Positions 1 through 64,000 of a stretch of 64,000 nucleotides of DNA are shown piece after piece. This DNA is from an uncultured Acidobacteriota bacterium (GTDB taxonomy: Bacteria; Acidobacteriota; Thermoanaerobaculia; Multivoradales; JAHEKO01). Location: contig CAVQNG010000014.1 in NCBI GenBank assembly GCA_963713825.1, positions 54,366-118,365 of the forward strand, given 5' to 3'. Numbering within the stretch: position 1 is the first letter of the stretch; every line of letters begins with the position of its first letter. Below the pieces are notes generated by a model, which searched no databases, was not told where the DNA came from, and saw nothing but the letters and a program-made list of their open reading frames with translations. The translations under genes and the position numbers were made by a program.

Positions 1-405
1 GAGATTGTGCCCACAGCCATGCCCCGCGGCTCCCTCCTCAAAGGGCTCCTGCGTCGGCTGGGCCTTTTGTGAGATGCCTGGTAGTGCGTCGTACTCACCC
101 ATGACGCCGATCACCGGCTTCCCCTTGCCGTAGGTCGCAACGAAAGCGGTCGGCATTTCCGCCACACCACGCTCGACCTCGAATCCCTGGGCTTCGGCAT
201 AGTCGGCCAACACGGCGGCCGACTGGACTTCGCGAAGCGCGGTTTCGGCGTAGGCCCAGATCTGGTCCGCCATCTCGATCATCTCGGGTTGCTGATTGTC
301 GATCGACGCCACGGCGGCCTGCTTGGCCTCGCTGGCGGCCTCTGTCGGCGCTGATACGGCCATCAGAAGGAGGGGCAGGATCAGGATGGTGAGGATTTTC
401 TTCAT
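1..405 (-). CDS. M20 family amidohydrolase (AbgB / aminobenzoyl-glutamate hydrolase-like), N-terminal part; 3' end lies beyond window start
   Basis: Reverse translation from ATG at 405 gives MKKILTILILPLLLMAVSAPTEA (signal peptide), then GKPVIGVMGEYDALPGISQ and GHGCGHNL, matching the N-terminal metal-site region of AbgB-type M20D hydrolases. Absent from the ORF track because the gene is partial. Its ATG overlaps the stop of the upstream S9 peptidase gene (ATGA). Confidence 0.7.
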   Translation of the reverse strand, partial: MKKILTILILPLLLMAVSAPTEAASEAKQAAVASIDNQQPEMIEMADQIWAYAETALREVQSAAVLADYAEAQGFEVERGVAEMPTAFVATYGKGKPVIGVMGEYDALPGISQKAQPTQEPFEEGAAGHGCGHNL

Positions 406-2462
406 GAGTCGTCTCCATTCAGGTACTTGTCGAACCATGCCAGATAGCGCTCGTAGAGATCCTTGTTGTACGAAGGTGTACCGATGCCGTGATACTCACC
501 GGGATAGACAACCAGCTCGGTGGGGACTCCCAGTCTCTTGAGCGCCAGGTAGAGCTGCTCCGAGTTGATGATCGGCACGTTCCAGTCCTTTTCGCCACCG
601 AGAATCAGGGTCGGGGTCACGACGTTCTCTACCTCGTTGAAGGGCGACATCCTCTCGTAGAGCTCGCGGGCCTCGGGCTCCCAGGGAAAACCGAGCTCGT
701 ACTCCCACCATCGCTGGTAGTGATCGTGGCCGTAGTTGACCACATAGAGAGTGGCGCTCGCGCCCGTAGCGGCGGCCTTGAAGCGATCGGTCTTGGTGAT
801 GATGTGGTTGGTTAGCATTCCGCCGTAGGACCATCCGCCCACCGCGAGGCGTTCGGGATCGGCCCAGCCCCGTTCGATGACCGTGTCGACCGCCGCCATC
901 ACGTCCTCGTAGTCTGGGCCACCCCAGTCCCGCCAGATCGCGAGACAGAACTCCTGTCCGTAGCCTGTCGAGCCCCTCGGATTGGGCATCACCACAACGT
1001 AGCCGTTGGCAGCGAAGAGCTGCTGCTCGAAGCTGAAGCTGAAGTCGTACTGGGCTTGTGGGCCGCCGTGAATCCTCAGAACCGCGGGGTAGCGTTGGCC
1101 CTCCTCGAAGCCCGGTGGTCTGACGACGAAGCTCTCGATCTCGGTGCCGTCTTTGCTCTGAAAGCGGATCTTCTCTACCTCACCCAGCTCAATGCCGGCC
1201 AGCAGCTCGGCATTGGTCTTGGACAGTTGCTCGAGCACTCCATCTTCGAAGAGGAAGATCTCGTCCGGCAGGTGCGGATTGCTGATTCGAGCAGCAATCA
1301 CGCCGTCGGATCCAAAGTCGAAGGCGCCGACGATATGGCGGCTCTGGATCAGCCGCTCCACCGGTCCACCCTCGGCCGAGATCCGCGCCAGGTTCTGCTC
1401 TCCACTGTCCTCGAGTAGGAAGTAGACCGCGTTCTCGTGGGGAGAGAATCGGGGGCTGTAGACCATCCGGTCCAGCTCTCGGGTCAGTACCTTGCTGTTA
1501 TCTCCACTCGAGGAGGAAACGGCCAGATGGTTCGTGCCATAGAGAGTGCGCGCCTTGGTTTCGATGTTCGAGGTGTGGGCGATCAGCTTGCCGTCGGGAC
1601 TCCAGCTGGGCGATGCATCCGGACCAGGGTTCTCGGTAATCTGCAGCAGCTCGGCACCTTTGTCGGTGTTGCTCGCGGAGACCACCCAGATATCGGTGTT
1701 GTAGTTGGAGTCCGGAGCCTCGGTTCGGTTGCTGGTGAAGGCGATCCGGCTGCCGTCGGGTGACCAGGCGGGCTGCGAGTCGTCGAAGTCTCCCGAGGTG
1801 ATCTGGGTCGTCTCCTTCTTCTCCAGATCGAAGACATAGAGATGATCGCGGCGACTGTCCAGGTAGCCGACATAGTCCTGCTTGAACTGCTGGCGCGTCA
1901 CGACCCAGGGCGGTGGAGTCTTCTTTTCGTAGTCGTCACCTTTCTCGTGAGCTTCCAGCTCCTCGGGCTTGGGATCCTTCAGCACGAGGACAAGCCTCTT
2001 GCTGTCGGGGGCCCACTCGAAGGAGCCAACGTCCTGTGCGGTATCCGTGACCTGCACACCCTCGCCTCCCTCGCGGAACAGGGTCCAGACCTGGGTCTTG
2101 CCTTCATCGCGGGCAGAAAGAAAGGCGAGGTACGTGCCGTCCGGGCTCCATCTGGGGCGCGAGGACGAGACGCTCTCACTCGTCAGAGGCTTGGCGTTGC
2201 CGCCGGTGCTCGGCACCATCCAGATCCGGGTGTTGGACTTGTCTTCCTCGAGATCCTGGGTCGTCACCGTGTAGGCGATCCATGTGCCATCCGGTGACAT
2301 CTGGGGATCGCCGACGTCGCCGATCCGAAAGTAGTCGTCGACCTCGAGAGGCCGAGGCTCAGTGGTTTTGCCAGCAGCTGTCTCTGCGGCCAGAGCAACC
2401 GCTCCGCTACCGGCCAGCAGAAGCAGAACGAGCGACAGAACGACCTTGGTTGTGGTCTTCAT
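402..2462 (-). CDS. S9 family serine peptidase (prolyl oligopeptidase / acylaminoacyl-peptidase type), secreted
   Basis: Start chosen at MKTTTKVVLSLVLLLLAGSGAVALA (signal peptide) inside the 402..2768 ORF. The N-terminal TolB-like beta-propeller has repeated SPDG motifs. The C-terminal alpha/beta-hydrolase domain has the GGWSYGG nucleophile motif and a peptidase_S9 His region. Confidence 0.85.
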   Translation of the reverse strand: MKTTTKVVLSLVLLLLAGSGAVALAAETAAGKTTEPRPLEVDDYFRIGDVGDPQMSPDGTWIAYTVTTQDLEEDKSNTRIWMVPSTGGNAKPLTSESVSSSRPRWSPDGTYLAFLSARDEGKTQVWTLFREGGEGVQVTDTAQDVGSFEWAPDSKRLVLVLKDPKPEELEAHEKGDDYEKKTPPPWVVTRQQFKQDYVGYLDSRRDHLYVFDLEKKETTQITSGDFDDSQPAWSPDGSRIAFTSNRTEAPDSNYNTDIWVVSASNTDKGAELLQITENPGPDASPSWSPDGKLIAHTSNIETKARTLYGTNHLAVSSSSGDNSKVLTRELDRMVYSPRFSPHENAVYFLLEDSGEQNLARISAEGGPVERLIQSRHIVGAFDFGSDGVIAARISNPHLPDEIFLFEDGVLEQLSKTNAELLAGIELGEVEKIRFQSKDGTEIESFVVRPPGFEEGQRYPAVLRIHGGPQAQYDFSFSFEQQLFAANGYVVVMPNPRGSTGYGQEFCLAIWRDWGGPDYEDVMAAVDTVIERGWADPERLAVGGWSYGGMLTNHIITKTDRFKAAATGASATLYVVNYGHDHYQRWWEYELGFPWEPEARELYERMSPFNEVENVVTPTLILGGEKDWNVPIINSEQLYLALKRLGVPTELVVYPGEYHGIGTPSYNKDLYERYLAWFDKYLNGDDS

Positions 2463-2527
2463 CAGAATTCCCCCCTGTGTAGCGCCCAACCTCGAAGAAC
2501 CGCAGGGTGGGCGAGAGCTCCAGACCT

Positions 2528-3580
2528 TCAAACCTCCAGAACGATCTTGCCGAACTGCTCGCCACTCTCGAGACGGTCGAGCGCCGCTTCGGCCTCGCTC
2601 AGCGGCCACGTCGAGTCGATCACCGGTTCCAGAGAATGGCCCTCGACTGCTGAGAGCATGTCGCGGAAGTCCTTGTCCGAGCCCATCGTGGAGCCGAGAA
2701 TCGAGATCTGCCGCCAGAAGACCTCGCGAATGTTCACGACCCCGTCGGCTCCGGTTGTTGCACCACACGCCACCACGCGGCCGCCATTGCGTGCCGCCGC
2801 GACGCTGGAAGGCCAGGTGGCCGCGCCGACAGTGTCGATCACGAGGTCAACCCCCCGGCCGTCGGTGAACTTGCGGACTATCCCAGCCACCTCGTCCTGA
2901 TCACGGTAGTTGATCCCAAGAAGGGCTCCCAACTCATCGGCGCGCTGAAGCTTCTCGTCCGAGCTGGAGGTCACAATGACTTTGGCATCCAGCAGCCGTG
3001 CCAGTTGGAGCGATGCGAGGGCCGCGCCGCCGCCTATGCCGTGAATCAGAACCGAGTCACCCATCCGCAGATCGCCGCGCGTCATGAGCATCCGCCACGC
3101 GGTCACATGATCCAGGCAGAGTGCAGCCGCCTGCACGAAGGAGAGGTGAGTCGGCTTCGGGTGGAGATTTGCAGCGGGCACGACGATCTTCTCGGCGTAG
3201 GTCCCAGGGATTCCTCGGCCCACCAGGTCGAAGCGAGGGCACTCGCTCTGCTGTCCACGCATGCAGAATTCACACTCGCCGCAGCCCAGTCCGGGGTTCA
3301 GAACCACCTCGGCGCCGACCTCGAGAGTGTCCACCTCCGGACCTAGAGCCGAAACGACGCCGGCCGCGTCGGAGCCGATGATCTGAGGCTCGGCCTCCGG
3401 GTTCGCTGCGTGGTGGGCTCGGGCGTAGAGATCCAGGTGATTCAGCGCCGCGGCGCGTATCTCGAGAAGAGCTTCGCCGGGGCCTGGAACGGGGTCAGGA
3501 ATCGATTCGACCGACATTACGGTCTGCGAGTCCTGTTTGACGAGCGTCGAGGCCAACATGTGCGAAGCAGAATACCGCAT
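2528..3580 (-). CDS. Zinc-type alcohol dehydrogenase / MDR-family NAD(P)-dependent oxidoreductase
   Basis: Contains GPGEALLEIRAAALNHLD, the catalytic-Zn ligand region GLGCGECEFC and the Rossmann motif IHGIGGGAALASLQLA. Start placed at MRYSASHM (ATG at 3580); an ML start at 3558 is also possible. Confidence 0.75.
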   Translation of the reverse strand: MRYSASHMLASTLVKQDSQTVMSVESIPDPVPGPGEALLEIRAAALNHLDLYARAHHAANPEAEPQIIGSDAAGVVSALGPEVDTLEVGAEVVLNPGLGCGECEFCMRGQQSECPRFDLVGRGIPGTYAEKIVVPAANLHPKPTHLSFVQAAALCLDHVTAWRMLMTRGDLRMGDSVLIHGIGGGAALASLQLARLLDAKVIVTSSSDEKLQRADELGALLGINYRDQDEVAGIVRKFTDGRGVDLVIDTVGAATWPSSVAAARNGGRVVACGATTGADGVVNIREVFWRQISILGSTMGSDKDFRDMLSAVEGHSLEPVIDSTWPLSEAEAALDRLESGEQFGKIVLEV

Positions 3581-3771
3581 ATTCACTGGAAAAGAACTGG
3601 TTTCGCTCGACGCAGAAGGAATCCTGTATGCTCGCCCTACTGATCGCCGCCAGGAGCGCAACATCGGGCCCGGAGACACGTAGTAACAAGTCAACAGGGG
3701 TAGACTTGCGGGCTGGCAGGCGCCAGGAGGGGCGAGCCTGCGCCCTGATCGACGAAAAAGAGAGGAAATTC

Positions 3772-4965
3772 ATGAGGTTTCTTGCATCCGGAATGCGACT
3801 CCTGCTCGTGCTTTGCCTATTGCTGTCGCTAGGACTCACGACTGCCTGCAACCGGTCGGACGATGCTGGCGGCGGCGACGAAACCGAGGCGGTGGACGGC
3901 GACTCGGACTCGAACGAGGACCGGGACTCCAAGAAGAGCAAGAAGAAGGACAAGAACGGCGAAGAAGAGGAGGGTGACGAGGAAGAGGCCGTACCGATCG
4001 AGGTGGTCGCCCTGGAGCGCGGCAAGATCGAGTCGCTGCTGCGTTTCTCGACGAATCTAGAGGCCGAGAACGAGGTCCAGGTCTTCTCCGAAGCCGAGCG
4101 CAAGGTCACTCGACTGCTGGTAGAGGAGGGTGACGATGTCAAGAAGGGCCAACTGCTCGTCAGCCTTCAGGATGAAGCTCAGCGCACCGAGGTGGCGCGG
4201 GTAGAAAGTCAGCTTGCCAAGGCCAAACGGGAATACGAGCGGCAGACCAACCTGTGGGAGCAGAAGCTGATCAGCGAAGAGACCTATACCGAAGCGACCC
4301 ATACTCTGGAGCAGCTGGAACTGGCTCTGCGGGACGCCAAGCGAGAACTCGCCTATACAGAAGTGAGAGCCCCGATCAAGGGAACGATTACCGAGCGGTT
4401 CGTAAACGTCGGCGACCAGGTGACGGTCAATCAGCATCTGTTCGATATCGTCGATTTCGATTCCATCGTCGCCCGGGTGTACGTACCCGAGAAGGAGCTG
4501 CATCGACTGAAGCCGGGCCAGGTGGCACGTCTTTTTGCCGAGGCTGCGGGGGCCGAAGCGCGAGCCGGGGCGGTCGACCGCCTGGCTCCTCGAGTCGATC
4601 CCAAGAGTGGCACGGTCAAGGTAACCGTGGCGATCCCACGCGGTGAGAATCTTCTTCCTGGCATGTACGTCACTGTCGAGCTCATCACCGAGGTTCATGA
4701 GGACGCCGTGTTGGTGCCCAAGAAAGCCTTGGTCTACGACGCCGACCAGATCTTCGTGTTTCGCATGAAAGACGACGAGACCGTAGAGAGACTGCTGATC
4801 CAGGCTGCCCTTCAGGACAGGGACAACATCGAGCCGGCCGGCATCCTCGAAGCCGGCGACCGAGTGGTCGTCGGCGGCCAGTCGAGCCTCAAGGATGGCT
4901 CGATGGTGAGGCTGGTCGGAGCCGACCGACCGGAAGAAGAAGGTGCGGAAGAGGAGGCTAGCTAG
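3772..4965 (+). CDS. Efflux RND transporter periplasmic adaptor subunit (membrane fusion protein), lipoprotein
   Basis: Starts MRFLASGMRLLLVLCLLLSLGLTTAC (lipobox-like) with a GAGAGG-type RBS at 3758-3766. HlyD-like coiled-coil and beta-barrel segments follow. There is a D/E/K-rich low-complexity linker after the signal peptide. Sits directly upstream of two RND permeases. Confidence 0.85.
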   Translation: MRFLASGMRLLLVLCLLLSLGLTTACNRSDDAGGGDETEAVDGDSDSNEDRDSKKSKKKDKNGEEEEGDEEEAVPIEVVALERGKIESLLRFSTNLEAENEVQVFSEAERKVTRLLVEEGDDVKKGQLLVSLQDEAQRTEVARVESQLAKAKREYERQTNLWEQKLISEETYTEATHTLEQLELALRDAKRELAYTEVRAPIKGTITERFVNVGDQVTVNQHLFDIVDFDSIVARVYVPEKELHRLKPGQVARLFAEAAGAEARAGAVDRLAPRVDPKSGTVKVTVAIPRGENLLPGMYVTVELITEVHEDAVLVPKKALVYDADQIFVFRMKDDETVERLLIQAALQDRDNIEPAGILEAGDRVVVGGQSSLKDGSMVRLVGADRPEEEGAEEEAS

Positions 4966-4972
4966 AAAGAAT

Positions 4973-5105
4973 GCAATGAGGCATTGAGGCAGTGGGGCAG
5001 TGAGGCCACGCAAGCTTGAAGCGGCCGGCGCCCCTGCCGGCCAGACCCCGCAATCTCCATGCCCCTACACCCCCTAAGCCCTTAAGCCCCTAGGCCCCTA
5101 CGCCC
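4973..5105. repeat. Intergenic short tandem repeats and GC hairpin between adaptor and RND genes
   Basis: Four tandem 8-mers aNtgRggc at 4973-5007. A 7-bp GC stem GGCCGGC/GCCGGCC at 5023-5042. Roughly five copies of a gcccctaN motif at 5061-5105 running into the RND ATG. Confidence 0.4.
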
Positions 5106-8100
5106 ATGACCACCACCGACACCACCAGAACCACCAACTCCAGCGGCCTTTCCACCTTCACCACGCGACGGCCGGTGGCCATCACCATGGTCTTCGTGGC
5201 GGCGGTCGTTTTCGGCTACTTTTCCTACGGTCGGCTGCCGGTCAACCTCATGCCGGAGCTGTCCTATCCCACGATCACGGTGCGCACGGAGTACCCGGGC
5301 ACAGCGCCGGAGGAGGTGGAGAATGACATCAGTCGCCCGGTGGAAGAAGCCCTGGGTGTGGTCGGCGGGCTGCGGCGCATCAGCTCGATTAGCCGCGCCG
5401 GAGTGAGTGACGTCGTCCTGGAGTTCACCTGGAATACCTCCATGTCCGAGGCGATCCAGGACTCCCTGGAAAAACTGGACCTGATTCTCTTGCCGCAAGA
5501 GACCGAGAGGCCCCTGATCCTGCGGTTCGATCCCTCGCTGGATCCGGTCATGGAGCTCAGTCTCTCGGGCAGCGGCAATCGCTTCGAAGGTGAGGAGGGC
5601 CTGCGGCGCCTACGGCGCATCGCGGATCTGCAGATCAAGCGATCCCTGGAACCGATCAAGGGCGTGGCGGCAGTCCGAGTCCGCGGTGGCCTGGAAGAGG
5701 AGATCCACGTCCTACTGGACGAGGTGGAGCTGCGTCGGACGGGCCTGTCGATCCAAACGGTCATCGACCGCCTGGCACAGGAGAACATCAACCTTGCCGG
5801 TGGAACCTTGACCGAGGGGCGCACCGAATACATGGTTCGTACCCTGAACGAGTACGAGAACCTGGGGCAGATCTCCGACACGGTGGTGGCCCGCTACGAG
5901 GGCCGGGAAGTCCGCGTGCGAGACATCGGTACCGTCGTCAGGGCGCACAAGGAGCGTGAGATCCTGACGCGCACCAACGGGATGGAGAGTGTCCAGCTCG
6001 ACATCTTCAAGGAAGCCGATGCCAATATCGTGGCGCTGGCGAAGCGGGTGACGGAGGCGCTCGGCGAGTTCGATCTCGAGAAGGCGAAGCTGGAAGCCGA
6101 GCAAAAGGCGCAAGGCCAAGAGCAGGAAGACGAGAAAGAGACCGATAAAGAGGCCGGCTGGTGGCAAAAGAAGGGCAAGAAGAAACCGCCACCGCCGCCG
6201 GGGCTGATCGAGCAGGCCTGGCTCAACGAGGGGGCCGAGCTGACGCTGGTGGCTGACCGCTCGCTGTTCATCGAAAGCAGCATCAAGGAGGTCCGTAATA
6301 CTGCGATCATCGGTGGGATGCTGGCCGTGTTGGTGCTCTTTCTTTTCCTCAAGGACCTGCGGACGACCGCCATCATCGCCATCAGCATCCCCATTTCCCT
6401 GTTGGTGACCTTCGCCCCGCTCAACATGCTCGGCGTGAGCCTCAACATCATGTCGCTGGGTGGCCTTGCGCTGGGCATCGGCATGTTGGTCGACTCCTCG
6501 ATCGTGGTACTGGAGTCCATCTTCCGGTGCCGCGAGGAAGGCGACGATCTAGAGACAGCTGCCAACAGGGGAACCTCCGAGGTACGAGGCGCGGTCGTCG
6601 CCTCGACGCTCACGACCATTGCAGTCTTCTTCCCGATGGTCTTCGTGGAGGGTGTTGCTGGGCAGGCTTTCGGCGATCTCGGCTTGGCGGTGGTGATCTC
6701 GTTGCTGGCTTCACTGGTTGTCGCTCTTTTCCTGATTCCGATGCTGGCCAGCCGCGAAGGCCTGCAATGGACCGAGACCAAGCCTCTCGAGACCCACTGG
6801 AGAGAATTTGGGGCCTGGCTCTCCCTGAAGAACGATTGGCAACGATTCCGCGCTGCAGGTGCCAAGCCGCGAGGCGCGGTGCGCAAAGTGCTTCGCTGGC
6901 TTGCTTATCCCCTGGCGGTTCTTTATCTGCTCTTGCGCTTTGTGATCGGAGCGGTTCTGGAGGTCATCGGAAAGACGAGTCTGGCCTTCTTTTTCGGCTT
7001 GATCTGGCTGGTTCGCAAAGTGATCGCTGCCGCCCTGGGAGCCGTCTTCGGTGGTCTGGTCTATCTGCCGGTCAAGCTGATGGATACTGCGCTGGAGGGC
7101 CTGCGCAGATGGTACCCAGGGGCTCTGAAATGGGCTCTGCACAACCCCATAACCATGTTCATCCTGGTGTTGGCCTCGCTGGCTGCGACGGTCTGGTTCG
7201 CTACCTCGCTTGGTACCGAGCTCCTACCGGAGGTTCGTCAGGGTGAGTTCACGGTCGAGGTCCAACTCCCTGTCGGGACTCCCATCGAAGCCACAGAAGA
7301 GATCGTCACGCCGATCGAAAAGGCGATTCTCGAGGAGAAGAAGTACATCGAGTCGCTGATGCTCACCGTGGGCTACGATGCGGCCTACTCGAATCGCTCT
7401 GACGAAGGGGAGCACACCGCGCGCTTCAAGATCCTGCTGGAACGGGCTGATCTGCGTCTCGAAGACGAGGTGATCCGTCGATTGCGAGCTCGGTTCGCGG
7501 AGATTCCGGACCTCGATGCCCGGGTGACGCGACCGGTGCTGTTCAGCTTCAAGTCACCCATCGAAGTCGAAGTTCACAGCGACGATCTGGTGCTGCTGCG
7601 ACAGCAGGCCGGCAGGGCCAAGGAGACCATGGCGGCGATGCCGCAGCTGGCGGATGTCGAGACGACCCAACGGCGTGGTGCGCCAGAGGTCCAGGTTGTC
7701 TACAACCGGGACCTACTCTCCCGCTACGACCTGAATCTCTCGCAGGTCGCTCGCTTGGTGAGAGACAAGGTGCAAGGGTTCGAGGCCACCCGCTTCAATC
7801 TCAAGGATCGCCGCATCCCCATCGTGGTGCGACTGAAGATGGAAGACAGGGAGACAGTCGAGGAGGTGGAGGGCATGATCGTCAATCCGGGAGGGGATCG
7901 GCCGATTCCCCTTTCGGCGGTGGCGACAGTAGAGCTCGCCGAAGGCCCGAGTGAAGTGCGCCGCATCGACGGACGTCGCGTCGCTCTGGTGACCGCGAAT
8001 ATTGCTCAGGGTTCGTTGGGTGGGGCCGTCGGGGCGATCAATGACGAGCTGAGCAGCATCAGTTGGCCCACCGGTACGACTTTCTTCATCTCCGGGCAGA

Positions 8101-8708
8101 ACGAGGAATGGGAGCGTAGCCGGGGGAGCCTGGTGCTGGCTCTCGCGCTGTCGGTCTTTCTCGTTTACGTGATCATGGCGGCACAGTTCGAGTCCCTGTG
8201 GCAGCCCTTGGTGATTTTGTTCACGATTCCACTGGCCTTCTTTGGCACCATGATGACTCTCTATCTTCTGGGGATCAGCCTGTCGATCGTAGTCTTTCTC
8301 GGCATGATCATGCTGGCGGGGATCGTGGTCAACAACGCCATCGTGTTGGTGGACTACATCAACGTCCTCCGAGGTCGTGGCATGGAGCTCATCGAGGCGG
8401 TCGTTACTGCCGGCTCCGTGCGGCTGCGTCCGATTCTCATGACGACTGCGACGACGACTCTCGGACTATTGCCGATGGCGTTGGGTCTTGGCGATGGTGC
8501 AGAGTTGCGGACTCCGATGGCGGTCACTGTGATCAGCGGACTGTTGATTTCGACCCTCTTGACTTTGTTCATCATCCCGTCGATCTACGCTCAGGTGAGT
8601 CGATTGCGGGGTCGCTTGATGGGCGAGGAAGTGTTTGAGAGCCAACCTGGGCGGTCGGTTGTGGGTGATGTGGCAGCGGCGGACGCTGCTTCCTTCGAGA
8701 GCGGCTAA
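5106..8708 (+). CDS. Efflux RND permease (HAE1 / AcrB-MdtB-like), unusually long at 1200 aa
   Basis: RRPVAITMVFVAAVVFGYFSYGRLPVNLMPELSYPTITV matches the AcrB N-terminus. 12-TM architecture with two large periplasmic loops. Extra inserts: a charged or proline-rich stretch (EQKAQGQEQEDEKETDK...KKGKKKPPPPPG) and a ~150-aa hydrophobic insert between the halves. Confidence 0.9.
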   Translation: MTTTDTTRTTNSSGLSTFTTRRPVAITMVFVAAVVFGYFSYGRLPVNLMPELSYPTITVRTEYPGTAPEEVENDISRPVEEALGVVGGLRRISSISRAGVSDVVLEFTWNTSMSEAIQDSLEKLDLILLPQETERPLILRFDPSLDPVMELSLSGSGNRFEGEEGLRRLRRIADLQIKRSLEPIKGVAAVRVRGGLEEEIHVLLDEVELRRTGLSIQTVIDRLAQENINLAGGTLTEGRTEYMVRTLNEYENLGQISDTVVARYEGREVRVRDIGTVVRAHKEREILTRTNGMESVQLDIFKEADANIVALAKRVTEALGEFDLEKAKLEAEQKAQGQEQEDEKETDKEAGWWQKKGKKKPPPPPGLIEQAWLNEGAELTLVADRSLFIESSIKEVRNTAIIGGMLAVLVLFLFLKDLRTTAIIAISIPISLLVTFAPLNMLGVSLNIMSLGGLALGIGMLVDSSIVVLESIFRCREEGDDLETAANRGTSEVRGAVVASTLTTIAVFFPMVFVEGVAGQAFGDLGLAVVISLLASLVVALFLIPMLASREGLQWTETKPLETHWREFGAWLSLKNDWQRFRAAGAKPRGAVRKVLRWLAYPLAVLYLLLRFVIGAVLEVIGKTSLAFFFGLIWLVRKVIAAALGAVFGGLVYLPVKLMDTALEGLRRWYPGALKWALHNPITMFILVLASLAATVWFATSLGTELLPEVRQGEFTVEVQLPVGTPIEATEEIVTPIEKAILEEKKYIESLMLTVGYDAAYSNRSDEGEHTARFKILLERADLRLEDEVIRRLRARFAEIPDLDARVTRPVLFSFKSPIEVEVHSDDLVLLRQQAGRAKETMAAMPQLADVETTQRRGAPEVQVVYNRDLLSRYDLNLSQVARLVRDKVQGFEATRFNLKDRRIPIVVRLKMEDRETVEEVEGMIVNPGGDRPIPLSAVATVELAEGPSEVRRIDGRRVALVTANIAQGSLGGAVGAINDELSSISWPTGTTFFISGQNEEWERSRGSLVLALALSVFLVYVIMAAQFESLWQPLVILFTIPLAFFGTMMTLYLLGISLSIVVFLGMIMLAGIVVNNAIVLVDYINVLRGRGMELIEAVVTAGSVRLRPILMTTATTTLGLLPMALGLGDGAELRTPMAVTVISGLLISTLLTLFIIPSIYAQVSRLRGRLMGEEVFESQPGRSVVGDVAAADAASFESG

Positions 8709-8732
8709 AACCAGGACAGCGAGGAGTCAGGC

Positions 8733-11700
8733 ATGGACAGCAAGGATCCCACCGAGACCGTCGCCACCGAGACGACTGCTCAGGAATCACGCCTGCCCCA
8801 ATTCTCCCTGGACCGTCGCATCACGGTCCTCATGATCCTGCTGACCATGATCGTTCTGGGGACGGTGGCTACGATCAGCATTCCTATCGAGCTCCTCCCA
8901 TCGGGCTTCGCCGGCCCTCACTTGAGCGTGCGGGTGCCATGGCGTGAAGCCCCATCGCAAGAAGTTCTCGACAAGATCGTTCTCCCGCTCGAGGAAGAGC
9001 TCTCCACAGTCGCCGGTATCGATCAGTTGAACTCCTATGCGCGAACGGGCTTCGCCATGTGCAACCTGATGTTCAAGCAGGGCACGGACATGGACGTGGC
9101 CTACCGGGAGGTGCGGGACCGAGTCGAGCGCGCCAGGATCCAGATGCCCGACGATGTGGAGCAGGTCTTTGTCTACAAAGACGACGCTTCAGGCATCCCC
9201 ATCTTCTTCCTGGGCCTGGCCATCGATCCGGCAGTCGTGGACGTTTACAACCTGGTTCAGGACGAGATCGTTCTTCGCCTGCAGCGCGTCGAGGGCGTGG
9301 CCTCTGTCGATGCCCACGGCCTGGAAGAGAAGGAGATCCTGATCGAGCTCGACCGGGAGCGGACCTCGGCCGCGGGACTGAACATCTACGAGCTCGCACA
9401 GCAGCTATCCGGCGATAACTTCACACTCTCCAGCGGCACGGTGTACCAAGGATCCAAGAAGCTACTTTTGCGATCGGTGGCTCGCTACCACAACCTCGAA
9501 GAACTGGAGAATCGCCTCGTAGCAGACAACGTGCGGCTGCGAGACATCGCCACGGTCACCTACGATCTGCCCGAGAAGACCTATCGGGTAAGAGCGATGA
9601 GCCGGCCCGCAGTGGCGCTGGGCATCAACAAGGAGGGCGACGCGAATACCCTGGAAACAGCCCGACGTGTCGAGGCTGTGGTCGAGGAGCTGCGGGAGAA
9701 CCCCCGCCTGCAGCTCATTGAGATAGCGACTCTGTTCGACCAGGGCGAGATCATCAGGGAATCGTTGGACACGATGTTCGACAGCGGCAAGGTCGGAGGG
9801 ATTCTCGCCCTGCTGGTCTTGTTCTTCTTTCTGCGGCGCGTTCGGATGACCCTGATCGTTACGCTGTCGATTCCGGTGAGCATCGTCATTGCTCTGACGG
9901 TGATGTATTTCGTCGGCGAGTCCCTGAACATCCTGACGCTGCTGGCGCTGATGATCTCTGTCGGTCTCCTGGTGGATAACTCGGTCGTAGTGGCCGAGAA
10001 CATCTTCAGATTGCATCGCGAGGGGATGCCACGGCGCCAGGCCTGCATTCAGGGCGCTGGTGAGATTGCTTTGGCGATCGTCATGGCCACCCTGACGACG
10101 ATCGTGGTCTTTCTGCCGGTCTCTCTTGTCGAAGGTATGGGCCAGTTTTTCCTCCTTCGGCTCTCGATCCCCATCTCCGTGGCCCTTCTGGGCTCTCTTC
10201 TGGTGGCGTTGATCTTCATTCCGCTTTTCGTCTTCATCACGCTGCCCGAAAAGGAGGCCGAAAACCACGAGAAGCCTCATCCGATGGCTATTGGCCTCAA
10301 GAAGGCCTACGACCTTACGTTCGGCAAGCTCAATTACTTCTACACCAAGACTCTGGCGTTCTTCCTGCGCCGACGGCTGGATCTCGTGCTGCTGGTGATG
10401 GCGGTGTTCGCTTTGACGGCCGCCTTGCCGATGAAGCAGATCAAATTCGTCGATGTGCAAGACGAAGACCGCGGTGGCTTCGAAATCAACGTCAACTTGC
10501 CGCAAAACACCACCCTGGAAGAGGCTGAGGAGTACTTCCTGGTGGGCGAGAGTCTCATCGAGGAGATGGCGGAGGACCTGGATCTGGACGGGTGGTTCAT
10601 TCAGCACCGCAGCACGTATGGGTCCTTTCAAGGATGGTTCAAAGAGGAGCGCACCAACAAGGTCAGCCCCAAGGAGGCAATGGAACGGGTCAAGGAGCGG
10701 CTGCCGGAGAAGGCCGGTGTCAAGCTCTACACAGGGGAGGACCAACAGGGCGACGAGCGACAGGGCAAAGGCACCCATACCTTCAAGCTCGAAGGCGAGG
10801 ATGCCGAGGCCCTCGAGGTGATAGCGGCCCAGCTGGAGGAGATCTTCGCTTCGGTCGAGGGTGTCGTGGGCGTGAAGAAGGTGGGGGACGACACGCCCAG
10901 CGAGATGGCTCTGGTGCTGGATCGTGAGCGCATGCAGAACCAAAACATCAACCCCATGGTGGTCTCAGCCGTTGTGGGCTACGCCTTGCGGGGTGAGACC
11001 TTGCCTCGCTACCACCAGGCTGGCAAAGAGATTCCGGTCGTCGTGCGCTTCCAGGAGGAAGACCGGGACTCCCTCGACGAGCTCAACAACTTCTGGGTAC
11101 CGACCAACGATGGCGCCGCCGTGCAGTTGTCCTCGATATCCGAGCCCCGCTATCTGGCTTCGGCGCAGCGCATCTTCCGCACCAACAAACGAACATCGAG
11201 GGAGATCACCCTGGAGCTCCGCGAGGAGGAGGAGGAGGAGACGCGGGCCCGGCTCATGGCCATGGCGAGCCTCATCGAGCTGCCTGAAGGTGTGATCTTC
11301 GGTATGGGTGAGAGCATGCTGGGCCTGAGTGAAGACCTTCAGAACATGCTGTTTGCCGGCATCGTATCGGTGATCTTCATCTACCTGCTCATGGGTTTCC
11401 TCTTCGAGAGCTTCATTTTGCCGCTCTCCATCATCCTCACCATTCCCCTGGCCAGCTTGGGGGTCTACTGGGCTCACTTCATCTTCGGGCTGAATATCGA
11501 CTTCCTGGGAGCAGTCGGGTTGATCCTCCTGGTGGGCGTCGTGGTGAACAACGGCATCGTTCTCATCGACTACGTGACGCGACTGAGGCACGCTGGGCAC
11601 AGCAGGCACGAAGCCCTTCTCCTGGCGGCCGAGCGGCGCTTCCGACCCATCATGATGACCGCCCTGACCACCATCGGCGGCATGATCCCGTTGACTGTTC

Positions 11701-11894
11701 AGGGTGCCTCCAGCATCGGCCTGAGCTACAAGAGCTTCGGCCTGACTCTGATTGGCGGTCTGACAACGGCGACCCTGCTTACCCTCCTGGTAGTGCCCGT
11801 CTTCTACACCTTCTTCGACGACGCCCGCGCCGCGGTCAGCGGCATCGTCAAACAGGCCCTGGGCAAGCGCCGCGCTGCAGCGACCACTTCGTGA
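8733..11894 (+). CDS. Efflux RND permease (HAE1, MdtC-like second permease)
   Basis: GAGGAG RBS 6 nt upstream of the ATG. AcrB-family TM and porter domains. It sits in tandem with the preceding permease, an arrangement that suggests a heteromeric MdtBC-type pump. Confidence 0.9.
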   Translation: MDSKDPTETVATETTAQESRLPQFSLDRRITVLMILLTMIVLGTVATISIPIELLPSGFAGPHLSVRVPWREAPSQEVLDKIVLPLEEELSTVAGIDQLNSYARTGFAMCNLMFKQGTDMDVAYREVRDRVERARIQMPDDVEQVFVYKDDASGIPIFFLGLAIDPAVVDVYNLVQDEIVLRLQRVEGVASVDAHGLEEKEILIELDRERTSAAGLNIYELAQQLSGDNFTLSSGTVYQGSKKLLLRSVARYHNLEELENRLVADNVRLRDIATVTYDLPEKTYRVRAMSRPAVALGINKEGDANTLETARRVEAVVEELRENPRLQLIEIATLFDQGEIIRESLDTMFDSGKVGGILALLVLFFFLRRVRMTLIVTLSIPVSIVIALTVMYFVGESLNILTLLALMISVGLLVDNSVVVAENIFRLHREGMPRRQACIQGAGEIALAIVMATLTTIVVFLPVSLVEGMGQFFLLRLSIPISVALLGSLLVALIFIPLFVFITLPEKEAENHEKPHPMAIGLKKAYDLTFGKLNYFYTKTLAFFLRRRLDLVLLVMAVFALTAALPMKQIKFVDVQDEDRGGFEINVNLPQNTTLEEAEEYFLVGESLIEEMAEDLDLDGWFIQHRSTYGSFQGWFKEERTNKVSPKEAMERVKERLPEKAGVKLYTGEDQQGDERQGKGTHTFKLEGEDAEALEVIAAQLEEIFASVEGVVGVKKVGDDTPSEMALVLDRERMQNQNINPMVVSAVVGYALRGETLPRYHQAGKEIPVVVRFQEEDRDSLDELNNFWVPTNDGAAVQLSSISEPRYLASAQRIFRTNKRTSREITLELREEEEEETRARLMAMASLIELPEGVIFGMGESMLGLSEDLQNMLFAGIVSVIFIYLLMGFLFESFILPLSIILTIPLASLGVYWAHFIFGLNIDFLGAVGLILLVGVVVNNGIVLIDYVTRLRHAGHSRHEALLLAAERRFRPIMMTALTTIGGMIPLTVQGASSIGLSYKSFGLTLIGGLTTATLLTLLVVPVFYTFFDDARAAVSGIVKQALGKRRAAATTS

Positions 11895-11981
11895 ACCCTC
11901 CGAGGTTGGGAAGGGGCTTTCCCCCTCCTGCGGGTGACCGCGAGGGCCGCCCCCAAAATGTCAGTCGAGTGCCTGGTGGGA

Positions 11982-12422
11982 CTAGAGGTAGTCCCGGAGC
12001 TGCAAAACTCGCAGCCCGCCGACAGCCGGGATCCTTCGATCATTGGTCACAAAGGTAGTACATCCGGTTTGTAGGGCTGCAGCAATTTGCAGGGCGTCAG
12101 GAGTCTCGAGTCCTTCAAGAGCGCGGAGTTGTGCTGCCAGTCGCACAAGCGGCCGGTCGAGATCGAGCAGGAGGAGTCCGCGACTGTGGCTCAGGTGGCC
12201 CTCGTACTGCTCGGCCAATGTGAGATTGCCAGCGCGGATTGGAACGACAAGAGTCTCGAGCAGGGTGATGGTCGAAGTCACTCCGACCAACCGCTCCTCG
12301 TCCAGGGCAACGAAGATCTCCTCGACCAGTGACAAGTAAAGGGGGTGCTCTTCAATGAAGTAGATGAAGACCGCTGTGTCGAGAGCGACAGGCCCCCCAT
12401 CGAGGTCGCCGATCAGTCCCAA
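11982..12422 (-). CDS. vapC: Type II toxin VapC (PIN-domain ribonuclease)
   Basis: C-terminal part of the 11982..12695 ORF. Carries the PIN motifs LDTAVFIYFIE and DALQIAAALQTGCTTFVTNDRR. A TTG start at 12422 overlaps the upstream antitoxin by 8 nt; the start is uncertain. Confidence 0.6.
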   Translation of the reverse strand: MGLIGDLDGGPVALDTAVFIYFIEEHPLYLSLVEEIFVALDEERLVGVTSTITLLETLVVPIRAGNLTLAEQYEGHLSHSRGLLLLDLDRPLVRLAAQLRALEGLETPDALQIAAALQTGCTTFVTNDRRIPAVGGLRVLQLRDYL

Positions 12423-12643
12423 GAATCGCGCTCCTCGGCCACATGTCGTGCTGCATCGAGATCGACCCAGGCTGACCTTCCGAGGCCACGAAGCTCGAGA
12501 ATCGAGCCTTGTTTTCTGGGCTCTAGAGTCTCGGCAAGAAGATGGATGACCTCCTGGGAGACTGAGCGGCGATCCACTTTGGCGCGCTCGCGAAGTTTCT
12601 CGTACAACTTGTCGGGGAAGTTCTTGATGTTGAGCACAGACAT
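12413..12643 (-). CDS. vapB: Type II antitoxin VapB (ribbon-helix-helix, FitA/StbC-like)
   Basis: MSVLNIKNFPDKLYEKLRERAKVDRRSVSQEVIHLLAETL is a classic RHH antitoxin. GGAGG RBS. Immediately upstream of the PIN toxin. Confidence 0.7.
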   Translation of the reverse strand: MSVLNIKNFPDKLYEKLRERAKVDRRSVSQEVIHLLAETLEPRKQGSILELRGLGRSAWVDLDAARHVAEERDSWD

Positions 12644-12650
12644 GTTGTGT

Positions 12651-12676
12651 CCTCCAAAGTTCCTCCAGTTTGGAGG
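12651..12676. promoter_or_regulatory. Inverted repeat (CCTCCAAA..TTTGGAGG) overlapping the vapB RBS; candidate autoregulatory operator
   Basis: 8-bp arms seen directly in the sequence, 8 nt upstream of the vapB ATG. Confidence 0.3.
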
Positions 12677-12862
12677 AAAGCAAAGCGAGAGTCAATTCCC
12701 TCCATTCAAGAAGACGGATTGAAAAGGAAGGTTCTCGTCATCCCTTGGCGGGTTCATAGGAGGTCAAGTCTTGGGAAGCCTCGCCTCCTCATCGACAGGC
12801 GAGTCACTTGGAGGTCGCGATTCGAGCGTAGCGCCGCAGTTGGGGCTGAGGCTGGTCCTGGC

Positions 12863-13639
12863 TCAGGGCGACCTGGAGATGCTTTCGTACCAGGCGTCGA
12901 TCTGCGTATCGGGAACGAACCCGAGCTTGGCTGCCAGGCCGAGGGACCCTGGGTTGTTTTCCATGGCGCCCCAGGCGGGGATCAGACCATGGTCCGCCAT
13001 GTGTCGGGCCAGGGAAAGGAAAGTCGCCGCTGCCAGGCCGCGGCGACGGTAGGGCTTGATGGTCTCGATCGAGACGTCCCACAGAGTATCGGTCGTGAAG
13101 GCGGCATAGCAGAAGGTGACTGGCAGCCCCTCGACGATGGCGATGGCCATGGGTCTCTTGGCCACCCAGTCGAGGTTGTATTCGTACCGGGAGGTTGCGG
13201 GGACATGGTCGAACGTGAGTCCAACAGCACTATGCCCTTCGGGGAGCAGGTCGATTCTGGCATCGACGTCGAGATCGGGTCGTTCGAGCTCTCCTTCCCA
13301 TCGATGCAGATGGACGCTGCTGCGTCGCCAGTCTGGCAGCGCTGCTTCCACGGCCATTCGGCTTTCCGGAGGTGCCAGGAGTTGCCACCCCTCTGGGACG
13401 TGTTGGCCCTGAGAGGCTGAACGACCGGCTTCGACGGCTTGCCGGATGAGGCTGACCCCTGGCATTGCATGGATCGCAGCGAATGGGTAGTCCCAGGATC
13501 GGGCGACGAAGCCTCTTTCCGGCTCTGACTCGGACCAGATGTCACAGCGCCCACTGACCAGCAGGCCCTTGAGATCGATCCACCTCGGCTCATCAGAGAG
13601 CGGCGAGGCTAGATGCGCAGGCGTTGGGGAGGGGCTCAT
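12863..13639 (-). CDS. GNAT-family N-acyltransferase with a ~120-aa N-terminal extension
   Basis: The C-terminus YRRRGLAAATFLSLARHMADHGLIPAWGAMENNPGSLGLAAKLGF is the GNAT motif A/B region (R-x-x-G-x-A). It sits between two VapBC pairs. Confidence 0.6.
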   Translation of the reverse strand: MSPSPTPAHLASPLSDEPRWIDLKGLLVSGRCDIWSESEPERGFVARSWDYPFAAIHAMPGVSLIRQAVEAGRSASQGQHVPEGWQLLAPPESRMAVEAALPDWRRSSVHLHRWEGELERPDLDVDARIDLLPEGHSAVGLTFDHVPATSRYEYNLDWVAKRPMAIAIVEGLPVTFCYAAFTTDTLWDVSIETIKPYRRRGLAAATFLSLARHMADHGLIPAWGAMENNPGSLGLAAKLGFVPDTQIDAWYESISRSP

Positions 13640-13670
13640 TCCTCTGGACGGGCGGGGAAGGGCTCTGAGT

Positions 13671-14072
13671 CTAGCTGGTGAAATCCTCGATGGTGACAGT
13701 CAGTTCGGGGCACTGTCTGGCGATGGCGGCATCACCGGTCACCAACGGTACCCCCAGATCCTGAGCCAGTGCGACGAAGTGGGCATCGTAGGCTGATATC
13801 TGTCTTTCGAGAGCGACGCTCAATACCTGGTCACCGTCTGGCTCGATCTCCTGATGGGAGAACACATCGCAGGCGGTCCACCAAACCGAAAAGGCCTGCG
13901 CTCGTTCGAGAACCCTGGCTCTGACCGCGGTGGCGAGGACATTGAGGAACTCACTGCGCCACAGGGTTGGCAGTTTCCAGTCGGGGTCCTGCTGATGGAC
14001 TCGGCGAGCGGCACCCGTTCGCTCACCCTCGATGAGCAGGTAGCTGACCAGATTTGTGTCGGCAATGATCAC
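13671..14072 (-). CDS. vapC: Type II toxin VapC (PIN domain)
   Basis: MIIADTNLVSYLL PIN N-terminus with conserved Asp5. ATGA overlap with the upstream antitoxin. Confidence 0.8.
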   Translation of the reverse strand: MIIADTNLVSYLLIEGERTGAARRVHQQDPDWKLPTLWRSEFLNVLATAVRARVLERAQAFSVWWTACDVFSHQEIEPDGDQVLSVALERQISAYDAHFVALAQDLGVPLVTGDAAIARQCPELTVTIEDFTS

Positions 14073-14302
14073 GGGCGGCCGCTCGTGCGAGCGCGGTCAA
14101 TCAGATCCTGGGTCAAGAGCTTGGCACCCTCCACTCGGAGAGCGTCGATCTGTTCCAGAGTAGGCGGGCCTGCCGGGGTGGAGAGCGCCTGCTCGAGAAG
14201 AACGAGGGCTTCCCGGCCAAGGCTGCGACGATGTGCCTCGGCCCGCTCCTTGAGTTTGTCGTGGAGTTCTTCGGGGACATCTCTGATGAGCACTCCTGGC
14301 AT
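14069..14302 (-). CDS. vapB: Type II antitoxin VapB (RHH)
   Basis: Internal start MPGVLIRDVPEELHDKLKERAEAHRRSLGREALVLLEQAL (ATG at 14302) chosen over the longer ORF. AT-rich promoter-like stretch at 14315-14350. Confidence 0.75.
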   Translation of the reverse strand: MPGVLIRDVPEELHDKLKERAEAHRRSLGREALVLLEQALSTPAGPPTLEQIDALRVEGAKLLTQDLIDRARTSGRP

Positions 14303-14423
14303 CTCGGGCGACCTCGCGTTCTTGGAATAGCGTAATGATAGCATAATGCTTACAAGCAAACAGGCCCAGTCTTCTGCAGAGGACGGAACTTGGTGTTGCG
14401 ATCTCGCAGGGCGAGGGCGGGTT

Positions 14424-15011
14424 CTAGACCGATTCCCAGGCGCAGGACACGAAGCGGCCATCGTGGGAAAGGGAGAGGTCGAAGGGAAGGGGTTGTCCTT
14501 GCCGTTGTGCTTGGGGGACCCTGTTCACCGAAACGATCTCGATCTCACTCGGGGTGATCTCGAGAAGACCTCCGAGGGCGGAGCTGGCCAGGCGTCGGAC
14601 CCGTTCCCTGAAGCCTTTCTCCAGGGACCCGGGGTCGGTTGAGGAATCCCCATCGAGGAGGAATTTCGGCTTCTCGCCGGCTTGGCTAGCGACGGCGTGC
14701 ACCCACTGGTCCGAGTGATCGAGCCAAACGCTGAATCGAGCCAGTCGATGGGTCACCTCAGCACGAGCGTCGCCAAGAATGACCTCGAAGTCGCGGGGTA
14801 TGAAGCGAACCTGTGAGTCGAGCTTGCGGAGAGCCTTGAAAGCGCTTTCCTTGGTCGCCCATAGCGACCATCGCATCTGGTGGACTTTGTCTGTGGCTGC
14901 TAGTAGCGCGATCTCGCGCGCTGAGAAGGCCCGGTTGTCGAAACGAGGGTGGATCGCGTCGGGCTGGCAGAGGGGATGCCGGAGGTCGACGACGTCGTTA
15001 CCGACTGGCAA
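14424..15011 (-). CDS. 4'-phosphopantetheinyl transferase (Sfp/EntD superfamily)
   Basis: WSLWATKESAFKALR (W/F-x-x-KE-A/S-x-x-K) and LSLSHDGRFVSCAW motifs. Last gene of the FAS-like cassette; overlaps the acyltransferase gene by 14 nt. Confidence 0.75.
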   Translation of the reverse strand: MPVGNDVVDLRHPLCQPDAIHPRFDNRAFSAREIALLAATDKVHQMRWSLWATKESAFKALRKLDSQVRFIPRDFEVILGDARAEVTHRLARFSVWLDHSDQWVHAVASQAGEKPKFLLDGDSSTDPGSLEKGFRERVRRLASSALGGLLEITPSEIEIVSVNRVPQAQRQGQPLPFDLSLSHDGRFVSCAWESV

Positions 15012-15744
15012 AGTAATCCTCTTCCATCCGCGCCAGCTTGGCGACGATCTGCTGGGCCAGATCCCGCGACCGCCGCAGGCCCTCGTGCAACGATTCGGGC
15101 TGAAAGAGCTCGAAATCGACGTGGAAGGTCTCTCCCAGGGCCGGAATGGTCGACCAGGTACGCTGCCCCTCGCCGCGGAGATACACGCACAGTGCTCTGC
15201 AGTCCTCGACAGCGCTCAGGATGCGGCCCGGGCCGTGAGCGACGGAATCCGCCTGTACTCGCCCAGTTCGGCTGCGCCCGCCCTCGGCAAAGATCAATGC
15301 CGTTTCGCCGCGGGAAAGCACGTGCTGCACTCTCTTGATTACGCCGGACACCTGTTGGCGCGGGCCGCCGCGCACCACGGGGATGCACTTCGTCACCCAG
15401 GCTGCAACGCGACTGAACCAGATCGACGCGAAGTTGTTGTACTCGGGGAGATTCCAGGGCATGCGGCGGTAGTTGAAGATGTACCACCAGGATCCACCTA
15501 GCGCCCAGGCCAGGATCGCCGAGTCCACCATGGTCAAATGGTTGGCGCAGATCAGGATCGGTCCGTCGCTCTGCTTGATCATGACTCGATACCGTCTCCG
15601 AAGCTCGGCCGCGTTCTCGATGCGGTAGCGCAACAGCACGCGCAACGTGAAGACGATCGGAGGAATCCAGACGATGGACGACAACCGACCAGCCTCGCGC
15701 TGGAGAGTCAGTGCGGCACGGGTGCGAAAGGGAAGCGCGGACAC
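14998..15744 (-). CDS. Lysophospholipid / 1-acyl-glycerol-3-phosphate-type acyltransferase (PlsC/LPLAT family)
   Basis: ICANHLTMVDS is the HxxxxD catalytic motif. FAEGGRSRTG is the FPEGTR-type acceptor motif. An N-terminal hydrophobic anchor is present. Confidence 0.8.
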   Translation of the reverse strand: MSALPFRTRAALTLQREAGRLSSIVWIPPIVFTLRVLLRYRIENAAELRRRYRVMIKQSDGPILICANHLTMVDSAILAWALGGSWWYIFNYRRMPWNLPEYNNFASIWFSRVAAWVTKCIPVVRGGPRQQVSGVIKRVQHVLSRGETALIFAEGGRSRTGRVQADSVAHGPGRILSAVEDCRALCVYLRGEGQRTWSTIPALGETFHVDFELFQPESLHEGLRRSRDLAQQIVAKLARMEEDYFASR

Positions 15745-15754
15745 AACTGTTGTT

Positions 15755-16003
15755 CTAGGAGACCCTTGCAGCGATCAACTGCACGGCGTCACCCACCGTA
15801 TTCACTGCGTCGGCATCCTCGTCCTCGACCTCGATGTCGAAGGCGTCCTCGAAGTCGAGGATGATGTCGACCAAGCGGGCCGAGTTCACCTGCAGATCCT
15901 GGAGGATGTTCGTGTTCTCACCCACCGACTCGAAGGCTTCCTGGTTCTTGACGAACGGCTTGATGATCTCGATCACCTTGGCGAAAATCTCGTCTCTCGT
16001 CAT
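15755..16003 (-). CDS. Acyl carrier protein (dedicated, cassette-encoded)
   Basis: 82 aa, acidic. EIIKPFV..LQDLQVNSARLVDIILDFEDAFDIEV has the ACP four-helix pattern, with the Ser in NSA at the DSL position. Confidence 0.7.
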   Translation of the reverse strand: MTRDEIFAKVIEIIKPFVKNQEAFESVGENTNILQDLQVNSARLVDIILDFEDAFDIEVEDEDADAVNTVGDAVQLIAARVS

Positions 16004-16027
16004 GGCTTCTTCCTGTCTCGCAGAGTG

Positions 16028-17314
16028 TTAGCCGTTCCAACGACGGAAGACTAGACACGAATTGACGTCTCCGAAGCCGAAACCGGCCTTGATGATGGTC
16101 TTCAGCTGCGGCATTTCTAGCACACTGTGGGGAATCGAGCCAGCGAAAGCTTCGATTTCCGGATGTACATCCTCGCAGTTGAGGGATGGATGAACGAATC
16201 CTCCTGTCAGCATGAGGACGCATGCCACCGACTCCATGCCTCCAGCGGCACCGAGCCCGTGCCCGATCATCGACTTGGTAGAGACAATCGGTGGAAAGTC
16301 CTCTGGCGAGCGACCGAGCGCTTTCGACCAAGCGTTGACCTCTCTTGGGTCGGCGCCGGTTGCTGTCAGATGCCCGTTGATCGCGTCTATCTCGCTCGGG
16401 TCGATACCCGCGTCATCGATCGCTTGGCGAATGCAGCGCTGCACTCCTGTGGGATTCGGGGCGGTCATGCTTCCGCCGCCGCGGTGGCCGCCGCAGTTGA
16501 TGGCACCGCCGAGGATCTCCGCATGGATTCGAGCTCCCCGTGCTGTGGCACTCTCGAGGCTCTCCAGGTGCAGGATCCCGGCGCCGCTGCCCGGCACGAA
16601 ACCGCCCGCTGAAGCGCTCATGGGCCGCGAAGCTCTCTCGGGTTCGTCGTTGAACTTGCGACAAAGCACTCGCATGGAGTCGAAGCCGCTCCAGTTGTAG
16701 TGACTGGATCCTTCGGTTCCGCCGCACAACATGCGCTTCGCCAAACCCGAACGAATGCGGTAGTACCCGTCGATGATCGCTTCGGAACCTGTGCTGCAGG
16801 CGCTCGAGTTGGACGTGACCTGGTTGCCGAGGGCCAGCAGGCCGGCGACTCGTGCAGAGACTCCGCTGCCCATGACCTGTTCCACCACCGTGCTCCCAAG
16901 CCGGCGGACGCGGCCGCTGTCGACCAGGGGCACAATCCGCTCGCCAACAGTGTCGAGGCCCCCGATGCCGGTGCCGATGATTGCACCCACATCCCAATCG
17001 ATGGCCGCATCGTCCAGCGGATCTGGTCGTTCATAGCCGGCGTCGGTCCAGGCATCCACTGCCGCGATGCAGCCGAAGCGGTGGCTCGAGTTCATCGCTT
17101 TCAGCTCGTCGGGCGCAAAGTACTGCTCGGCCAACTCGTCCACGTCCTGGGGCACACCGGCCACCTGGCAGGCGAACTTGAGCTCGGCCAGCAGGGGAAT
17201 GTGGCGAATCCCGGAGGTGCCTCTTCTCAGGGCTTGCTCATACGCTTCTGTGCCGGTGGCGTTGGGTGCCACGACGCCCAAGCCGGTGACGACGACACGG
17301 CCGCTCTCACTCAC
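16028..17314 (-). CDS. Beta-ketoacyl-ACP synthase I/II (FabB/FabF-type KAS)
   Basis: GTG start at 17314 (V-SESGRVVVTGLGVV) forms a GTGA overlap with the FabZ-like stop. Motifs: active-site Cys region NSSACSTGSEAI, Hs GHLTATG and IGHGLGAAG, and C-terminal GFGFGDVNSCLVF. The 692-aa track ORF is a read-through in this GC-rich frame. Confidence 0.85.
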   Translation of the reverse strand: MSESGRVVVTGLGVVAPNATGTEAYEQALRRGTSGIRHIPLLAELKFACQVAGVPQDVDELAEQYFAPDELKAMNSSHRFGCIAAVDAWTDAGYERPDPLDDAAIDWDVGAIIGTGIGGLDTVGERIVPLVDSGRVRRLGSTVVEQVMGSGVSARVAGLLALGNQVTSNSSACSTGSEAIIDGYYRIRSGLAKRMLCGGTEGSSHYNWSGFDSMRVLCRKFNDEPERASRPMSASAGGFVPGSGAGILHLESLESATARGARIHAEILGGAINCGGHRGGGSMTAPNPTGVQRCIRQAIDDAGIDPSEIDAINGHLTATGADPREVNAWSKALGRSPEDFPPIVSTKSMIGHGLGAAGGMESVACVLMLTGGFVHPSLNCEDVHPEIEAFAGSIPHSVLEMPQLKTIIKAGFGFGDVNSCLVFRRWNG

Positions 17315-17787
17315 CGCTTCACCCCCATTCCCGAAATTGTTCCCTCGCATACCAGGGTGCCGTCTGCGAGGGTCATGCTGGCTTTCGAGCGAATCTTGCT
17401 GCGGCGCCAGAATACCTTTGTGGCCGAGATGGTCACTTCCGTGTCCGGTGGCACCATGGCGAAGAACTCGACCTCGGCGTCGGCGAAAAGGGATACCGTC
17501 TGCTCGGCTTCCTCCAAGGTGTGATCGAGGGCGAACAGATAGATGCCCAGTGCCACGACGCCTGCTTGACCCAGCGCTTCCAAGAGGATGACACCGGGTG
17601 TGACGGGATCGCCTGGGAAGTGTCCGCGGTAGAAGTCGGCCTCGGGTCGAAATCGATAGGTTGCGACAATGTGTTCTTCGTCGATTTCCAGAATGCGGTC
17701 CACGAAGCGGAAGGGCTCCTGCTGGGGGAGCATCTCCAGAACCTGATCCGGAGTCAGTGGGCCGAGGACTTCTGCAGAGCCCTTCAT
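17311..17787 (-). CDS. fabZ: 3-hydroxyacyl-ACP dehydratase, FabZ-like hotdog fold
   Basis: FRFVDRILEIDEE...YRGHFPGDPVTPGVILLEALGQAG matches the FabZ signature (HFPG.P..PGV). ATGA overlap with the fabA stop. Confidence 0.8.
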   Translation of the reverse strand: MKGSAEVLGPLTPDQVLEMLPQQEPFRFVDRILEIDEEHIVATYRFRPEADFYRGHFPGDPVTPGVILLEALGQAGVVALGIYLFALDHTLEEAEQTVSLFADAEVEFFAMVPPDTEVTISATKVFWRRSKIRSKASMTLADGTLVCEGTISGMGVKR

Positions 17788-18374
17788 TCGCCCATCTTTC
17801 CGCCCCGAGAGTTTCTGGAGCGCCGAGGATAGTCTGGATAATCGATGTCGCGGAACATTCCCACTTTGGCCCGCTTGATCTCGTAGATCGGGTCGTCGTC
17901 GACGCAGACGGTCGCGTCACCGAGGACCACGGCTGAGCCAGAGGTCGCGAGCGTTTGGTAGCGCACGATGTCGACCTCGTACCGAACGATGCTATTGAAA
18001 GGCCGGATCTGCCCGGCGAACTCGACTTCGCCGCAGCCGAGGGCTCTACCCGAGCCAAGAGCACCTCGCCAGGCGCAGTAGAAGCCCAGAAGCTGCCAGA
18101 CGGCATCGACGCCGAGGCACCCCGGCTGCACCGGGTCCCCGAGGAAGTGACACTGAAAGAACCAATCGTCGACCCGAACGTCGCGCTCTGCGACGATTCG
18201 CCCGCGGGCCCGTTTCGAGGACACCTCGACGATGCGATCGATCATAAGCATCGGCGGCAGCGGCAAACCCGTTTTGAGCTCCGGTGGGGCGTCGTCGAAG
18301 AGAGAGCCGTGTGCGATTGCCAGCACCTCCTCGTGGGAGAAGCTGGACTGGTTCTGAAATTCTTCGTACTTCAA
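17784..18374 (-). CDS. fabA: 3-hydroxydecanoyl-ACP dehydratase/isomerase FabA
   Basis: PPMLMIDRIVEV, DDWFFQCHFLGDPVQPGCLGVDAVWQLLGFYCAW and GRALGCGEVEFAGQIRP align along the full length of E. coli FabA. TTG start at 18374 forms a TTGA overlap with the KAS III stop. The ATG at 18461 would overlap KAS III by 91 nt. Confidence 0.8.
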   Translation of the reverse strand: MKYEEFQNQSSFSHEEVLAIAHGSLFDDAPPELKTGLPLPPMLMIDRIVEVSSKRARGRIVAERDVRVDDWFFQCHFLGDPVQPGCLGVDAVWQLLGFYCAWRGALGSGRALGCGEVEFAGQIRPFNSIVRYEVDIVRYQTLATSGSAVVLGDATVCVDDDPIYEIKRAKVGMFRDIDYPDYPRRSRNSRGGKMGE

Positions 18375-19366
18375 GCCTGACCTCCGAACCGAAGGATGTA
18401 GCTCGACCAGGTGAGCCCCGAGCCCACACCGATGATGGCGATGTTGTCTCCGTCCTGCCATCGGTCCCAGTTCATGGAGATGACCGATGGTGCGGCAGCC
18501 GCCCCGGTATTCCCAAACTCGACAACATTGGAGTGATGGTGGTCGGCATCGACTCCGCAGCGCTCGCAGACTGTCTCGAGCATCCGGAGATTGGCCTGAT
18601 GGCCGATGAAGTGGAGGTCATCGGCCACTTCCGGGAACGCCTTCTTGAGGTCGCGGAAGCACCGAATGGTCTTCTTGATCGCGAACATCTGGACAGTCCG
18701 CCCCTCCTGATCGAAGTGACCGAATAGCGGTGCGATGACCTTTTCTCTTCCGGCAGGGCTCGAAGCCAGGGTATTGCCGAGAATCTCGGCTCGTCCGGGT
18801 CGGCGAGTCGAAAGGACGGCTGCGGTGGTGCCATCTCCCCACAGCACAGAGGCCGACCGGTCGGAGTAGTCGACGGTGGTTGTAAGGCTCTCAGGTGTCA
18901 CCAGCAAAATGAGCTCTGGTAGGGCCTCGGGGCGCATCATGGAGAGCATGTACAGGGCGGCCCACATACTCGTACAGGCCGAGTTGATATCGAACGCCGG
19001 GACCTCGAGCTCGAGGGCGTCGGCAATGGCGCAGGCGTCGGCCGGGGAGGACATCTCGGGCCGACTGGACCCGGCAATGACCAGGCCGATCTGATCCTTG
19101 TCGATACCGGCCCGCTGGAGGGCCATCTCGGCCGCCCTCTTGCCCGTCTCGGCATGGGAGTAGAGAGCCGCCTCGAGGGCCATGGAGGGGTCCGCATTTC
19201 GGGTGTCCCGAATGTAGTCGAGGGGCATTACGGTACGACGAGTCTCGATTCCTACCCTCTCTTCGATCCACTCCTGGCTCGTACCGATGTCGAGCTCTTC
19301 CAGGAATCGATTGGTGATCTGGACCTCGGAATGGAAATGGCCGAGGCTGTGCAGGAACAGGCTCAT
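18371..19366 (-). CDS. Beta-ketoacyl-ACP synthase III family (FabH-like)
   Basis: The N-terminus aligns to FabH (VQITNRFLEELDIGTSQEWIEERVGIETRR). Cys/His/Asn triad context: DINSACTS, IGHQAN, FGNTGAA. Confidence 0.8.
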   Translation of the reverse strand: MSLFLHSLGHFHSEVQITNRFLEELDIGTSQEWIEERVGIETRRTVMPLDYIRDTRNADPSMALEAALYSHAETGKRAAEMALQRAGIDKDQIGLVIAGSSRPEMSSPADACAIADALELEVPAFDINSACTSMWAALYMLSMMRPEALPELILLVTPESLTTTVDYSDRSASVLWGDGTTAAVLSTRRPGRAEILGNTLASSPAGREKVIAPLFGHFDQEGRTVQMFAIKKTIRCFRDLKKAFPEVADDLHFIGHQANLRMLETVCERCGVDADHHHSNVVEFGNTGAAAAPSVISMNWDRWQDGDNIAIIGVGSGLTWSSYILRFGGQA

Positions 19367-20319
19367 CGCGAGGCCCCCGAAATGCGTTCGCCACCGTCGA
19401 CCCGGATGATCTCGCCATTGATCCAGCTGGCCTCTGGCAGGCAGAGCAGGTAGATGGCATTGGCGACATCTGCAGGAGTGGTCAGACGATGGAAGGGGTT
19501 GCGGAGGCGGGCCAGCGCCTTGAGGTGGGCGCTACCCGGAATCATCCGCAGGGCATTCGTATCTGTGACGCCGGCTTGCACGATGTTGGAGCGAATTCCG
19601 TATGGCGCCATCTCGACTGCGATAGAGCGCGAGACCGATTCGAGCGCGACCTTGGCCGCAGCCACGGCGGCGTAGCCCTTCCAGGCGACTTCGTTGCCTT
19701 CGCTTGTGAGGCCGAGTACTCGGGCATCGGAAGCAAATAGGCCCCGTTCGAGGATCTCCTGCGTCCAGCCGAGGAGGCTCGTGCCCATGGCGTGAACGGT
19801 GCGCGCCATGTCCTCTTCTTCCAGGAAGAGGTCGGCCGAGTACTGCGGTGGGGTGGTGAGGCCCTGGACGCCGTCGCATCCCTCCTCGAACAGGCGGTCG
19901 GCAGTCTCCCGCACGACGCTCTCTTCGATGCCGAGTGCCGCGGCGAGCTGGGCGCCGGCCGTATCGTTGGACGGCGCTTCGGGTCCGACGAGTTTCAGGT
20001 TGCCGAAAGCGATGGAGTGGAGGAGGACCCGGATCTTGCCGCTCGGTGCGAGGGCCTCGGTCAGTGTGTCCAAGATCTCACTGCGGACCTCGGAGTCGAG
20101 GGCATCCCGGTTGAAGGTCACCAGGGAGACACCCCGCTGGCGGAGGCGCTCGAATTCCGGTTCGATCTTGCGCATCGCTCCCCGACGATCCCGGTGCACG
20201 ATGCAGAGGTTCAAGCCGTGTTCGGCCAGCTTGTGAGCGGTGGCCAGTCCAAAGCCGCTGGAACCGCCGAGGATCAGGGCCCATTCATCGGTGCTGAAGC
20301 GTGTCGCTGAGACGTTCAC
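19363..20319 (-). CDS. SDR-family reductase with FabI/FabL-type Tyr-x6-Lys (putative enoyl-ACP reductase)
   Basis: GTG start with an AGGAA RBS. ILGGSSGFGLATA glycine motif. YAAVAAAK gives the Y-x6-K spacing typical of enoyl-ACP reductases. First gene of the cassette; ATGA overlap with KAS III. Confidence 0.6.
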   Translation of the reverse strand: MNVSATRFSTDEWALILGGSSGFGLATAHKLAEHGLNLCIVHRDRRGAMRKIEPEFERLRQRGVSLVTFNRDALDSEVRSEILDTLTEALAPSGKIRVLLHSIAFGNLKLVGPEAPSNDTAGAQLAAALGIEESVVRETADRLFEEGCDGVQGLTTPPQYSADLFLEEEDMARTVHAMGTSLLGWTQEILERGLFASDARVLGLTSEGNEVAWKGYAAVAAAKVALESVSRSIAVEMAPYGIRSNIVQAGVTDTNALRMIPGSAHLKALARLRNPFHRLTTPADVANAIYLLCLPEASWINGEIIRVDGGERISGASR

Positions 20320-20654
20320 TCGGGTTTCCTTCCCGGTGGAGTGCAGGCTGAGACCACCGTAGATGCATCGACCGCAAGCTCGATGCCCGACTTAGCTATC
20401 TCCTTTGATCTGGGGACAGAGAATACCAAAGGGACCGGATCGAGGTGAAGCGAGAAGCCAACTACAGAACCGCCTCGAGTCGTGCCGAGCGAGCTCGCGG
20501 TTGATGGTCAGAGCCGTGTTCAGTGCGAATGACCGCTTATAGACTCATGGCTACTCATCAATTGGATTAGCTGCGCACGCCGCCTTATGATCGTTGGGTT
20601 GTTGGAACCATTGTGGTCGAGACTCTTGGGATGTGAACCGGAAGGAGGAGTTGC

Positions 20655-21863
20655 ATGTCGGGTGGAAGGTCGATTTATCTGATGGTGGGTTTAGTGTTGG
20701 TCATGCTGTTTTCGATCGTACCGGCTGAAGGGTCGGGTCGAGGGGCTGGAGACTTCGAGTCGTGGGAGTGGGACGTGATCAAGCCGAGTGATCGTTTCGA
20801 TGGAAGCTGGTCGCCGCGGGCTGGGCTTCAGGTGGTCAAGCTGCGCAACACCTTTTACCTCATGGGCGGACGAACTCCGAAGCCACCCAGCTTCCCTCCA
20901 ATTCCCGGCGATAGCATCATTTGGGGAGACGTTTGGAAGAGTCGTAATTTGGGACGTACCTGGGAGAGAATTCTCGACACCGACTCCCCAGGTCACTGGC
21001 CCGCTCGTGCCTACTTTCAGGTCGTGAAGAAAGGCGGGTGGATGTACGTGGTCGGAGGACAGAACTTCAAGGCCGGCCCGGTCGACTGCCCCGTAGACGT
21101 GCCGATTTGCTCCGACTTTTTCAGTGATGTCTGGCGCAGCAAGAACGGTGTCGACTGGGTCGAGCTGACCGACGATGCTGGCTGGGAGCCTCGTGCAGGT
21201 CTCAGCAGTATTGTCTTCCGAGGCGAGATCTATGTGATGGCTGGTTCTCAGAATGATGACGAGTCGATTGGTCCCGGCGGTCCGGCCAGGATCTACTTTG
21301 ACGACGTCTGGAAGTCTCGCAATGGCAGGGATTGGGAGCTCGTGACCCAACATGCCCCGTGGGAAGCGCGAGCCGGCGCGGTCCTGGTAGAGAAGAACGG
21401 CTATATGTACTTGCTGGGGGGAGAGGAAGGATTCGTTTGCGATCCACTGCCGTTTTGCGAACCCCCGTACTTCAACGACGTATGGCGGTCGCGGAACGGT
21501 GCCGACTGGGAGCTGGTCACCGAGGCGGCTGGATGGTCTCCGCGACCCGGGCACCAGTGTGCCGTGGTGTTGAACAACTTCGTCTGCTTCGGCGGCTTTG
21601 GCCTTCTCGAGAATCCACAGGACGTCTGGGTCAGCAAGAACGGTGCGGACTGGCGGCAGGTCAATGACTCACCGTGGAACTCGACCTCGGCGGATGACAT
21701 CAAGTACGACTTCGACGTCTTGGTGGTGCGGGGCGGCAAGCGAGGACAGCGCCCATCGATCTTCACCTTCGGCGGCGATCGGGAGACCTTCGATTTCACC
21801 GACCCCACCAACTTTCTGAGAGTCGACAACGACGTCTGGAGATACTCGCCGCCCAAGCACTAA
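20655..21863 (+). CDS. Secreted Kelch-type beta-propeller protein
   Basis: GGAAGGAGG RBS and a signal peptide MVGLVLVMLFSIVPAEG. Six repeats of the D(V)W(K/R)S.NG.DWE.V blade motif. Confidence 0.75.
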   Translation: MSGGRSIYLMVGLVLVMLFSIVPAEGSGRGAGDFESWEWDVIKPSDRFDGSWSPRAGLQVVKLRNTFYLMGGRTPKPPSFPPIPGDSIIWGDVWKSRNLGRTWERILDTDSPGHWPARAYFQVVKKGGWMYVVGGQNFKAGPVDCPVDVPICSDFFSDVWRSKNGVDWVELTDDAGWEPRAGLSSIVFRGEIYVMAGSQNDDESIGPGGPARIYFDDVWKSRNGRDWELVTQHAPWEARAGAVLVEKNGYMYLLGGEEGFVCDPLPFCEPPYFNDVWRSRNGADWELVTEAAGWSPRPGHQCAVVLNNFVCFGGFGLLENPQDVWVSKNGADWRQVNDSPWNSTSADDIKYDFDVLVVRGGKRGQRPSIFTFGGDRETFDFTDPTNFLRVDNDVWRYSPPKH

Positions 21864-21914
21864 CGAGGGACGAAGGTTCGACTTCACAGATTGTCGGATC
21901 GAGCTGCCTTGACG

Positions 21915-21949
21915 CTGCCCCGGCCAGCCGGATCACTGGCTCGGGGCAG
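21915..21949. terminator. GC-rich hairpin downstream of the Kelch gene (possible terminator, no U-tract)
   Basis: CTGCCCCG...CGGGGCAG 8-bp stem with a nested AGCC/GGCT stem. Confidence 0.25.
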
Positions 21950-22245
21950 CCTTCGAGGGAGTTTCCAACAGGCCATCGAGAATGGCTTCCGCGGTGCTTT
22001 CCAGATAGGCGAGCTCTACGCTCGCTGCCCTGTTCATCCCCCGGCCAGATTTCCTATCGAGTCACGGTTGGATCTGCCTTCCTCGGAGCATTCGCACGAT
22101 ATGCTGCCAGTATTGGGATGATTTGGACCAGGGATCTGTGTGACCTCTGGGGCAGTTTCGCTCTATCAGGGGAGGATCCGGTCGGCTTGGACCGCGCCCT
22201 GAGATCCGCCAGAGCGCAGGTTTCAGCGGTGGGGAGGGGCTAACG

Positions 22246-23316
22246 ATGCGTCTGTCGAAGATGATCCAAGCGGTTGACACCCATGTTTGCGGTGAGCCCG
22301 GGAGGGTGATCGTCGGTGGGGTGCTGGATGTTCCCGGCTCGACGATGTTCGAGAAGATGCGGTATCTCGAAACCGAGGCTGACGACCTGCGGCTGAGGAT
22401 GCTCCGGGAGCCGAGGGGCTATCCGGCGACCTGCTGCAATCTCATCCTGCCGCCGACCCATCCAGATGCGCACGCCGGTTACGTGATCATGGAACAGGTC
22501 GAGTACCCGGGGATGTCGGGCACAAACACGATCGCGGTGGCTACGGTGCTCATCGAGACGGGGATGGTGCCATCGCAAGAGCCAGTAACCGAGTTACTGC
22601 TCGAATCCCCAGCTGGCCTGATCGCGATTCGGGCAGACGTACGAGGGGGAAAAGTCGAGCGTGTGACTTTCGAGAATGTCCCGGCGTTCCCGGTCCAACT
22701 GGACGCCGAGGTCGAAGTGCCCCATATCGGCAAGGTGAATGTCGATGTAGCCTATGGCGGTATGTTCTACGTCATCGCGGATGCCGATCAGTTGGGACTG
22801 AGCTTGAGCGCCGCCGAAGGGGGGGAGGCCGCTCGGGTCGGAGAGATGATCAAGGCGGCGACCATCGAGCAGCTCGAAACGCCGGTCCATCCGGAGAACC
22901 CTGACATTCGGGGCGTGACGATCAGTCAATTGTCGGCTCCATCGACCAACCCGATCGCCGACCGCAAGAACACGGTGATCGTCTCCTCGGGCGAGCTGGA
23001 TTGGAGTCGGCCCAGCACCTGGACAGGTGTCCTCGACCGTTCCCCCTGCGGCACCGGCACATCGGCCAAGATGGCCTGTCTGTGGGCCAAAGGCCATCTA
23101 CCGCTCGATCAGGACTTCGTGCACGAGGGAATCTTGGGTACGACCTTCACTGGCAGGCTGGTGCGAGAGACAAAGGTCGGCAATATCGAGGCCGTTGTGC
23201 CAACGATCTCTGGCACTGCGTGGATCACGGGGTTCGCCCAGTACGTGGTCGATCCCGACGACCCCTTTCCCAATGGGTTTACCGTAGGTGACATCTGGGG
23301 CGGACAGGAGGAGTAA
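22246..23316 (+). CDS. Proline racemase-family enzyme (4-hydroxyproline epimerase / 3-hydroxyproline dehydratase-like), Ser/Cys active-site pair
   Basis: GGGGAGGGG RBS. MSGTNTIAV stands where epimerases carry MCGH(G), so the first catalytic Cys is replaced by Ser. DRSPCGTGTSAKMA retains the second catalytic Cys. Confidence 0.85.
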   Translation: MRLSKMIQAVDTHVCGEPGRVIVGGVLDVPGSTMFEKMRYLETEADDLRLRMLREPRGYPATCCNLILPPTHPDAHAGYVIMEQVEYPGMSGTNTIAVATVLIETGMVPSQEPVTELLLESPAGLIAIRADVRGGKVERVTFENVPAFPVQLDAEVEVPHIGKVNVDVAYGGMFYVIADADQLGLSLSAAEGGEAARVGEMIKAATIEQLETPVHPENPDIRGVTISQLSAPSTNPIADRKNTVIVSSGELDWSRPSTWTGVLDRSPCGTGTSAKMACLWAKGHLPLDQDFVHEGILGTTFTGRLVRETKVGNIEAVVPTISGTAWITGFAQYVVDPDDPFPNGFTVGDIWGGQEE

Positions 23317-23320
23317 GGGA

Positions 23321-24289
23321 ATGGTACAGATCATCCCTCTTGAAGTCATTGAACGCGTTCTGAAACGGATCGATGTCGTCGGGCTGATGGAGGAGGGCTT
23401 TGTCGCCTATTCTGAAGGGCGGGCGATGGTGCCGCCCGTCGGCGAGCTGATCTTCGAAGATCCACCGGGCGAAACCCACATCAAGTATGGCTACATCCGG
23501 GGCGGAGATCACTATGTCATCAAGATCGCCTCGGGTTTCTATGGGAATTCCGAGATCGGCTTGCCGTCGGGCAGCGGCTTGATGCTCCTTCTCAGCCAGA
23601 AGACAGGCTTCCTCGAAGCGGTCTTGCTCGACGAGGGCCGTCTCACCGATGTGCGGACCGCTGCGGCTGGTGCCGTGGCCGCTAAGCACCTGGCGCCGAG
23701 TGAGGTTCGGCGCATCGGAATTCTGGGTGGAGGAGTGCAGGCTCGACTCCAGTTGGAGCTCATGCTGCCGTTCATCTCGTGTCGGCAGGTCCTGGTTTGG
23801 ATGCGCGATCCCGCCGAGGCCGAGCCCTACCTGCAGTACTTCGCAGACTCGGATGCGGAGATCGAGATTGCAGGTAGTGCCGAGGAGGTCGCCGATGGCT
23901 GCAATCTGATCGTAACTGCGACTCCCTCCAAGACACCATTGCTTTCGGCGGCGAGCATCCAAGCCGGGACTCATATCACCGCCATTGGCTCGGATACGGT
24001 CGACAAGATCGAGTTGGCTCCGGAAATCCTCGGCAATGCGGACCTGGTTGTGGTCGACAGTCTCTCTCAGTCGGAAGCTCGGGGCGAGGTCTTTCGAGCT
24101 GTGGATGCGGGAGCACTGAGTCGCGAGACCGTTGTCGAGTTGGGTGCCGTCGTCGCGGGCCACGCTACGGGCCGAGTCGATGACAGCCAGGTGACCGTTT
24201 GCGACCTGACCGGAGTCGCCGTGCAGGACCTGATGATTGCCCAGGGCGTGAAAGACGGGGCCGACCCGGAATCAAGTCACGAGTTCTGA
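23321..24289 (+). CDS. Ornithine cyclodeaminase / mu-crystallin family protein (candidate delta1-pyrroline-2-carboxylate reductase)
   Basis: Start MVQIIPLEV at 23321 with an AGGGA RBS right after the preceding stop. Rossmann motif RIGILGGGVQA. OCD-family C-terminus. Confidence 0.8.
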   Translation: MVQIIPLEVIERVLKRIDVVGLMEEGFVAYSEGRAMVPPVGELIFEDPPGETHIKYGYIRGGDHYVIKIASGFYGNSEIGLPSGSGLMLLLSQKTGFLEAVLLDEGRLTDVRTAAAGAVAAKHLAPSEVRRIGILGGGVQARLQLELMLPFISCRQVLVWMRDPAEAEPYLQYFADSDAEIEIAGSAEEVADGCNLIVTATPSKTPLLSAASIQAGTHITAIGSDTVDKIELAPEILGNADLVVVDSLSQSEARGEVFRAVDAGALSRETVVELGAVVAGHATGRVDDSQVTVCDLTGVAVQDLMIAQGVKDGADPESSHEF

Positions 24290-24361
24290 ACAAGAGCTCC
24301 GTATTCGGATTTGGCTCGTTTCGTGTCTGTGGCTGAAGTGAATCTGTAACGGAAGACGGCA

Positions 24362-26369
24362 ATGAACCGGAAGCGCCTCCTGAACACGCTTGTGGCCTGC
24401 GGCATCTTCGGACTCGTGTCGCACTCTTCGATCGCAGCGCAGGCGAAGCGGGCGATGACCGTCGACGACATGCTCGACATGGTTCGCGTTGACGACGTCC
24501 TGATGACGCCGGATGGTTCGAGAGTCTTCTTCACCGAACGCCGACTGAACTGGGAGACGAACAAGTACGAGAAGACTCTATTCGCGATCTCTTCTCGCGG
24601 TGGCGAGGCCGTGCCGTTCGTGCGAAAGGACGGCGGGGAGAGCTACCGGATCTCTCCCGACGGGAAGTTCCTATCTCTCTTGCGAGAGGTCGAGGACAAG
24701 CCCCAGATCTTCCTGATGTCTCTGGAGGGCGGTGAGCCCTGGCAGTTGACTGAACACCAGGGCAAGATCACCGACTATCGATGGTCCGGCGATAGCAGGA
24801 GCCTCGTTTTCGTTTCCGAGCAGGCCATGTCCGAAGAAGAGGAGAAAGAGTTCAAGCTGGGCAACGACCCCATCTATGTCAATGAGGGGCCCAGCGGCAA
24901 GAATCACGGCAGGTGGACCCATCTCTGGCGGGTCGATCTTCAAGCCAAGGCCGAGATCCCGATCCTCGAAGAGGACCGCCTGATCGACGGCTTCGATGTG
25001 TCGCCGGACGGCTCGAGAGTGGTCTTCTCTGCCCGGCCTGACAATCGCGGCAACTTCCCGTTTACTTCGGAGCTCTATGTTGTCGATACAGAAGGTGGTG
25101 ATCCGATCAAGGTCACCGACAACCAGGATCTCGAGTTCGATCCGCTCTGGTCCCCCGATGGGAAGACCTTCGTCTTTCATGCCAGCAGCGGCAAGGGCTT
25201 CGATCTCAGGAACGGGTATCTCTGGATTCTGAATCCAGACACTGGGGCGCTCCGAAGGCTCGAAGCGCATCACATCGGCGAGATCGATCATCTGGTGTGG
25301 AGCGCTGATGGCAAGAGCCTGCTCTTCAATGAGGTACATGGCACCGACACCAACCTGTACAGGCTCGACATTGCCTCCGATGCGTTGGTGGCCCTGACGA
25401 GCCAGTCCGGGACCTTTCGCGCTCTCGCTTACTCGACAGGACAGAAGTGCGATTGCCTACTCCTTCAACGATTTCGATACACCGACGGACCTCTATGCAT
25501 CGGCTCTCGACGGATCTGGAGCCATCCGACTTACCGACGCCAACCCGTGGATCGAAGAAGACATTCTCCTTCCCAAGAGTCGAATTCTCCAGTGGAAGAG
25601 CTCGGACGGCACGAGCATCGAGGGCATCTTCATGCTTCCCTCTGACTACCGTGAAGGAGCGCAGGTGCCCCTGGTCTTGCAGATTCACGGCGGACCCAGT
25701 GGCTATTGGGCCAACGCCTTCGAACCGGACCTGATCGTCTACACGGGTCTCGGCTATGCGGTGCTGGGACCCAATGTCCGGGGTTCCAGTGGGTACGGTG
25801 ATGATCTGCTCAGGGGGCTGATGGGTGATGTCGGCGGGGGCGAGTATCAGGACCTGATGTCGGGAGTCGACCAAGTCATCGAGGCCGGCTATATCGACCC
25901 CGAGAAGATGGGAGTCGCTGGTTGGAGCTGGGGCGGCGTGCTGGCTGGCTGGGTGATCACCCAGACCGACCGATTCAAGGCGGCTTCCGTCGGTGCAGGG
26001 GTGAGCAATTGGATCGCGGAAAGCGGCCCGGGCTACAACTGGGACATCTCCCATTGGCACGTCGGTGGAAAGCACTGGACCAACCGAGACGAGTGGCGCC
26101 GCCGCTCGGCCATCAACTTCGTGGAGAACGTCCAGACGCCAACCCTGTTCTTGCACGGGGAGAAAGACCAGACGAGCAGTACCAACCAGAGTATGGTCTA
26201 CTTCGACGCTCTACAGGAGCGCGGCATCCCGACCCGATTCATCAAGTTCCCTCGGCAGGAGCACGGAATCCGCGAGCCACGACTCCTCAGGGTCCGCATC
26301 GTCGAAGAGATTCGATGGATGGAGAAGTACGTGCGCGGCGTTGACTGGTCGCCGTGGACTCGAGACTAG
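24362..26369 (+). pseudogene. S9 family peptidase (beta-propeller plus catalytic domain) interrupted by a +1 frameshift near 25448
   Basis: The 24362..25645 frame (signal peptide, propeller) reads sensibly to ...GTFRALAYSTGQK, then degenerates. The +1 frame continues AIAYSFNDFDTPTDLY...GWSWGG (Ser nucleophile) to the stop at 26369. Removing one base restores a ~668-aa protein. Either a true pseudogene or an assembly indel. Confidence 0.6.
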
Positions 26370-26388
26370 GGTGACAGGAGCGAAGAGA

Positions 26389-27318
26389 ATGCAATTCGAA
26401 GGCATCTACACACCGGTGATCACGCCGATGGGGCCCGATCGGGAGATCGATGAGAAGGGGTGGGTCGAGGTGATCGAGCACCTTGTGGGGCAGGGGATGC
26501 ATGGGTTGGTGCTGGGCGGTACGACTGGCGAGAACTACGCGCTGACGACCAAGGAGCGTATCCGCCAATTTCAGTACGGCAACGAGGTGATTGCCGGGCG
26601 GGTGCCGTGGGTTGCCGGCGTCAACGACATCCGGACCGAGGATGTCAGTGACTATGCGGTCGCTGCCCGAGAAGCCGGGGCCGCGGCGATCCTGCTGGCA
26701 GTGCCACCGTACTCGATACCCAACGACAAGGAGCTGGCACAGCATGCGTTGGCCGTTGACAAGGCCTGCGGCCTGCCGGTGATGTTGTACAACTACCCGG
26801 GACGATCGGGGACAGGGTTCGGGCGTGAGTTTCTCGAGAGGGTGAGTCGGAACAGTAACTTCACGGCGATCAAGGAGAGCAGCGGTGACCTCGACCGCAT
26901 CCATATGATTGCCCGGGAGTTCCCCCATCTGCAGCTGAGCTGCGGCGCGGACGATCAAGCCCTGGAGTTCTTTGTCTGGGGAGCGCGCTCATGGGTCTGT
27001 GCTGCGGGGAACTTCCTTGGTGCCGAGTGCATCGCCCTCTATGAAACCTGCGTGCTGCAAGAGGACTTCGCCAAGGGACGCCGGATCATGAAGGCTCTGC
27101 TGCCGGTCATGACGGTGCTGGAGCGGGGCGGGAAGTTCGCACAATGCGTGAAGTATGGATGCGAAATGGATGGGCTGCCGGCGGGAACCGTGCGTTTGCC
27201 CCTGCGGCCGATGAAGAAGGAACTGAAACGTCAGATGCGAGATGCGGTGTTGACGGCGCGGAAGACGATCAAGGGGATCTTGGCAGCATCGCCGGAGCCT
27301 GCAGCGCCAGCGAGCTGA
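26389..27318 (+). CDS. DapA/dihydrodipicolinate synthase-family lyase (candidate pyrroline-hydroxy-carboxylate deaminase)
   Basis: Start MQFEGIYTPVITPM with an AGGAG RBS. GLVLGGTTGE and YNYPGRSG motifs of the DHDPS/NAL family. The 26065 track ORF start is an upstream read-through overlapping the peptidase. Confidence 0.85.
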   Translation: MQFEGIYTPVITPMGPDREIDEKGWVEVIEHLVGQGMHGLVLGGTTGENYALTTKERIRQFQYGNEVIAGRVPWVAGVNDIRTEDVSDYAVAAREAGAAAILLAVPPYSIPNDKELAQHALAVDKACGLPVMLYNYPGRSGTGFGREFLERVSRNSNFTAIKESSGDLDRIHMIAREFPHLQLSCGADDQALEFFVWGARSWVCAAGNFLGAECIALYETCVLQEDFAKGRRIMKALLPVMTVLERGGKFAQCVKYGCEMDGLPAGTVRLPLRPMKKELKRQMRDAVLTARKTIKGILAASPEPAAPAS

Positions 27319-27378
27319 GCCACCGAGAGGAATGAGGATCTCCCAGCCTGACGGGATCACACGGATAGGAGTTTTGGT

Positions 27379-28906
27379 ATGACGGATGTTCTGACGCGAG
27401 AAGAGTACGTTGGGGTCGCGAAGGCCATGACGTATCCCGCCAGCTCGTGGATCAATGGGAAGTTCACGACCGCGAAGTCGGGGGAGACCTACGAATCGAC
27501 GAACCCTGCCACCGGTGAAGTTCTGGCCAAGATCGCCTCTTGTGGGCGAAGAGGAGGTGGACTACGCGGTGAAGAAGGCACGACAGGCCTTCGATGCGGG
27601 AGTGTGGTCGCGGCTGCATCCGTCCGAGCGCAAAGACATCATGATCCAGTGGGTCAAGCGCCTGAAGCGAGAGCGTTACGAGCTGACGGTTCTGGAGAGT
27701 CTCGAGAGCGGCAAGCCGGTCCGCGACATCGCCGAGATCGACCTCGAGGAGACGATCCACTGCCTGGCCTGGTATGCGGAGGCGGCCGACAAGCTGTTCG
27801 GCAAGATGACGCCATCGGGTGATGACGCCATGGGCCTGGTTGTACGAGAGCCGGTTGGCGTCGTGGGCTGCGTTCTGCCGTGGAATTTCCCGATGCTGAT
27901 GTTCGCGTGGAAGGTCGGTCCAGCGCTGGCGGCGGGAAATAGCGTCATCGTCAAGGCCGCAAAGGAAACGAGCATGACGGCGGTGCGCCTGGCGGAACTG
28001 GCGAGTGAAGCGGGTGTTCCGGATGGCGTATTGAACGTCGTGACCGGGCCCGGATCGAGGGTGGGGAAGGCGATTGGTACTCACGACGGAATCGACGCGG
28101 TTTCCTTCACGGGCTCGACCGAAATCGGTCGAGAGTTCTTGAAATACTCTGCAAACAGCAATCTAAAGAAGGTCACTCTCGAGCTCGGAGGCAAGAACCC
28201 GGCGGTGGTGCTGTCGGATGCCGAACACCTGGATGCGGTGGCCGAGCACGTGGTGAATGCCTGCTTCTGGAACATGGGGCAGAACTGCACCTCCAACAGT
28301 CGGCTCATCGTGCACAAGGACGTGAAGGAGGATCTGGTCGAGCGGATTCTCATCAAGGTTCGCGAATGGCGCACGGGTGATCCGCTGGAGCCGTCGAATC
28401 GGTTCGGCTCGATGGTGTCGAAAGAGCACTTCGACAAAGTCATGGGCTACATCGAGACCGGGAAGAAGGAGGGCGCGACCCTTCTGCTCGGGGGCGAGCC
28501 GATGGAGGAGGGAAGTGGCCTCTTCATTCCACCGACGATCTTCGACGACGTGACGCCCGAGATGACCATCTACAAGGAGGAGATCTTCGGGCCGGTTCTG
28601 GCCATCACGACCGCCGGCAGCGACGACGAGGCGCTGCTGCTCGGCAACGACACCTGCTACGGACTTCAGGCGTCGCTCTTCAGTGGGGGGCTGCGGAATG
28701 CCCTGCGTGGGGCCCGAGAGCTCAAGGCCGGCACCGTCTCGGTGAACAGCTACACCGAAGGCGACATCACGACACCCTTCGGCGGCATGAAGCTGTCTGG
28801 CTTCGGCGGCCGCGACAACGGGCTCGAGGCCTTCGACCAATACCTCGAAACGAAGACGATCTGGCTCGACCTGAGCGACTACGAGGTCGACGCCGAGCTG
28901 GACTGA
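27379..28906 (+). pseudogene. NAD(P)-dependent aldehyde dehydrogenase with a +1 frameshift near 27541-27546
   Basis: TAGGAG RBS. The N-terminus MTDVLT...STNPATGEVLAKIAS is in the 27379 frame. The rest (GEEEVDYAVKKARQAF...ELGGKNP...catalytic Cys region QNCTSNSR) is in the 27455 frame. One extra base in TGTGGG causes the shift. Confidence 0.6.
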
Positions 28907-28910
28907 CCCC

Positions 28911-29607
28911 TCAACCCTCCTTCCAGGGATTGGTCGCAAAGACGGCGAACTCGGGCCATAGAGCCCGGCGCTCGGCCGAGATCGCGGAGAGAATCGCGTC
29001 GGCGATATCGGAGGCGTAGAGCTTGTTGGGATTGTTGCGACCGACCTTGCCACCCCAGGCGGTCTGGACCTCGGAAGGGCACACGCAGATAACGCGGATG
29101 TCGTGCGGGCGTAGCTCAGCCTGCCAGCACTGACTCAACTCCTCGCACGGCCCACTTGCTTGCCGAGTAGGCGGTGCCGTGGGCGTGGCCCTTGATCCCC
29201 GAGGTCGAGGCGATGTTGACGATGTCGCCGCTGCCCTGCGCTTTCATCATGGGAACAACGCGGTTGGTCAAGTCGACCATTCCGAAAACGTTGGTGTTGA
29301 ACAGGGCCTTCATGGCGTCCATGTCGACCTCGCCGATCTCAGCCATGTAGCCGTAGCCGGCATTGTTGACCAACACGTCGATGCCGCCCATTCGCTCCTG
29401 ACAAGCCTCGACTGTACGAGCGTTGTCCTCGGCGATAGAGACATCAGCCTGCACTCCGTGTGCTCCCGTCTCCGCGGCCACCTGTTCGATCAACTCTTCA
29501 TTGCGCCCGGTGAAGACGACTTCGCCACCGCTCTTTCGGGCCGCTTCGACAATCGCGGCTCCGATCCCCTGACTGCCGCCGGTAATCAAGTATCGTGTCC
29601 CTGCCAT
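28911..29607 (-). pseudogene. Classical SDR oxidoreductase with a +1 frameshift near 29130
   Basis: The 29116..29607 ORF (TGGSQGIGAAIVEAA ... YSASKWAVRG) stops abruptly. The protein continues as LSQCWQAELRPHDIRVICVCPSEVQT in the 28911..29138 ORF. One extra G causes the shift. Confidence 0.55.
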
Positions 29608-29658
29608 GAGGTTTCTCCTTTGTTGATGAGGGCCGATCTTACAGCGTCGCGATCGGCA

Positions 29659-30057
29659 CTAGGCCAACTCGATGGGGCAGACCTGGCTCATGCGCTCGAA
29701 GTCGCGATCCGTGGTGAGCAACTGACAATCGTTCTCGATCGCGCTCGCTGCGATGTGACAGTCGATGGTAGAGGCACCCAGGCCATGATCTCGACATTGC
29801 CGATAGAGTCGCGCAGCTACCCGGCAGAGGCTGGATTCGACGGGGAGGAGTGGAAAAGGCTCGAAGTAATCGGCGATCTGGGAAGCCACCTTCTCACTTC
29901 GGAAAGCCTGCAGAATCTCCTGCAGGATCAAGGCTGTCAGAAACAGGTCCTCCCCGGTGTCCAGATAGCGACGCAGCTTCCTCACCGCTGGATGTTCGGC
30001 CGGACCGCCGCGGCGCAGAGCCAGCGACCATACCGAGGTATCGACGAGAATCCTCAC
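29659..30057 (-). CDS. vapC: Type II toxin VapC (PIN domain)
   Basis: GTG start at 30057 (VRILVDTSVWSLAL) forms a GTGA overlap with vapB. C-terminal PIN residues TTDRDFERM. Confidence 0.7.
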   Translation of the reverse strand: MRILVDTSVWSLALRRGGPAEHPAVRKLRRYLDTGEDLFLTALILQEILQAFRSEKVASQIADYFEPFPLLPVESSLCRVAARLYRQCRDHGLGASTIDCHIAASAIENDCQLLTTDRDFERMSQVCPIELA

Positions 30058-30254
30058 CGTCTCTGCCGCTCCTTCTTGTGGTCGTACTCGGCATCCCAAT
30101 CGACCCGGCCGAAGAGGCTGACGATTTCACGGCGCTTGCGCCGCGCTACGTACTCTTCCAGCGCCTCGTTGACGGCCTGCCTCTTGGTGCGGTGGCCCCC
30201 GAGTCTGCGGGCTTCATCGATCAGTTCGTCGTCGAGGGCGAGATTGGTGGGCAT
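30054..30254 (-). CDS. vapB: Type II antitoxin VapB (MPTNLALDDELIDEA-type)
   Basis: MPTNLALDDELIDEARRLGGHRTKRQAVNEALEEYV is the conserved VapB antitoxin N-terminus. Confidence 0.7.
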   Translation of the reverse strand: MPTNLALDDELIDEARRLGGHRTKRQAVNEALEEYVARRKRREIVSLFGRVDWDAEYDHKKERQRR

Positions 30255-30265
30255 GTGGGTGGCTC

Positions 30266-30300
30266 CTTTTACACATTAACTTACACATAATATCACACAA
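30266..30300. promoter_or_regulatory. AT-rich direct repeats TTACACA x2 (+TCACACA) upstream of vapB; candidate promoter/operator
   Basis: Seen in sequence 12-45 nt upstream of the vapB ATG at 30254. Stands out in otherwise GC-rich DNA. Confidence 0.35.
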
Positions 30301-30410
30301 CATCTCGGCTCGCACTGAGCTGCTGAGGTGGCAGCTACAGGAAAAGACGAACTCTGCGGTTGGATACTTGTGGCGAGAGCTCAGGCTGAAGGCTCGAGGC
30401 GAGTCGCCGG

Positions 30411-31307
30411 TCAGGCCGGCGCCAGCTCGCCTCGTCGCCTCCAGAACAGCCAGGCAACCAGGGCGATGGCGGCGACCGTGACAACACCGAACTCACCGAC
30501 CAGGTACTGTGCCGTGCCCTCCGATGTGGTGAGTCGATCGAAGAAGCTCTGAATGAAGGCATTGTGGCTGGCATGAAGAAGCACTGCCGTCCACAGACTC
30601 CCCGATTTGAGGCGCAACCAAGCGAAGATGAAGCTAGCGGCAATCGCCATCAGCGAAAATGTGACCAGGCTGAAAGCGGCCGATCCGCTCTGATAGCCGG
30701 CGACGAGAATCAGCGGCCAGTGCCAGGTCGCCCAGATGAGGCCAGAGATCCAGGAGGTGTTTGTATAGGAGGTAACTTCCGCCAGCCTCGGGACCAGCAA
30801 TCCGCGCCAACCGATCTCCTCGCCGAGGGCGAACAGGAGGTTGAAGAACATGCCGCGTGTCGCGATCAGCAAGAAGAATACGCCGAGTACGGCGCCATCA
30901 GACCCGAATGTCCATCCCCAGCGCTCGTCGAGTCGTTCGGCGATCTGCCCAAGCATCTCGTGGTCGAAGAACGCTCCGCCACTCGCCAGCCAGGCCAGAC
31001 CATAGGCCAAGGCCGCATAGAGAAGCGGCGTCCCGTAGCTGGCCAGCAGGTACCGTGGCTTGCCCAGCCCCCACCCGAGTCCCCGGAGATTCCGCTGGAA
31101 GGCAAACCGGGTGATCAGTGCCGCGACCCCCGGGCACCACATCAGTCCTAGAATGAGGAGAGCACCCGCAGCTTCGAGGTCCCCCGCCGCGATGATCTTG
31201 TAGTAGAAGATCGAGCTCAGGCCGAGGGTGAGCAATAGGAAGGTGATGATTTCCCGCCAAGCCCCGCCTGTGTGGGTGTGCTGGGATTCTTCAGTAGAGG
31301 CCCTCAT
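30411..31307 (-). CDS. CPBP-family intramembrane metalloprotease (CAAX protease / Abi-like)
   Basis: Multi-TM protein. EEIGWRGLL (EExxxR motif 1), FSLVTFS and HASHNAF (HxxxN/D motif). Confidence 0.8.
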   Translation of the reverse strand: MRASTEESQHTHTGGAWREIITFLLLTLGLSSIFYYKIIAAGDLEAAGALLILGLMWCPGVAALITRFAFQRNLRGLGWGLGKPRYLLASYGTPLLYAALAYGLAWLASGGAFFDHEMLGQIAERLDERWGWTFGSDGAVLGVFFLLIATRGMFFNLLFALGEEIGWRGLLVPRLAEVTSYTNTSWISGLIWATWHWPLILVAGYQSGSAAFSLVTFSLMAIAASFIFAWLRLKSGSLWTAVLLHASHNAFIQSFFDRLTTSEGTAQYLVGEFGVVTVAAIALVAWLFWRRRGELAPA

Positions 31308-31371
31308 AGACTGCCTTACGACCCTGAGATGAGTCGTGTTTCACTAACTACTCGGGACTATTGCGACGAGG

Positions 31372-32427
31372 CTAACCAGGCCGAAGTGTCGCCGGTTTCA
31401 AAGCAGTCGAGGAATACCCGTCATCGGCAGTCCTGAATTGATGGACACCCAGCTTTTGCCGTCGGCCCGAGATCAAAAGATCCCTTTTCCAGTGGCGGTA
31501 ACGAGGTACCCACCATGAGCCTCCAAGTCGTTGATCTGCGATGTCACCGGACCCTCGAATCTCTGCCATTGAGCGAAGACAAGAGACGACGTCGACGCCA
31601 AAAGCACGGCTCCAAACACAAGCGCCGGCAGGGACCCCAACCGAACCCCCAGATCCGAAGGTGCGAAGCTGAAACCTGCGAGGCCCGAGACCAGAGATCT
31701 CAGGATGGACGGCTACCACTCCACCATTTCGATCGCACCTCCGTCCAGGAGTTGGGCTGTCGCGTTCGCAGCGGTGGATGGAAATTTGCCTTTGTGAGAA
31801 ATGGCAAGGCATGACCCCCTTCCTGGCATACGAGAGAGGAATCCGTGGATCGCGAAGACCACGTAGGGGCCAATCTCGACCGTCCCGCTCGACCGGAATC
31901 TCTGGTAGGACGTCCGCGGCTTCAAATGGATCGAACACCCCTTCCAGAGCCTGTGTCAGCTTCATGGGAAAACGAGCTTCGAGATCCTTGCCAAGAGGAA
32001 CCTGCGTCACGTCACCCGCCGCCATGAGGAGCGTCTCACCGCGGATCAAAGAGATGGCAAGATCAGCGGAAGACGATCTCGAGAGGTGAATCAGGTCGCC
32101 TGGTTGGCGGGCAGACATCACCTGCGTGTCGACGAAGAAGGATGCCGATGCGACCGACGCCAAGTGGCGACTTGGTGCGGTCAGCTTGATTCGACTTCGT
32201 AGAATATTGGGAAGCCAAACTCCTCGATCCCAGCCGGGGTTCGGCGTGGGGCCAGCGTCCTCGATTTGCATGTGAGGGGTATGCCCTACAAGGCGATGGT
32301 CCTGAAGCTTGCGCCCTGAGAGTTTGACGAGGTAGGTCAGCCGGGCCTCACACGACCCGCCCGAGTTTTCCCAATCCACAGGTATCTCGGCAACATAGTC
32401 GAACGTGCCACTGATGAGCATGACCAT
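31372..32427 (-). CDS. Hypothetical protein; boundaries doubtful, distal half reads through a repeat element
   Basis: The first ~190 codons have protein-like composition (MVMLISGTFDYVAEIPVDWENSGG...SLIRGETLLMAAGDV). The remainder is Arg/Gly-rich and overlaps repeat A at 31622-31880. Confidence 0.25.
   Translation of the reverse strand: MVMLISGTFDYVAEIPVDWENSGGSCEARLTYLVKLSGRKLQDHRLVGHTPHMQIEDAGPTPNPGWDRGVWLPNILRSRIKLTAPSRHLASVASASFFVDTQVMSARQPGDLIHLSRSSSADLAISLIRGETLLMAAGDVTQVPLGKDLEARFPMKLTQALEGVFDPFEAADVLPEIPVERDGRDWPLRGLRDPRIPLSYARKGVMPCHFSQRQISIHRCERDSPTPGRRCDRNGGVVAVHPEISGLGPRRFQLRTFGSGGSVGVPAGACVWSRAFGVDVVSCLRSMAEIRGSGDIADQRLGGSWWVPRYRHWKRDLLISGRRQKLGVHQFRTADDGYSSTALKPATLRPG
31622..31880. 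repeat. Repeat A: degenerate tRNA-Arg 3'-half homolog fused to a ~190-bp shared sequence
   Basis: gcgccggcagggac..ccgaacccccagatccgaag matches the 3' half of the tRNA-Arg at 58887-58931. The following ~190 bp are shared only with repeat B (48172-48404), e.g. ggctaccact..accatttcgatcgcacctcc and ggaatccgtggatcgcgaagac.acgtaggggcc. Confidence 0.55.
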
Positions 32428-32849
32428 GGTTCACCTCTATAGCTGTGCTGTCAAAAAGGAGGGTTGATGTAGTCGCTGAGCCGTGCCGCTCCCTTCAGTA
32501 CTCCAACCCGATTCGCAGCATCAGGCGGCGGGGTTTGACCCACATTCTGGGCACGAACTCGTCGCCTTCATTGAGCACGTAGTCACCGAACTGGACAACC
32601 GCAGAGCTGTTGAGCAGGGATCTCGAAAGAACCGAAGAAAAGACTTGACAAGATTTTCGCGTCATTTTTCGGAGCCTCTGAGGTCGACCCTTGAAAGAGT
32701 CTGTGTGGCCCTGGGTGACTTCCTGCGTGGCGTACCTCGCGATGCGTGACGAAAATGCCTCGAGGCCCCTCGATCGTGCGCCAGAAGACATCCTAAAGCG
32801 TTGAAAATAGTAGGTTTATAATGGTGCGTGACTCCTGGAGAGAACGCTC

Positions 32850-34172
32850 ATGATCGAACCTATTGCTACCCCGACTACGAAATCACAACTCGGCCCTGGA
32901 ACTTCGGAGGTCGACCAGCTCGGCGATCGAATCGCCGAGCTCTCGGCCCAGATCCAGGCTGCCACCTACCACCTGCTGGTCCTGATCCGGGAGTTCGACG
33001 AGAAGAGCGGTTGGAACACCGGCTTTCGCTCCTGTGCCCATTGGCTCAACTGGCGCACTGGGCTCGACCTGGGCGCGGCCCGGGAGAAGGTACGAGTGGC
33101 CAAGGCCCTGGGCGAGTTGCCGCTTCTTTCCGAGGCGATGGGTTGTGGGGAGCTCTCCTACTCCAAGGTCAGGGCCCTGACCCGAGTGGCGACCCGTGAG
33201 AACGAGGCGGAGCTCCTCGAATTCGCTCGGGCTGGAACGGCCGCCCATGTGGAGAAGCTGGTGCGGGCCTGGCGCCGTGTCGATCGGCAGGACGAGGTCC
33301 ACCGAGAGAATCTACGTCACGCCAGCCGCTACCTGGCGGCCACCACGGATTACGACGGCATGATCGTGCTACGGGCACGATTGGACCCGGAAGTGGGAGC
33401 CGCTCTGCTGAAAGCTCTGGAGGCAGCCGAGCAGGTGCTCTATGACAGAGAGCGGGAGACCAAGGACGAGCGAGGCGATGGAATCGCGGTCCGCCAGCGA
33501 CGAGCGGATGCCATAGGTCTTGTCGCCGAAAGTGCGCTGGATGGCGGGATGGACCAAGGAACTCGGGCCGAGCGCTTGCAGGTGGTGGTGCATGTCGACG
33601 AGGAGGTTCTGGCCGATCCGCAAGCCGCAGGGGTGTCCATGCTGGAGGACGGCACAGACGTTTCCGCGGAAACGTCCCGGAGGCTCTCCTGCGATGCCGG
33701 CAAGGTGGTCATGAAACACGATTCCGAGGGCAATATCCTCGATGTCGGCCGTCGAACTCGCACGATTCCCACCCCGATTCGCCGCGCTCTGACCGCCAGG
33801 GACGAAGGCTGCCAGTTTCCGGGCTGCGGATTGAAGCATTGCGAGGCTCACCACCTCAAACACTGGGCCGACGGAGGAAAGACCAGCCTCGAAAACCTGG
33901 TTCTGCTGTGTCGCCGTCACCATCGCGCCGTGCACGAAGAGGGATACCGCATCGAGCACATTGGGGATGGCGGGCTGCGCTTCTTCCGACCCCAGGGCTG
34001 GGAGATTCCGAGCGTTCCTCCGCCACCACCCCTGGTCGAGGACCCCTTGGCGGAGCTCGAGAGCCTGCTCGACGAGGAAGACATCTCGATCGACTCCCAC
34101 ACAGGGTTTCCGCGCTGGCAGGGAGAGCGACTCGACCTCAACTGGGCGGTCCAGGGCTATCGACAGCTGTGA
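32850..34172 (+). CDS. HNH endonuclease, DUF222 (REP13E12-type) family
   Basis: N-terminal DUF222 region. C-terminal HNH motif EGCQFPGCGLKHCEAHHLKHWADGGKTSLENLVLLCRRHHRAVHE. An AT-rich TATAAT-containing stretch lies 28 nt upstream. Confidence 0.8.
   Translation: MIEPIATPTTKSQLGPGTSEVDQLGDRIAELSAQIQAATYHLLVLIREFDEKSGWNTGFRSCAHWLNWRTGLDLGAAREKVRVAKALGELPLLSEAMGCGELSYSKVRALTRVATRENEAELLEFARAGTAAHVEKLVRAWRRVDRQDEVHRENLRHASRYLAATTDYDGMIVLRARLDPEVGAALLKALEAAEQVLYDRERETKDERGDGIAVRQRRADAIGLVAESALDGGMDQGTRAERLQVVVHVDEEVLADPQAAGVSMLEDGTDVSAETSRRLSCDAGKVVMKHDSEGNILDVGRRTRTIPTPIRRALTARDEGCQFPGCGLKHCEAHHLKHWADGGKTSLENLVLLCRRHHRAVHEEGYRIEHIGDGGLRFFRPQGWEIPSVPPPPPLVEDPLAELESLLDEEDISIDSHTGFPRWQGERLDLNWAVQGYRQL
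33658..33675. repeat. 18-bp perfect palindrome ACGTTTCCGCGGAAACGT (copy 1, inside the HNH ORF)
   Basis: Exact palindrome. The same core recurs at 34182-34197 and 35071-35088. Confidence 0.5.
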
Positions 34173-34181
34173 CGGACCCGG

Positions 34182-34246
34182 CGTTTCCGCGGAAACGTCT
34201 GCGCACCCTCCTCAGGGCGCCCGAATCGGCTGGCACCGTTCCCGAT
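34182..34246. repeat. Repeat unit: palindrome core CGTTTCCGCGGAAACG plus downstream CGAATCGGCTGGCACC box
   Basis: Lies 10 nt after the HNH stop. Both sub-motifs recur at 35041-35165. Confidence 0.5.
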
Positions 34247-34253
34247 CCCCGAG

Positions 34254-34592
34254 TCACAGCGCCAGTACCAGGCGAATACCCTCATCAATGCGAGTCATCG
34301 CTTGGGTTGTCAGGCGACCGACCGGTTTAGAGAGAAAGGAGCGGTCGAGTGTGAGCAGCTGCGACACATTCACAACCGAGTCCTTGGGGAGCCAGCTGGT
34401 CTTCTTCTTCAGCAATACGTTGCCGGGAGAATCTGCCAGGCGTAGGTTCGATGTAATGACCGCGACGACAACGGTCTGAATCCGGCTGGCATTGAAGGCG
34501 TCGGATTGCACGATGAGGACAGGCCGGCGAAGCCCAGGGCCAGAGCCCTGAGGCCGGGGGAGTGAGGCCCACCGGATCTCCCCCCGCTGCAC
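34254..34592 (-). CDS. Type II toxin, MazF/PemK/Kid-family mRNA interferase
   Basis: MQRGEIRWASLPRPQGSGPGLRRPVLIVQSDAFN...VVAVITSN follows the PemK/MazF fold pattern (RG-I/V-W..L.P..G.E...RP.LIVS). The start shares 1 nt with the antitoxin stop. Confidence 0.75.
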   Translation of the reverse strand: MQRGEIRWASLPRPQGSGPGLRRPVLIVQSDAFNASRIQTVVVAVITSNLRLADSPGNVLLKKKTSWLPKDSVVNVSQLLTLDRSFLSKPVGRLTTQAMTRIDEGIRLVLAL

Positions 34593-34828
34593 TACCAGTC
34601 CTCGGAATCCAGCGTAGCGAGTTGCAGGGTGTCGAGGATGGGATCGACTCGCGCTGGCTCGTCGCTGTAGATCTGGTTGAGACTCTCGGTGACTTCAAGG
34701 TGTTGATGCTCGGCCACGAAACACCGAACTGCCGTGGCATAGAGTCGGCTCCGGGAAAGACCCAAGCGTTGGGCAAGTTGCTCGGCTGCCTCGTAGACCT
34801 GGTCAGGAATCGAGATCGCGGTTTTCAT
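34592..34828 (-). CDS. Cognate antitoxin (RHH/MazE-PemI-like)
   Basis: MKTAISIPDQVYEAAEQLAQRLGLSRSRLYATAV is an RHH DNA-binding N-terminus. Directly upstream of and overlapping the toxin. Confidence 0.6.
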   Translation of the reverse strand: MKTAISIPDQVYEAAEQLAQRLGLSRSRLYATAVRCFVAEHQHLEVTESLNQIYSDEPARVDPILDTLQLATLDSEDW

Positions 34829-34833
34829 GTCTA

Positions 34834-34855
34834 TAGTATAACCAAAGTTATACTA
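34834..34855. promoter_or_regulatory. Perfect palindrome TAGTATAAC-CAAA-GTTATACTA immediately upstream of the antitoxin start; candidate operator
   Basis: 9-bp arms, 6 nt upstream of the ATG at 34828. AT-rich. Confidence 0.4.
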
Positions 34856-35040
34856 ATGAGTCAGTGATGGAGCTGAGCTGATCCGACAGCCTGGAATCGA
34901 GCCGGGAAACAGTACCCCGGAGCTTTCTAGATCTTGGTCTATCTGTATGGAGCTTCGTTACGCTTCAGGTTGTGGATCGTCAGGAGTCCACCCTGACACC
35001 CAGTCGTAGCAAAGGCCTGTTGATATCCCCGAACCGTCGC

Positions 35041-35165
35041 AGAATCGGCTGCCCCCTATTCGCAGTTCCGACGTTTCCGCGGAAACGTCTTCAGGCGGGG
35101 GCAAACCCCGCCCCTGCTCTAATACCCACCCCTGCGCCTAAATTCGAGATCGGCTGGCACCCACC
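35041..35165. repeat. Repeat unit copy 3 (AGAATCGGCTGCCCC, palindrome ACGTTTCCGCGGAAACGT, CGAGATCGGCTGGCACC)
   Basis: Shares both sub-motifs with 34182-34246. Together the copies bracket the MazEF pair. Confidence 0.5.
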
Positions 35166-35450
35166 TAGTAACCCAACTAGTACGGGCAGTGGCGAAAGGG
35201 GAGAAACAGTGCACGAAGGCGTGAGGATGCGAACCAACCCCTTGGTCCACTCCTGGTCCATTTCGGTGGAACTTGTGGACGGTTCCCGAACTATCAGTAA
35301 GTCCTTCCGATAGGTTTCCGTGACAAGGGGAGGTATCTCGGAGCCACGCGAGCGACTCGTGAATATTGAGATGACTGTCCCGATAGTTCAGACTAGGAAG
35401 ACAAGGCTGGGCGCAAGTGCCGCCACTCAGAAACAGCCTGTGAGAGCTTT

Positions 35451-36641
35451 CTATTCCACTGTATTCGACCACGCCGAGGTGTCGCCGGACTCGAAGCCGT
35501 CTCTGAATAACAGCTGAGGGGTCATGTCTCCGAGGGCAACGTGATATGTGTCGTTCTCGTCGGAGCTAAGATCGGTACAGCTGAATCCACCCAGGCCATC
35601 TCCGAGACACAACCGATTCCGCGCCTGGTAGTTCCCGAAAACAGCATCGAGGTATTGATCGTCGTCGACGTAGCTTAGAGCGACACCAAGAGAGTCGAAC
35701 TCGTCGGTACTGACATCGCCGCAGGTGAAGTGCCCGGCTCCATCTCCGAGGCACACTCGATTTCGACCGAAGGCGACCCCGAACACGGCATCGAGGTTCT
35801 GATCGTCGTCGATCAACCCCAAAGAAACTCTCGTGTGGAAGTGTTCGTCCGTGCTGACATCGCTACAAGTGAAGCCGCCCAGGCCATTGCCAATACAGAC
35901 GCGGTTGCGTTGTTCTTTGTTGGCGAAGACGGCATCGAGAATCTGGTCGTTGTCGATGTAGCCCAGAGCAACGCCAGTCGAGTAGAACTCGTCGCTACTG
36001 ACATCACTGCAAGTGAAGCCACCCAAACCGTCCCCAAGGCAGATGCGATTGCGCGGCTGACTCGGGAAACCAGTACCCCAGACTGCAAAGACGGCGTCAA
36101 GGACCTGATCGTTGTCAACTAGGCCCAGCGCAACATCTGTGGCACCAACGATGTCGGTGCCAACGTTGCTGCAGGTGAACTGTCCGGCTCCATCTCCGAG
36201 GCATACGCGATTCGGCGTGGCCGCATTGTGACCTCCAATGATGGCGTCGAGGTGCTGATCGCCATCAATAAGTCCGAGCGCCACGCCGGATGAGCCTTCT
36301 GCTACAGTATCGACATAACTGCAAGAGGAAAATCTCCCCAAGCCGTCGCCAAAGCAGACACGGTCGCGTTGATGTGCGCGATTGGCAAACACAGCATCGG
36401 GGTGCTGATCGCCATCCACGAGGCCGAGCGCAACCGTCCCGCCAGCGTCCTCGTCATCGCTGACATCACTACACATGAACCCTGCACCACCGTCGCCAAG
36501 GCAGAAACGATCTGGAGATCCCCAGACCGCAAAAACAGCGTCTAAGGATTCACTCGCCGACACCGCCCCGGCACCGACCATTGCTGACAAAAGCACAATC
36601 AGTCCGGCACAGACTTTCAACCTCTCTCTCATCTCGAACAT
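35451..36641 (-). CDS. Secreted FG-GAP / VCBS-type repeat beta-propeller protein
   Basis: Signal peptide. About seven repeats of D.DQ.LDAVF...NRVC.GDG.G.F(T/S)C.DVS.DE. Confidence 0.75.
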   Translation of the reverse strand: MFEMRERLKVCAGLIVLLSAMVGAGAVSASESLDAVFAVWGSPDRFCLGDGGAGFMCSDVSDDEDAGGTVALGLVDGDQHPDAVFANRAHQRDRVCFGDGLGRFSSCSYVDTVAEGSSGVALGLIDGDQHLDAIIGGHNAATPNRVCLGDGAGQFTCSNVGTDIVGATDVALGLVDNDQVLDAVFAVWGTGFPSQPRNRICLGDGLGGFTCSDVSSDEFYSTGVALGYIDNDQILDAVFANKEQRNRVCIGNGLGGFTCSDVSTDEHFHTRVSLGLIDDDQNLDAVFGVAFGRNRVCLGDGAGHFTCGDVSTDEFDSLGVALSYVDDDQYLDAVFGNYQARNRLCLGDGLGGFSCTDLSSDENDTYHVALGDMTPQLLFRDGFESGDTSAWSNTVE

Positions 36642-36865
36642 CCTTTCCGCATGTGGATCGGGGGAATTCCCGGCCGGCCATATCGATAGGCACTTCGGCC
36701 CCTCCTTACAGGAACGGTGATCCGGTGATTCGGCCCTGAGCTATTCCGGGTGTGCCTTCGTCGAAGCACTTTCACTGTCTCCGCTAATAGAAGGCCCAAG
36801 CGGACAGATTTGTTACCCCCAATTGACGGGGGCGCTCTCCGGGCCTGACCGTCTGAGGAAGGGAT

Positions 36866-39628
36866 CTAGAACTCAACCCTCAAGCCCAGCTCGTAGCGGC
36901 GGGGGAGCTGCCATTCGGTGGCGTCGCCTTGCTCGTACTCGCCACAACCGCTGACCCGGCCGCAGATGTCGGTAGCGTTCTCCGAGTCGAAGAGGTTGAG
37001 GACCGTTCCGATCAACCGTAGGCGGGTGCGCCCGAGGTTGAAATCCTTGGAGAGCTGGACGTCGAGCTGGCCCCACTCGTCTCCTTCACGGCTACCACGG
37101 GGCTCGACAAGAATGTTGCCCCAGGCACCTGGATCGACGGTGGCCGCAGGACGGACCGGGGTCCAACGGAAAGGCGACCCCCAGACTCCGTTGAATCCGA
37201 TGCCGAAGTCCAGCGGCAAGAAGACATAACCGCTCGCCTTCAGTCGGTGCTTGCGGTGATAGCCGAGATAGCCGTCACGATTCGTGAAGTGGTAGGGATA
37301 CAGATCGAAATCGGTCGACGCGATATTGCTGTGAGTCGAGCCTTCGGAATTGGAGTTGGTGTACGAGGCCAGCACGTGGAGGCGATCCAGCGCTCGGCTT
37401 TCGAAGCTCAAGAGCCATCCGGTGTAGTCGCGACGAGCCTGGGGAAGATTGGCGATGATGAATCCAGTGCAACTGGTACCGGTTGTAGGTGTCGGGTAGT
37501 TTTCGACACAGGTGTCGTCGAACACGTCGCGTGTGGCCTTGTCGACGTAACTCAGCTCGAGAGAGGTGCGGCGGAGGAGCTCCCTTTCGAAGCCGATGAT
37601 GAAAGTATCGACGTACTGGGGTGTGAGATCGGACGCGATGACAGAGGGCTCTGACCCGACGGTATTGAAGAGTAGCCATCCCGCAGGATCCCAGTGGTTG
37701 GGATCAAAACGCCATTCCAGACCCTGGCTTGCACCCACTGCGGCGCACACCTCGGGATCAGTCACCCCCACGATGGTCGTGCAGGAGCCCCAGATCCTTC
37801 CGGTCTCCACCGCGGTGATCGCCGCGCGCGGCAACTGAAGGAAGCTCGAGTGCATGAAGCGGCCCCCCGATGCTCGAAGAAGATTGCGTCCGTTCCGCGT
37901 CAGGTCCCAGGTGACCCCGAGGCGGGGCTGGAGCATCTGGAGATCCGCCACCTCCTGCCCTATGTCGTTGTCGTAGATCGCGCGGTCCCAGCGAAGCCCG
38001 AGCTGAAGCGTGACATCCGGCCGCACACGCCAGGAATCCTGAACGAACAGGTCGGTGATCGAGCCCGTCGTTTCATAGGGTCCCGAAGGCGACAGGGCCT
38101 GCATCAGGTACGGAATGCTGGTGCCGGAAGCGGATAGATCACCGTACTGGTAGCCTTCCTCGCCTTGCCGACAGAGCCCTCCGCCCTGGATTCCGGTCCA
38201 ACACGTATTCCGGTCTTGGGAGGTTTGGTGAATTTCGCCCCCAACCTTGATGTCGTGGCTGCCCAAGGCTTCATCCACGAACCAAGTGAAATCAGTGCCG
38301 ACCTGGTCCCGTCGGATGCCTGTGGAGCGGAGCGTCAGATAGTTGCCGGTTATGAGTCCGGTGTCGAGGTTGTAGTGCTGTATCAGGGAGTTGTCACCGC
38401 TCATGGGGCCCAATTCGTCATCGACCCAGTCCGAACCGATGTGCATCTCCCAGAGGAGGCTTCGCGCCAAGACCCCGGACACCTCGGCCTGGAAGAGGGT
38501 GTAGGGACGTTCCCAGCGACCCGTCGCCTCGGCAGCCGTGAATGTCCCGGAACCCGCATTGGTACTCTCAAAAGGGGTTCTGAGGTACTTTGCCTGGACC
38601 AACCAGTTCGGAGCCGCCTGACCGGTGATCTTGATGAAGGCCGGGGTGCTTGCCTGTCGCTCCGTGGTGGGGGAATCGAGCCAGGTCCAGCGGTAGTCGT
38701 GCGACTCGAGCGAGCCGAAGAACCAGGCTCGGTCGCGAACGAGGCGGCCACCGAGGGTGACGCCCGCGATGCTCGTGCTCGAAGTCTGTTCGTCGGGATT
38801 GTAGTGATCCCCAGAGGTCTCGAGGTTGTTGTCCGTGTAGCGGATATCGACTGCTCCCGACCAGGCATTGCTGCCGGACTTCGTCAGCGCATTGATGACC
38901 CCACCCGTAGCACGTCCAAACTCGGCTTGGAAGCCTCCCGATTCGAAGGCCACCTCCTGGATGGCGAGGGTTGGGTATCCCACCTGAGGGCCACCCCAGC
39001 TCGGGCTCGTAGCATCGAGGCCGTCGATCAGGAACACGTTCTCTGACCCAGTAGACCCTAAAACGCTCTGGGTGAAGTAGAAACCAGACTCTCCCGCCGG
39101 AAACGTGGAGCCGGTCCCAGCCGCCTGCAGAATCAGCTGTATGTGCGAATAGCGAACGCCTAGGCCGACCGCTGCCTCCTGGATGAAGTCGTTGGTGAAG
39201 CTCTGCCCCGTGGACACTCTCTGAGGATCCACTACGGGTGTCGTTTCGGTGACCGTGATCTCGTCCCCATATCTGGCGAGCGGCAGGACGACCCGCACCT
39301 GAGCCATGCGCTCCAGGCGCACCTGGACCTCGGTGAGCTCCTGGGTGTGGAAGCCGTCGAGCTCGAGGCGCACGGTGAAGTACCCGGGGCTCAGACGGGG
39401 ATACTGGAACCATCCCTCGGCGTCGGTCTGGGTCGTCTGGACTCCGCCGATCTGGTTGGGAGAACTCGCTGAGACCGCGACACCGGGCAGTGGCACACCT
39501 TCCCCGTCGACTACAAAGCCCGAAAGCCGCCCCGTAGTTCCAGCGTGAACGGGTTCGGCCAGGGTCAGAACTACAGCAGCCATTGCGATGATCAGGCATG
39601 CGGATGGGACAGCAGCTCCCGCTTTCAT
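36866..39628 (-). CDS. TonB-dependent receptor with N-terminal carboxypeptidase-regulatory-like domain
   Basis: Start MKAGAAVPSACLIIAMAAV with a GGAAGGAGAG RBS. CarboxypepD_reg-like segment (GRLSGFVVDGEGVPLPGVAVSA...DAEGWFQYPRLSPGYFTV). Plug and 22-strand barrel, with a terminal aromatic (...LGLRVEF). Confidence 0.85.
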   Translation of the reverse strand: MKAGAAVPSACLIIAMAAVVLTLAEPVHAGTTGRLSGFVVDGEGVPLPGVAVSASSPNQIGGVQTTQTDAEGWFQYPRLSPGYFTVRLELDGFHTQELTEVQVRLERMAQVRVVLPLARYGDEITVTETTPVVDPQRVSTGQSFTNDFIQEAAVGLGVRYSHIQLILQAAGTGSTFPAGESGFYFTQSVLGSTGSENVFLIDGLDATSPSWGGPQVGYPTLAIQEVAFESGGFQAEFGRATGGVINALTKSGSNAWSGAVDIRYTDNNLETSGDHYNPDEQTSSTSIAGVTLGGRLVRDRAWFFGSLESHDYRWTWLDSPTTERQASTPAFIKITGQAAPNWLVQAKYLRTPFESTNAGSGTFTAAEATGRWERPYTLFQAEVSGVLARSLLWEMHIGSDWVDDELGPMSGDNSLIQHYNLDTGLITGNYLTLRSTGIRRDQVGTDFTWFVDEALGSHDIKVGGEIHQTSQDRNTCWTGIQGGGLCRQGEEGYQYGDLSASGTSIPYLMQALSPSGPYETTGSITDLFVQDSWRVRPDVTLQLGLRWDRAIYDNDIGQEVADLQMLQPRLGVTWDLTRNGRNLLRASGGRFMHSSFLQLPRAAITAVETGRIWGSCTTIVGVTDPEVCAAVGASQGLEWRFDPNHWDPAGWLLFNTVGSEPSVIASDLTPQYVDTFIIGFERELLRRTSLELSYVDKATRDVFDDTCVENYPTPTTGTSCTGFIIANLPQARRDYTGWLLSFESRALDRLHVLASYTNSNSEGSTHSNIASTDFDLYPYHFTNRDGYLGYHRKHRLKASGYVFLPLDFGIGFNGVWGSPFRWTPVRPAATVDPGAWGNILVEPRGSREGDEWGQLDVQLSKDFNLGRTRLRLIGTVLNLFDSENATDICGRVSGCGEYEQGDATEWQLPRRYELGLRVEF

Positions 39629-39653
39629 CGAGGCTCTCCTTCCAGGTACAGCA

Positions 39654-42600
39654 TCAGGGCCACTCGGGGATCGCGGCCCAGCCGGGGAAGGGCGCGTAGC
39701 CGAGCTTCCAACCAGTCGGGGAGTCGGAATTTTCGACGACTCGAACGTTGGTCCGCGAATGGAGCTCGGCGAGCAGCTCATCATGTGGCAGGGTGTGAAG
39801 GGGTGGTTTAGACATGTCCGGAAAAGGCCAGACTCGCACAGTCCGGTCGTCGCCTACCGAGGCAATCCAACGACCGTCGGGAGACACCGCGATGGTTCGA
39901 ACGAGGCCCCGATGGCCGATTAGTAGGTGCGGTTCCTCTCCCGATACCGGGCCGACTCGCAAGGGACCGTCCAGCCCCCCACTGATGATCCACTGGTCAG
40001 AAGGATGGAGGGCGATCCGGAAGGGGTCTGGATGGGTGTCGAGGCGACGTGTCTCCCTCCCGTCGAGGCTACTCCAGGCAAGGTGGGACCGGAGATCCTC
40101 GGTGCTGTAGGCGTCGCCGTCCCAGTGCACGTCTATTTTGAATTCACCGTTGGAACTGAGTGCCCGTGTCGCGACCATTCCCTCTTCTGCCACTACCTCG
40201 ACACTGTTGTCTTCAAGATCGAAGACTCTCTCTCCACCCGTAGCGCCCGGGACGACCCCCGCGGCCCCGACCCAGCGGAGCCTTCGGTTGTCATCGAAGC
40301 GGAGAAAGGAGGTGCTACCAGGGACCGGTCCCAGTACCTGGACCTTGTTCGTCAGCAGGTCCCAGACACGTATGACCATCTCTTCTGCTGCGCCGTTCAT
40401 CAAGGCGGAAGCTAGTAGACGGCCGTCAGGGCTGAAGTCGAGCTCCATGCCGTAACGACCCCGTCCTGGCCACTCGGCGGGCATCTCTCGAACTTCTCCT
40501 CCCTCGAGCGGAACGATCATCACCGTGGACCAGCTCGAGACCGCCACATTTCTTCCGCTCGGATCGAAGGCCATCGAGGTGAAGCCTCTGAGCCTCTCAT
40601 CAGTGAGCACGCGCATCTTGCCCTCGTTCTGACCTTCGAGCGGCCAGGCAAGCAATCCGTCTCGTCCTACCGATAGCAGAAGCCAACTTCCATCTGGGCT
40701 GAACTGCAGATCACCCGCATTGCCTTCGAACCCATGAAACACAGATCGAGATCGACTGGGCAGGGGCCAGAATGCAGCATTGCCAAGGTAGGCAGAGACG
40801 ACCATCCGGCCACTGGGGTGCAGGGCGACACCGTGTGAAAAGACCTCGTCTGCCTTGCGGAGAACCAGGGGTTCAGCGGCAGGAGGTGCGCTCAAGTCCC
40901 AGAGGCGCACCGAGGCGACGCCTTGCTCCATTCCCCTGAAACCCAGCCACCTTCCGGTCGGGCCATACCCGACCCGGGACCGCACCACGACCCCCTTGAG
41001 GTTGCCCATTGCCAGGGTTCGGAGCGGCCGAGTTGATTCTCCTTCGAGTGACCAGATCTTCAACTCTCCCAACTCATCTCGTGCCGCCACTCGATCCCCT
41101 AAGGGGTGAAACGAGAGCTCCAGAACCTCGGCCGGGTGCTGGCCGACCTGGCGGGGCGCCCGCATCCACTCGTCGAGCGAGCGAATGAAGACCCGGTCCT
41201 GCCTGTTGTAGGCCATCCTCGAGCCGTTGGTGTCGATGTCAAAGGCATTGCCCCAGGCCGGCATACTGCCGATCAGCCGCGACTCACCTTCCTCGTAGGG
41301 CCACCAGCGAATTTCTGCCACCTCCTCATCCACCGAAACGCTGTAGTAACCATCGCCGCTCGGAGCGTGGAGTTGTCCCCGGCTGTCTTCGGCACTGCGA
41401 AGTTCCCTTCCCTCGGGAATGGAGAACCAGCGGAACTCACCCTGCTTCTCGATAATGACCAGGTCATCGAGCGGGAACGCGACTGCCGGTGGATACAGCT
41501 GATTCGGATAGTTGACAAGAGTGATAGCTTCCTTGCCATCTTCGGGAAGCACGGTCACCCTGTCCCACCCGTTGATCGCCAGCCACTCCCCGCTCGGGCT
41601 GAACACGAGGCCAGAAGCCCGAGACTCCTCGTTCGCCGGAAGTACTGTTGCCGGGGGAGCCATCTGGAGCGCACGCAGGGCGAGCATGCGCCCCTCCTCG
41701 GTGTCGAAGACCTCGAGGCTCTTGGTCGCCCAGGCGAGTGCGGCGGTCGGATATCTGTCGATCTCGAGCTCGCCCAGGGCCAGCAGGCGACCGGATTCCG
41801 CCCGGAGACGTTCCTGCTCAGCCCGATGCCAGAAGCCAGCGACAATGGTCAGACCAACAAGGAGAAGAGTAATGACCGTGGTGACCGCAATTCCTTTCTG
41901 CCGCCTGCGGCGCTCAGCAAACGAGGTCATCGCCCTCGCGAAGGCCTCCTCGGTATCCGTCAGTCCACCTGGGTAACGCTCGCGCCAAAGCTCGTACTCC
42001 TTGAATGCGTTCCCGGTCCAGAGATAGTCCTCGGAGCGGCGGTGCTCCTCCCAGATCCGGGCCTGGCTGCGAAGCTCGTCGCGAAGCTGTGCTCCTTCGG
42101 CGTCTTGTGTCTGCCATCGCACCAGCCGCGGCCAGTTTGAAAGCAGGGACTCGTGGATGATCTCGATGCGGTGGTGCAGCCCACCGCCTTCCTCGTCGGC
42201 AGGGACCTCGAAGGAGGTGAGGAGGCGAGCGTCGATGAGGGTGGACAGGACGCTCGCCGCTGCGCTGCGAGACCCCGCGCCAGCGGTGCCCTGTTTGTCG
42301 AAGACCGAGAACAGCTCCTGGCGGTCTCGAGAATCGCGGGTGCCCTCGGCGGTGACGAGATTGCGAAAGATCTCACGCACAATCGGCACGTTGGCTTCGC
42401 CGATGTAGTCGAGAGTCGCCTCCGCATGCTGAGCCAGGGCCCCACTCACGCCGCCGATTTGGTGGTAGCTCTTGCGAGTCAGGAGTCCGGTCTCGCGGTC
42501 GCGGCGGTCCCAGAGCTGGGCGGCGGCAAACGCGAGCAAGGGCAGGGCACCACGCTGGCCTTCGATCTCGCCCAGCATCTGCTCCACGATTCCTTCGTCC

Positions 42601-44210
42601 TCGAAGCCGTAGCCGCACCGCAGGGCTGGCTCGACCAGAGCCCGCCGCAGAGCTGCCCCGGTCGGAGCACCCAGGAGTGTCAGATCCGTGAGGATAGGCC
42701 GCAAGGCCTCGAAGTGATGACAATGGAACAGAAAATCATCCCGCATCGAGAGCAGGACGTGAATGTCGACTTCGAGGGGCAATCGACCCAGCACATCGGC
42801 GAACGATGACTGTACTATTGCAGTGTTCTGGGTGAAGAGCTCTTCGAATTGATCGACGATGAGGAGCGCGTGCGTGTGACTTCGACGCCACTCGGTCAGC
42901 AACTCGACCGCGACGTCGGGATCCTCGAGGTGTTGCAGGAGGTAGCTTGCGCTCGGCACATCGCGTAGCTCCACGGGCAGTGCTCGAGCGAGGTGGTCGA
43001 ACGGTCGGTTCCCTGGAGTCATCACGAGCGCTTGCCAGCCGTCGATCAGCGTGGGTAGCAAGCCCGCCCTCAGGAAGGAACTTTTTCCAGCACCTGAAGG
43101 CCCGATGAGAGCGAGCAGATGAGGCCGCCTAAGCTTCTTCCACAGCGATTCGATTTCCAGCTCTCTGCCGTAGAAGTGATCCGCATCCTCCTCTTGGAAG
43201 GCTGCCAATCCCGGATAGGGGCGGGCCTGTTCGTCACCGACGGCTCGTAGAGTCACCTCCTCGAGGGCTCTGGCCAGCTCTGCCGCGCTCGAGAAGCGTT
43301 CGCCGGGAGCCGGCGTAGCACACCGACGAATCACGCGTGACCAGGGGGTCTCGGTCACATGGGGTCCTTCCTGATGGAGTGCCTCCCAGATCGCTTGTCG
43401 ATCCTCGAAGGTCTTGACCCCATGCGGTTCAACCATCTCCGCCAGAAGGATGCCGGCTGAGAAGACATCCGAGCGGGCATCCAGATCGGCGCCCCGGGCT
43501 TGCTCGGGGGACATGTAGGGCGGTGTCCCGGCTACGAAACCACTTCTGCTGTCGCCAAGGCCTTTGGTGATGCCGAAGTCCATGACGACGACCCGGCCGG
43601 TGCGGGTCATCATGACGTTCTCGGGCTTGATGTCGCGGTGCACGAGGCCGGCATCGTGAATCGCTTCCAGTCCCGCCAGGAACTGCGAGGCGATCTCTCG
43701 GGCTTCAACGAGGTCCAGGGGAGAGCGCTCCTCGAGAATCTCCTGGAGCGTCGTCCCATCGATGTACTCCATCAGCACCAGCTCCTGGCCGTCGAGTTCC
43801 TCGAGATCGTAGACGCGGCAGACGTTGGGTGAGATCACTCGGCGTGCCGCTCGGACTTCCTTGCGCAGGGCCTCGAGCGCTTCCCTGTTCTGGATCAGCT
43901 CGGGGCGCAGTGCTTTCAGTGCCACATCCTGACGGAGCTTCAGGTCGTAGGCTCTCCAGACGTCACCCATGCCGCCTCGCCCGACAAGCGAGCGAAAACG
44001 GTAGCGACCGCCGAGGACTCGGCCTTCCTGGAAGGTGTCGCCTGGAGGGAGGTGCTCTCGGTCTACTTCCGACTCCGCCAACACCTCGGCCTCGATAGAG
44101 GTGTCGTCGAGTGCCATCGAAAGAAGGCAGCTCGGGCACAGTCCTTCGCTACCACCCTTCCTCGAAAGGGGTACCCCACATGTCGGGCACTGGACCGATG
44201 CGGCCTTCAT
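39654..44210 (-). CDS. Multidomain Ser/Thr protein kinase: Zn-ribbon, Pkinase, nSTAND P-loop NTPase, TM helix, WD40-type beta-propeller
   Basis: Start [16 protein letters not shown]...CPSC with a GGAGAG RBS. Kinase motifs [12 protein letters not shown] and [23 protein letters not shown] followed by [14 protein letters not shown] (Walker A). One TM helix ([19 protein letters not shown]). C-terminal WD40/PQQ-like repeats. Confidence 0.85.
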
Positions 44211-44287
44211 GGTCTCTCTCCCATCCTCGGCCGTGGGCATCCACGGTCGTCAGGCTCGAGAGAAATAGACCGAAGCCAGGCTAGGTG

Positions 44288-45016
44288 TTACTTCACTTGG
44301 CCTGACTGGGGTTTCACGACTTCCAGGAGATGCCGAATCTCATCATCGACATCATCGGGGTCGGCGACGATCTCTGATATTTCGGTGCGCAGGCACTGGC
44401 CGAAGCGCTTTCGAAGGCGGTGGACGGCGGTTCTCACCGCCCCTTCGTTCATACCCAGGGCATGGGCGACCTGGTTGTAGGGTGCCTGAGGCTCCGCGCT
44501 GGTCAGGTACTGCCTGAGCAGTTCGAATTGGTTCGGATCGCCGTAGGCATTTGACTGATCGCGTAGGCGATCCATAGCGCGGTCGAGTACAGTCAACGCC
44601 CAACCCTCCTCGAAGACTTCCTCCGGTGTGCGACTGGCAGGCTCGCCCTCGTAGAACTCCTCAGCGACGTCGGTGGCCAGAGACAGTACCCGGGTCCTGC
44701 CACCACGCTTGAGAGTTCGGTCCCGTCTTCGCTCGTGTGCGAGGAAGTGACGGAGAGATGCCAGCAGGAAGGAGCGAAATCGACCTTTCGACGGATCGAC
44801 GTTAGCCAGGAGATCCTTCTCCATGAGCTCTGTGAAGAAGCCTTGCGTCAAATCCATGGCTTCGTCGGGACTCGAGCCATGGTGCCGGATATAGGCGTAG
44901 AGGGGCTGCCAGTAGGTCTGGCAGAGGCTTTCCAGGGCCGCCCGCGCTTCCGTGTCGGAACCGTCTCTGGCGGCGAGTACCTGGCTCCACTGAGTCGTGG
45001 CCACCTTGCCGCTCAT
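44288..45016 (-). CDS. ECF-type RNA polymerase sigma-70 family factor
   Basis: Region 2 (DLTQGFFTELMEK...FRSFLLASLRHFLAHERRR) and region 4 HTH (QVAHALGMNEGAVRTAVHRLRKRF). Directly upstream of the kinase on the same strand. Confidence 0.8.
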   Translation of the reverse strand: MSGKVATTQWSQVLAARDGSDTEARAALESLCQTYWQPLYAYIRHHGSSPDEAMDLTQGFFTELMEKDLLANVDPSKGRFRSFLLASLRHFLAHERRRDRTLKRGGRTRVLSLATDVAEEFYEGEPASRTPEEVFEEGWALTVLDRAMDRLRDQSNAYGDPNQFELLRQYLTSAEPQAPYNQVAHALGMNEGAVRTAVHRLRKRFGQCLRTEISEIVADPDDVDDEIRHLLEVVKPQSGQVK

Positions 45017-45335
45017 GCTCCCTCCCGTAGGAGCAACCGAAACAACAGTCTGGACGAGCTCGCACCGCGAGGCCGTCCGCAGAGTCAGCTTGGTTCTTCG
45101 GACCCGTCAAGAGTACAGGAAGTCCTTTCAAGAAGCACTACCTGTCGAGGTAGGAATAGGTACGTCCTTGCACCGACAAGGGGGTGACCGATGGTTCTAG
45201 TTGCTCGGAGCAGCGCCGGCGGTAGCGGCCTCGTGGTCTAGTGCCATGTTGGTGACGTAGGTTGTGGTTGACAATTCCGGATCATGGCACTGCCGCCGCT
45301 ACCGCCAGTGTACTCGTGAGTGAATGCCCGCCGCC

Positions 45336-46283
45336 TCAGTCGGAGGGTGATCGACAATCGCCGTCAAGAGGCTTCACGTCAGCGTCGTGTACAGAGAAAC
45401 AGCTTGGCGTGGTGGCCCCTGCCACAGCACCATCCAGCTGCGAATGGAGCAGGGACGCGACCCCGTAGTTGCAGATCCCTCCCCTGATCTCCGAGCTTCG
45501 GACTGTCATTGAGCCAAGGGTCCCAACTGTAATCGCACAGGCTTCTCCGAGAACTGAAGTCCGCTGCAGCCCAGTCAGGCCGTAGCCCAGGATGCCTTGT
45601 GATCCTGGGCCGTCGGCAACGATTATCGAGTTCCTGACTTCGAGAACTGACTCGGCTGAAAAAGCGACGATGCCGTAGGAGCCGCGTTCATCGCTTGTGG
45701 CCAGCAGCGTGACGCCATCTAGGACCGCCGTTGATCTGGCGATTCTGATACCAGAGCCCCAGCCTGAGGTCGGAGCGATCTCAATCGTCACATGCTTGAG
45801 GTATGTTGGTCCCGCGTACCAGATTTCGATACCCCGTGGTTCGTGGCCCGAGGCTCTGATCGTGACGTCAGAAACGGATGCGGATTGACCGGAGCCTACC
45901 CACAGGACCCTCTCGCAGGAAGCGGCACCTTCGAGGGTGAGTGATCGGAGCTCCGCGTGACTGGAACCGCTGATGGCGTAGTCTCTACCTGAGACGATTT
46001 TCGTCAATGCCTCGCCTGCGCCCTCAATGTCAACGAAAGGCTTCATGTCGATTTGTTCTTCATAGACCCCGGGTGCCACGTACACCAGATAGGGGTTGTC
46101 CTCCGTCGCATCTGTGATGCTGTCGAGTGCCGCTTGTATGGAGTGGAAGGCTGCACCGTTCTTTGCTACCTGGATGATGTTGTTCGTGCCGCCCCACTTG
46201 TTCCAGAGCTGTCCTTCGACCGTCGCGGCACGGAGGAGCAGCAGAGTAATGACGATCCCTGTCCTCAGTCGATGGTGAATCAT
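45336..46283 (-). CDS. Secreted right-handed beta-helix (pectin-lyase-fold) protein, pectinesterase-like N-terminus
   Basis: Signal peptide. IQVAKNGAAFHSIQAALDSITDATEDNPYLVYVAPGVYEE resembles the CE8/pectate-lyase N-terminus. Gly/Ser-rich beta-helix turns. Confidence 0.6.
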   Translation of the reverse strand: MIHHRLRTGIVITLLLLRAATVEGQLWNKWGGTNNIIQVAKNGAAFHSIQAALDSITDATEDNPYLVYVAPGVYEEQIDMKPFVDIEGAGEALTKIVSGRDYAISGSSHAELRSLTLEGAASCERVLWVGSGQSASVSDVTIRASGHEPRGIEIWYAGPTYLKHVTIEIAPTSGWGSGIRIARSTAVLDGVTLLATSDERGSYGIVAFSAESVLEVRNSIIVADGPGSQGILGYGLTGLQRTSVLGEACAITVGTLGSMTVRSSEIRGGICNYGVASLLHSQLDGAVAGATTPSCFSVHDADVKPLDGDCRSPSD

Positions 46284-46343
46284 GATCTGTCCTCCTTCGC
46301 TGTGATCGGTGCTGATTGGGCACGACGAGATAAGCTAGCATCC

Positions 46344-47303
46344 TCACTCGAGAATTGGCTGACAATGCTCGTCCAGAGCGCTCATTTTGGGGCCGCAGGT
46401 GGAGAAGCAGGAGACACTGTCCCCAGACACATGATCCGTGAGCTCCGAGTGGGAGATTGCAACGTCCTCCCCGAGCCCGGTGGCAATCGCTCCACTGATC
46501 TCTGAATGCTTTATCTTCAGCGCCCCATAAGACCCGACGGCCCAGCTGTCTCCAGCAACCGTCACATGCTTCAGAACGGCCGACGAGCCTCCGGCGAAGA
46601 CGCTGATGGACGCCGGTTCACCCTCGACGACAATGCTCGAATTCGTCATCTCGAAGTCGTCCCGAAGGTAAACACCGGTGTTGGTGCATTCGTCATTCGC
46701 AACCAGCATCGAGAGGTCGTCAAACAGCAGAACAGGCGTGCAGCCCAACATGCATCTGCCAAGAATGCCGTTGCCACGACACAGGCCTGACTCCGGAGTT
46801 GGGACTACCGCTACCGTCACGTCCTTCAGAGTCAGATCTCCGCAACAGGTACCAATGCCGGTGGCCCATCTGCCGGACGCCTTGATGGTGACGTGAGTGA
46901 TCTTCAGAGCAGCCCGGTTGTCGATCGCGGTGCAGCTGTCGATTCCGGTGCATTCAACAGTCAGCGATCGCAGCGCCGCGTCGGCGCCCTTGAGGGTTCT
47001 TGGCCCCGCGGAGACAATCCTCGTAAGGTGCTCGCCGGCGCCCTCGATGTCCACGAAGTGCTTCATGACGACCCGCCCTGCGTAGACTCCGGGTGCTACG
47101 TACACCAGATAGGGGTTGTCTTCACTTGCATCCGTGATGCTGTCCAGGGCGGCTTGAATGGAGCGAAAACCCCGGCCGCTCTTGGCGACGATGACGATTT
47201 GATCGGTCATGCCCAATCGGTTCACCAGCTGCCCATCGGCGTTCAGGGCGCCGAGCAGCAGCAAGACAGTGAAAGCTACGATGAGTGATCTGTTCTGGGT
47301 CAT
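46344..47303 (-). CDS. Secreted right-handed beta-helix protein (paralog of preceding gene)
   Basis: Start MTQNRSLIVAFTVLLLLGALNA (ATG, 15th codon of the track ORF). Shares IV.AK.G..F.SIQAALDSITDA.EDNPYLVYVAPGVY and HVDI.GAGE..T.IVS with the neighbor. Confidence 0.6.
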   Translation of the reverse strand: MTQNRSLIVAFTVLLLLGALNADGQLVNRLGMTDQIVIVAKSGRGFRSIQAALDSITDASEDNPYLVYVAPGVYAGRVVMKHFVDIEGAGEHLTRIVSAGPRTLKGADAALRSLTVECTGIDSCTAIDNRAALKITHVTIKASGRWATGIGTCCGDLTLKDVTVAVVPTPESGLCRGNGILGRCMLGCTPVLLFDDLSMLVANDECTNTGVYLRDDFEMTNSSIVVEGEPASISVFAGGSSAVLKHVTVAGDSWAVGSYGALKIKHSEISGAIATGLGEDVAISHSELTDHVSGDSVSCFSTCGPKMSALDEHCQPILE

Positions 47304-47651
47304 ATTGGCCCTCCTTCCTGGTCGTCCACTAGAAGAAGGCCGCAACCAACAGATTCGTTACACCCCGGTCAACGAAGTTGCCCCGCGGACCAACGCACTG
47401 GAAGCAAGTGCGCGCCACCACGAACAATCGCGCCGGCTCATCGGGTCAGACAGATCGAGAGGCGAGGACAGAAGTCCTCTTCGGGACTCTAGTTCGGGCG
47501 AAGTCGGCACCGAACCGGTCCTGTGGAGCTTCCTGGAAGGGTCGGCGGCGCAGCAGAACCGCCGGCTGGCTCAGGGCTTGGGGGATGGAGCCGTTTCCCG
47601 AAGTTTCCGTTCAGCGAGGGTGAGAAGGGAAGTTCAAGATCGGAATCGAGA

Positions 47652-48053
47652 TCACCGTTTCCGCAGGACGCTCTCGAGGCTCCAGATCCCAGACCCCTTG
47701 GTGGCGATGTACAGAAACAGGAACGCGTAGAGGGCAGCCAGCTCTCCCCGATTCTGGATGGGAAGGGGACCTTGGGGTTGGTGCACGAGGAAGTAGGCGA
47801 AAGCCATCAGACCGCTGGCGAGAAATGCAGCCCAGCTCGTCCCGATACCCAGCAGGATGGCAAGTCCACCAACCAGCTCGATGATGCCAGCCACCCCTCC
47901 TCGTGACACGAGCTCGACCGTTCCGCCGTCTCCGCCCGCCCCGCCGAATAGGCCGAGGAGCTTCTGCGCACCATGGCAAAGAAAGAGAAATCCAGCCACG
48001 ATCCGCAGCATCGCATAGGTCTGGTCCGAGTACTTTCCGAGGAATCTCTTCAT
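47652..48053 (-). CDS. DoxX-family membrane protein
   Basis: Start MKRFLGKYSDQTYAMLRIVAGFLFLCHGAQKLLG with a GGGAG RBS. Four TM helices. The longer track ORF is a read-through across repeat B. Confidence 0.75.
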   Translation of the reverse strand: MKRFLGKYSDQTYAMLRIVAGFLFLCHGAQKLLGLFGGAGGDGGTVELVSRGGVAGIIELVGGLAILLGIGTSWAAFLASGLMAFAYFLVHQPQGPLPIQNRGELAALYAFLFLYIATKGSGIWSLESVLRKR

Positions 48054-48171
48054 TTTCGACTCCCTGATCTCTTCTACTCCTACCTTGTTAAAGTCCGCCC
48101 CCAGTTTCCCATAAGTGACCGGGAGGTCCAACCAGTTGCTGCTCAACCGAATGGTGTGAAGAGGTCTCGAC

Positions 48172-48404
48172 TGGCGCGCCGGCAGGGACTCGCTCCTGGG
48201 TGTGGTGGGCGGGTGTGGACGGCGACCAAAGGGAGCCACACCCTGAACCCCCAGATTCGAAGGTGCGATGCTGAAGCCTGTGAAGCAGTGAGACCGGAGA
48301 TCGTCGGGTCCACGGCTACCACTGGACCATCTCGATCGCACTCCTCCCTGGTATATCTGCAAGGAATCCGTGGATCGCGAAGATGACGTAGGGGCCGAGC
48401 TCAA
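48172..48404. repeat. Repeat B: tRNA-Arg 3'-end homolog with a 53-bp insert, fused to the same ~190-bp sequence as repeat A
   Basis: tggcgcgccggcagggactcg is identical to the tRNA-Arg 3' end. After an insert it continues aacccccagattcgaag and then the A/B-shared sequence. Confidence 0.55.
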
Positions 48405-48461
48405 TCGGGCCTCGACAGCGAAATTGGCGCTGGCGATCGAAAATCTACGTTGACAGCCGTG

Positions 48462-51400
48462 TCAGGCGATCGCCTGCTGGTCGGGACTTTCGTCGGCCCA
48501 CTTTCGTTTCGATGCCCGGGATAGTGCCACCCAATTGGCGACCGTCGAGTAGGTCACGGGAATCAATATCAGGGTAACCAGAGTCGAAGCCAGCAGCCCG
48601 CCGATGACGACGCGGGCAAGCGAAGCCTGAATCTCGCCGCCCACACCGAGGCCCAGGGCGAGGGGTACCAGGCCGAGCACGGTGGTCGCAGTGGTGATAA
48701 GGATGGGTCGGAGCCGCAATCGACCCGCCTCGATGATCGCATCGGCAGCACCCATCTGGCGCTCGCGCCGGAGCAGGTTGATGGCATCGACCAACACGAT
48801 GGCGTTGTTGACCACGATGCCGATCAGCATGACCAGCCCCATGACACTCTGGATGTTGAGAGTGGTTCCGGTCAGCAACAAAGTGGGCACCACCCCGATG
48901 AGAGCCATTGGCACCGCGAGCATGACGATAAGTGGATCGAAGAAGCGCTCGAACTGGGCGGCCATCAGCATATAGACCAGCACCAGCGCCATGATGATGG
49001 CGATGGTGAAGTCGCGCCGAGCCGCGATCTGCTCTTCGTACTGCCCCCCATAGAGAATCGTGAAACCGCTCGGTAGCTCGAGACCTGCGAGGGCGGCTCG
49101 CACCCCTTCGACCGCATCGCCGAGGGCGACACCGCTCTCGAGATTGGCGGTCACGTAGGTGACCCGCTGCCCGTCGACACGATCGATCTCCACCGGTCCA
49201 CGGCCGCGCTGTCGCTCGACCAAGCTGGAGAGTGCCACCACGGCGCCCTGCGGTGTTCGCAGGGTGACGCCGTCGAGGTCCTGGGAGATCTGTCGGTCTT
49301 GTCGTCGCAACCGGACGGTGATCGGGAATTCGTAGCCTGCCTCACGGTAGCGGCCGGCTTCGATGCCGGCAACGTTGGCCAACAGGGTCTGGCCGACTTC
49401 GCGCACCGACAGTCCCAATTCGGAGATCCGCTCGCGATCGAGAATCAGCCGCTCCTCGGGTCGTCCTTCGCGGCGGCTGACACGAACGTCGGTCACGCCG
49501 GGCACCGCTTCCATGCGCCGTCGCATATCAGCGGCGATGCGGTCGGCTCGGTCCAGCTCCCAGCCACGAAGCTCGAGCTCCAGGGCATCGCTGCCGCCCC
49601 CCGAGCTGAAGACTCGATTGAGCATCCAGAGTCCTTGTTGTGCCTCGACCTCCAGCAGTCCCCCTGGCACCCGCCCATCGACCTCGCGACGCACCAGATC
49701 CGCCAGCTCGGAGCTCGCCAACTGACGCTGGTTCTGTGACTCCAGCTTGAGCTCCACGGCGGCATTGTCGCCTCGAATCTCGGTCGAAAAAAGGCGAACG
49801 TCGCCAGCCGGTACGACGGCTCGCACCCTGTCTTCGAGCTCATCGGTGTAGGCGCGGGCGACCGCGATATTGGTGCCACGCTCCATTTCGAGCTGAATGT
49901 CGATCTCGTCGGCTTCCGTTTGGGGTGCGAGCTCGACCGGGATCAGGGGCCAGGCGGCGATAGCCAGAGCCAGAGCCAAACCGGTCAAGGCAAAAACGCG
50001 TCCGCGATGCCTCATGGCGAATCGCAGCCGATCGGTGTACCAGCTCTCGAGCCTGCGCTGTAGGCGATGGTGTGGTGATCTTTCCAATTCCTCGCGTGGT
50101 GGCAGATGGAGAAACCGCGATGCAAGCATCGGCACCAGTGTCAACGCGACAAACAGCGAGCAGATGAGTGCAAAGACAACGACCAGGGCGAGAGCTTGAA
50201 AAAGCGCTCCGGTGGTCGTGCGGGTGAAAACGACAGGCACGAAGATCACGCAGGTGGTCAGCGTCGACGCGGTGATGGCGCCGGCCACGTCACGAGTTCC
50301 TATTCGGGCCGCTTCCGGCGGCGGCAGATCCTCTTCCTCGCGCTTGCGGACGATGCTCTCCAGAACCACGATGGCGCTGTCGACGATCAGTCCGACCCCG
50401 AGGGCGAGACCGCCGAAGGTCATCTGATTGAGGGTCTGACCGCCGAAGAAGAGAAGTGCGAAGGTAGCAATCACCGAAATCGGGATCGCCAGTGTGATGA
50501 TCAGTGTGCTCGAACGGTTGCGCAGGAAGAGGTACAAGACGCCGATGGCGAGAAAGGACCCCCAGATCGCTGATCTCTGGACGTTGCCAATCGACTGTCG
50601 GATGAAATCGCTCTGGTCGACGACGACGGTCAGCTGGATATCGTCACGCTCCTGGTTGATCAGCTCCGCTTCGTGCCGAACGGCCCGTGCAACCTCCACG
50701 GTGTTGCCACCACTCTGCTTCTGGATTCCGAGACTGATCGAGGGAACACCGTTCATCTCGACGAGGTAGCGCACGTCCTCGTAGGCGTCGCGCACTTCGC
50801 CGATATCCCGCACGCGCACCGGTCGACCGCCAGGAGTGGCGACCACGGTGAGGGCGATCTCCTCGAGGGACCGATACTCCCCGAGGCTGCGGATATAGAG
50901 GTCGTTGAAACCGCTTTTCACCGTGCCGGTTGGGAGCGTCACATTCTCCCGCGCCAAGGCTCGCTCGACATCGAGTGCGGTCAGACCCGTCGCCTGCAGG
51001 CGGTCGCGGTCGAGCTCGACCCGGATCTCGCGATAGACGCCTCCACGAATGTCGATGGCGCCCACACCGGGGATTTGTTCGAACCGGCGGGCCAACTCAT
51101 CCTCGAGCAGTCGCGTCACCTCTTCGAGGTCACGCGTCGAGGTTACAGCCAGGCTCACCACCTCGACGCGGTCGAGGTCGAGCTTGAAAACGCGCGGCGC
51201 AGAGGCCTCCACAGGCAGGTCATCCCGCAATCCGTCGAGGGCTGCTCGCAGGTCGTTGGCCGCTTCGTCGATACTCGTACCGCGAGCAAACTCGAGCCTG
51301 ACCCGGCTGCTGCCCTCTTCAGACTGAGAAGTCACCCTCTCCAAGTTGGGTAGCCCGGCGACGGCGTTCTCGATCCGGTCGGTAATGATCTGCTCGACTT

Positions 51401-51572
51401 CCTCTGGACCGACATTCGGATAGCCGACCCGCACGGTCAGTTGGGTGAATTCCACTTTCGGCAGCAGGTCGATCGGCAGACTGCGGAACGAGACGATCCC
51501 GACGACGATCAGCATGAGAAAGACCATCGTCGTGGCGACAGGCCGGTGGATGGAGACCTCGGTCAAGCGCAT
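48462..51572 (-). CDS. Efflux RND permease (HAE1/AcrB family)
   Basis: MRLTEVSIHRPVATTMVFLMLIVVGIVSFRSLPIDLLPKVEFTQLTV matches the AcrB N-terminus. Full 12-TM architecture. Confidence 0.9.
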   Translation of the reverse strand: MRLTEVSIHRPVATTMVFLMLIVVGIVSFRSLPIDLLPKVEFTQLTVRVGYPNVGPEEVEQIITDRIENAVAGLPNLERVTSQSEEGSSRVRLEFARGTSIDEAANDLRAALDGLRDDLPVEASAPRVFKLDLDRVEVVSLAVTSTRDLEEVTRLLEDELARRFEQIPGVGAIDIRGGVYREIRVELDRDRLQATGLTALDVERALARENVTLPTGTVKSGFNDLYIRSLGEYRSLEEIALTVVATPGGRPVRVRDIGEVRDAYEDVRYLVEMNGVPSISLGIQKQSGGNTVEVARAVRHEAELINQERDDIQLTVVVDQSDFIRQSIGNVQRSAIWGSFLAIGVLYLFLRNRSSTLIITLAIPISVIATFALLFFGGQTLNQMTFGGLALGVGLIVDSAIVVLESIVRKREEEDLPPPEAARIGTRDVAGAITASTLTTCVIFVPVVFTRTTTGALFQALALVVVFALICSLFVALTLVPMLASRFLHLPPREELERSPHHRLQRRLESWYTDRLRFAMRHRGRVFALTGLALALAIAAWPLIPVELAPQTEADEIDIQLEMERGTNIAVARAYTDELEDRVRAVVPAGDVRLFSTEIRGDNAAVELKLESQNQRQLASSELADLVRREVDGRVPGGLLEVEAQQGLWMLNRVFSSGGGSDALELELRGWELDRADRIAADMRRRMEAVPGVTDVRVSRREGRPEERLILDRERISELGLSVREVGQTLLANVAGIEAGRYREAGYEFPITVRLRRQDRQISQDLDGVTLRTPQGAVVALSSLVERQRGRGPVEIDRVDGQRVTYVTANLESGVALGDAVEGVRAALAGLELPSGFTILYGGQYEEQIAARRDFTIAIIMALVLVYMLMAAQFERFFDPLIVMLAVPMALIGVVPTLLLTGTTLNIQSVMGLVMLIGIVVNNAIVLVDAINLLRRERQMGAADAIIEAGRLRLRPILITTATTVLGLVPLALGLGVGGEIQASLARVVIGGLLASTLVTLILIPVTYSTVANWVALSRASKRKWADESPDQQAIA

Positions 51573-52996
51573 TTCATGGCTCCACCGGTTTCTGTCTCTT
51601 GGCAGCGGCCTCCTCGAGGACTTGTTCCACCACCTGCTTCGCTCGCGGGGATCTCGGCCCCGAGAGCAGCGGCTATCGTGCGCTGTTTGTCGAGAAAGCT
51701 CTCGAGCAGGTCCTCGTCCTGCAGGTCCTGAAGCTCCATAACGCGATCCCAGCTTGTCGGGCGGATGCGAGCAACTGCTGTGCCGACGCCCTTCGGACCT
51801 TCATCGGAGTCTGGACCGGCGGCCTTCGCCGCCAACTCCGACTGCTCGTTCAAGAGGTGCTGCCCAACGGTCACGACCCAGGCATCCGCCGCGATGCCGG
51901 TAACTCCCGCGGCACCGCGGCCCTCAGCCAGGATGTCGATCGGCCGAAACACCACCCGATAGACGGTCTCCGCGCTCCAGGTATCGGCTTCGGCAGGCTC
52001 TTCGAGGCCTGCCGCTTCCTGGACCTCGAAGACTCCACGCTGGCCAGAAGCCGGATTCTCCCAGACCGCGCCCACCGGCACGAGGATCGCCTGCTGGCTC
52101 TGACCGACGAGAATGCGCACGGTGGCGAACATCCCTGGCCTCAGTGCGCCGGCGCGATTGTCGACATCGATCTCACCCAGGGTCGTAAAGCTGTCCGCGG
52201 CAAGAAAGGGGGAGATGCGCGACAGAAAAGCCCGGATCGGCTCAGCTGCCGCCGAGCGGGTTGCGATCTCCACCGACTGGCCCACTTCGACACGGGAGAG
52301 CATGGCTTCGGTCAGATCGACTTCGACAATCAGCTCGTTCAGATCGCCCATCACAAAGAGGATATCTGCGGAGTCGACCAACATTCCCACTTCGGCGCGA
52401 CGCTCGCCGAGTTGGCCGGAAACCGGAGCGCGTACAACGGTCTTGGCTCTGGAGGAACGCCTCTCTACGGCTGTAGCCTGCGCCTGCTCGACGCGTGCCG
52501 TGGCTTCGTCGGTGCTGGCATGAAGGGTGTCGAGCTGAGCTTCGAGCGTCTCGAGCTCCTGCTCACTGATCAGTTCCTCAGCCGCCAGGGTTCGGGTCCT
52601 GGCCACCCGTGCCTCGAGCTCCACGACCCGGGCTCTGGCCGCCGCCGCACTTGCTTCCGCCAGACGGACATTGGCTTCGGCCTGTCGCAGCCGTTCGCGG
52701 GCCTCGACTTCGTCCAGACGAACCAGAGGCTGGCCACGTTCGACCACCTCGCCGCTGCGGACCAGGACTTCCACGACTCGGCCCTCCATCTCTGGACGGA
52801 TCGCCACCTGATTGCGGGCTCGGACCACGCCGGGCACCGTCACCTCGATTGGCAGTGCACCAACGCGAGACTGAACCGCCTCTACCAGGGGTGCCAGTGT
52901 CGGCTTGCTCTCCTCGCGGTCGGTGCTCCCGCAGGCAAGGCCAAACACCAGGCACAGGCATACTGCGGCGCGGAGTATGGGTTGAAGAGTGTTCAT
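51563..52996 (-). CDS. Efflux RND periplasmic adaptor subunit (lipoprotein)
   Basis: Signal and lipobox LVFGLACGS. Long coiled-coil hairpin. Overlaps the permease start by 10 nt. Confidence 0.8.
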   Translation of the reverse strand: MNTLQPILRAAVCLCLVFGLACGSTDREESKPTLAPLVEAVQSRVGALPIEVTVPGVVRARNQVAIRPEMEGRVVEVLVRSGEVVERGQPLVRLDEVEARERLRQAEANVRLAEASAAAARARVVELEARVARTRTLAAEELISEQELETLEAQLDTLHASTDEATARVEQAQATAVERRSSRAKTVVRAPVSGQLGERRAEVGMLVDSADILFVMGDLNELIVEVDLTEAMLSRVEVGQSVEIATRSAAAEPIRAFLSRISPFLAADSFTTLGEIDVDNRAGALRPGMFATVRILVGQSQQAILVPVGAVWENPASGQRGVFEVQEAAGLEEPAEADTWSAETVYRVVFRPIDILAEGRGAAGVTGIAADAWVVTVGQHLLNEQSELAAKAAGPDSDEGPKGVGTAVARIRPTSWDRVMELQDLQDEDLLESFLDKQRTIAAALGAEIPASEAGGGTSPRGGRCQETETGGAMKCA

Positions 52997-53102
52997 CGCC
53001 CTGATCTTTCCCCTTCGACACCCCGCTCAGCCAGAATCGAACGGGGCGGTAGACTATCAGCTGAGCGGTCGGACACGCTTCAGCTTCTCTTCTCGGGCCT
53101 CG

Positions 53103-53378
53103 CTAGGCGGGTGTGGCGACCGGATTTGAATTCACCGGCATGAGCGGTTTCTGGTGCGGGTGGGGTGAAATGATGAGCAGGGGGTCGGTACTCGAGATCA
53201 TGGTGGCGCCATGCTTGGCAAAGACCTCACACAGGATAGGCCCCATGAACAGGTGCGCAGTGGCCAGGAAGACCGAGAGCTGCTGGCGTCGAGCCAGGTT
53301 CTCGAGGACGAGGTGACGTCGAGTTCGGAAGGCTGAAGATGTGGACCGGAGGAACACTCCAAGAAGGCGAATCATCAC
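53103..53378 (-). pseudogene. Fragment of a DDE (rve/integrase-core type) transposase N-terminus
   Basis: RRHLVLENLARRQQLSV matches the RRDFVLENLALRHQLAV N-terminus of the fragment at 56194. The rest of the frame is non-protein-like. Confidence 0.4.
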
Positions 53379-53462
53379 GCGGAGAGGATATCCGCTACCG
53401 GTGTGAAGGCTGCTGTCTACTGGACGGATGAGAAAACGACAGGGACAACCGAGGGTCAGCCA

Positions 53463-56042
53463 CTAGCCGCTACTGGTCTCGGCGAGAAAACGCTCGTGGC
53501 ATGCCTTGCCGGCGGCGCGGACGTCGGCCCACTCCTCGGCAAACTCGGGATCATTGCGCAGGCTGGCAATCAGAGGATCGGTATCGATGTGCGGGTACGA
53601 GCAGTAACCCCCATCGATCGCCCGCTCCAACAACTCTAGAGCGACCTCGTGCTCGCCGGCGAAAGCAAAAATGGCCGCATTCCAGTGGACCTGCTCCACG
53701 TCATTGAGGAGGTCCGTGAAACCCATCTCTTGCTGCAGTACCTCCGGCGCCATGGTCCGATCTTCCAAAACGGGCTCGAGACTCGCTGCCAGGATGGTAT
53801 AGCTCGTATTCCGTGACAGCTCCAGCGCCTCCTCGAGGCGCCCTTGCCGTATCCGAACGACGGCCAGATTGCCAAAGTAGAAGTCGTTGCCAGGACTCAG
53901 ATCGAGGAACTGCTCGGCCCGATCGTAGCGACTCGCCAGGTAGTTGGTGATGCCGCACGATCGAAAGCCTGGGTTGTTCGGGTCGAGACCGAGGGCCGTA
54001 TCGCAATCCCGCACCGATTGCTCGATCGCACCGGCATAGCGCAAAAGGTAGGCGCGGAGAAAATAGACCCGGCCAACTCTTGGGCGCTGTTCGATCAACT
54101 GACTCGCGGCCCTGTAGGCCTTGGCCAGCTCACCACGCTCGATATCGATCATGATGACCCGCACTTGTGGCTCGATCAGCTCGGGATCGAGCTCCAAGGC
54201 CCGGTGGGCAGCTTCGATGGCCCTGTCACTGTCCTCGAATGTACCGCCGCCGTAAAGCACGTAGAAATGCAGGCGATTGGCCAGCTCTCCCCAGGCTGGC
54301 GCGTAGTTCGGGTCGAGCTCGACGGCCCGCTCCACCAGGGCCAAAGCCTCGCTATTCGGAGCGGGATCCGAGCTCATCGAGAGGCTACGTAGATAGAAAT
54401 TGTACGCTTCCTCGTTGGTCGGCAACGTACCGGTCGACGCCAGCGTGGCGCCGGGATCGAGAATCGGCATCAATCCCTGCTCCACCCTCTCGGCCACCGC
54501 TTGGCGGAGCGACAAGAGCTCCTGCCATCCAACCACGACACTGTCTCGCCAGACCACGCTATTGCCATCGACATCGATAGCCTCGAGCGTCAGTCTCAGC
54601 TGATCCCCCTCTTTGAGATACTGACCCGTCACCACGTTGGCAACACCAAGCTCTCGCCCGAGGGTCAAGGGATCTGTTCCCGCGGTATCGAGCCGCGAGG
54701 TGGTCGAGAAGGGGCGAATCGACAGACCCGAGCCGCGACTCAAGGCCGTCGTGATTTCATCAGGCACCGCCAGTCGCAGATAATCCAGCTCGGCGTTCGC
54801 GCCGAGATTGGCAAACGGCAGCACGGCAACAGAGCGCGGATCCTGCTCTTCAGCTGCGACTGCAACCGCATCGGTGGTCTCGGTTGGAGCCGATGTTTGC
54901 CGGCCCTGCCACCAGAAGATTCCCACAACGAGGATCCCCGCTGCTGCGACGATTGCCCCGAGCAGACCCCACGGACGCCTCGCTTCTGGCTGCGGTCCAC
55001 TAACTTGCGCCGGGACCTCGGCGACGGACGAAGCCGGATCAGTCACAACCGTCGCGCCGCCGCTGACCGCAGACGCTGGTGCACTCACAGGTGGCCCTGG
55101 AGCGCTCGAAACGGGCCCGCTCGCCGCAGCTCCCTGGAGCACGGGTGTCCCGGTGGTCGTCGAGAGCTGCCCCGAGTCGACCTCGCCGCGGAGCCCTTCA
55201 AGCTCATTGCGCACGTCTTTGGCCGACTGGTAGCGCCGCTCCGGGTCTTTCTCCAAACAGTGCTGAATGATCCGCGCCAGGTGGCGCGGCAGATCGGCCC
55301 GCATCTCGACCACCGAGGACGGCGTGTCCTTCAGGATGCTCGAAGCTAGCTCGATCCCCGAGTCGCCTTGAAAGGGTCGCCGACCGGTGACCATCTCATA
55401 GAGCAAGATGCCGAACGAGAAGATATCGGTGCGCGAGTCCACCTCTTTACCGCTCAGCTGCTCGGGACTCATGTAGGGCGCGGTGCCCATGACAGTGCCT
55501 TCGCCGGTCAGCGCTGCCGATTGCGTCAGCGCTTCGGTCGCCACATCCAAAAATGTAGTCGGCGAGGTTTCCGTCGCCAGCTTAGCGAGCCCGAAATCCA
55601 AAACTTTGATATTGCCGTCGGCGGTGACCATGACGTTGGCTGGCTTCAAATCCCTATGGGTGATGCCCTTCTCGTGCGCTGCCGCCAAGGCATCGGCCAG
55701 CGGAATGGCATACGCAAAGACCTCGGCCAGCGGCATTCCACCCGGCGGCAGAACCCGATCGAGGCTCCTGCCCTCGACCTTTTCCATCACCAGCAAACGC
55801 CGTCCCTCGGCCTCTTCCACATTGAACAGCGTGACGATATTGGGATGATTGAGCGATGCCACAGCCCGCGCCTCGCGCCGAAACCTCTCCAAGCGCTCCG
55901 GGCTCTCCTCGGCCATCGGCGGCAAGATCTTCAGTGCAACCTCCCGGCCGAGCTCCGTATCCTCGGCCAGATAGACCTCACCCATCCCACCCTCACCGAG
56001 CTTCGCAACGATTTTGTACCGCGAGAGAGTCTTTCCGATCAT
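53463..56042 (-). CDS. Ser/Thr protein kinase with TM helix and periplasmic TPR-repeat domain
   Basis: Start MIGKTLSRYKIVAKLGEGGMGEVYLA. Kinase motifs HRDLKPANVMV and DFGLA. Pro/Ser/Ala-rich linker and one TM helix. C-terminal TPR-like repeats. Confidence 0.85.
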   Translation of the reverse strand: MIGKTLSRYKIVAKLGEGGMGEVYLAEDTELGREVALKILPPMAEESPERLERFRREARAVASLNHPNIVTLFNVEEAEGRRLLVMEKVEGRSLDRVLPPGGMPLAEVFAYAIPLADALAAAHEKGITHRDLKPANVMVTADGNIKVLDFGLAKLATETSPTTFLDVATEALTQSAALTGEGTVMGTAPYMSPEQLSGKEVDSRTDIFSFGILLYEMVTGRRPFQGDSGIELASSILKDTPSSVVEMRADLPRHLARIIQHCLEKDPERRYQSAKDVRNELEGLRGEVDSGQLSTTTGTPVLQGAAASGPVSSAPGPPVSAPASAVSGGATVVTDPASSVAEVPAQVSGPQPEARRPWGLLGAIVAAAGILVVGIFWWQGRQTSAPTETTDAVAVAAEEQDPRSVAVLPFANLGANAELDYLRLAVPDEITTALSRGSGLSIRPFSTTSRLDTAGTDPLTLGRELGVANVVTGQYLKEGDQLRLTLEAIDVDGNSVVWRDSVVVGWQELLSLRQAVAERVEQGLMPILDPGATLASTGTLPTNEEAYNFYLRSLSMSSDPAPNSEALALVERAVELDPNYAPAWGELANRLHFYVLYGGGTFEDSDRAIEAAHRALELDPELIEPQVRVIMIDIERGELAKAYRAASQLIEQRPRVGRVYFLRAYLLRYAGAIEQSVRDCDTALGLDPNNPGFRSCGITNYLASRYDRAEQFLDLSPGNDFYFGNLAVVRIRQGRLEEALELSRNTSYTILAASLEPVLEDRTMAPEVLQQEMGFTDLLNDVEQVHWNAAIFAFAGEHEVALELLERAIDGGYCSYPHIDTDPLIASLRNDPEFAEEWADVRAAGKACHERFLAETSSG

Positions 56043-56193
56043 GTCTGCAGACCGATTGTAGAACTTCCAGCCCCCGCATGGGAGGGCGCAAGGCCCTGTA
56101 GGGCGCCAGAACCCCATCCGCCCAACGAAATCGTTGACACCCTGCAGTGATCGCCGGCTGACTGAGCTGATGCTCTAGATCTTCTTCACGATC

Positions 56194-56550
56194 GTGAGGA
56201 CGCTCCGATCTGCCCTCAAGGTTCGGCGAGATTTCGTCCTCGAGAACCTGGCACTTCGACACCAGCTCGCTGTCCTGACGCGCTCGGGTAACCGTCCCCG
56301 CTTTCGCCCAGCTGATCGCTTTCTCTGCACCTGGCTCCGGTCTCTCTGGGACTGTTGGAGACAATCGCTTGTCCTCGTTCTCCCGGCAACCGTCGTTCGC
56401 TGGCATCGCGAGGGTTTCCGGCGATATTGGGCTCGGAAGTCTCGTCGCCAGCCGGGTAGACCGCGAGTCGATCCAGAGCTCTTGAGACTCATCCGCCTGA
56501 TGGCCACTACAAACCCACTTTGGGGAGCGCCTGATCGGTTCTGTCCGGCG
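56194..56550 (+). pseudogene. Truncated DDE transposase N-terminal region (HTH part only)
   Basis: VLENLALRHQLAVLTR...RFLCTWLRSLWDCWRQSLVLVLPATVVRWHREGFRRYWARKSRR..GRPRVDPELLRLIRLMATTNPLWGAP is the conserved N-terminus of rve-type transposases. The catalytic DDE domain is missing and the frame degenerates after WGAP. Confidence 0.5.
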
Positions 56551-57037
56551 CGAGTGCCTCGATCACGTAATCGTCCTTGGAGAGGCACATTCGCGCCACG
56601 TCCTCGGCACCCACTTCGCCTACTACCAGCGCTCGAGAATCCACCTCTTCCTGAACAAAGATGCTCCCAACCCGACAGACATCCAGCCACCGGCGATGGG
56701 TGAGGTCATCGAGCTACCCGAAGTCGGTGGGCTCCATCATCGCTACGAACGCCGGGCGGCCTGACCACTGGACCGCCTCTCCGAGATCAGCGCCCTCTAG
56801 CCCGCCCCAAAGCTGGACCGCTGCGCCCGAGCCCCGAACGCGGCCCGCAGAAGTCACCGCTCCGACCCTGGCACGGGCCAGTCGGCGTGCGCCCATCGAA
56901 GGATCGGAGCCCAATCCCGCGCATAATCGGCCAGACGGGGTTTACGATACGGACAAGGAGATTGCACATACCAATGGACCGTGGATGGACCATGTGAGCT
57001 GGAGGTGTCTAGTGTCGCCACTTGACCTTACGGCAAA

Positions 57038-57105
57038 TGTCCTGTTTTGAGGGAGTTGCTTGGCGCGCCGGCAGGGACTCGAACCCCGAACCCCCAGATC
57101 CGAAG
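57038..57105. repeat. Direct repeat of the tRNA-Arg 3' half plus ~20 nt of trailer (att-like)
   Basis: 45 nt (tggcgcgccggcagggactcgaaccccgaacccccagatccgaag) are identical to 58887-58931. The preceding gttttgagggagttgc resembles the tRNA trailer gtttgagggagttgag. Confidence 0.7.
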
Positions 57106-57171
57106 CAGGGGGGTTCAGGGACTTCTCAGAAGGTTCTCTTGAGCCCCTGGGACCGTTTCGGCAAAGCTGAG

Positions 57172-57693
57172 CTAGGGCTTCCCGCCGTCAGAAACTCGGA
57201 AACCCAGAGGATTCAGTAGTAGTTCAGGTGCGACGACCTCGGGTTGCTTCATGTCGAGCGGTCTACAGGGCGAGTGGGCCAGGAACAGCGACAACTCGAG
57301 CAGAGTCATTTCGGGCTCGGTGGCCAGAATGTCCCTGGTCATGTGGGTGAAATCGGTCATCGATCCAAGCACCACGCGGCTGTTTGTCCGTCCGTAGTAC
57401 ATTGGATCCATCAGGGACAACTCGCGATCGATAGCCTCTTGCGGAACCTTCAGCGCGAGGAGCACGTCTGTGAGAAGTCTCAGGAATCGCTTTTCAAAAT
57501 GGTCGAGATCCCGAGCTGTCGTGACGATCGGGAGCAGGGACCGCTCGCTGACCAGGATTAGAAAGTGCCCCTGCGGGGTGTAGACGATGTTTGCGAACCA
57601 ATCTCCCAGCCGATTCTCTGGAGGGGGCGGCTCGCCTGGATCTCGGATTCCCAGCCGTTTGAGGAGCTTCGCCGTGCATCGAAGGGTCGTCAT
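57172..57693 (-). CDS. Hypothetical protein (islet cargo)
   Basis: 173-aa ORF with balanced composition and no recognizable motifs. Confidence 0.4.
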   Translation of the reverse strand: MTTLRCTAKLLKRLGIRDPGEPPPPENRLGDWFANIVYTPQGHFLILVSERSLLPIVTTARDLDHFEKRFLRLLTDVLLALKVPQEAIDRELSLMDPMYYGRTNSRVVLGSMTDFTHMTRDILATEPEMTLLELSLFLAHSPCRPLDMKQPEVVAPELLLNPLGFRVSDGGKP

Positions 57694-57758
57694 GGTTCTT
57701 CCTCGTCCAATGCAGATGGGGGCAGAAAGCCGTGCCTGATGAAGAAGCCTCCTGGGAA

Positions 57759-58097
57759 TCAGTCAGCGAGAGTCCGCTCGAGAGCATCGATCATCTCGCG
57801 CAGATCAGTCGACACGACATTCCAGACAATGTCATGGTCCACCGCGGCGTAGCCGTGTACCAGACGATTCCTCATGCCGATGATTTCCTTCCAGGGAATC
57901 TCGGGCGAGTTCGCCCTGGTCGAAGGTGAGACCTTGCTCGCAGCCTCGCCGATGACCTCGACAAAGCGCTCCAGGGCTGCAGCCAGGATCAGGTCAGAGT
58001 CGAGATCTGATCGATCCTTCTCTGCGACCGCTTCAACTGCCCGGCGGGCGTGATCGAGCATGTCGCGAAGGAGAACGTTGTCTTCAGGCGGCCTCAT
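57759..58097 (-). CDS. hepT: HepT-family toxin (HEPN domain, DUF86)
   Basis: C-terminal HEPN R-x4-H motif in MRNRLVHGY. Overlaps the MNT gene by 14 nt. Confidence 0.75.
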   Translation of the reverse strand: MRPPEDNVLLRDMLDHARRAVEAVAEKDRSDLDSDLILAAALERFVEVIGEAASKVSPSTRANSPEIPWKEIIGMRNRLVHGYAAVDHDIVWNVVSTDLREMIDALERTLAD

Positions 58098-58386
58098 AGA
58101 TGGGTATCGCTTCGGCAGTCACGCGATCGCGGAAGTGTGGGCTGAGGAACCCGGGTGTGTTCAGGTCGACCTCTCGCCCGACCAGGTTTGACAGTTCATC
58201 CTGTATAGCGATGAATTGCAGGCCTACGTTGTGCCCCGGGATGAACTCGACGAGCAGGTCAATGTCGCTGTCTGGATGCAGTTCGCGCCGCGCAGCCGAT
58301 CCGAAGACAGCCAAGCGGCGAATGCCATGTTGCCGACACAGCTCAGCGAGCTTTCGTTGGTCGATCTCGAGTACTGCCCGGTTCAT
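58084..58386 (-). CDS. mntA: MNT-family nucleotidyltransferase antitoxin
   Basis: LAVFGSAARRELHPDSDIDLLVEF is the GS-x9-DxD polymerase-beta-type NTase motif. Confidence 0.75.
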   Translation of the reverse strand: MNRAVLEIDQRKLAELCRQHGIRRLAVFGSAARRELHPDSDIDLLVEFIPGHNVGLQFIAIQDELSNLVGREVDLNTPGFLSPHFRDRVTAEAIPIYEAA

Positions 58387-58783
58387 CGCCTCGTGATGAT
58401 ACCGCAGTGAGGCTGAGTGGTAAGGGGCGGGTGAGGTCCTCTAGTGGGTGGGACGTGAGGTGGAGAAGGGCGTAGGTACAGCCCCCGTCAGTCTGCCGAA
58501 CGCGAGCGACAGGGTAGAACTGGAGAACTACTCTCAGGTGTGAGTCAGGAAGCTGCGTCTGAAGTACCGACACCAAGCGCCGGGCTTCGAGCCTCAGCGA
58601 GTATCGGCCGTTCACTCTCTCGAACTGATTTGCCTTCGTCTGGCTGTGAGGAAGGGTAGCGAGAACGAACATTCTTGGCATGAAACCAAGAGCGCCGGCC
58701 TCGTGAACATCTCGAATTTCGATGGGAAGAACTCGAGCGGAGGGCCGGTCTTCCAACAGCAGGTGCTGGCGCATCAAGCCCAC
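58343..58783 (-). CDS. Hypothetical protein (islet cargo, doubtful)
   Basis: 146-aa ORF overlapping the MNT gene by 44 nt. No motifs recognized. Confidence 0.3.
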   Translation of the reverse strand: MGLMRQHLLLEDRPSARVLPIEIRDVHEAGALGFMPRMFVLATLPHSQTKANQFERVNGRYSLRLEARRLVSVLQTQLPDSHLRVVLQFYPVARVRQTDGGCTYALLHLTSHPLEDLTRPLPLSLTAVSSRGDEPGSTRDRPTKAR

Positions 58784-58886
58784 CGCAATCCCTGCCTGCG
58801 CACCAATAGCGCACCAAATCGCCGATTTGGGGGTCTGAGGCCGACTCCAAGAATCGATGTAAATGTCTTAGTTTGAGGGAGTTGAG

Positions 58887-58963
58887 TGGCGCGCCGGCAG
58901 GGACTCGAACCCCGAACCCCCAGATCCGAAGTCTGGTGCTCTATCCAATTGAGCTACCGGCGC
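58887..58963 (-). tRNA. tRNA-Arg (anticodon TCG)
   Basis: The reverse complement GCGCCGGTAGCTCAATTGGATAGAGCACCAGACTTCGGATCTGGGGGTTCGGGGTTCGAGTCCCTGCCGGCGCGCCA folds as a 77-nt cloverleaf. 7-bp acceptor stem, D-arm GCTC/GAGC, anticodon stem CCAGA/TCTGG with loop CTTCGGA, T-arm CGGGG/CCCTG with TTCGAGT loop, and an encoded CCA. Confidence 0.85.
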
Positions 58964-59128
58964 ACGGAAAAGTGTTGTCTCACAACTGGTGCAAAGATGC
59001 AAGCACCCGGATGAAGACGCAGTGAAGATCGTCATGCCGCATAGCGGCGAAAACGGGTAGAATCGGGCTTGAAAGCGGGAGCGGTCGTCCGCAGGGGGCG
59101 AGGCCAACTCTCGGCGCGGGAGGTAAAC

Positions 59129-60964
59129 GTGGACTACAACGTCGATTTCAGGGATGTGAAGTTTCAGATCTTCGATTGGCTGCCCACCGAGCGACTGCTG
59201 GGCAAGGGAATGTACGAGGACTGGGATCGGGATAGCCTCGAGATGGTCCTGGCGGAGGCTCTCAAAATCTCACAAGAAGAGATTGCACCGACCAACGAAG
59301 ACGGAGATCAAGAGGGCTCTACTCTCGAAGATGGAGTCGTCAAGGTTCCCTCGTCATTCAAGGCGCCCTACAAGACGGTCGCGGAGGGCGGCTGGATTGG
59401 TTGTACGAACAATCCGGAGTTTGGCGGTCTGGGCATTCCGGTCGTCGTGGGCACGGCGGTCAATGAGTTCTTTTCCGGTGCCAACCTCTCTTTGGCGCTG
59501 GTTCTCATGCTGACGCGTGGTGCTGGTGAGCTCGTCGAGGAGTTCGGTACCGACGAGATGCGCGAGCTCTTCTGCGACAAGCTGTTTTCCGGTGAGTGGA
59601 CCGGCACGATGTGCTTGACGGAGCCGCAGGCAGGTTCTGATGTCGGAGCTTCGACGAGCAAGGCGGAGCCCCAGGAGAACGGGCGCTATCTCATCTCCGG
59701 TGAGAAGATCTTCATCACCTACGGCGATCACGACCTGACGGACAACGTGATCCACGCGGTGCTAGCTCGGCTTCCGGGAGCGAAGCCCGGAACCAAGGGT
59801 CTCTCCCTCTTCATCGTGCCGAAATATCGAGTCAACCCCGATGGCAGCTTGGGCGAGCCGAACGACGTCCAGTGCGCCAGCATCGAGCACAAGATGGGCA
59901 TCCACGGTTCACCCACGTGCTCGATGCTCTTCGGGCAGAATGGGGCCTGCGAAGGCTTTCTGGTAGGCGAAGAGAACAAGGGCATGAAGCTCATGTTCAC
60001 GATGATGAATGCCGCCAGGCTGGAAGTGGGCTTGCAGGGTGTGGCCGTGGCAGGAGCAGCCCATCAGGCGGCGCAGGCATACGCTCGCGAACGGGTCCAA
60101 AGTCGGCATTGGAGTGGGGCACGCGACGCCGGCCCGGTTGCCATCGTCGAGCACCCCGATGTGCGTCGTCTGCTGCTGCTGTCCGACTCCTATGTGCAGG
60201 GGATGAGGGCTCTTCTACTCCAGACCGCCCTGTACCAGGATATGGCCCGCGCACTGAATGGAGAAGAGGCGGTGAGCTACAAGGCCATTAGTGAGCTGCT
60301 AACCCCTATCTGCAAAGCCTGGTGCACCGACTGGAGCTTCAGGGTGACGGAGTGGTGCCTGCAGGTCTTTGGAGGCTATGGCTACACGAAGGACTATCCG
60401 GCGGAGCAGTATCTGAGGGATGCCAAGATCGGCTCCATCTACGAAGGCACCAACGGTATCCAGGCGCTCGATCTCGTCGCGCGCAAGATCCCGTCCCATG
60501 AGGGCAAGCCGTTCGGCGAGCTTCTGGCTCGAGTCGGCAATACAGTGAAGAACCTGCGTGGGGACTCGCTGCTCGGGGGGCCAGCGCTGCGGCTCGGCAA
60601 GGCGGTCAAGCAAGTCGAGGAGACCGTGGGGGAGGTCTCACAACGCCCCGACATGATGCAGTCGCTGATGCTGAATGCGGTGCCGATGCTCGACATGGTT
60701 GGCACGACTCTGGCCGGTAACTTCTTGCTGGAGCAGGCCAATCTTGCGAAGGCCAAGCTCGAGAAGATCCTGCAGGCAAAGAGCGTCGATGCCGAGGATG
60801 GGGATGCTCTCGCAGCCCTGCTGAGCGACGATGAAGAGGCCGCTTTCTACCACAACAAGATTCAGGCGGCGATCCACTTCGCTTTCAGGGTTCTGCCCAT
60901 GGTCAAGGCGATGGGTGTAGCGGTTCGGGCCGGTGAATCGGCTCCCATCGCGGCACATCTCTAG
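59129..60964 (+). CDS. Acyl-CoA dehydrogenase family protein (long, ~610 aa type)
   Basis: GTG start at 59129 with a GGGAGG RBS 5 nt upstream, giving M-DYNVDFRDVKFQIF, typical of long ACADs. ACAD middle and C-terminal domains (TEPQAGSDVG, GGYGYTKDYPAEQYLRDAKI.SIYEGTN). The ATG at 59069 is an upstream read-through. Confidence 0.85.
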   Translation: MDYNVDFRDVKFQIFDWLPTERLLGKGMYEDWDRDSLEMVLAEALKISQEEIAPTNEDGDQEGSTLEDGVVKVPSSFKAPYKTVAEGGWIGCTNNPEFGGLGIPVVVGTAVNEFFSGANLSLALVLMLTRGAGELVEEFGTDEMRELFCDKLFSGEWTGTMCLTEPQAGSDVGASTSKAEPQENGRYLISGEKIFITYGDHDLTDNVIHAVLARLPGAKPGTKGLSLFIVPKYRVNPDGSLGEPNDVQCASIEHKMGIHGSPTCSMLFGQNGACEGFLVGEENKGMKLMFTMMNAARLEVGLQGVAVAGAAHQAAQAYARERVQSRHWSGARDAGPVAIVEHPDVRRLLLLSDSYVQGMRALLLQTALYQDMARALNGEEAVSYKAISELLTPICKAWCTDWSFRVTEWCLQVFGGYGYTKDYPAEQYLRDAKIGSIYEGTNGIQALDLVARKIPSHEGKPFGELLARVGNTVKNLRGDSLLGGPALRLGKAVKQVEETVGEVSQRPDMMQSLMLNAVPMLDMVGTTLAGNFLLEQANLAKAKLEKILQAKSVDAEDGDALAALLSDDEEAAFYHNKIQAAIHFAFRVLPMVKAMGVAVRAGESAPIAAHL

Positions 60965-60985
60965 GGAACGAGCTTGGTTGGGGAG

Positions 60986-62719
60986 CTAGAGCTTCTCGAT
61001 CTCGACCTGCAGTCCCGCCAACGAGTCCTTCGACTCTCCGAGCGCGCTGTCGAGCTCTTCTAGCTTCTCGCGCTCTGCCCTGACGAATCGCGTATAGGGA
61101 CCGATCGCCTCTTCGATGCGGTGACGGGCGCGCTCGACCTCCCGATCGAACTGCTCGGTCAGGGAGCTCATGAGCTTCTCCCGGAGCACGAGGATCTTCT
61201 TGCTGAGCTCCTTCTTGGCTCTCTTGCGGCGAGCCGGCAACACGAACAGGCCCAGCAGAGCGAGTGTTCCGGCTGCCATCAATCCGGTGACGTCGGCCAG
61301 CTGGGTGGTGGCCATCAGTGTGATGATGGCTCCGAGCCCGAGGGCGCTGACCTCGATGATGGCAGTGCCAGCGACGGCGGTTCGCACGGATTCGGCCATG
61401 CGATCGATCTCCGCCACCCGACTGTAGCCATCCACTGCATCCTGGGCGGCCCTGCCGACAGTCTCCAGGAGGGTCTGGCGATCGTATTCGAAGGTGCCCA
61501 TCTCTCCAACCAGTTTGCTGTCGTGCTCGACCCGCCTCTTGGAGAGGCTTTCGGAGACCCCTTTCCACTGGCGCAGCTCCGCCTCGACCATCCAGTCGAT
61601 GATCTCGTTGACCTTCGTCTCGATCTGCTGTGGCGCCCGCCCAATGACCTGGCGTTCGAAGTCGGCCTTGATCTTGGCCTTGTTCATCAGGTCGAAGGCT
61701 CGGGGCAGCCGCAGCGTCTCATCGAAGTACTCCATGCCGCGGCGCTCGAACTCGAGCAGGATGTTGTCGACATCGGTGAGGCGGTAGCGAAACTCGCGGG
61801 CCATGTCCTGCCCATAGAGGTCGAGTTGGCGCTCGACATGGTCGATGGCTTCAAAGTCCTCGGCCAGGACCTCCAACCGGCTCACCGTGGCATCGGAGTA
61901 GGTCTCCGCGAGATGCCGGCCGACGCCGAGAGGATTGAGGAGTTTCAACCGGATGCGCTCTGTTTCATCGAGCGTCTCCAGGAGGAAGCTCTCCAGAGAG
62001 GGTAGGCGGCTGTGGGCGAGAAGCTCCTCGTCCACTGTGGGCCGCAGCTTCGCACTGAGCGCCTGTTGGGAAGAGACCGGGAAGACTTCGGAAGCGAACC
62101 CCAGAAGGCGTTCACCGTTCTCTCTCACGTAGTCGACGACTTGCTCGAGGTCTTCCTGACTCCGCAGGATGTCGATTTTGTTGACGACGAAGACCAGTTT
62201 CTTGCCCCACTGACGAATCCCGTTCATGAAGTTCCGTTCGCTCTCGGTGAAGGGGCGATCGGCAGAGGTCACGAACAGCACGAGGTCGGCTCGCGGCACG
62301 AAATCGGAGGTGATGGCCTCGTGATCCCGGTCGAGGGCGTTCGTACCGGGTGTGTCGACGATGTGCACCTCATCGAGGATCTCGACTGGTGCGGTGATCT
62401 CTTCAATGCCCTCTTCACCGACCGAATCGCCGTTGGCTTCGCCGTACTTGAGATGGTGAATGCGGGTGGTGGTCGGTGTGACGCCGTCCGGCAGCACCTG
62501 GCGCCCCAGCAGGGCGTTGATAAAGGTGCTTTTGCCAGCGTTGAACTCGCCTACGACAACGAGCAGAAACAGGTCGTCGAGCTGGCGAATCGAGCGCTCG
62601 AGAGTCCTTTGATCTTCTCGGCTGGCAGCAGAGCGCACCAGGGAGACGTGCAGATCACCGAGGAGGCGACGCTCCTCGATCAGTAGCTCGGTCTGATGTT
62701 TGTCGAGAATCTTCTGCAT
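60986..62719 (-). CDS. Bacterial dynamin-like GTPase
   Basis: Start MQKILDKHQ. G1 VVVGEFNAGKSTFINALLG, G3 DTPG and G4 NKID motifs. Two predicted TM helices near the C-terminal third (LGLGAIITLMATTQL.., AAGTLALLGLFVL). Confidence 0.8.
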   Translation of the reverse strand: MQKILDKHQTELLIEERRLLGDLHVSLVRSAASREDQRTLERSIRQLDDLFLLVVVGEFNAGKSTFINALLGRQVLPDGVTPTTTRIHHLKYGEANGDSVGEEGIEEITAPVEILDEVHIVDTPGTNALDRDHEAITSDFVPRADLVLFVTSADRPFTESERNFMNGIRQWGKKLVFVVNKIDILRSQEDLEQVVDYVRENGERLLGFASEVFPVSSQQALSAKLRPTVDEELLAHSRLPSLESFLLETLDETERIRLKLLNPLGVGRHLAETYSDATVSRLEVLAEDFEAIDHVERQLDLYGQDMAREFRYRLTDVDNILLEFERRGMEYFDETLRLPRAFDLMNKAKIKADFERQVIGRAPQQIETKVNEIIDWMVEAELRQWKGVSESLSKRRVEHDSKLVGEMGTFEYDRQTLLETVGRAAQDAVDGYSRVAEIDRMAESVRTAVAGTAIIEVSALGLGAIITLMATTQLADVTGLMAAGTLALLGLFVLPARRKRAKKELSKKILVLREKLMSSLTEQFDREVERARHRIEEAIGPYTRFVRAEREKLEELDSALGESKDSLAGLQVEIEKL

Positions 62720-62753
62720 GGCGAGAAGGGTCGAGGAAAAGATAGCACGGGGC

Positions 62754-63950
62754 TCACTCCTCCAAGGCCTGCTGATCGTTCTCCAGACTGGAGAGGGCCA
62801 CTTCACGCAGCGCAGCAATCTCTTCGTCGGTGGCTGAGCGCCACAGTCGCTTCTGCCGCCGGCGCTCGATGGAAGCCGGCGAATAGCGAATGGAGGTCAC
62901 CAGCTTGCCGGCCCGGTTGAACACGTGAGCGCGACCCCGCTCACCAAGCACGATCAGGGTTCTTCTGCGGGTGTCGAAGAGGAGATCCTCGTCGCTGGCT
63001 GCGGCTAGATCCGACAGAGCCTTCCAGGTGGGTCGGTCTCTTTGACGGTGCCGATGTTCAGCGTGGCCGGTTCGACGGCGCCTGGACCGATCCCGCCTTT
63101 CGAGGCGACGGGCCAGCCCAGAGAGGAGGCCCTGAATTCTCTCGTCGAGTTGGCCCTCGTCGATGGTGCGGGCTCTCGCCACGGTGTGCTCGATCTGGCG
63201 TAAGGCCTCCTGTGCCCAGCGGGCGGATCGCATCCAAGGCAACTCGCCGGTGCGGTCGAAGAGATTTTCGAGCGGCTGATCGTCTGGAGCGACACCGATG
63301 AGGTTGAGGCCGAACCGGCGTTGCCCCTTCGGGGGCTGGGAGGAGACGATCTGGAAAGTCAGGGCCAGCGTCTCTTCCAATCCGCGGATGGTGGGGAAGG
63401 AATACCAGCCTGCCGCGACTTGACCGTGGATGTGATAGCCGGAGTCGGCGTCCTGGAAGGCAGGGAGCAGGTGACTCGTCAGCTCCGGTCCCGAGGTGGT
63501 GTGCGCGATCAGTCGGCGCGGAGTCTTGTAGAGCTGATCGACCCTGGGGTCCTTTTGCTCCAGCAACCACTGGCCGAAGTCCAGGAATCGGGGCAATCCA
63601 CTTGGACCGTAACCGGCAAAGACCTCCTGTCCGGTTGCTGGTATCGAGTGGTCGCAGGCTGCACTGGCACAGCGCAGACAGTAGAGATGCCCCGGAAGAA
63701 AGACCGAGCGATGCACGAGGATCTCGTTCAGGCCGTGGCTCAAGGCGTCAGCCGCGTCGTCTCGGGCGTTCTCCAGCCAGCCTTTGCGCTGGTGAATTGG
63801 GACTTGGAGTCGCACCTCGAGCGTCTCGTCTCCGCCTTCGAGCAGATGTCCCGACGGGTGTCGTCGGATTCGGCTGCCGATCTCCTTGGCCAGCAACCGG
63901 AGGGCCAGGGAGAGCGTGTCCTTGTCGGGGCTGTCGGAGCGACCGGCCAT
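62754..63950 (-). CDS. Hypothetical protein upstream of the dynamin-like GTPase (possible partner)
   Basis: 398-aa ORF ending 35 nt before the GTPase start. Cys-containing segment LYCLRCASAACDH. No family recognized. Confidence 0.45.
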   Translation of the reverse strand: MAGRSDSPDKDTLSLALRLLAKEIGSRIRRHPSGHLLEGGDETLEVRLQVPIHQRKGWLENARDDAADALSHGLNEILVHRSVFLPGHLYCLRCASAACDHSIPATGQEVFAGYGPSGLPRFLDFGQWLLEQKDPRVDQLYKTPRRLIAHTTSGPELTSHLLPAFQDADSGYHIHGQVAAGWYSFPTIRGLEETLALTFQIVSSQPPKGQRRFGLNLIGVAPDDQPLENLFDRTGELPWMRSARWAQEALRQIEHTVARARTIDEGQLDERIQGLLSGLARRLERRDRSRRRRTGHAEHRHRQRDRPTWKALSDLAAASDEDLLFDTRRRTLIVLGERGRAHVFNRAGKLVTSIRYSPASIERRRQKRLWRSATDEEIAALREVALSSLENDQQALEE

Positions 63951-64000
63951 GACCTGATGCTATCGGAATGCGAGGTGAATCTCGGTCCGTCGGCTGGCAG

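Follow-up and report, generated by a model that had tools for sequence, protein, structure and literature searches.

Two degenerate copies of a tRNA-Arg 3' half in this 64-kb window (the whole stretch of 64,000 nucleotides analyzed, part of a 347-kb contig) are very probably decayed integration scars of that tRNA gene, each joined to the end of a dying protein-coding gene, here called gene X; the two, termed copy A and copy B, are paralogous and form a two-copy set. The first-pass annotation described them as tRNA-Arg 3' halves fused to a shared sequence of ~190 bp, and this holds: the halves lie on the minus strand, and the segments of ~170-190 bp that precede them are roughly 80% identical between A and B. 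Of the two interpretations offered at that stage, relic att arms of older integrations is essentially right, whereas a MITE-like or regulatory repeat finds no support. Both copies are decaying (X is frameshifted at A and down to 42 codons at B, and the tRNA pieces carry mutations) and have no present function.

The putative integration target is an intact tRNA-Arg(TCG) gene at 58887..58963 (-), recognized by ARAGORN and by the Rfam tRNA model (68.3 bits), which would represent the attL side; it is syntenic with a tRNA-Arg on the Thermoanaerobaculia MAG contigs L018 and L019. The 18-mer that opens in its anticodon loop, CTTCGGATCTGGGGGTTC, is present three more times on the minus strand, without mismatch at 31643-31660 and 57088-57105 and with 1 mismatch at 48245-48262, against a chance expectation of about 0.08 matches. 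A match at 13748 with 3 mismatches, considered as a fourth relic, falls within a PIN/VapC-type ORF and is due to chance. The corresponding tRNA 3' repeats, at 57061-57105 (perfect), 48172-48262 and 31622-31660, are all on the minus strand, co-oriented with tRNA-Arg and downstream of it. The halves open at CTTCGGA, which is the anticodon loop, and a shorter piece of 22 nt, the quarter, opens in the T-loop; intact examples of these fragments run to CCA. With a start at either canonical sublocation of crossover, anticodon loop or T-loop, and an extension to the 3' end, the fragments have boundaries of att type. Sublocation classes of tRNA crossover were reportedly set out by Williams in 2002.

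The region below tRNA-Arg(TCG) is a mosaic island hot spot with a toxin-antitoxin cassette. Between the tRNA and the perfect 3'-half repeat lies a 1.8-kb cassette without an integrase (57106..58886, (-)), in which Pfam identifies a RepA-like remnant (58343-58783), an MNT nucleotidyltransferase (58084-58386), a HepT toxin (57759-58097) and a DUF6933 gene (57172-57693). Window DNA aligns with L019 as far as 58572, and L019 carries a full RepA_C gene there, after the tRNA. Repeat comparison shows the tRNA 3' region directly repeated over 71 nt (57035..57105, (-); 93%): the perfect 45-nt half (57061-57105) is followed by 26 nt in which the downstream flank matches imperfectly. Of the attR-type scars in the window, this one is the youngest. 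Pfam was run on about 48 ORFs (39 from the window, 19 from related loci), none of which matched an integrase or recombinase.

The segment shared by A and B aligns over 112 nt at 79.5% identity and over 60-82 nt at 74-82%, broken by a 78-nt indel, and consists of the last ~42-68 codons of gene X, a common TAG stop and a spacer of 52-53 nt. Differences between the copies fall mostly at third codon positions and the TAG stop is in the same place in both, which, together with full-length homologs, identifies the segment as coding. When both reading frames of copy A are joined into one query, these homologs (237-261 aa) are retrieved, the closest being P0001, with 81% identity over 100% of the query. 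Gene X (~250 aa) is a conserved hypothetical in which a Pfam search finds no domain. A reading of the product as an alpha/beta-hydrolase fragment, hinted at by the peptide …FAIHGF…, was rejected on the lack of a Pfam match and because the homologs form a distinct family. The gene is rare: it is represented by 13 protein clusters among 5.8 billion and by 4 loci in the JGI metagenome collection, with no loci in viral contigs and none in a P0001-based search of genome contigs. In the window it occurs in two copies, a tblastn search of the 64 kb yielding no third copy of X or of the shared segment, as the first-pass annotation had it. By X 3' end and by spacer, the two represent position-consistent paralog lineages, alpha (at copy A) and beta (at copy B), whose X sequences are about 76-79% identical. 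No tRNA fragment lies close to distant homologs of X.

At copy A, the alpha copy of gene X is full length and broken (31713..32427, (-); from homologs found with the chimeric query, tblastn and alignment). Its lesion is a ~31-nt deletion with a frameshift near codon 181, tblastn picking up two frames, and the 351-aa ORF at 31372-32427 is an artefact that the frameshift creates from this ~250-aa gene, the 3' end of which makes up most of the shared 190 bp. The alpha-type spacer follows (52 nt, 31661..31712, (-), by alignment), with 85% identity to that of L009 and 73% to that of L015_R2, and then the degenerate 39-nt tRNA-Arg 3' half (31622..31660, (-); alignment, blastn). This half has a 2-nt deletion and two substitutions, has lost the terminal GCCA, and is 90% identical to the tRNA over 41 aligned columns (blastn). 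At 32495..32605 (-) lie the last ~37 codons of a gene, Z, for an outer-membrane beta-barrel protein (translation …LNEGDEFVPRMWVKPRRLMLRIGLEY, then stop). Z matches OMP_b-brl_4 and precedes X in relatives; the peptide of the remnant also terminates Z in L015, where it occurs a second time at about 4200-4318. The 972-aa OMP encoded in the window was tried as the Z ortholog; being merely 25% identical to Z, it is a distant paralog. On the other side, an M28 peptidase gene persists as its last ~20 codons at 31358..31420 (-), with a blastn identity of 87.5% to L020 2768-2839; the remnant peptide, RVFLDCFETGDTSAWLASSQ followed by a stop, was compared with the C-terminus of the M28 peptidase of L020, in which M28 comes after DoxX. 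Copy A had been placed in the 5' region of the CPBP protease gene; in fact 315 nt separate it from the CPBP start downstream, and it constitutes the 3' end of a different (pseudo)gene.

At copy B, only the last ~42 codons of the beta copy of X survive (48316..48440, (-); six-frame translation, protein alignment and tblastn), with the peptide …RQRQFRCRGPIELGPYVIFAIHGFLADIPGRS/AIEMVQW before the stop. The remnant lacks a start codon and has lost 26 codons in frame; tblastn with residues 186-216 of P0001 finds it, and its identity to X of L008 is 93.7%. Between its stop codon and the tRNA fragment is the non-coding beta-type spacer (53 nt, 48263..48315, (-), by alignment), 85-89% identical to the spacers of L004, L015_R1, L016 and L008. 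The tRNA-Arg relic itself is composite (48172..48262, (-); aligned with L020, L015_R2 and the end of L019), comprising a decayed half of ~46 nt (about 48217-48262), a linker of ~22 nt and a 22-nt fragment from T-loop to CCA (48172-48193); the same order of half, 22 nt and quarter stands intact in L020, from a more distant MAG. The last 21 nt, CGAGTCCCTGCCGGCGCGCCA (48172-48192), are identical to the tRNA 3' end, as noticed at first pass, and what was then taken for a 53-bp palindromic insert is decayed T-arm/acceptor sequence plus linker, with no insertion. The downstream flank of the beta relic is, in every relative examined, DoxX (in the window 47652..48053, (-), Pfam DoxX). The 250-aa DoxX ORF is an over-extension of a 133-aa gene, and copy B lies not in the DoxX 5' region but between genes, 119 nt ahead of the true DoxX start (48053).

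On contigs L004 and L016, from close relatives, the orthologous loci have X intact, then the spacer, a 45-nt half that is perfect and ends in CCA, and DoxX; L015 has the same downstream order with X disrupted at its 5' end. Compared with the window, L015 is 96.8% identical across CPBP to DHDPS and 80-89% across X, the half, DoxX and HNH, and the DoxX-HNH interval is 12.4 kb longer in the window; the high core identity and the divergent, expanded X-to-HNH part indicate a variable island inside a conserved core. The high identity between the two gives way ~300 nt past copy A (31320) rather than where the tRNA half ends, which counts against the scar reading. In the more distant Thermoanaerobaculia MAG (about 82% core identity), L019 has tRNA-Arg and then a plasmid RepA_C gene, and L020 has the half-DoxX junction with a BrnT/BrnA cassette upstream that replaces X and is bordered by perfect repeats of half, 22 nt and quarter. 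In L018 and L019, the shared stretch downstream of the tRNA is limited to about 300 nt. The DNA between the tRNA repeats differs or is missing among related genomes (L015, L020, L018/L019), and the half-to-DoxX junction is kept in L004, L015, L016 and L020. Because the more distant MAG has this junction without X, the junction predates X. L008 was tried as an "empty site" with the order X-half-CPBP and rejected, its downstream gene being unrelated to CPBP.

The composite of half, linker and quarter is present in one beta copy (copy B of the window) and in one alpha copy (L015_R2), which argues for a single ancestral module. This relic is on the DoxX side in the window and on the CPBP side in L015, a difficulty for the scar reading that needs either gene conversion or duplication with differential collapse.

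These features would be accounted for if, in this Thermoanaerobaculia (Acidobacteriota) genome, the tRNA-Arg(TCG) 3' end had been used repeatedly as an attachment site for incoming DNA. Each integration would restore the tRNA and displace the earlier 3' fragment downstream, so that old fragments would accumulate as co-oriented scars. Such a pile-up of scars is established for tRNA-targeting integrative elements and for tandem island accretion. Copies A and B would be scars still attached to the former island-side arm, and the ~190 bp seen as such an arm is the 3' end of a protein-coding gene, the presumably island-borne X, with its spacer of ~53 nt. The two would be paralogous modules with no proliferating element behind them: the beta module occupies the ancient tRNA-half/DoxX junction, the alpha module appears to derive from duplication rather than from a separate integration, and copy A is probably a secondary duplicate, not an in-situ scar. 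The relic att arms proposed at first pass gain support from the co-orientation of the pieces, their position downstream of tRNA-Arg, their anticodon-loop start and the variability of the region among close genomes. The scars appear to have been created by site-specific integration; as neither the 64-kb window nor the related loci hold an integrase, this mechanism is deduced from the anatomy alone.

The literature documents partial tRNA genes that arose when genetic elements integrated (PMC9897764). The attR-type tRNA fragments of genomic islands and prophages likewise form co-oriented 3' repeats that lie downstream of the complete tRNA gene, open in the anticodon loop or T-loop, reach the 3' end and enclose variable DNA; here, by contrast, no integrase is left, and A and B are old, mutated and fused to pseudogenes. 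Cis-mobilizable elements (CIMEs), which are att-flanked and have no integrase, are known together with tandem accretion from streptococcal ICEs. The region resembles these in having several integrase-less segments separated by repeats of one att-like sequence, namely the MNT/HepT cassette (57106-58886), the BrnT/BrnA cassette of L020 and larger segments down to B. It differs in belonging to an Acidobacteriota MAG, not to Firmicutes, and the likeness is one of anatomy alone, with no cognate integrase identified.

Tandem accretion could also be invoked in a stricter form, in which two related elements ending in X integrated successively and independently into tRNA-Arg, A being the original chromosomal half displaced by the first element (DoxX…HNH-X) and B the one that the second pushed away. 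The succession of tRNA, half B-DoxX…X-alpha and half A-CPBP agrees with this in order and orientation, the X-half-DoxX arrangement of L004 and L015 resembles the attP-like junction of such an element, and the divergence of alpha and beta X is compatible with two diverged elements. This account is nevertheless unlikely. The more distant MAG has half-DoxX without X and M28 after DoxX, and an M28 remnant lies downstream of copy A, so DoxX looks like old chromosomal flank, not cargo; independent integrations would not yield an identical composite in an alpha and a beta copy; and the scans recovered no integrase for it.

That A and B belong to a tRNA-derived MITE- or SINE-like non-autonomous repeat that spread in the genome is very improbable. 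Like such repeats they contain tRNA-derived sequence, occur more than once and have varied neighbours at the unit of X 3' end, spacer and half: DoxX, the CPBP flank, an unrelated gene in L008 and, upstream, a TPR gene in L009. However, there are just two copies in the 64 kb, X is rare and absent from viral contigs as described above, and the unit is mostly the 3' end of a coding gene with its frame and stop codon conserved. There are no TIRs: an inverted-repeat scan of both regions gave short internal pairs only, none at the repeat ends. Target-site duplications and conserved termini are likewise lacking, and the flanks of A and B differ; within the data reached (64 kb of the 347-kb contig), a copy number of 2 without conserved termini is the outcome that the first-pass annotation itself named as refuting its proposal. 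The suggestion that the copies act on the downstream genes, as a tRNA-like RNA or as a cis-regulatory leader for DoxX and CPBP, can be given hardly any credence. The half-to-DoxX intergenic sequence is conserved between species, and a CGCCGG motif in the L004 spacer could pair with the acceptor 3' strand, but this pairing is lost in other copies and the copies are accumulating indels. ARAGORN and the Rfam tRNA model recognize no copy, L004 included, even at E<=10; folding energies are no better than those of shuffled sequences (z-scores -0.56 to +1.06), and a sigma-70 promoter scan near both copies detected nothing. A tmRNA, permuted tRNA or tRNA-like RNA formed by spacer and half was ruled out by ARAGORN, Rfam and folding.

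Read as decayed integration scars, A and B are an ordinary two-copy genomic feature, not a new repeat family. The value of this reading is chiefly one of annotation, the two "repeats" being pseudogene ends with att scars; it also points to tRNA-Arg(TCG) as a hot spot for islands in this uncultured lineage of Acidobacteriota, with no new mechanism implied. Alternatively, the tRNA-Arg half repeats might be cassette boundaries of an array served by an integrase in trans, with recombination at these repeats shuffling small cargo units; on that view the unit of X, spacer and half would be a module that still moves, not a dead scar. This is improbable. Candidate cargo units of such an array would be toxin-antitoxin pairs and the X-spacer module, which is found with at least four different neighbours.

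The two degenerate tRNA-Arg 3' fragments are fossils, each terminating a decaying module in which the 3' end of a gene (X) for a hypothetical protein and a spacer precede it; the two modules are paralogous and occupy a mosaic island downstream of tRNA-Arg(TCG). The copies were examined within 64 kb of a 347-kb contig. The tRNA-Arg(TCG) gene (58887-58963, minus strand) is the sole intact tRNA gene of the window. An 18-mer starting in its anticodon loop occurs at four same-strand sites, namely the gene itself (58914), 57088, 48245 (one mismatch), and 31643, against a chance expectation of ~0.08 matches. At 57088 the match lies in a perfect 45-nt copy of the tRNA 3' half from the anticodon loop (57061-57105), which together with its flank forms a 71-nt direct repeat with 93% identity to the tRNA region. 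Copy A (31622-31660) is a degenerate half with a 2-nt deletion, two substitutions, and loss of the terminal GCCA. The last 21 nt of copy B (48172-48262) reproduce the tRNA 3' end exactly, but the relic carries extra sequence in its middle. A fourth, weaker match outside the gene, at 13748 inside a PIN-type ORF, is a chance match.

The observation of the first-pass annotation, two degenerate tRNA-Arg 3' copies with shared adjacent sequence, is borne out by the 18-mer matches and by alignment of the upstream segments: on the minus strand, 112 nt align at 79.5% and a further 60-82 nt at 74-82%, the alignment being broken by a 78-nt gap in copy B. Both copies have a common minus-strand frame, …IE(I/L)GPYV(V/I)FAIHGFL..(M/I)PGR…AIEMV(E/Q)W, and in each a TAG stop comes next at the equivalent position; differences fall mainly at third codon positions, and past the stop similarity falls and an indel is present. 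A 351-aa ORF at copy A (31372-32427) has no Pfam match. A chimeric query, joining its N-terminal 183 residues to the C-terminal peptide from the other frame, retrieves 13 protein clusters, nine of them full-length (237-261 aa) and aligned to 95% or more of the query; the best match, P0001, has 81% identity. These full-length homologues, with the common frame and stop, indicate that the shared ~190 bp belongs to a real gene of ~250 aa, X, whose 3' end it forms; X matches no Pfam family. Copy A retains the whole gene (32427-31713, minus strand), broken by a ~31-nt deletion and a frameshift near codon 181; copy B, which adjoins the end of an AcrB-type gene, is reduced to the final ~42 codons, lacks a start codon, and has lost 26 codons in frame. 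A spacer of 52-53 nt separates the stop codon of X from the tRNA fragment.

Two ORFs here are artefacts: the 351-aa ORF, which stands deposited as protein P0002, is frameshifted X fused with out-of-frame read-through over the tRNA relic, and a 250-aa 'DoxX' ORF (47652-48404) over-extends a 133-aa gene starting at 48053. It had been proposed that each copy lies in the 5' region of a minus-strand gene; copy B is in fact intergenic, given the true start of DoxX at 48053, and the CPBP (Rce1-like) gene begins 315 nt downstream of copy A.

Contigs encoding the nearest X proteins carry the module in undecayed form. In three of these (L004, L005, and L016) the order is intact X, spacer, a perfect 45-nt half that ends in CCA, and DoxX; past DoxX are a short segment and a DUF222/HNH gene 3' end, each of which the window has too. 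A 10-kb contig, L015, contains in order Z (which encodes an outer-membrane beta-barrel protein), a 5'-disrupted X, the spacer and a perfect half (site L015_R1), DoxX, HNH on the opposite strand, the spacer and a composite tRNA relic (L015_R2), CPBP, VapBC, SDR, Aldedh, and DHDPS. The final 5.4 kb of L015 is 96.8% identical to window 31320-25865, whereas the X/half/DoxX/HNH part has only 80-89% identity and the DoxX-HNH interval is 12.4 kb longer in the window, a contrast that fits the pattern of a variable island within a conserved core. Pairwise identities split X 3' ends and spacers into two lineages that follow position: alpha, adjoining CPBP (window copy A, L009, and L015_R2), and beta, adjoining DoxX (window copy B and L004/L015_R1/L016; also L008, in a different context). 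No tRNA fragment was found near distant X homologues (36-48% identity).

A search of GTDB contigs, one genome per species, places the exact 45-nt half at only three sites, all in Thermoanaerobaculia (Acidobacteriota) MAGs. Contigs L018 and L019 have an intact tRNA-Arg and are syntenic with the acyl-CoA dehydrogenase side of the window (~82% identity); in L019 a plasmid RepA_C gene and a TerB-like gene follow the tRNA, and window ORF 58343-58783 is a remnant of an L019-type RepA region. L020, a second contig from the L019 MAG, begins within a tRNA fragment (the end of a half, 22 nt, and a second 22-nt fragment or 'quarter' running from the T-loop to CCA), continues through BrnT/BrnA to a perfect half, 22 nt, and quarter, and then to DoxX, an M28 peptidase gene, and on to Aldedh. 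The half-DoxX junction is thus older than these species and occurs here without X. The M28 gene, complete and directly after DoxX in L020, survives in the window as its last ~20 codons (31358-31420), downstream of copy A; this remnant marks a deletion or replacement beside copy A, placing the alpha module in a region where the ancestral gene was replaced.

The extra sequence of copy B had been described as a 53-bp palindromic insert, but joint alignment of copy B with L015_R2, L020, and the end of L019 shows that no half was interrupted by an insertion. The extra sequence comprises the decayed T-arm/acceptor of a complete 45-nt half, then a linker of ~22 nt and another 22-nt tRNA 3' fragment, an arrangement that is intact in L020. 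The quarter would be the scar of an older event with crossover in the T-loop, and the half that of a later event with crossover in the anticodon loop; in L004 and L015_R1 the pair is reduced to a single perfect half. Since the composite is found in one beta copy (window copy B) and one alpha copy (L015_R2), alpha and beta most likely arose from one ancestral module, via duplication or gene conversion, and not from two independent integrations.

Fragments of tRNA genes derived from integrating elements are well documented (PMC9897764). The proposal that the copies are relic att arms of older integrations is essentially right. Neither the scanned ORFs of the window nor the related loci yielded an integrase or recombinase. 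Both tandem accretion and att-flanked elements lacking an integrase are known. The alternative of a MITE-like repeat family is unsupported: no terminal inverted repeats bound copies A and B, and gene X is rare in metagenome collections and was not found in viral contigs. Regulatory action on the downstream genes likewise finds no support, as ARAGORN and Rfam, even at E<=10, find no tRNA or tRNA-like RNA in any copy, folding energies of the copies equal those of shuffled sequence, and no sigma-70-like promoter matches occur near either copy; the acceptor-like pairing that could form in L004 is not kept in other copies.

Two toxin-antitoxin cassettes are bounded by tRNA-half repeats. Between the tRNA gene and the 71-nt direct repeat (45 nt perfect; flanks 57035-57105 and 58861-58931) lies a 1.8-kb integrase-less cassette (57106-58886) that resembles a CIME-like mini-island and contains an MNT/HepT toxin-antitoxin pair, a DUF6933 gene, and a RepA-like remnant. 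The second, a 0.6-kb BrnT/BrnA cassette in L020 (JBATEX010000069.1, 1-770), lies between direct repeats composed of the tRNA-Arg half, 22 nt, and the second 22-nt tRNA 3' fragment, which are identical across the ~70 nt that the contig start covers.

The 12.4-kb segment missing from L015 encodes a 1528-aa protein (39654-44240) with a Ser/Thr kinase domain, an nSTAND1 NTPase, and WD40 repeats, as well as adjacent paralogous genes with weak pectinesterase-like matches (45336-46283 and 46344-47345) that have 253 nt in common at 72% identity. A 29-nt motif with the perfect palindrome ACGTTTCCGCGGAAACGT at its end occurs three times (33648-33676, 34171-34199, and 35061-35089): within the DUF222/HNH gene, at the stop codon of that gene, and in the short segment downstream. 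Tandem repeats with a period of 144-150 nt at the DNA level lie at 35550-36512, inside an FG-GAP repeat gene (35451-36641).

What the first reader, a model, noticed from the sequence alone, without database searches (positions are those of the whole stretch)
32800..35165. HNH (DUF222) endonuclease plus MazEF module bounded by a recurring palindrome-containing repeat unit, one copy inside the HNH ORF
The perfect palindrome ACGTTTCCGCGGAAACGT occurs at 33658, and a 16-bp core of it at 34182. It occurs again at 35071. The latter two copies are each paired with a CGA(A/G)ATCGGCTGGCACC box. These copies bracket the MazEF pair. A copy embedded in the endonuclease gene suggests either a recognition or homing site for the HNH enzyme or a REP-like element family.
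Basis: seen in the sequence. Interest (0 to 1): 0.55.

Follow-up and report, generated by a model that had tools for sequence, protein, structure and literature searches.

The report
Nuclease gene's palindrome marks cassette insertions
An 18-base palindrome sits inside, just after and 0.9 kb beyond a DUF222-HNH nuclease gene; it is probably the nuclease's own DNA site, and relatives show that the MazEF toxin-antitoxin pair was inserted exactly at it, pointing to an undescribed way of collecting small gene cassettes.

Summary
ACGTTTCCGCGGAAACGT occurs at 33658, 34181 (one mismatch) and 35071, and nowhere else in 64 kb; none are expected by chance.

It is not a genome-wide REP element.
- A 91%-identical relative has the HNH gene, one palindrome and the same right flank, but no MazEF. 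The window's 890-bp MazEF segment is therefore an insertion at the palindrome, which duplicated it.
- Other relatives hold nothing, a 205-bp unit or a different toxin-antitoxin pair in the equivalent slot.
- In 80 homologues chosen without reference to the palindrome, 62 carry it inside the gene.
- Codon choice there is extreme: GTT 93% against 7% background. Symmetric double changes keep the dyad even when amino acids change.
- One variant lineage uses its own variant at all six sites.
- The predicted N-terminal domain resembles the ParB/Noc/KorB DNA-binding domain, and the palindrome shares the TTTC half-site core and spacing of parS and NBS.

Best reading: the palindrome is the cognate site of a ParB-like HNH nuclease and a hotspot where cassettes enter. 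Binding and cleavage are inferred, not shown. I found no description of this in the literature searched.

The parts
32495..32600 (-). Fragment of the 3' end of an outer-membrane beta-barrel (TonB-receptor-like) gene. Its translation ends ...LRIGLEY*. It forms the left edge of the conserved HNH unit.
   Evidence: Window 32469-32618 matches the 3' end of the TonB-receptor gene of L122. The intact paralogue's 3' end (36866-36949) matches the sequence just upstream of the HNH unit in L119 and L121.
32636..32849 (+). Conserved upstream region of the HNH gene (leader or promoter region).
   Evidence: Nucleotide homology with L119, L121, L122 and L123 starts 200-370 bp before the ATG, although the upstream genes differ.
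32850..34172 (+). DUF222-HNH endonuclease gene, 440 aa. It has a ParB/Noc-like helical N-terminal domain, a low-confidence linker and a C-terminal HNH zinc-finger nuclease domain.
33658..33675 (.). Palindrome copy A, inside the ORF. It encodes (D)VSAET(S) at about residue 270.
   Evidence: It is conserved at this position in 55 of 80 independently sampled homologues (up to 2 mismatches; 62 of 80 have a copy somewhere in the gene), with extreme codon bias and symmetric covariation.
34101..34118 (.). Degenerate half-copy (GGGTTTCCGCGCTGGCAG, encoding GFPRW) at a C-terminal position where other homologues carry a full copy.
   Evidence: (family D20) and 36: L043 and L075 have VSAET here, and L012 and L043 have RFRGN nearby.
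34181..34198 (.). Palindrome copy B (GCGTTTCCGCGGAAACGT), starting 9 nt after the HNH stop codon. It is the left junction of the inserted segment.
   Evidence: The stop+9 position is the same in L121, L122, L123 and L207.
34199..34253 (+). 'PB' flank: a conserved unit of about 45 nt that follows the palindrome and ends in the box CGAATCGGCTGGCACC (34222-34237).
   Evidence: It aligns with the units after palindromes in L119, L122, L123 and L205. The box lies at a fixed +39 to +42 nt. It is absent from the palindrome-free mazEF loci of L122 and L211.
34254..34592 (-). mazF (PemK-family toxin, 112 aa).
   Evidence: Pfam PemK_toxin E 9e-25, full length.
34592..34828 (-). Antitoxin gene, 78 aa, overlapping mazF by one base. 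It looks ribbon-helix-helix-like by eye.
   Evidence: ORF list. No Pfam hit. The gene pair is conserved in L122, L208, L211 and L212.
34835..34864 (-). mazEF promoter-like site overlapping a separate small palindrome, GTATAACCAAAGTTATAC (34836-34853), probably the TA operator.
   Evidence: Promoter scan. The palindrome is conserved in L122.
35041..35056 (+). Box-like sequence AGAATCGGCTGCCCCC, 30 nt before palindrome C. It belongs to the mazE upstream region.
   Evidence: The same region with a perfect box lies upstream of mazE in L211, with no palindrome.
35071..35088 (.). Palindrome copy C, the right junction of the inserted segment.
   Evidence: Both B and C align to the single palindrome of L121.
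35089..35161 (+). Right flank of the original site: a GC-rich hairpin GGCGGGGGCAAACCCCGCC followed by the box CGAGATCGGCTGGCACC (35145-35161).
   Evidence: 90% identical to the sequence that directly follows the post-stop palindrome in L121.
34199..35088 (.). The 890-bp segment present in the window and absent from L121: PB flank, mazF, mazE with its upstream region, and one palindrome copy.
   Evidence: Window 32483-34203 matches L121 5634-7354 (87%), and window 35067-35157 matches L121 7328-7417 (90%).

Best explanation
The 18-bp palindrome (about 20-22 bp with its preferred flanks) is the cognate double-stranded DNA site of the DUF222-HNH protein encoded at 32850-34172. The protein's N-terminal domain is a ParB/Noc/KorB-like helix-turn-helix module that would read the two GTTTCC half-sites as a dimer. 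The C-terminal HNH domain would nick or cut at or beside the site.

One site lies inside the gene, in the linker between the two domains. A second lies 9 nt after the stop codon.

In this Thermoanaerobaculia lineage the extragenic site is a hotspot where small self-contained modules, mostly toxin-antitoxin pairs, are inserted, exchanged or lost. Each insertion leaves a palindrome copy on both sides. The window shows one such event: an 890-bp segment carrying MazEF entered the post-stop site.

Shown: the site is real and non-random. Insertion occurred exactly at the site, with duplication. There is family-wide selection at the DNA level for a perfect dyad. One lineage carries its own variant at all its sites.

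Inferred: that the HNH protein binds the site, that it cleaves there, and that breakage and rejoining (or recombination stimulated by it) is what moves the cassettes.
For: 1. Empty versus filled sites.
- L121 (HNH 91% aa identity) has HNH, then the palindrome at stop+9, then the window's C flank, with nothing between. The window has the MazEF segment there, with the palindrome on both sides.
- At a second chromosomal position, L207 has one palindrome, L123 has two separated by a 205-bp unit, and L119 has two enclosing an HTH plus AbiEii-like pair.
- L214 has HNH, palindrome, one gene, palindrome.
- At L205:4305, 30 nt of the in-gene left flank are joined through the palindrome to a cassette flank followed by MNT/HepT. 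The in-gene copy therefore takes part as well.

2. Family link.
- In 80 homologues found with peptide patterns away from the site, 62 have the palindrome (up to 2 mismatches) in the gene, and 26 have it exactly.

3. Selection on DNA rather than protein.
- Codon use at the site against the same genes elsewhere: GTT 93% vs 7%, GAA 94% vs 21%, TCC 87% vs 27%.
- 8 of 9 dyad pairs show changes on both sides (30 cells). No shuffle of 500 reaches this, and slid controls are far lower.
- Symmetric variants change the peptide, for example VSAET to VPAGT.
- Symmetry extends to the central CCGCGG (variants CAGCTG, CTGCAG, CGGCCG). A hairpin loop would not need this; a dimer on duplex DNA would.

4. Variant concordance.
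- L214 carries ACGTTCCCGCGGGAACGT four times in the gene, once after the stop and once after the next gene.
- A Rhodococcus plasmid homologue has ACGTCCCCGCGGGGACG 93 nt upstream of its start codon.

5. Fold.
- AF2 residues 20-158 have pLDDT above 90.
- Foldseek independently lists Noc-NBS, Noc and ParB at probability 0.95-1.0.
- parS is TGTTTCAC-GTGAAACA and NBS is TATTTCCC-GGGAAATA (PMC7383237). Here the site is CGTTTCCG-CGGAAACG, with the same TTTC core in the same register about the dyad.

6. The HNH catalytic and zinc residues are invariant.

7. The REP13E12 (DUF222-HNH) loci of M. tuberculosis have no defined function and are among that genome's strongest gene-conversion hotspots (PMC13061034). 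That fits a break site inside the gene.
Against: - No binding or cleavage data exist.
- The ParB/Noc resemblance rests on a predicted structure with mean pLDDT 66, and the Foldseek E-values are weak (0.05-0.6).
- No sequence-level signal supports it. No ParB, KorB or HTH_ParB Pfam hit appears in 61 members, and hhalign against a shallow Spo0J alignment found nothing.
- A nuclease whose intact target lies in its own gene needs an explanation, such as nicking only, protection or tight control.
- In the unbiased sample only 2 of 80 loci had extragenic copies, so cassette capture is a lineage feature and not a property of the whole family.
- About half of the exact 18-mers found in genomes lie more than a few kb from any HNH gene. 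Whether those genomes encode the protein elsewhere could not be checked.
- Site duplication on insertion fits a conservative site-specific recombinase as well as it fits cut-and-rejoin.
- The variant concordance rests on one informative locus.
Confidence: 0.55

Rival explanations
1. The palindromes are core sites of an unlinked conservative site-specific recombinase (tyrosine or serine type, Xer-like or integron-like). That enzyme inserts circular cassettes. The HNH gene merely contains and neighbours such sites.
For: - Insertion with exact duplication of the site is what conservative site-specific recombination produces.
- Cassettes occur in either orientation: mazEF is opposite to HNH in the window, while the TA pair of L119 is co-oriented. 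That fits a symmetric core.
- L121 has a split integrase gene 2 kb away.
- Many exact copies lie far from any HNH gene.
Against: - No recombinase gene was found among the window ORFs tested from about 20.6 to 46.3 kb.
- None lies next to the sites in L119, L122, L123, L204, L205 or L207.
- This rival does not explain why the site is conserved, with covariation, inside DUF222-HNH genes across phyla.
- It does not explain why a variant lineage uses its own variant at every site.
- It does not explain why the protein's predicted DNA-binding domain matches proteins that read almost the same half-site.
- The site does not have the 11-6-11 layout of dif or the imperfect attC architecture.
Confidence: 0.15
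2. The protein binds the palindrome without cutting it there, for autoregulation or as a ParB-like nucleoprotein complex. The cassettes arrived through ordinary homologous or illegitimate recombination between the repeated units of about 65 bp (palindrome plus box).
For: - The binding evidence is the same as for the best explanation.
- ParB and KorB relatives are binders and regulators, not nucleases.
- As I recall, B. subtilis has a parS site inside spo0J itself.
- The repeated unit in this lineage is about 65 bp, long enough for rare RecA events.
Against: - The HNH catalytic and zinc residues are invariant across the family. That argues for an active nuclease.
- Junctions fall at the palindrome itself, even where the flanks are unrelated. 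Examples are L207 against L123, L121 against the window, and the hybrid junction at L205:4305.
- Overlapping tandem copies with a 14-bp period occur in four unrelated loci. These are hard to produce by homologous recombination.
Confidence: 0.15
3. The palindrome acts as a single-stranded hairpin, either in RNA or in DNA. It could be an mRNA stabiliser or terminator, or a REP-like element moved by a hairpin-recognising enzyme. The HNH protein need not be involved.
For: - The sequence folds into a 7-8 bp hairpin.
- The commonest variant of the outermost pair is G.T, which would be a G.U wobble on the sense strand (40 of 80).
- Some low-GC gammaproteobacterial copies are followed by a T run, like terminators (L024, L084, L093).
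- 9 of 83 extragenic copies have stems lengthened by 4 or more further paired bases.
Against: - Symmetry and covariation include the central four to six bases. These would be loop in a hairpin.
- Fold energies are not beyond shuffled controls (z from -1.5 to +0.7).
- No T run follows any of the window copies, and no terminator call falls on them.
- Rfam finds nothing, even at E up to 1.
- Copy number is low: three in 64 kb, all at this locus.
- No HUH or RAYT gene was seen.
- This rival does not explain the cassette junctions.
Confidence: 0.1
4. It is coincidence or a by-product of coding. The in-gene copy is only the codons of a conserved peptide, and the intergenic copies are relics of decayed HNH genes.
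For: VSAETSRRLACDA is a conserved peptide of the family. At L205:4305 a short piece of HNH coding sequence does accompany an intergenic copy.
Against: - No copies are expected by chance in the window.
- Synonymous sites are fixed against the genes' own codon usage.
- The dyad is kept at the cost of amino-acid changes.
- The flanks of copies B and C resemble the in-gene flanks for only about 10 nt on one side of copy B (family D5), with no coding similarity.
- Copies occur in three reading frames within homologues: VSAET, RFRGNV and TFPRK-like.
Confidence: 0.01

Closest known systems
REP13E12 / '13E12 repeat family' DUF222-HNH genes of Mycobacterium tuberculosis and other Actinomycetota
   Same: They share the protein architecture, Pfam DUF222 plus HNH. 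They are repeated or selfish-looking genes of unknown function. In M. tuberculosis they are hotspots of gene conversion (PMC13061034), which fits a break site inside the gene.
   Different: - The papers I could search mention no conserved in-gene palindrome, no ParB-like fold and no flanking cassettes.
- Only one copy is visible in this 64-kb window.
- Here the gene sits at syntenic positions in relatives.
- Whether the mycobacterial copies carry the palindrome was not tested.
ParB-parS, Noc-NBS and KorB-OB (ParB-family helix-turn-helix proteins and their 13-16 bp palindromic sites)
   Same: The predicted fold of residues 20-158 matches their DNA-binding domains. The site is a perfect dyad with the same TTTC core at the same distance from the centre as parS and NBS. 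The site is widely conserved across phyla, as parS is.
   Different: - No ParB N-terminal CTP-binding domain and no ParB/KorB Pfam signal was found.
- There is no profile-level sequence similarity.
- The domain is fused to an HNH nuclease.
- Half-site positions 0 and 7 differ from both parS and NBS, position 1 (G) matches parS only and position 6 (C) matches NBS only.
- There is no partner ParA, and no role in segregation is implied.
Integron gene cassettes (IntI, attI, attC) and XerC/D-dif ('pdif') modules
   Same: Small modules, often toxin-antitoxin pairs, are bounded by copies of one short symmetric site. Related genomes show empty and filled states at the same position.
   Different: - No integrase was found nearby.
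- The site is a perfect 18-22 bp palindrome. It is not an imperfect 57-141 bp attC and not a 28-bp 11-6-11 dif site.
- The cassettes carry their own promoters and lie in either orientation.
- The linked enzyme is an HNH nuclease.
REP/BIME elements with RAYT (Y1 HUH) transposases
   Same: A gene is flanked by copies of a short palindrome that also occurs elsewhere in the genome. The sites seem to co-vary with the gene lineage.
   Different: - Copy number is low.
- The palindrome is perfect and symmetric through its centre.
- One copy lies inside the coding sequence.
- The associated protein is an HNH nuclease with a helix-turn-helix domain, not a HUH enzyme.
- The evidence favours duplex DNA over hairpin recognition.
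Free-standing homing endonucleases and type IIP HNH restriction enzymes (for example KpnI and Hpy99I, from my own knowledge)
   Same: An HNH nuclease is paired with a specific, here palindromic, DNA site. A break could stimulate recombination.
   Different: - The intact site lies within and beside the nuclease gene, rather than being disrupted by it.
- The gene itself is not the variable part between relatives.
- No methyltransferase partner was seen.
- Site recognition seems to come from a separate ParB-like domain.

Membership tests
DUF222-HNH (REP13E12-type) endonuclease family | Pfam DUF222 domain followed by an HNH domain. | tested here: met
   PF02720 E 6.4e-24 (residues 33-318) and PF01844 E 3.1e-7 (residues 323-363). 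More than 8000 homologues were found.
DUF222-HNH (REP13E12-type) endonuclease family | Intact HNH catalytic His/Asn/His and zinc-binding Cys/His residues. | tested here: met
   C321, C326, H334, H335, N349, C354, H357, H358 and H362 are invariant or nearly so.
DUF222-HNH (REP13E12-type) endonuclease family | Several dispersed copies of about 1.4 kb per genome, as in M. tuberculosis. | not testable with these tools
   Only one copy lies in the 64-kb window, and the rest of the genome is not available.
Type II toxin-antitoxin MazEF/PemIK | PemK/MazF-fold toxin. | tested here: met
   PF02452 E 9e-25, profile positions 1-109 of 109.
Type II toxin-antitoxin MazEF/PemIK | A small antitoxin gene directly upstream, translationally coupled, with its own promoter and operator. 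| tested here: inconclusive
   - A 78-aa ORF overlaps mazF by 1 nt.
- The pair is conserved in L122, L208, L211 and L212.
- A promoter-like site and a conserved small palindrome lie upstream.
- The antitoxin has no Pfam or NCBIfam hit.
REP/BIME-RAYT | Tens to hundreds of intergenic copies per genome. | tested here: not met
   The window has 3 copies in 64 kb, all within 1.4 kb.
REP/BIME-RAYT | An associated Y1 HUH (RAYT) transposase gene flanked by the repeats. | tested here: not met
   The flanked gene is DUF222-HNH. No HUH family was reported in any neighbour listing.
Integron | An IntI tyrosine recombinase gene next to the cassette array. | tested here: not met
   None of the 17 window ORFs tested between about 20.6 and 46.3 kb has a Phage_integrase hit. 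None lies beside the sites in L119, L122, L123, L204, L205 or L207. L121 has a split one 2 kb away.
Integron | attC sites: imperfect 57-141 bp inverted repeats with R''/L''/L'/R' boxes (GTTRRRY). Cassettes are mostly promoterless and co-oriented. | tested here: not met
   The site is a perfect 18-bp palindrome with no GTTRRRY core. mazEF has its own promoter-like site and lies opposite to the L119 cassette orientation. The attC definition is from established knowledge.
Xer/dif (pdif) modules | A 28-bp site made of an 11-bp XerC arm, a 6-bp spacer and an 11-bp XerD arm, with unlike arms. | tested here: not met
   The site is perfectly symmetric through its centre, and the symmetry itself is under selection. 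The dif layout is from established knowledge.
Homing endonuclease gene | The nuclease gene's own insertion disrupts or displaces the target. Alleles with and without the gene are found at the same locus. | tested here: not met
   Intact sites lie inside and beside the gene. Relatives keep the gene at syntenic positions, and only the neighbouring cassettes differ.
ParB/Noc/KorB family | A ParB-type helix-turn-helix DNA-binding domain. | tested here: inconclusive
- Foldseek gives probability 0.95-1.0 for Noc and ParB.
- At sequence level there is no Pfam hit in 61 members and no hhalign signal.
ParB/Noc/KorB family | A cognate 13-16 bp palindromic site. For parS and NBS the half-site is T(G/A)TTTC(A/C)C. 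| tested here: met
   The half-site here is CGTTTCCG. The TTTC core is in the same register. Position 1 is G as in parS, and position 6 is C as in NBS.
ParB/Noc/KorB family | An N-terminal ParB/Srx CTP-binding domain (Pfam ParBc). | tested here: not met
   None of 61 family members has a PF02195 hit, even at E up to 5. Spo0J homologues all carry it.

The most novel reading that the evidence does not exclude
DUF222-HNH proteins are ParB/Noc-derived, site-specific nucleases. Their parS-like palindrome is embedded in their own gene.

By cutting in the outer ACGT tetranucleotides, which are self-complementary, they would create ends that any two sites can share. The palindrome would then become a portable joint.
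- It would drive gene conversion between gene copies.
- It would duplicate itself in 14-bp steps.
- It would scatter copies to new places.
- In some lineages it would build a nuclease-driven platform for exchanging cassettes, which would be analogous to an integron but use unrelated parts. That platform would accumulate toxin-antitoxin and defence modules.

This would assign a mechanism to a family of many thousands of uncharacterised genes, including REP13E12 of M. tuberculosis.
Probability: 0.3. Interest if true: 0.9.

Novelty: new variant of a known kind. Interest (0 to 1): 0.75.

Why it matters
DUF222-HNH genes form a very large family. More than 8000 clusters matched here, across Acidobacteriota, Gammaproteobacteria, Actinomycetota, Gemmatimonadota, Rokubacteria and Myxococcota. 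The family includes the REP13E12 repeats of M. tuberculosis, and it has no assigned function.

A defined DNA site, a plausible reading domain and natural before-and-after examples of cassette insertion turn 'function unknown' into a hypothesis that a gel shift and a cleavage assay can test.

If confirmed, three things would follow.
- It would explain why REP13E12 loci are recombination hotspots.
- It would add a nuclease-linked route of gene-cassette capture to integrons and dif modules.
- It would provide a compact protein with an 18-22 bp palindromic specificity that seems to co-evolve with its site.

The case also shows a nucleic-acid constraint overriding protein conservation inside a coding sequence.

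Tried and rejected
- **att-like direct repeats around the island.** I suspected that 32507-32545 and 35054-35115 were direct repeats, with the palindrome as an insert. Local alignment scored 37, against 27.4 +/- 5.1 (maximum 47.5) for shuffles. Not supported. L211 later showed that both stretches relate to a junction after ...TTCGCAG, which remains unresolved.
- **Intergenic copies as HNH pseudogene relics.** The flanks of B and C resemble the in-gene flanks for only about 10 nt on one side of copy B, with no coding similarity. Only L205:4305 carries 30 nt of gene flank.
- **Known RNA families.** None at gathering score over the whole window except one tRNA, and none at E up to 1 in 32300-35500.
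- **Intrinsic terminators.** No call falls on any copy. Fold energies are unremarkable.
- **Sequence-level homology to ParB.** There are no Pfam hits. hhalign against a Spo0J alignment found nothing, but that alignment is shallow (Neff 1.3), so the test is weak. A PDB sequence search finds only the HNH domain, in IscB, McrA and similar proteins.
- **The box as a sigma-54 promoter.** TGGCAC is present, but no -12 GC element follows at the right spacing (by eye). Dropped.
- **L123 versus L119 as a simple inversion between two palindromes.** A shared hairpin segment is inverted, but the box keeps its orientation, so a single inversion does not explain it.
- **Phage or plasmid carriage.** There is one exact palindrome in 2.9 million viral contigs, and one plasmid (Rhodococcus) with a homologue at E below 1e-20.
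- **Pfam survey of genes beside the 69 HNH-distant copies.** I prepared the set but did not submit it because of its size. By eye it includes several PIN, HicB, BrnT and RHH pairs, LexA, DnaE2-like, UvrB, GyrA, MnmE and MurF.
- **PADLOC.** The HNH protein gives only one marginal hit, to a generic endonuclease effector model (E 0.002).

Full report
**1. What is in the window**

The palindrome ACGTTTCCGCGGAAACGT is present exactly at 33658 and 35071. At 34181 it has one mismatch in the first base, G for A. No other copy exists in the 64 kb, even with 5 mismatches allowed, apart from one unrelated 5-mismatch hit. Dinucleotide-preserving shuffles give none.

The box CGA(A/G)ATCGGCTGGCACC follows copies B and C at +41 and +75 nt. 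A weaker copy precedes C.

- ORF 32850-34172 is a DUF222 plus HNH protein.
- ORF 34254-34592 (-) is a full-length PemK/MazF toxin.
- An overlapping 78-aa antitoxin-like ORF lies upstream of it.
- Copy A is in frame and encodes DVSAETS.
- Copy B starts 9 nt after the HNH stop codon.
- B and C bracket mazEF.

The closest relatives of the HNH protein are from Thermoanaerobaculia (Acidobacteriota) metagenome-assembled genomes.

**2. Relatives show an insertion at the palindrome**

L121 encodes an HNH protein 91% identical to the window's.
- Window 32483-34203 aligns to L121 5634-7354 (87%).
- Window 35067-35157 aligns to L121 7328-7417 (90%).
- Both window copies B and C therefore correspond to the single L121 palindrome at stop+9.
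- The 890 bp between them are absent from L121. They comprise a 55-nt flank with the box, mazF, mazE and its upstream region.

A second set of relatives shares another chromosomal position (kinase, HNH, CheR, DinB) and shows three states.
- L207 has one palindrome and then CheR.
- L123 has two palindromes 205 bp apart.
- L119 has two palindromes enclosing an HTH antitoxin plus an AbiEii-like toxin.

Further cases:
- In L122 and L205 a palindrome plus the same box-bearing flank precedes other two-gene modules: a 93-aa protein with an HTH_3 protein, and MNT with HepT.
- At L205:4305 the left flank is 30 nt of HNH coding sequence from just upstream of the in-gene copy. It is joined through the palindrome to a cassette flank, so the in-gene copy takes part in these events too.
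- The same mazEF operon occurs without palindromes a few kb from the HNH gene in L122 and L208. In L211 it lies directly upstream of the HNH unit.

The window shares upstream genes with L121 (DHDPS, aldehyde dehydrogenase). It shares downstream genes with L122 (outer-membrane barrel protein, kinase-STAND-WD40 protein). The HNH gene is therefore inherited in place, and the small modules around it turn over.

**3. The palindrome belongs to the gene family**

I would expect about 9 for a random 18-mer in 596 Gb; that figure is my own estimate.

The hits come from Gammaproteobacteria, Acidobacteriota, Gemmatimonadota, Actinomycetota, Rokubacteria, Methylomirabilota and Myxococcota. The listed titles include almost no Bacillota, Bacteroidota or enterobacteria.
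- 46-49 copies lie inside DUF222-HNH homologues of 36-80% identity.
- About 17 lie within 400 bp of one.
- The rest have unrelated flanks.

That sample is conditioned on the palindrome. I therefore drew 80 further homologues from metagenomes, using peptide patterns located elsewhere in the protein.
- 62 of 80 have the palindrome with up to 2 mismatches inside the gene, and 26 have it exactly.
- Most copies are at the window's position, about residue 271.
- 17 are at a second position, about residue 207.
- Only 2 extragenic copies occur in roughly 300 kb of flanks.

The in-gene site is therefore family-wide. Extragenic copies and cassettes are a lineage feature. All eight loci of the window's clade have them.

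**4. Selection acts on the DNA dyad, not on the peptide**

Codon use at V-S-A-E-T, compared with the same genes elsewhere:

| Codon | At the site | Background |
|---|---|---|
| GTT | 93% | 7% |
| GAA | 94% | 21% |
| TCC | 87% | 27% |
| GCG | 89% | 45% |
| ACG | 96% | 49% |

Variants are mostly symmetric double changes. Examples are GTTCCCGCGGGAAC (which encodes VPAGT), central CAGCTG, CTGCAG and CGGCCG, outer CTG...CAG, and CATTTCC...GGAAATG.

On the 80-sequence alignment, 8 of 9 dyad pairs have changes on both sides, in 30 cells. No shuffle of 500 reaches this, and partners slid by 1-3 columns score far lower.

The symmetry includes the innermost pairs. Those would be loop in a hairpin. This favours duplex DNA read by a symmetric dimer.

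Within homologues the palindrome also appears at other positions and in other reading frames (RFRGNV, TFPRK-like), and as several in-frame copies in the linker (L054, L067, L062, L113, P0083).

**5. Sites match within a locus**

L214 (P0083) carries the symmetric variant ACGTTCCCGCGGGAACGT at six places: four in the gene, one 11 nt after the stop, and one after the next gene.

Of 25 loci with both in-gene and extragenic copies, 17 are canonical throughout. L214 is the only one with a symmetric variant, and its sites agree. The other differences are single asymmetric changes, apart from one probable chance match in L179.

A Rhodococcus erythropolis plasmid homologue (34% identity) has no in-gene copy. 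It has ACGTCCCCGCGGGGACG 93 nt upstream of its start codon.

**6. The protein**

The AlphaFold2 model is confident for residues 20-158 (pLDDT above 90). It is poor for the linker at 159-315, which contains the site-encoded peptide, and moderate for the HNH domain.
- Foldseek independently lists Noc-NBS complexes, Noc and ParB at probability 0.95-1.0. Their E-values are weak. It also lists McrA and TagI for the HNH part.
- The published consensus sites are parS TGTTTCAC-GTGAAACA and NBS TATTTCCC-GGGAAATA (PMC7383237).
- The present site is CGTTTCCG-CGGAAACG. It has the same TTTC core in the same register, G at position 1 as in parS and C at position 6 as in NBS.

There is no sequence-level support. 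No ParB or KorB Pfam hit appears in 61 members, hhalign against a shallow Spo0J alignment finds nothing, and no ParBc domain is present.

**7. Most likely mechanism**

The DUF222 domain binds the palindrome as a dimer, and the tethered HNH domain nicks or cuts at or beside it.

Shown:
- the site;
- its family-wide constraint at the DNA level;
- insertion of cassettes exactly at it, with duplication;
- involvement of the in-gene copy in one hybrid junction.

Inferred:
- binding and cleavage by this protein;
- breakage and rejoining (or break-stimulated recombination) as the cause of cassette turnover.

One hint about cut positions: four unrelated loci have overlapping tandem copies with a 14-bp period that share the outer ACGT (L005, L042, L063, L214). 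This would follow from joining ends made in those self-complementary tetranucleotides.

REP13E12 loci are gene-conversion hotspots in M. tuberculosis, which fits a break site inside the gene.

**8. Rivals**

- *An unlinked site-specific recombinase.* It would explain the duplication. It would not explain the family link, the covariation or the fold match, and no recombinase lies nearby.
- *Binding without cleavage, plus ordinary recombination.* This remains possible. However, the nuclease residues are invariant, and junctions fall at the palindrome even between unrelated flanks.
- *A hairpin element (RNA or single-stranded DNA).* The central symmetry, the unremarkable fold energies, the lack of terminator features and the empty Rfam search all argue against it.
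- *Chance or a coding by-product.* Excluded.

**9. Comparison with known systems**

The protein is a member of the DUF222-HNH (REP13E12-type) family, and the cassette is a MazEF-type toxin-antitoxin module.

The site system works like integron or dif-module cassette platforms, and in part like REP/RAYT or a nuclease with its cognate site. It fails the defining tests of each.
- There is no IntI and no attC.
- There is no 11-6-11 dif layout.
- There is no HUH enzyme and no high copy number.
- The target is not disrupted by the nuclease gene.

It resembles ParB/Noc/KorB in the predicted DNA-binding fold and in site grammar, but it lacks the ParB N-terminal domain.

Full-text searches for DUF222, REP13E12, 13E12 with palindrome, the sequence string, and ParB-like with HNH, palindrome and toxin-antitoxin found no description of this.

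**10. Limits**

- All functional steps are inferred.
- The genome scan was truncated, and whole genomes could not be searched. The link between HNH-distant copies and the presence of the gene is therefore untested.
- The structural match rests on one medium-quality model.
- The role of the box is unknown. It has a fixed spacing from the palindrome in six units but also occurs alone.
- The history that placed mazEF upstream of the HNH unit in L211 and downstream of it in the window is unresolved.

Noticed in passing
window 32495-32600 (minus strand): A roughly 100-bp fragment of the 3' end of an outer-membrane beta-barrel gene (...LRIGLEY*) sits at the left edge of the conserved HNH unit. It travels with the unit in L121, L122, L119 and L211. 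An intact paralogue lies at 36866-39784.
   Followed up: partly
L211 380-600, compared with window 34980-35070 and 32495-32550: In a relative whose MazF is 91% identical, mazFE and its box-bearing upstream region abut the left edge of the HNH unit directly, with no palindrome. In the window the same segment lies downstream of HNH between palindromes. Both junctions fall right after ...TTCGCAG.
   Followed up: partly
L005 5697/5711, L042 497/511, L063 3358/3372, L214 about 1463/1477: Overlapping tandem copies of the palindrome with a 14-bp period, sharing the ACGT tetranucleotide, occur in four unrelated genomes.
   Followed up: partly
L031 about 1942: An exact palindrome carries 7 further symmetric bases on each side (tcgatg...catcga). 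It lies inside a long GyrA-like ORF that, judging by its sequence motifs, seems to contain an intein. It is one of about 20 HNH-distant copies inside coding-looking ORFs.
   Followed up: no
L213 (Rhodococcus erythropolis plasmid NZ_CP050126) 2822-2839: A variant palindrome, ACGTCCCCGCGGGGACG, lies at the stop of a GNAT gene, 93 nt upstream of a DUF222-HNH gene that has no in-gene copy.
   Followed up: partly
window 31340-31420 and 31622-31829; ORF 31372-32427: Two stretches upstream of the HNH unit are 80-84% identical to intergenic DNA at other positions in L121. The 351-aa ORF that covers them has no Pfam hit and may not be a gene. This suggests further small repeat families in these genomes.
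   Followed up: no
window 35451-36641 (minus strand): An FG-GAP repeat protein gene is built of units of about 144-162 bp, with up to six copies at 60-83% identity.
   Followed up: no
L123 7395-7536 and L119 2860-2945: A roughly 55-nt segment forms a 15-bp GC-rich hairpin (GGGTCCTCCAGGGGG...CCCCCTGGAGGACCC). It lies between the two palindromes in L123. In L119 it lies in the opposite orientation between the HNH stop and the first palindrome.
   Followed up: partly
L204, L205, L207, L208 (relatives of the locus): The neighbourhood of the HNH gene in this clade is crowded with toxin-antitoxin pairs (VapBC, ParDE, MNT/HepT, HigBA-like, MazEF), and the set differs from genome to genome. Only some of them are bounded by palindromes.
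   Followed up: partly
window 39654-44240 (minus strand) and 58887-58963: A 1528-aa protein combines a kinase, a STAND NTPase and WD40 repeats. The only tRNA in the window is tRNA-Arg (TCG).
   Followed up: no

Follow-up and report, generated by a model that had tools for sequence, protein, structure and literature searches.

The nearest known kind of system to the locus described here is ECF62, a predicted group of sigma factors in which the gene at +1 encodes a kinase with an N-terminal Zn finger, one transmembrane (TM) helix and WD40 repeats (bioRxiv 10.1101/2019.12.11.873521; PMC7826278). The group, reported as 100% Planctomycetes (bioRxiv 10.1101/2019.12.11.873521), is compared here by its group description (supplementary file 4 of bioRxiv 10.1101/2019.12.11.873521; Jogler 2012; Casas-Pastor 2021 text S2). 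Planctomycetota also possess membrane Ser/Thr kinases with WD40/TPR arrays, which combine a cytoplasmic Pkinase domain, a single TM helix and periplasmic WD40 repeats (PMC11032199). Activation of a sigma factor by direct phosphorylation has been reported for ECF43, in EcfP (kinase PknT, Vibrio parahaemolyticus) and EcfK (kinase PknS, Xanthomonas citri). In these sigma factors the acidic DAED motif is gone and a phosphorylatable Thr stands in its place, in the form QTTA or STTA (both points, PMC13147305, PMC8999054).

Further kinds of system share parts with the locus. In FecI-FecR-FecA surface signalling, genes for a sigma factor, a single-pass regulator and a TonB-dependent transporter follow one another; the regulator spans the membrane from an N-terminus in the cytoplasm to a C-terminus in the periplasm, and FecA has an extra periplasmic N-terminal domain, STN. 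STAND NTPases link repeat-domain sensing to transcription in the regulators MalT and the AfsR-type SARP-NB-ARC-TPR proteins, and AfsR is a substrate of the kinase AfsK. Otherwise, nSTAND1 proteins figure in the literature as components of conflict systems (PMC8195603). Here we describe an Acidobacteriota module that contains elements of each and whose most likely role is to pass a signal from the envelope on to transcription.

Results

Organisation of the locus

The window is the whole 64,000-nucleotide stretch of DNA that was analysed. It holds four genes at the positions claimed by an earlier, sequence-only reading, all on the minus strand (Table 1). The domain identities that this reading assigned were borne out by Pfam HMM search (Pkinase, nSTAND1, WD40 and CarboxypepD_reg); its gaps of 78 and 26 nt are corrected to intergenic distances of 77 nt (sigma-kinase) and 25 nt (kinase-transporter). 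Each gene of the sigma-kinase-transporter unit is preceded by its own Shine-Dalgarno sequence, and a scan for sigma-70 promoters and terminators returned no informative site and no terminator-like site between the genes. The kinase was taken to start at its second ATG, which has the better Shine-Dalgarno sequence and agrees with the database protein P0121; from the first ATG it would have 1528 residues. An exact look-up of the window kinase gave no record, and a metagenome scan with the kinase protein alone gave only generic kinase-domain matches.

Table 1. Positions of the genes and features discussed, numbered within the window.
Feature	Position	Strand	Details
ECF-type sigma factor	44288-45016	(-)	242 aa
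Receptor kinase	39654-44210	(-)	1518 aa; Zn ribbon, Hanks kinase, nSTAND1, TM, two WD40 propellers, tail
TonB-dependent transporter	36866-39628	(-)	920 aa from M53
Secreted FG-GAP repeat protein	35451-36641	(-)	396 aa; FG-GAP_3 match
Conserved element upstream of sigma gene	45081..45168	(-)	candidate promoter/operator
N-terminal four-cysteine Zn ribbon of kinase	44127..44189	(-)	aa 8-28
Hanks-type Ser/Thr kinase domain	43236..44000	(-)	aa 71-325; Pkinase E 6e-41
nSTAND1 NTPase of kinase	42030..43220	(-)	aa 331-727; PF20703 E 2e-98
Single transmembrane helix of kinase	41829..41894	(-)	aa 773-794; hydrophobicity
Extracytoplasmic sensor of kinase	39657..41780	(-)	aa 811-1518; AF2 model

A sigma factor followed by a Zn-finger, one-TM, WD40 kinase, with no co-encoded anti-sigma factor, is the arrangement of ECF62, and in both cases regulation through phosphorylation is a prediction. 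The sequence-only reading overlooked that this combination is already catalogued as a predicted ECF group. The locus differs from ECF62 in its host, Acidobacteriota rather than Planctomycetes, and in two components, the STAND NTPase and the TonB-dependent transporter, which the group description does not name.

A conserved three-gene unit

The three-gene sigma-kinase-transporter unit is real and conserved in Acidobacteriota. The sequence-only reading had named synteny in related genomes as a check, and the order indeed recurs between unrelated flanks in Thermoanaerobaculia, Holophagae and Vicinamibacteria. In at least 12 independent loci, the window included, the gene at -1 of the kinase encodes a sigma factor, and the flanking genes are unrelated (the window, L001, L004, L007, L084 and L085; also L167, L168, L169, L170, L173 and L174). 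Conversely, look-ups that started at relatives of the sigma factor found the kinase at +1 in 4/4. A transporter gene lies at +1 on the same strand in 14 of about 27 kinase relatives. Within 512 kb of independent loci all 19 of 19 transporter-like genes adjoin kinase or sigma genes, and the non-adjacent remainder yielded none; even with a background of 5%, the binomial probability of the transporter-kinase adjacency is P<1e-11. The gene arrangement is thus far beyond chance.

Two other kinds of neighbour do not belong to the unit. The FG-GAP protein, whose N-terminus resembles a signal peptide, does follow the transporter in the window as had been described; its gene does not follow the transporter in L085, L167, L168, L173, L174 and L007, and we rejected it as a unit member for that reason. 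Two upstream beta-helix genes were also rejected, being not conserved across related loci. The 224-nt gap between the transporter and FG-GAP genes holds a TTCCTGTA...CCGAAG match.

A conserved element precedes the sigma gene: the inverted repeat CTACCT-CGAC-AGGTAG and, after it, a TTCCTGTAC...GTCCGAAG box. The core of the box lies 104-106 nt before the sigma ATG in the window, L001, L084, L085, L168, L169 and L170, and 56 nt before it in L174, and the genes upstream of the box differ among these loci and are unrelated. The stem of the inverted repeat varies through compensating T-A to C-G swaps. A position weight matrix (PWM) of the box has a single match in the 64-kb window; no clear second copy was found by PWM in the window, and none upstream of sigma-less kinases. 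Hexamers of -35/-10 type at normal spacing are not recognisable in the box, and an Rfam scan of 34000-47500 gave no match. The element is a candidate promoter or operator.

The receptor kinase

The N-terminal Zn ribbon reads CxxC-x13-CxxC directly from the sequence. The kinase domain has the catalytic Lys in VALK (K98), HRD (191-193), DFG (211-213) and the APE-like motif SPE (234-236), all intact, as in a Hanks-type kinase. The NTPase covers positions 1-378 of the 379 of the PF20703 model and retains Walker A (GPSGAGKS, aa 370-378) and Walker B (VDQFEE, aa 449-457), placing it in the nSTAND1 clade. The key kinase and Walker residues are invariant in 32 relatives. The TM helix is the sole hydrophobic segment of the protein, stands just after RRRRQK and is kept in the family consensus.

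The C-terminal part, where Pfam matched WD40 repeats, is modelled as a helical hairpin and then a pair of 7-bladed WD40 propellers, with a conserved tail at the C-terminus (aa 1441-1518). The AF2 model of the sensor has a pLDDT of 89.5, a pTM of 0.90 and 14 blades, and its best matches among solved structures are tandem WD40 propellers and Apaf-1. An extracytoplasmic WD40 propeller had been proposed from the sequence; the location holds, and there are two propellers rather than one. Between relatives, identity is 32-33% in the propellers, 62% in the cytoplasmic part and 60% in the tail, and the periplasmic propellers diverge fast and recombine between paralogs.

The architecture is common to more than 5000 kinase relatives. 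The NOD-TM-WD40 part matches 17,300 clusters (50% identity) at E<=1e-30, and the best 150 of these all cover the chassis. In its cytoplasmic Pkinase domain, single TM helix and periplasmic WD40 repeats the protein resembles the Planctomycetota membrane kinases, for which a STAND NTPase and linkage to sigma and transporter genes are not described (PMC11032199).

The sigma factor and the Zn ribbon

The 242-residue protein matches Sigma70_r2 (Pfam, E 1e-6), with weak matches to Sigma70_ECF and Sigma70_r4_2, and scores 53 bits against TIGR02937 (NCBIfam; cut-off 42.9). It has sigma2 and sigma4 domains only, and so is an ECF (group 4) sigma factor, with 6884 relatives found. The linker between sigma2 and sigma4 is long, and an ATTQWSQVL motif is conserved at the N-terminus. 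Like EcfP and EcfK it is adjoined by the gene of a membrane Hanks kinase (77 nt downstream in the window, and in at least 12 loci) and has no anti-sigma gene beside it. Region 2.2 is different. The window sigma factor reads E52-A53-M54-D55-L-T-Q and the family alignment [D/E]-A-x-D-L-T-Q, in which A53 and D55 never vary; of the three acidic residues in DAED the window sigma factor retains two (E52 and D55), and the position phosphorylated in ECF43 is Met, not Thr. Membership of ECF43, which is marked by DAED loss and a Thr in QTTA/STTA, was therefore rejected. Since the acidic residues are mostly retained and Met replaces Thr, the activation logic of ECF43 is not directly transferable. Moreover, the ECF43 kinases are without a STAND NTPase.

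The Zn ribbon tracks the sigma factor. It is present in 12/12 kinases with a sigma gene at -1, as well as in 2 further paralogs of a cluster that encodes a sigma factor, and in 0/12 kinases without one (Fisher p = 1e-5). Within one close pair of kinases, L007 has both Zn ribbon and sigma factor and L005 has neither. We propose that the Zn ribbon is a sigma-docking module, docking being our reading of this co-occurrence.

The kinase, as the sequence-only reading held, occupies the position of an anti-sigma factor, and in none of more than 12 loci is an anti-sigma gene found between or next to the sigma and kinase genes. The Zn ribbon, with or without the kinase domain, might itself be the anti-sigma factor, tethering the sigma factor to the membrane and freeing it on signal, with the kinase directed at itself or at another protein. 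Zn-binding anti-sigma domains are common (ZAS anti-sigma factors; PMC8999054), ribbon and sigma factor strictly co-occur, and the sigma factor, having kept most of its acidic region 2.2 residues, is unlike the intrinsically inactive ECF43 sigma factors. However, the short CxxC...CxxC ribbon is not the HxxxCxxC helical domain, there is no anti-sigma Pfam match, and the catalytic residues are invariant in the sigma-linked kinases, which argues that catalysis matters. We regard an anti-sigma role of this kind as unlikely.

Relatives with other outputs

Many members of the family have no sigma factor, some of them standing in tandem arrays of 3-4 paralogs. Proteins of the form Trans_reg_C-nSTAND1-TM-WD40 were found at L010 and L011 and in 5 of 7 cluster representatives tested, and in L017 a sigma-less kinase is followed by a Trans_reg_C+FHA gene. 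As these sister proteins carry an OmpR-type DNA-binding domain in place of the kinase, the chassis feeds transcription. The output domain is interchangeable, and each version points at transcription. MalT and AfsR resemble the family in using a STAND NTPase to connect repeat-domain sensing with transcription, and the sister proteins with an N-terminal OmpR-type domain extend the likeness; MalT and AfsR are soluble, with cytoplasmic sensors, whereas the TM helix here puts the repeat sensor outside.

These outputs bear on whether the locus is instead a conflict system, in which a STAND protein of NLR-like type, with the kinase as effector, would detect phage or bacteriocin proteins that enter through the transporter, or foreign molecules of another sort, and set off a protective response. 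Phages and colicins classically use TonB-dependent transporters as receptors, and the fold matches of the window transporter include the solved FpvA-pyocin S2, Cir-colicin Ia and Cir-microcin V complexes. The order of effector-like domain, STAND NTPase and C-terminal repeat sensor is that of nSTAND1 conflict proteins (Kaur et al. 2021) and Avs, in which sensors likewise diversify and paralogs expand; nSTAND1 was itself defined in predicted conflict systems with N-terminal effectors, S/T kinases among them (PMC8195603, PMC10907252). The fast-diverging sensors that recombine between paralogs, the tandem arrays of paralogs, and the toxin-antitoxin genes and transposases close by in L170, L173 and L174 would all suit such a system. 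Unlike those proteins, however, the family has a TM helix, a periplasmic sensor and linkage to sigma and transporter genes. The outputs of relatives (sigma factor, OmpR-type domain, FHA-OmpR partner) are transcriptional rather than toxic, and the family is very large and chromosomally widespread within a single phylum. The matches to PADLOC defence models (PD-T4-6, mad6 and MkoA) are limited to aa 36-383, in essence the kinase domain, and no Avs or other STAND defence model in PADLOC matched the NTPase-sensor part. A conflict role seems to us very improbable. The preference for signalling over Avs-like defence expressed in the sequence-only reading is strengthened by the DNA-binding heads of the sister proteins and by the restriction of PADLOC matches to the kinase domain, and the interchangeable heads speak for signalling rather than defence as the role of this nSTAND1 branch at least.

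The transporter and its relation to the kinase

The transporter has a signal peptide, a CarboxypepD_reg N-terminal domain and an OMP_b-brl_4 barrel (Pfam), and its C-terminus ends ...RVEF. A TonB box (DEITVTETTPVVD, containing DEITVT), a plug and a barrel identify it as a TonB-dependent transporter, a class in which the barrel has 22 strands. The expected Plug and TonB_dep_Rec matches were obtained in relatives; in the window copy Pfam gave no Plug match, and the AF2 model (pLDDT 88) contains a plug (140-266) and a barrel (283-919). Foldseek matches to solved TonB-dependent transporters, with E down to 2e-42, are to YddB, FusA and FecA. In L176 an M4 peptidase gene is a neighbour, which together with the likeness to FusA and YddB suggests that peptides or proteins are taken up. 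Since CarboxypepD_reg precedes the TonB box, its place is the periplasm, where FecA has STN.

The FecI-FecR-FecA comparison made by the sequence-only reading holds for gene order: a sigma factor, a single-pass regulator with its N-terminus in the cytoplasm and its C-terminus in the periplasm, and a transporter with an extra periplasmic N-terminal domain. It fails for the parts, and no co-evolution of regulator and transporter was detected. Here the regulator is of kinase-STAND-WD40 type, neither the kinase nor its neighbours matched a FecR or anti-sigma family, the extra domain is CarboxypepD_reg, and no Pfam match to STN (Secretin_and_TonB_N) was found in the transporter. With neither an STN domain nor a FecR-like domain, the locus is not a member of the Fec-type systems; the analogy is positional and plausible.

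Kinases that are 50-69% identical, some of them 60-69%, adjoin transporters that are just 22-25% identical, so that transporter classes about 23% identical have been swapped. A mirror-tree comparison of sensor propellers and transporters detected no co-evolution (Mantel p about 0.1); with the kinase in place of the propellers, Mantel p was 0.02 for the whole kinase and 0.07-0.34 per domain. This test is weak, and we dropped co-evolution as support.

The same observations weigh on the idea that the locus is Fec-type surface signalling built from new parts, in which the loaded transporter would expose its periplasmic N-terminal domain or TonB box to the propellers or tail of the kinase and thereby turn on the STAND-kinase and, through it, the sigma factor. 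This was the sequence-only reading; it overlaps our preferred explanation and adds direct contact between transporter and kinase. Besides the gene order, the periplasmic place of CarboxypepD_reg fits it, as does the tail, which is better conserved than the propellers and could offer a generic docking surface. A transporter also remains at +1 of the sigma-less kinases L005, L019 and L022, which makes the kinase-transporter link independent of the sigma factor. The missing STN and FecR-like domains and the swapped transporter classes speak against it. In addition, the partner of L022 is a classical transporter without an N-terminal extra domain, and one transporter relative, 41% identical, has neither kinase nor sigma factor nearby. 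We hold direct contact of this kind to be possible, and doubtful on balance. Equally tentative is a transmembrane NLR-like receptor whose periplasmic double propeller would monitor the transporter, for cargo or invader, and switch the STAND NTPase from outside the cytoplasm, with kinase and sigma factor as the readout.

Discussion

We propose that the module is a self-contained envelope-to-transcription signalling system, and put the probability of this reading, with the mechanism that follows, at roughly 55%. The receptor kinase would be a single-pass inner-membrane receptor whose two periplasmic WD40 propellers bind a ligand. The signal would pass through the one TM helix and reach the nSTAND1 NTPase in the cytoplasm, which, like other STAND/NLR proteins, would switch or oligomerise depending on nucleotide; in the oligomer, Hanks kinase domains would come together and become active. 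The co-encoded ECF-type sigma factor, recruited by the N-terminal Zn ribbon, would be phosphorylated, or released, by the kinase. Any phosphosite would probably fall elsewhere than in region 2.2; the long linker between sigma2 and sigma4 is one candidate. Active sigma factor would then steer RNA polymerase to the promoter region of its own operon, raising expression of sigma factor, kinase and downstream TonB-dependent transporter. The transporter, whose fold is nearest to the protein importers YddB and FusA, would import a large substrate; it would be the regulated cargo and may also supply the periplasmic signal. What we observe are the genes and domains, the intact catalytic motifs, the topology features of the membrane protein, the conserved synteny, the co-occurrence of Zn ribbon and sigma factor, and sister architectures with a DNA-binding output; all mechanistic steps are our inference, among them phosphorylation of the sigma factor, the ligand, co-transcription and what the transporter does.

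If the reading as a transmembrane NLR-like receptor that monitors the transporter is correct, the family would represent a new class of trans-envelope signalling that stands in place of FecR/STN and is used thousands of times in Acidobacteriota. Its heads would be swappable: a kinase with a sigma factor, a kinase with an FHA regulator, or a DNA-binding domain present as a fusion. Demonstrations that a kinase controls an ECF sigma factor are confined to ECF43, the other kinase-linked groups being predictions; a very large family outside Planctomycetes makes the control by a kinase of a sigma factor that keeps its acidic motif testable, and with it the Zn ribbon as docking site. The family opens the question of whether an extracytoplasmic sensor can drive a STAND/NLR switch from the other side of a membrane, and that of how the many CarboxypepD_reg-type transporters of Acidobacteria are regulated without FecR/STN parts. 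A signalling role would also bear on the annotation of nSTAND1 proteins.

Organisation and conservation of the module

Four genes run head to tail on the minus strand (Table). They encode an ECF-type sigma factor, a large protein kinase, a TonB-dependent outer-membrane transporter and a secreted FG-GAP repeat protein; gene positions and domain matches bear out the sequence-only reading on this point. Shine-Dalgarno sequences precede both the kinase start (GGGAGAGAG) and the transporter start, and a terminator scan found no terminator-like site between the sigma, kinase and transporter genes.

Detectable relatives number 6884 for the sigma factor; for the kinase, more than 5000 share its architecture. 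The few that are named belong to Thermoanaerobaculia, Vicinamibacteria and unclassified Acidobacteria. About 30 independent loci, drawn from reference genomes and metagenomes, were compared. The evidence for a conserved unit can be summarised as (i) the sigma gene lies directly 5' of the kinase in the window and in 11 related loci with unrelated flanks (L001, L004, L007, L084, L085, L167, L168, L169, L170, L173, L174); (ii) in 4/4 look-ups begun from a sigma relative, the gene at +1 was the kinase; (iii) a same-strand CarboxypepD_reg or TonB_dep_Rec transporter stands at +1 of 14 of the roughly 27 kinases having downstream sequence; (iv) every one of the 19 transporter-like genes found in 512 kb of independent sequence adjoins a kinase or sigma gene. 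Transporter adjacency on this scale has P<1e-11 by chance, even at 5% background. The flanking genes differ completely (phosphonate ABC transporter genes, toxin-antitoxin pairs and transposases, for example), thus sigma factor, kinase and transporter travel as a unit. L168, L170 and L085 carry two or three units in tandem.

The FG-GAP gene and two secreted beta-helix genes directly upstream of sigma were rejected as members since they are not conserved; the beta-helix genes were not found in related loci. Some 14 kb of extra genes, including an RND pump, a TPR kinase and the beta-helix genes, separate sigma from a gene block shared with L001, where a transposase and small genes intervene instead. 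Pkinase-TPR genes likewise neighbour the STAND kinases of L006 and L169. Genes of the DUF222 and HNH endonuclease kind, one of which lies beyond the FG-GAP gene, are often associated with mobile DNA.

Coordinates of features in the window and in related loci (L) and database proteins (P)
Feature	Position	Strand	Description
Sigma gene	44288-45016	(-)	242 aa; Sigma70_r2 match, weak Sigma70_ECF match, passes general ECF model TIGR02937
Large kinase gene	39654-44210	(-)	1518 aa; start 77 nt downstream of sigma
Zinc ribbon	kinase aa 8-28		sequence motif CxxC-x13-CxxC
Kinase tail	39657-39890 (aa 1441-1518)		…LTNLRVV…TGWKL…PFPGW…PEW; ~60% conserved; predicted extracytoplasmic
Transporter gene	36866-39628	(-)	920 aa; start 25 nt past kinase stop codon
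FG-GAP gene	35451-36641	(-)	224-nt gap from transporter
Second 8-mer	36707-36714	(-)	TTCCTGTA; 66 nt upstream of FG-GAP start
Third 8-mer	30336-30343	(-)	TTCCTGTAGCTG
Beta-helix genes	45336-46283; 46344-47345	(-)	adjacent secreted paralogs; weak pectinesterase-like matches
TPR kinase gene	53463-56117	(-)	884 aa; second membrane-type kinase, of another kind (Pkinase, TPR repeats), 8 kb off
DUF222 + HNH gene	32850-34172	(+)	1.3 kb past FG-GAP gene
Block shared with L001	59069-63950; L001 371-5274		acyl-CoA dehydrogenase, dynamin-like GTPase, 398-aa gene; same order and orientation
Trans_reg_C-headed relatives	L010 9575-13585; L011 3313-7347; P0363, P0384, P0414, P0436, P0443		winged-helix head on the NOD-TM-WD40 part
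Trans_reg_C+FHA gene	L017 14461-15126		222 aa
Transporter relative	L176 6709-15919		41% identical; in tandem with a second transporter, beside a secreted M4 (thermolysin-type) peptidase

The conserved element upstream of sigma

A conserved inverted repeat, in which base changes compensate one another, stands 5' of sigma and leads into a TTCYTGTA[C/G]...GTCYGAAG box. In seven loci whose upstream genes are unrelated, the core of this box is 104-106 nt before the sigma start; in L174, the eighth locus, the distance is 56 nt. Two of these eight were left out of the motif definition. A PWM search of the window finds a single copy of the element, and an Rfam search gave no family match. The box 8-mer has three matches in the window against 0.78 expected, a number reached by 4% of shuffles. 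At the copy near the FG-GAP gene GCCGAAG follows (CCGAAG 7 nt downstream), with spacing 4 nt shorter than at sigma. The extra copies may mark further promoters of the same kind, or be chance.

The large kinase and its alternative heads

The large protein contains a Hanks kinase domain (Pkinase, E 6e-41) with catalytic lysine (K98), HRD, DFG and SPE, and a full-length nSTAND1 NTPase (E 2e-98) with Walker A and Walker B motifs; the key residues of both are invariant, those of the kinase across 32 relatives. Its sole hydrophobic segment (aa 773-794) is preceded by RRRRQK. AlphaFold2 (pLDDT 89.5, pTM 0.90) folds the C-terminal 708 residues into 14 blades, which form two 7-bladed WD40 propellers, between a helical hairpin and a short helix-hairpin tail; the best solved-structure matches are tandem WD40 propellers and the Apaf-1 sensor region. 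Since kinase and NTPase need cytoplasmic ATP and the protein has no signal peptide, there is a strong case that the propellers are periplasmic. The extracytoplasmic WD40 part expected from sequence thus stands, as two propellers instead of one. Residues L1483, T1487, N1488, F1508, G1510, W1511 and P1515 of the tail are invariant.

The zinc ribbon is present in 12/12 kinases with sigma at -1, and in two more paralogs in a sigma-encoding cluster, and is missing from 12/12 sigma-less kinases (Fisher p = 1e-5, a value inflated by relatedness). The closest kinase to that of L007 (ribbon and sigma) is that of L005 (neither), and vice versa, and the two loci have a common transporter class, so ribbon and sigma were acquired or lost jointly on at least one further occasion. 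Because its presence tracks sigma, the ribbon would appear to be a sigma-contact module. It is possible that the ribbon acts as an anti-sigma factor, which would be compatible with the model proposed below.

In L010, L011 and 5/7 of the cluster representatives with short heads, an OmpR-type winged helix (Trans_reg_C) replaces ribbon and kinase. Such fusions to nSTAND1-TM-WD40 would act as one-component STAND regulators that are anchored in the membrane and have their sensor outside the cytoplasm. In L017 a Trans_reg_C+FHA protein, resembling the phospho-threonine-reading transcription regulator EmbR, follows a sigma-less kinase with overlapping stop and start codons. Every version of the output therefore ends in transcription.

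Identity between kinase relatives is ~62% in the cytoplasmic part, ~33% in the propellers and 60% in the extreme C-terminal tail. The trees of the two halves conflict, indicating recombination of sensor domains. Tandem arrays of three or four kinase paralogs occur in L008 (whole contig), L022, L168 and L019. Three independent assemblies of one locus (L001-L003) all break within the kinase gene, as repeated paralogs predict. Fast-evolving sensors and paralog arrays would also suit a defence system, as would the nSTAND1 literature (PMC8195603, PMC10907252). However, PADLOC matches are confined to the kinase domain and the outputs of relatives are transcriptional, which favours signal transduction over an antiviral role, as the sequence-only reading had it.

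The transporter

The transporter comprises a signal peptide, a CarboxypepD_reg domain, a DEITVT TonB box, a plug and a barrel with an RVEF end. Domain HMMs confirmed Pkinase, nSTAND1, WD40 and CarboxypepD_reg; Pfam did not detect the plug in the window's copy, where the AlphaFold2 model (pLDDT 88) shows it. This model matches solved TonB-dependent transporters (E down to 2e-42), and the top matches are two protein importers, YddB and FusA. In L176, where neither kinase nor sigma is present, a relative adjoins a secreted M4 peptidase. Together these hint at peptide or protein cargo.

The sequence-only reading, which is partly supported, saw a possible kinase-based analogue of FecI-FecR-FecA. 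In a rival, Fec-like model the transporter would signal directly to the propellers. Gene order agrees, the transporter adjoins the kinase in sigma-less loci too, its extra domain is placed in the periplasm and the kinase tail is conserved. Against this, the STN domain is absent and partners are swapped: +1 transporters fall into at least four classes with only 22-25% mutual identity, while their kinases are 50-69% identical. Nor is co-evolution seen, sensor and transporter distances being uncorrelated (Mantel p about 0.1). The kinase thus has no single orthologous transporter as its constant partner.

Model and relation to known systems

With the domain logic, synteny, ribbon-sigma link and transcriptional sister architectures observed here, we propose that the large protein is most likely a receptor kinase that informs its own sigma factor of an event in the periplasm. 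We infer every causal step from ECF43 precedents and general STAND knowledge. The propellers would bind ligand and, by way of the helix, signal this to the STAND NTPase, causing it to switch or oligomerise; the kinase domains would then be activated, sigma, held via the zinc ribbon, would be phosphorylated or released, and the operon including the transporter would be induced.

Direct phosphorylation has been demonstrated for the ECF43 pairs EcfP/PknT and EcfK/PknS (PMC13147305, PMC8999054). In the sigma factor here, E52 and D55 of the acidic DAED motif are retained and Met occupies the ECF43 phospho-position, so its construction differs from that of an ECF43 sigma. As guesses, candidate phosphosites include the conserved S112 and T130-P131, both within the long linker, or the N-terminal T7/T8. 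Membership of ECF43 was rejected on the region 2.2 motif, and that of the Fec systems on the absence of both FecR and STN domains; by analogy, the module may nonetheless work like either.

Among catalogued groups the nearest is ECF62 of Planctomycetes, in which the sigma factor is paired with a +1 kinase; this kinase carries a zinc finger at its N-terminus, a single TM helix and WD40 repeats, and regulation by phosphorylation is a prediction only (PMC7826278). Compared by group description, the module has all of these architectural features. It differs in its phylum, Acidobacteriota, in the STAND NTPase between kinase and membrane, and in the conserved transporter, all three absent from the ECF62 description and from searchable papers on periplasmic-WD40 kinases (PMC11032199) or nSTAND1. 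The module is of real interest for work on how ECF sigma factors are regulated, on STAND/NLR proteins of bacteria and on TonB-dependent transport.
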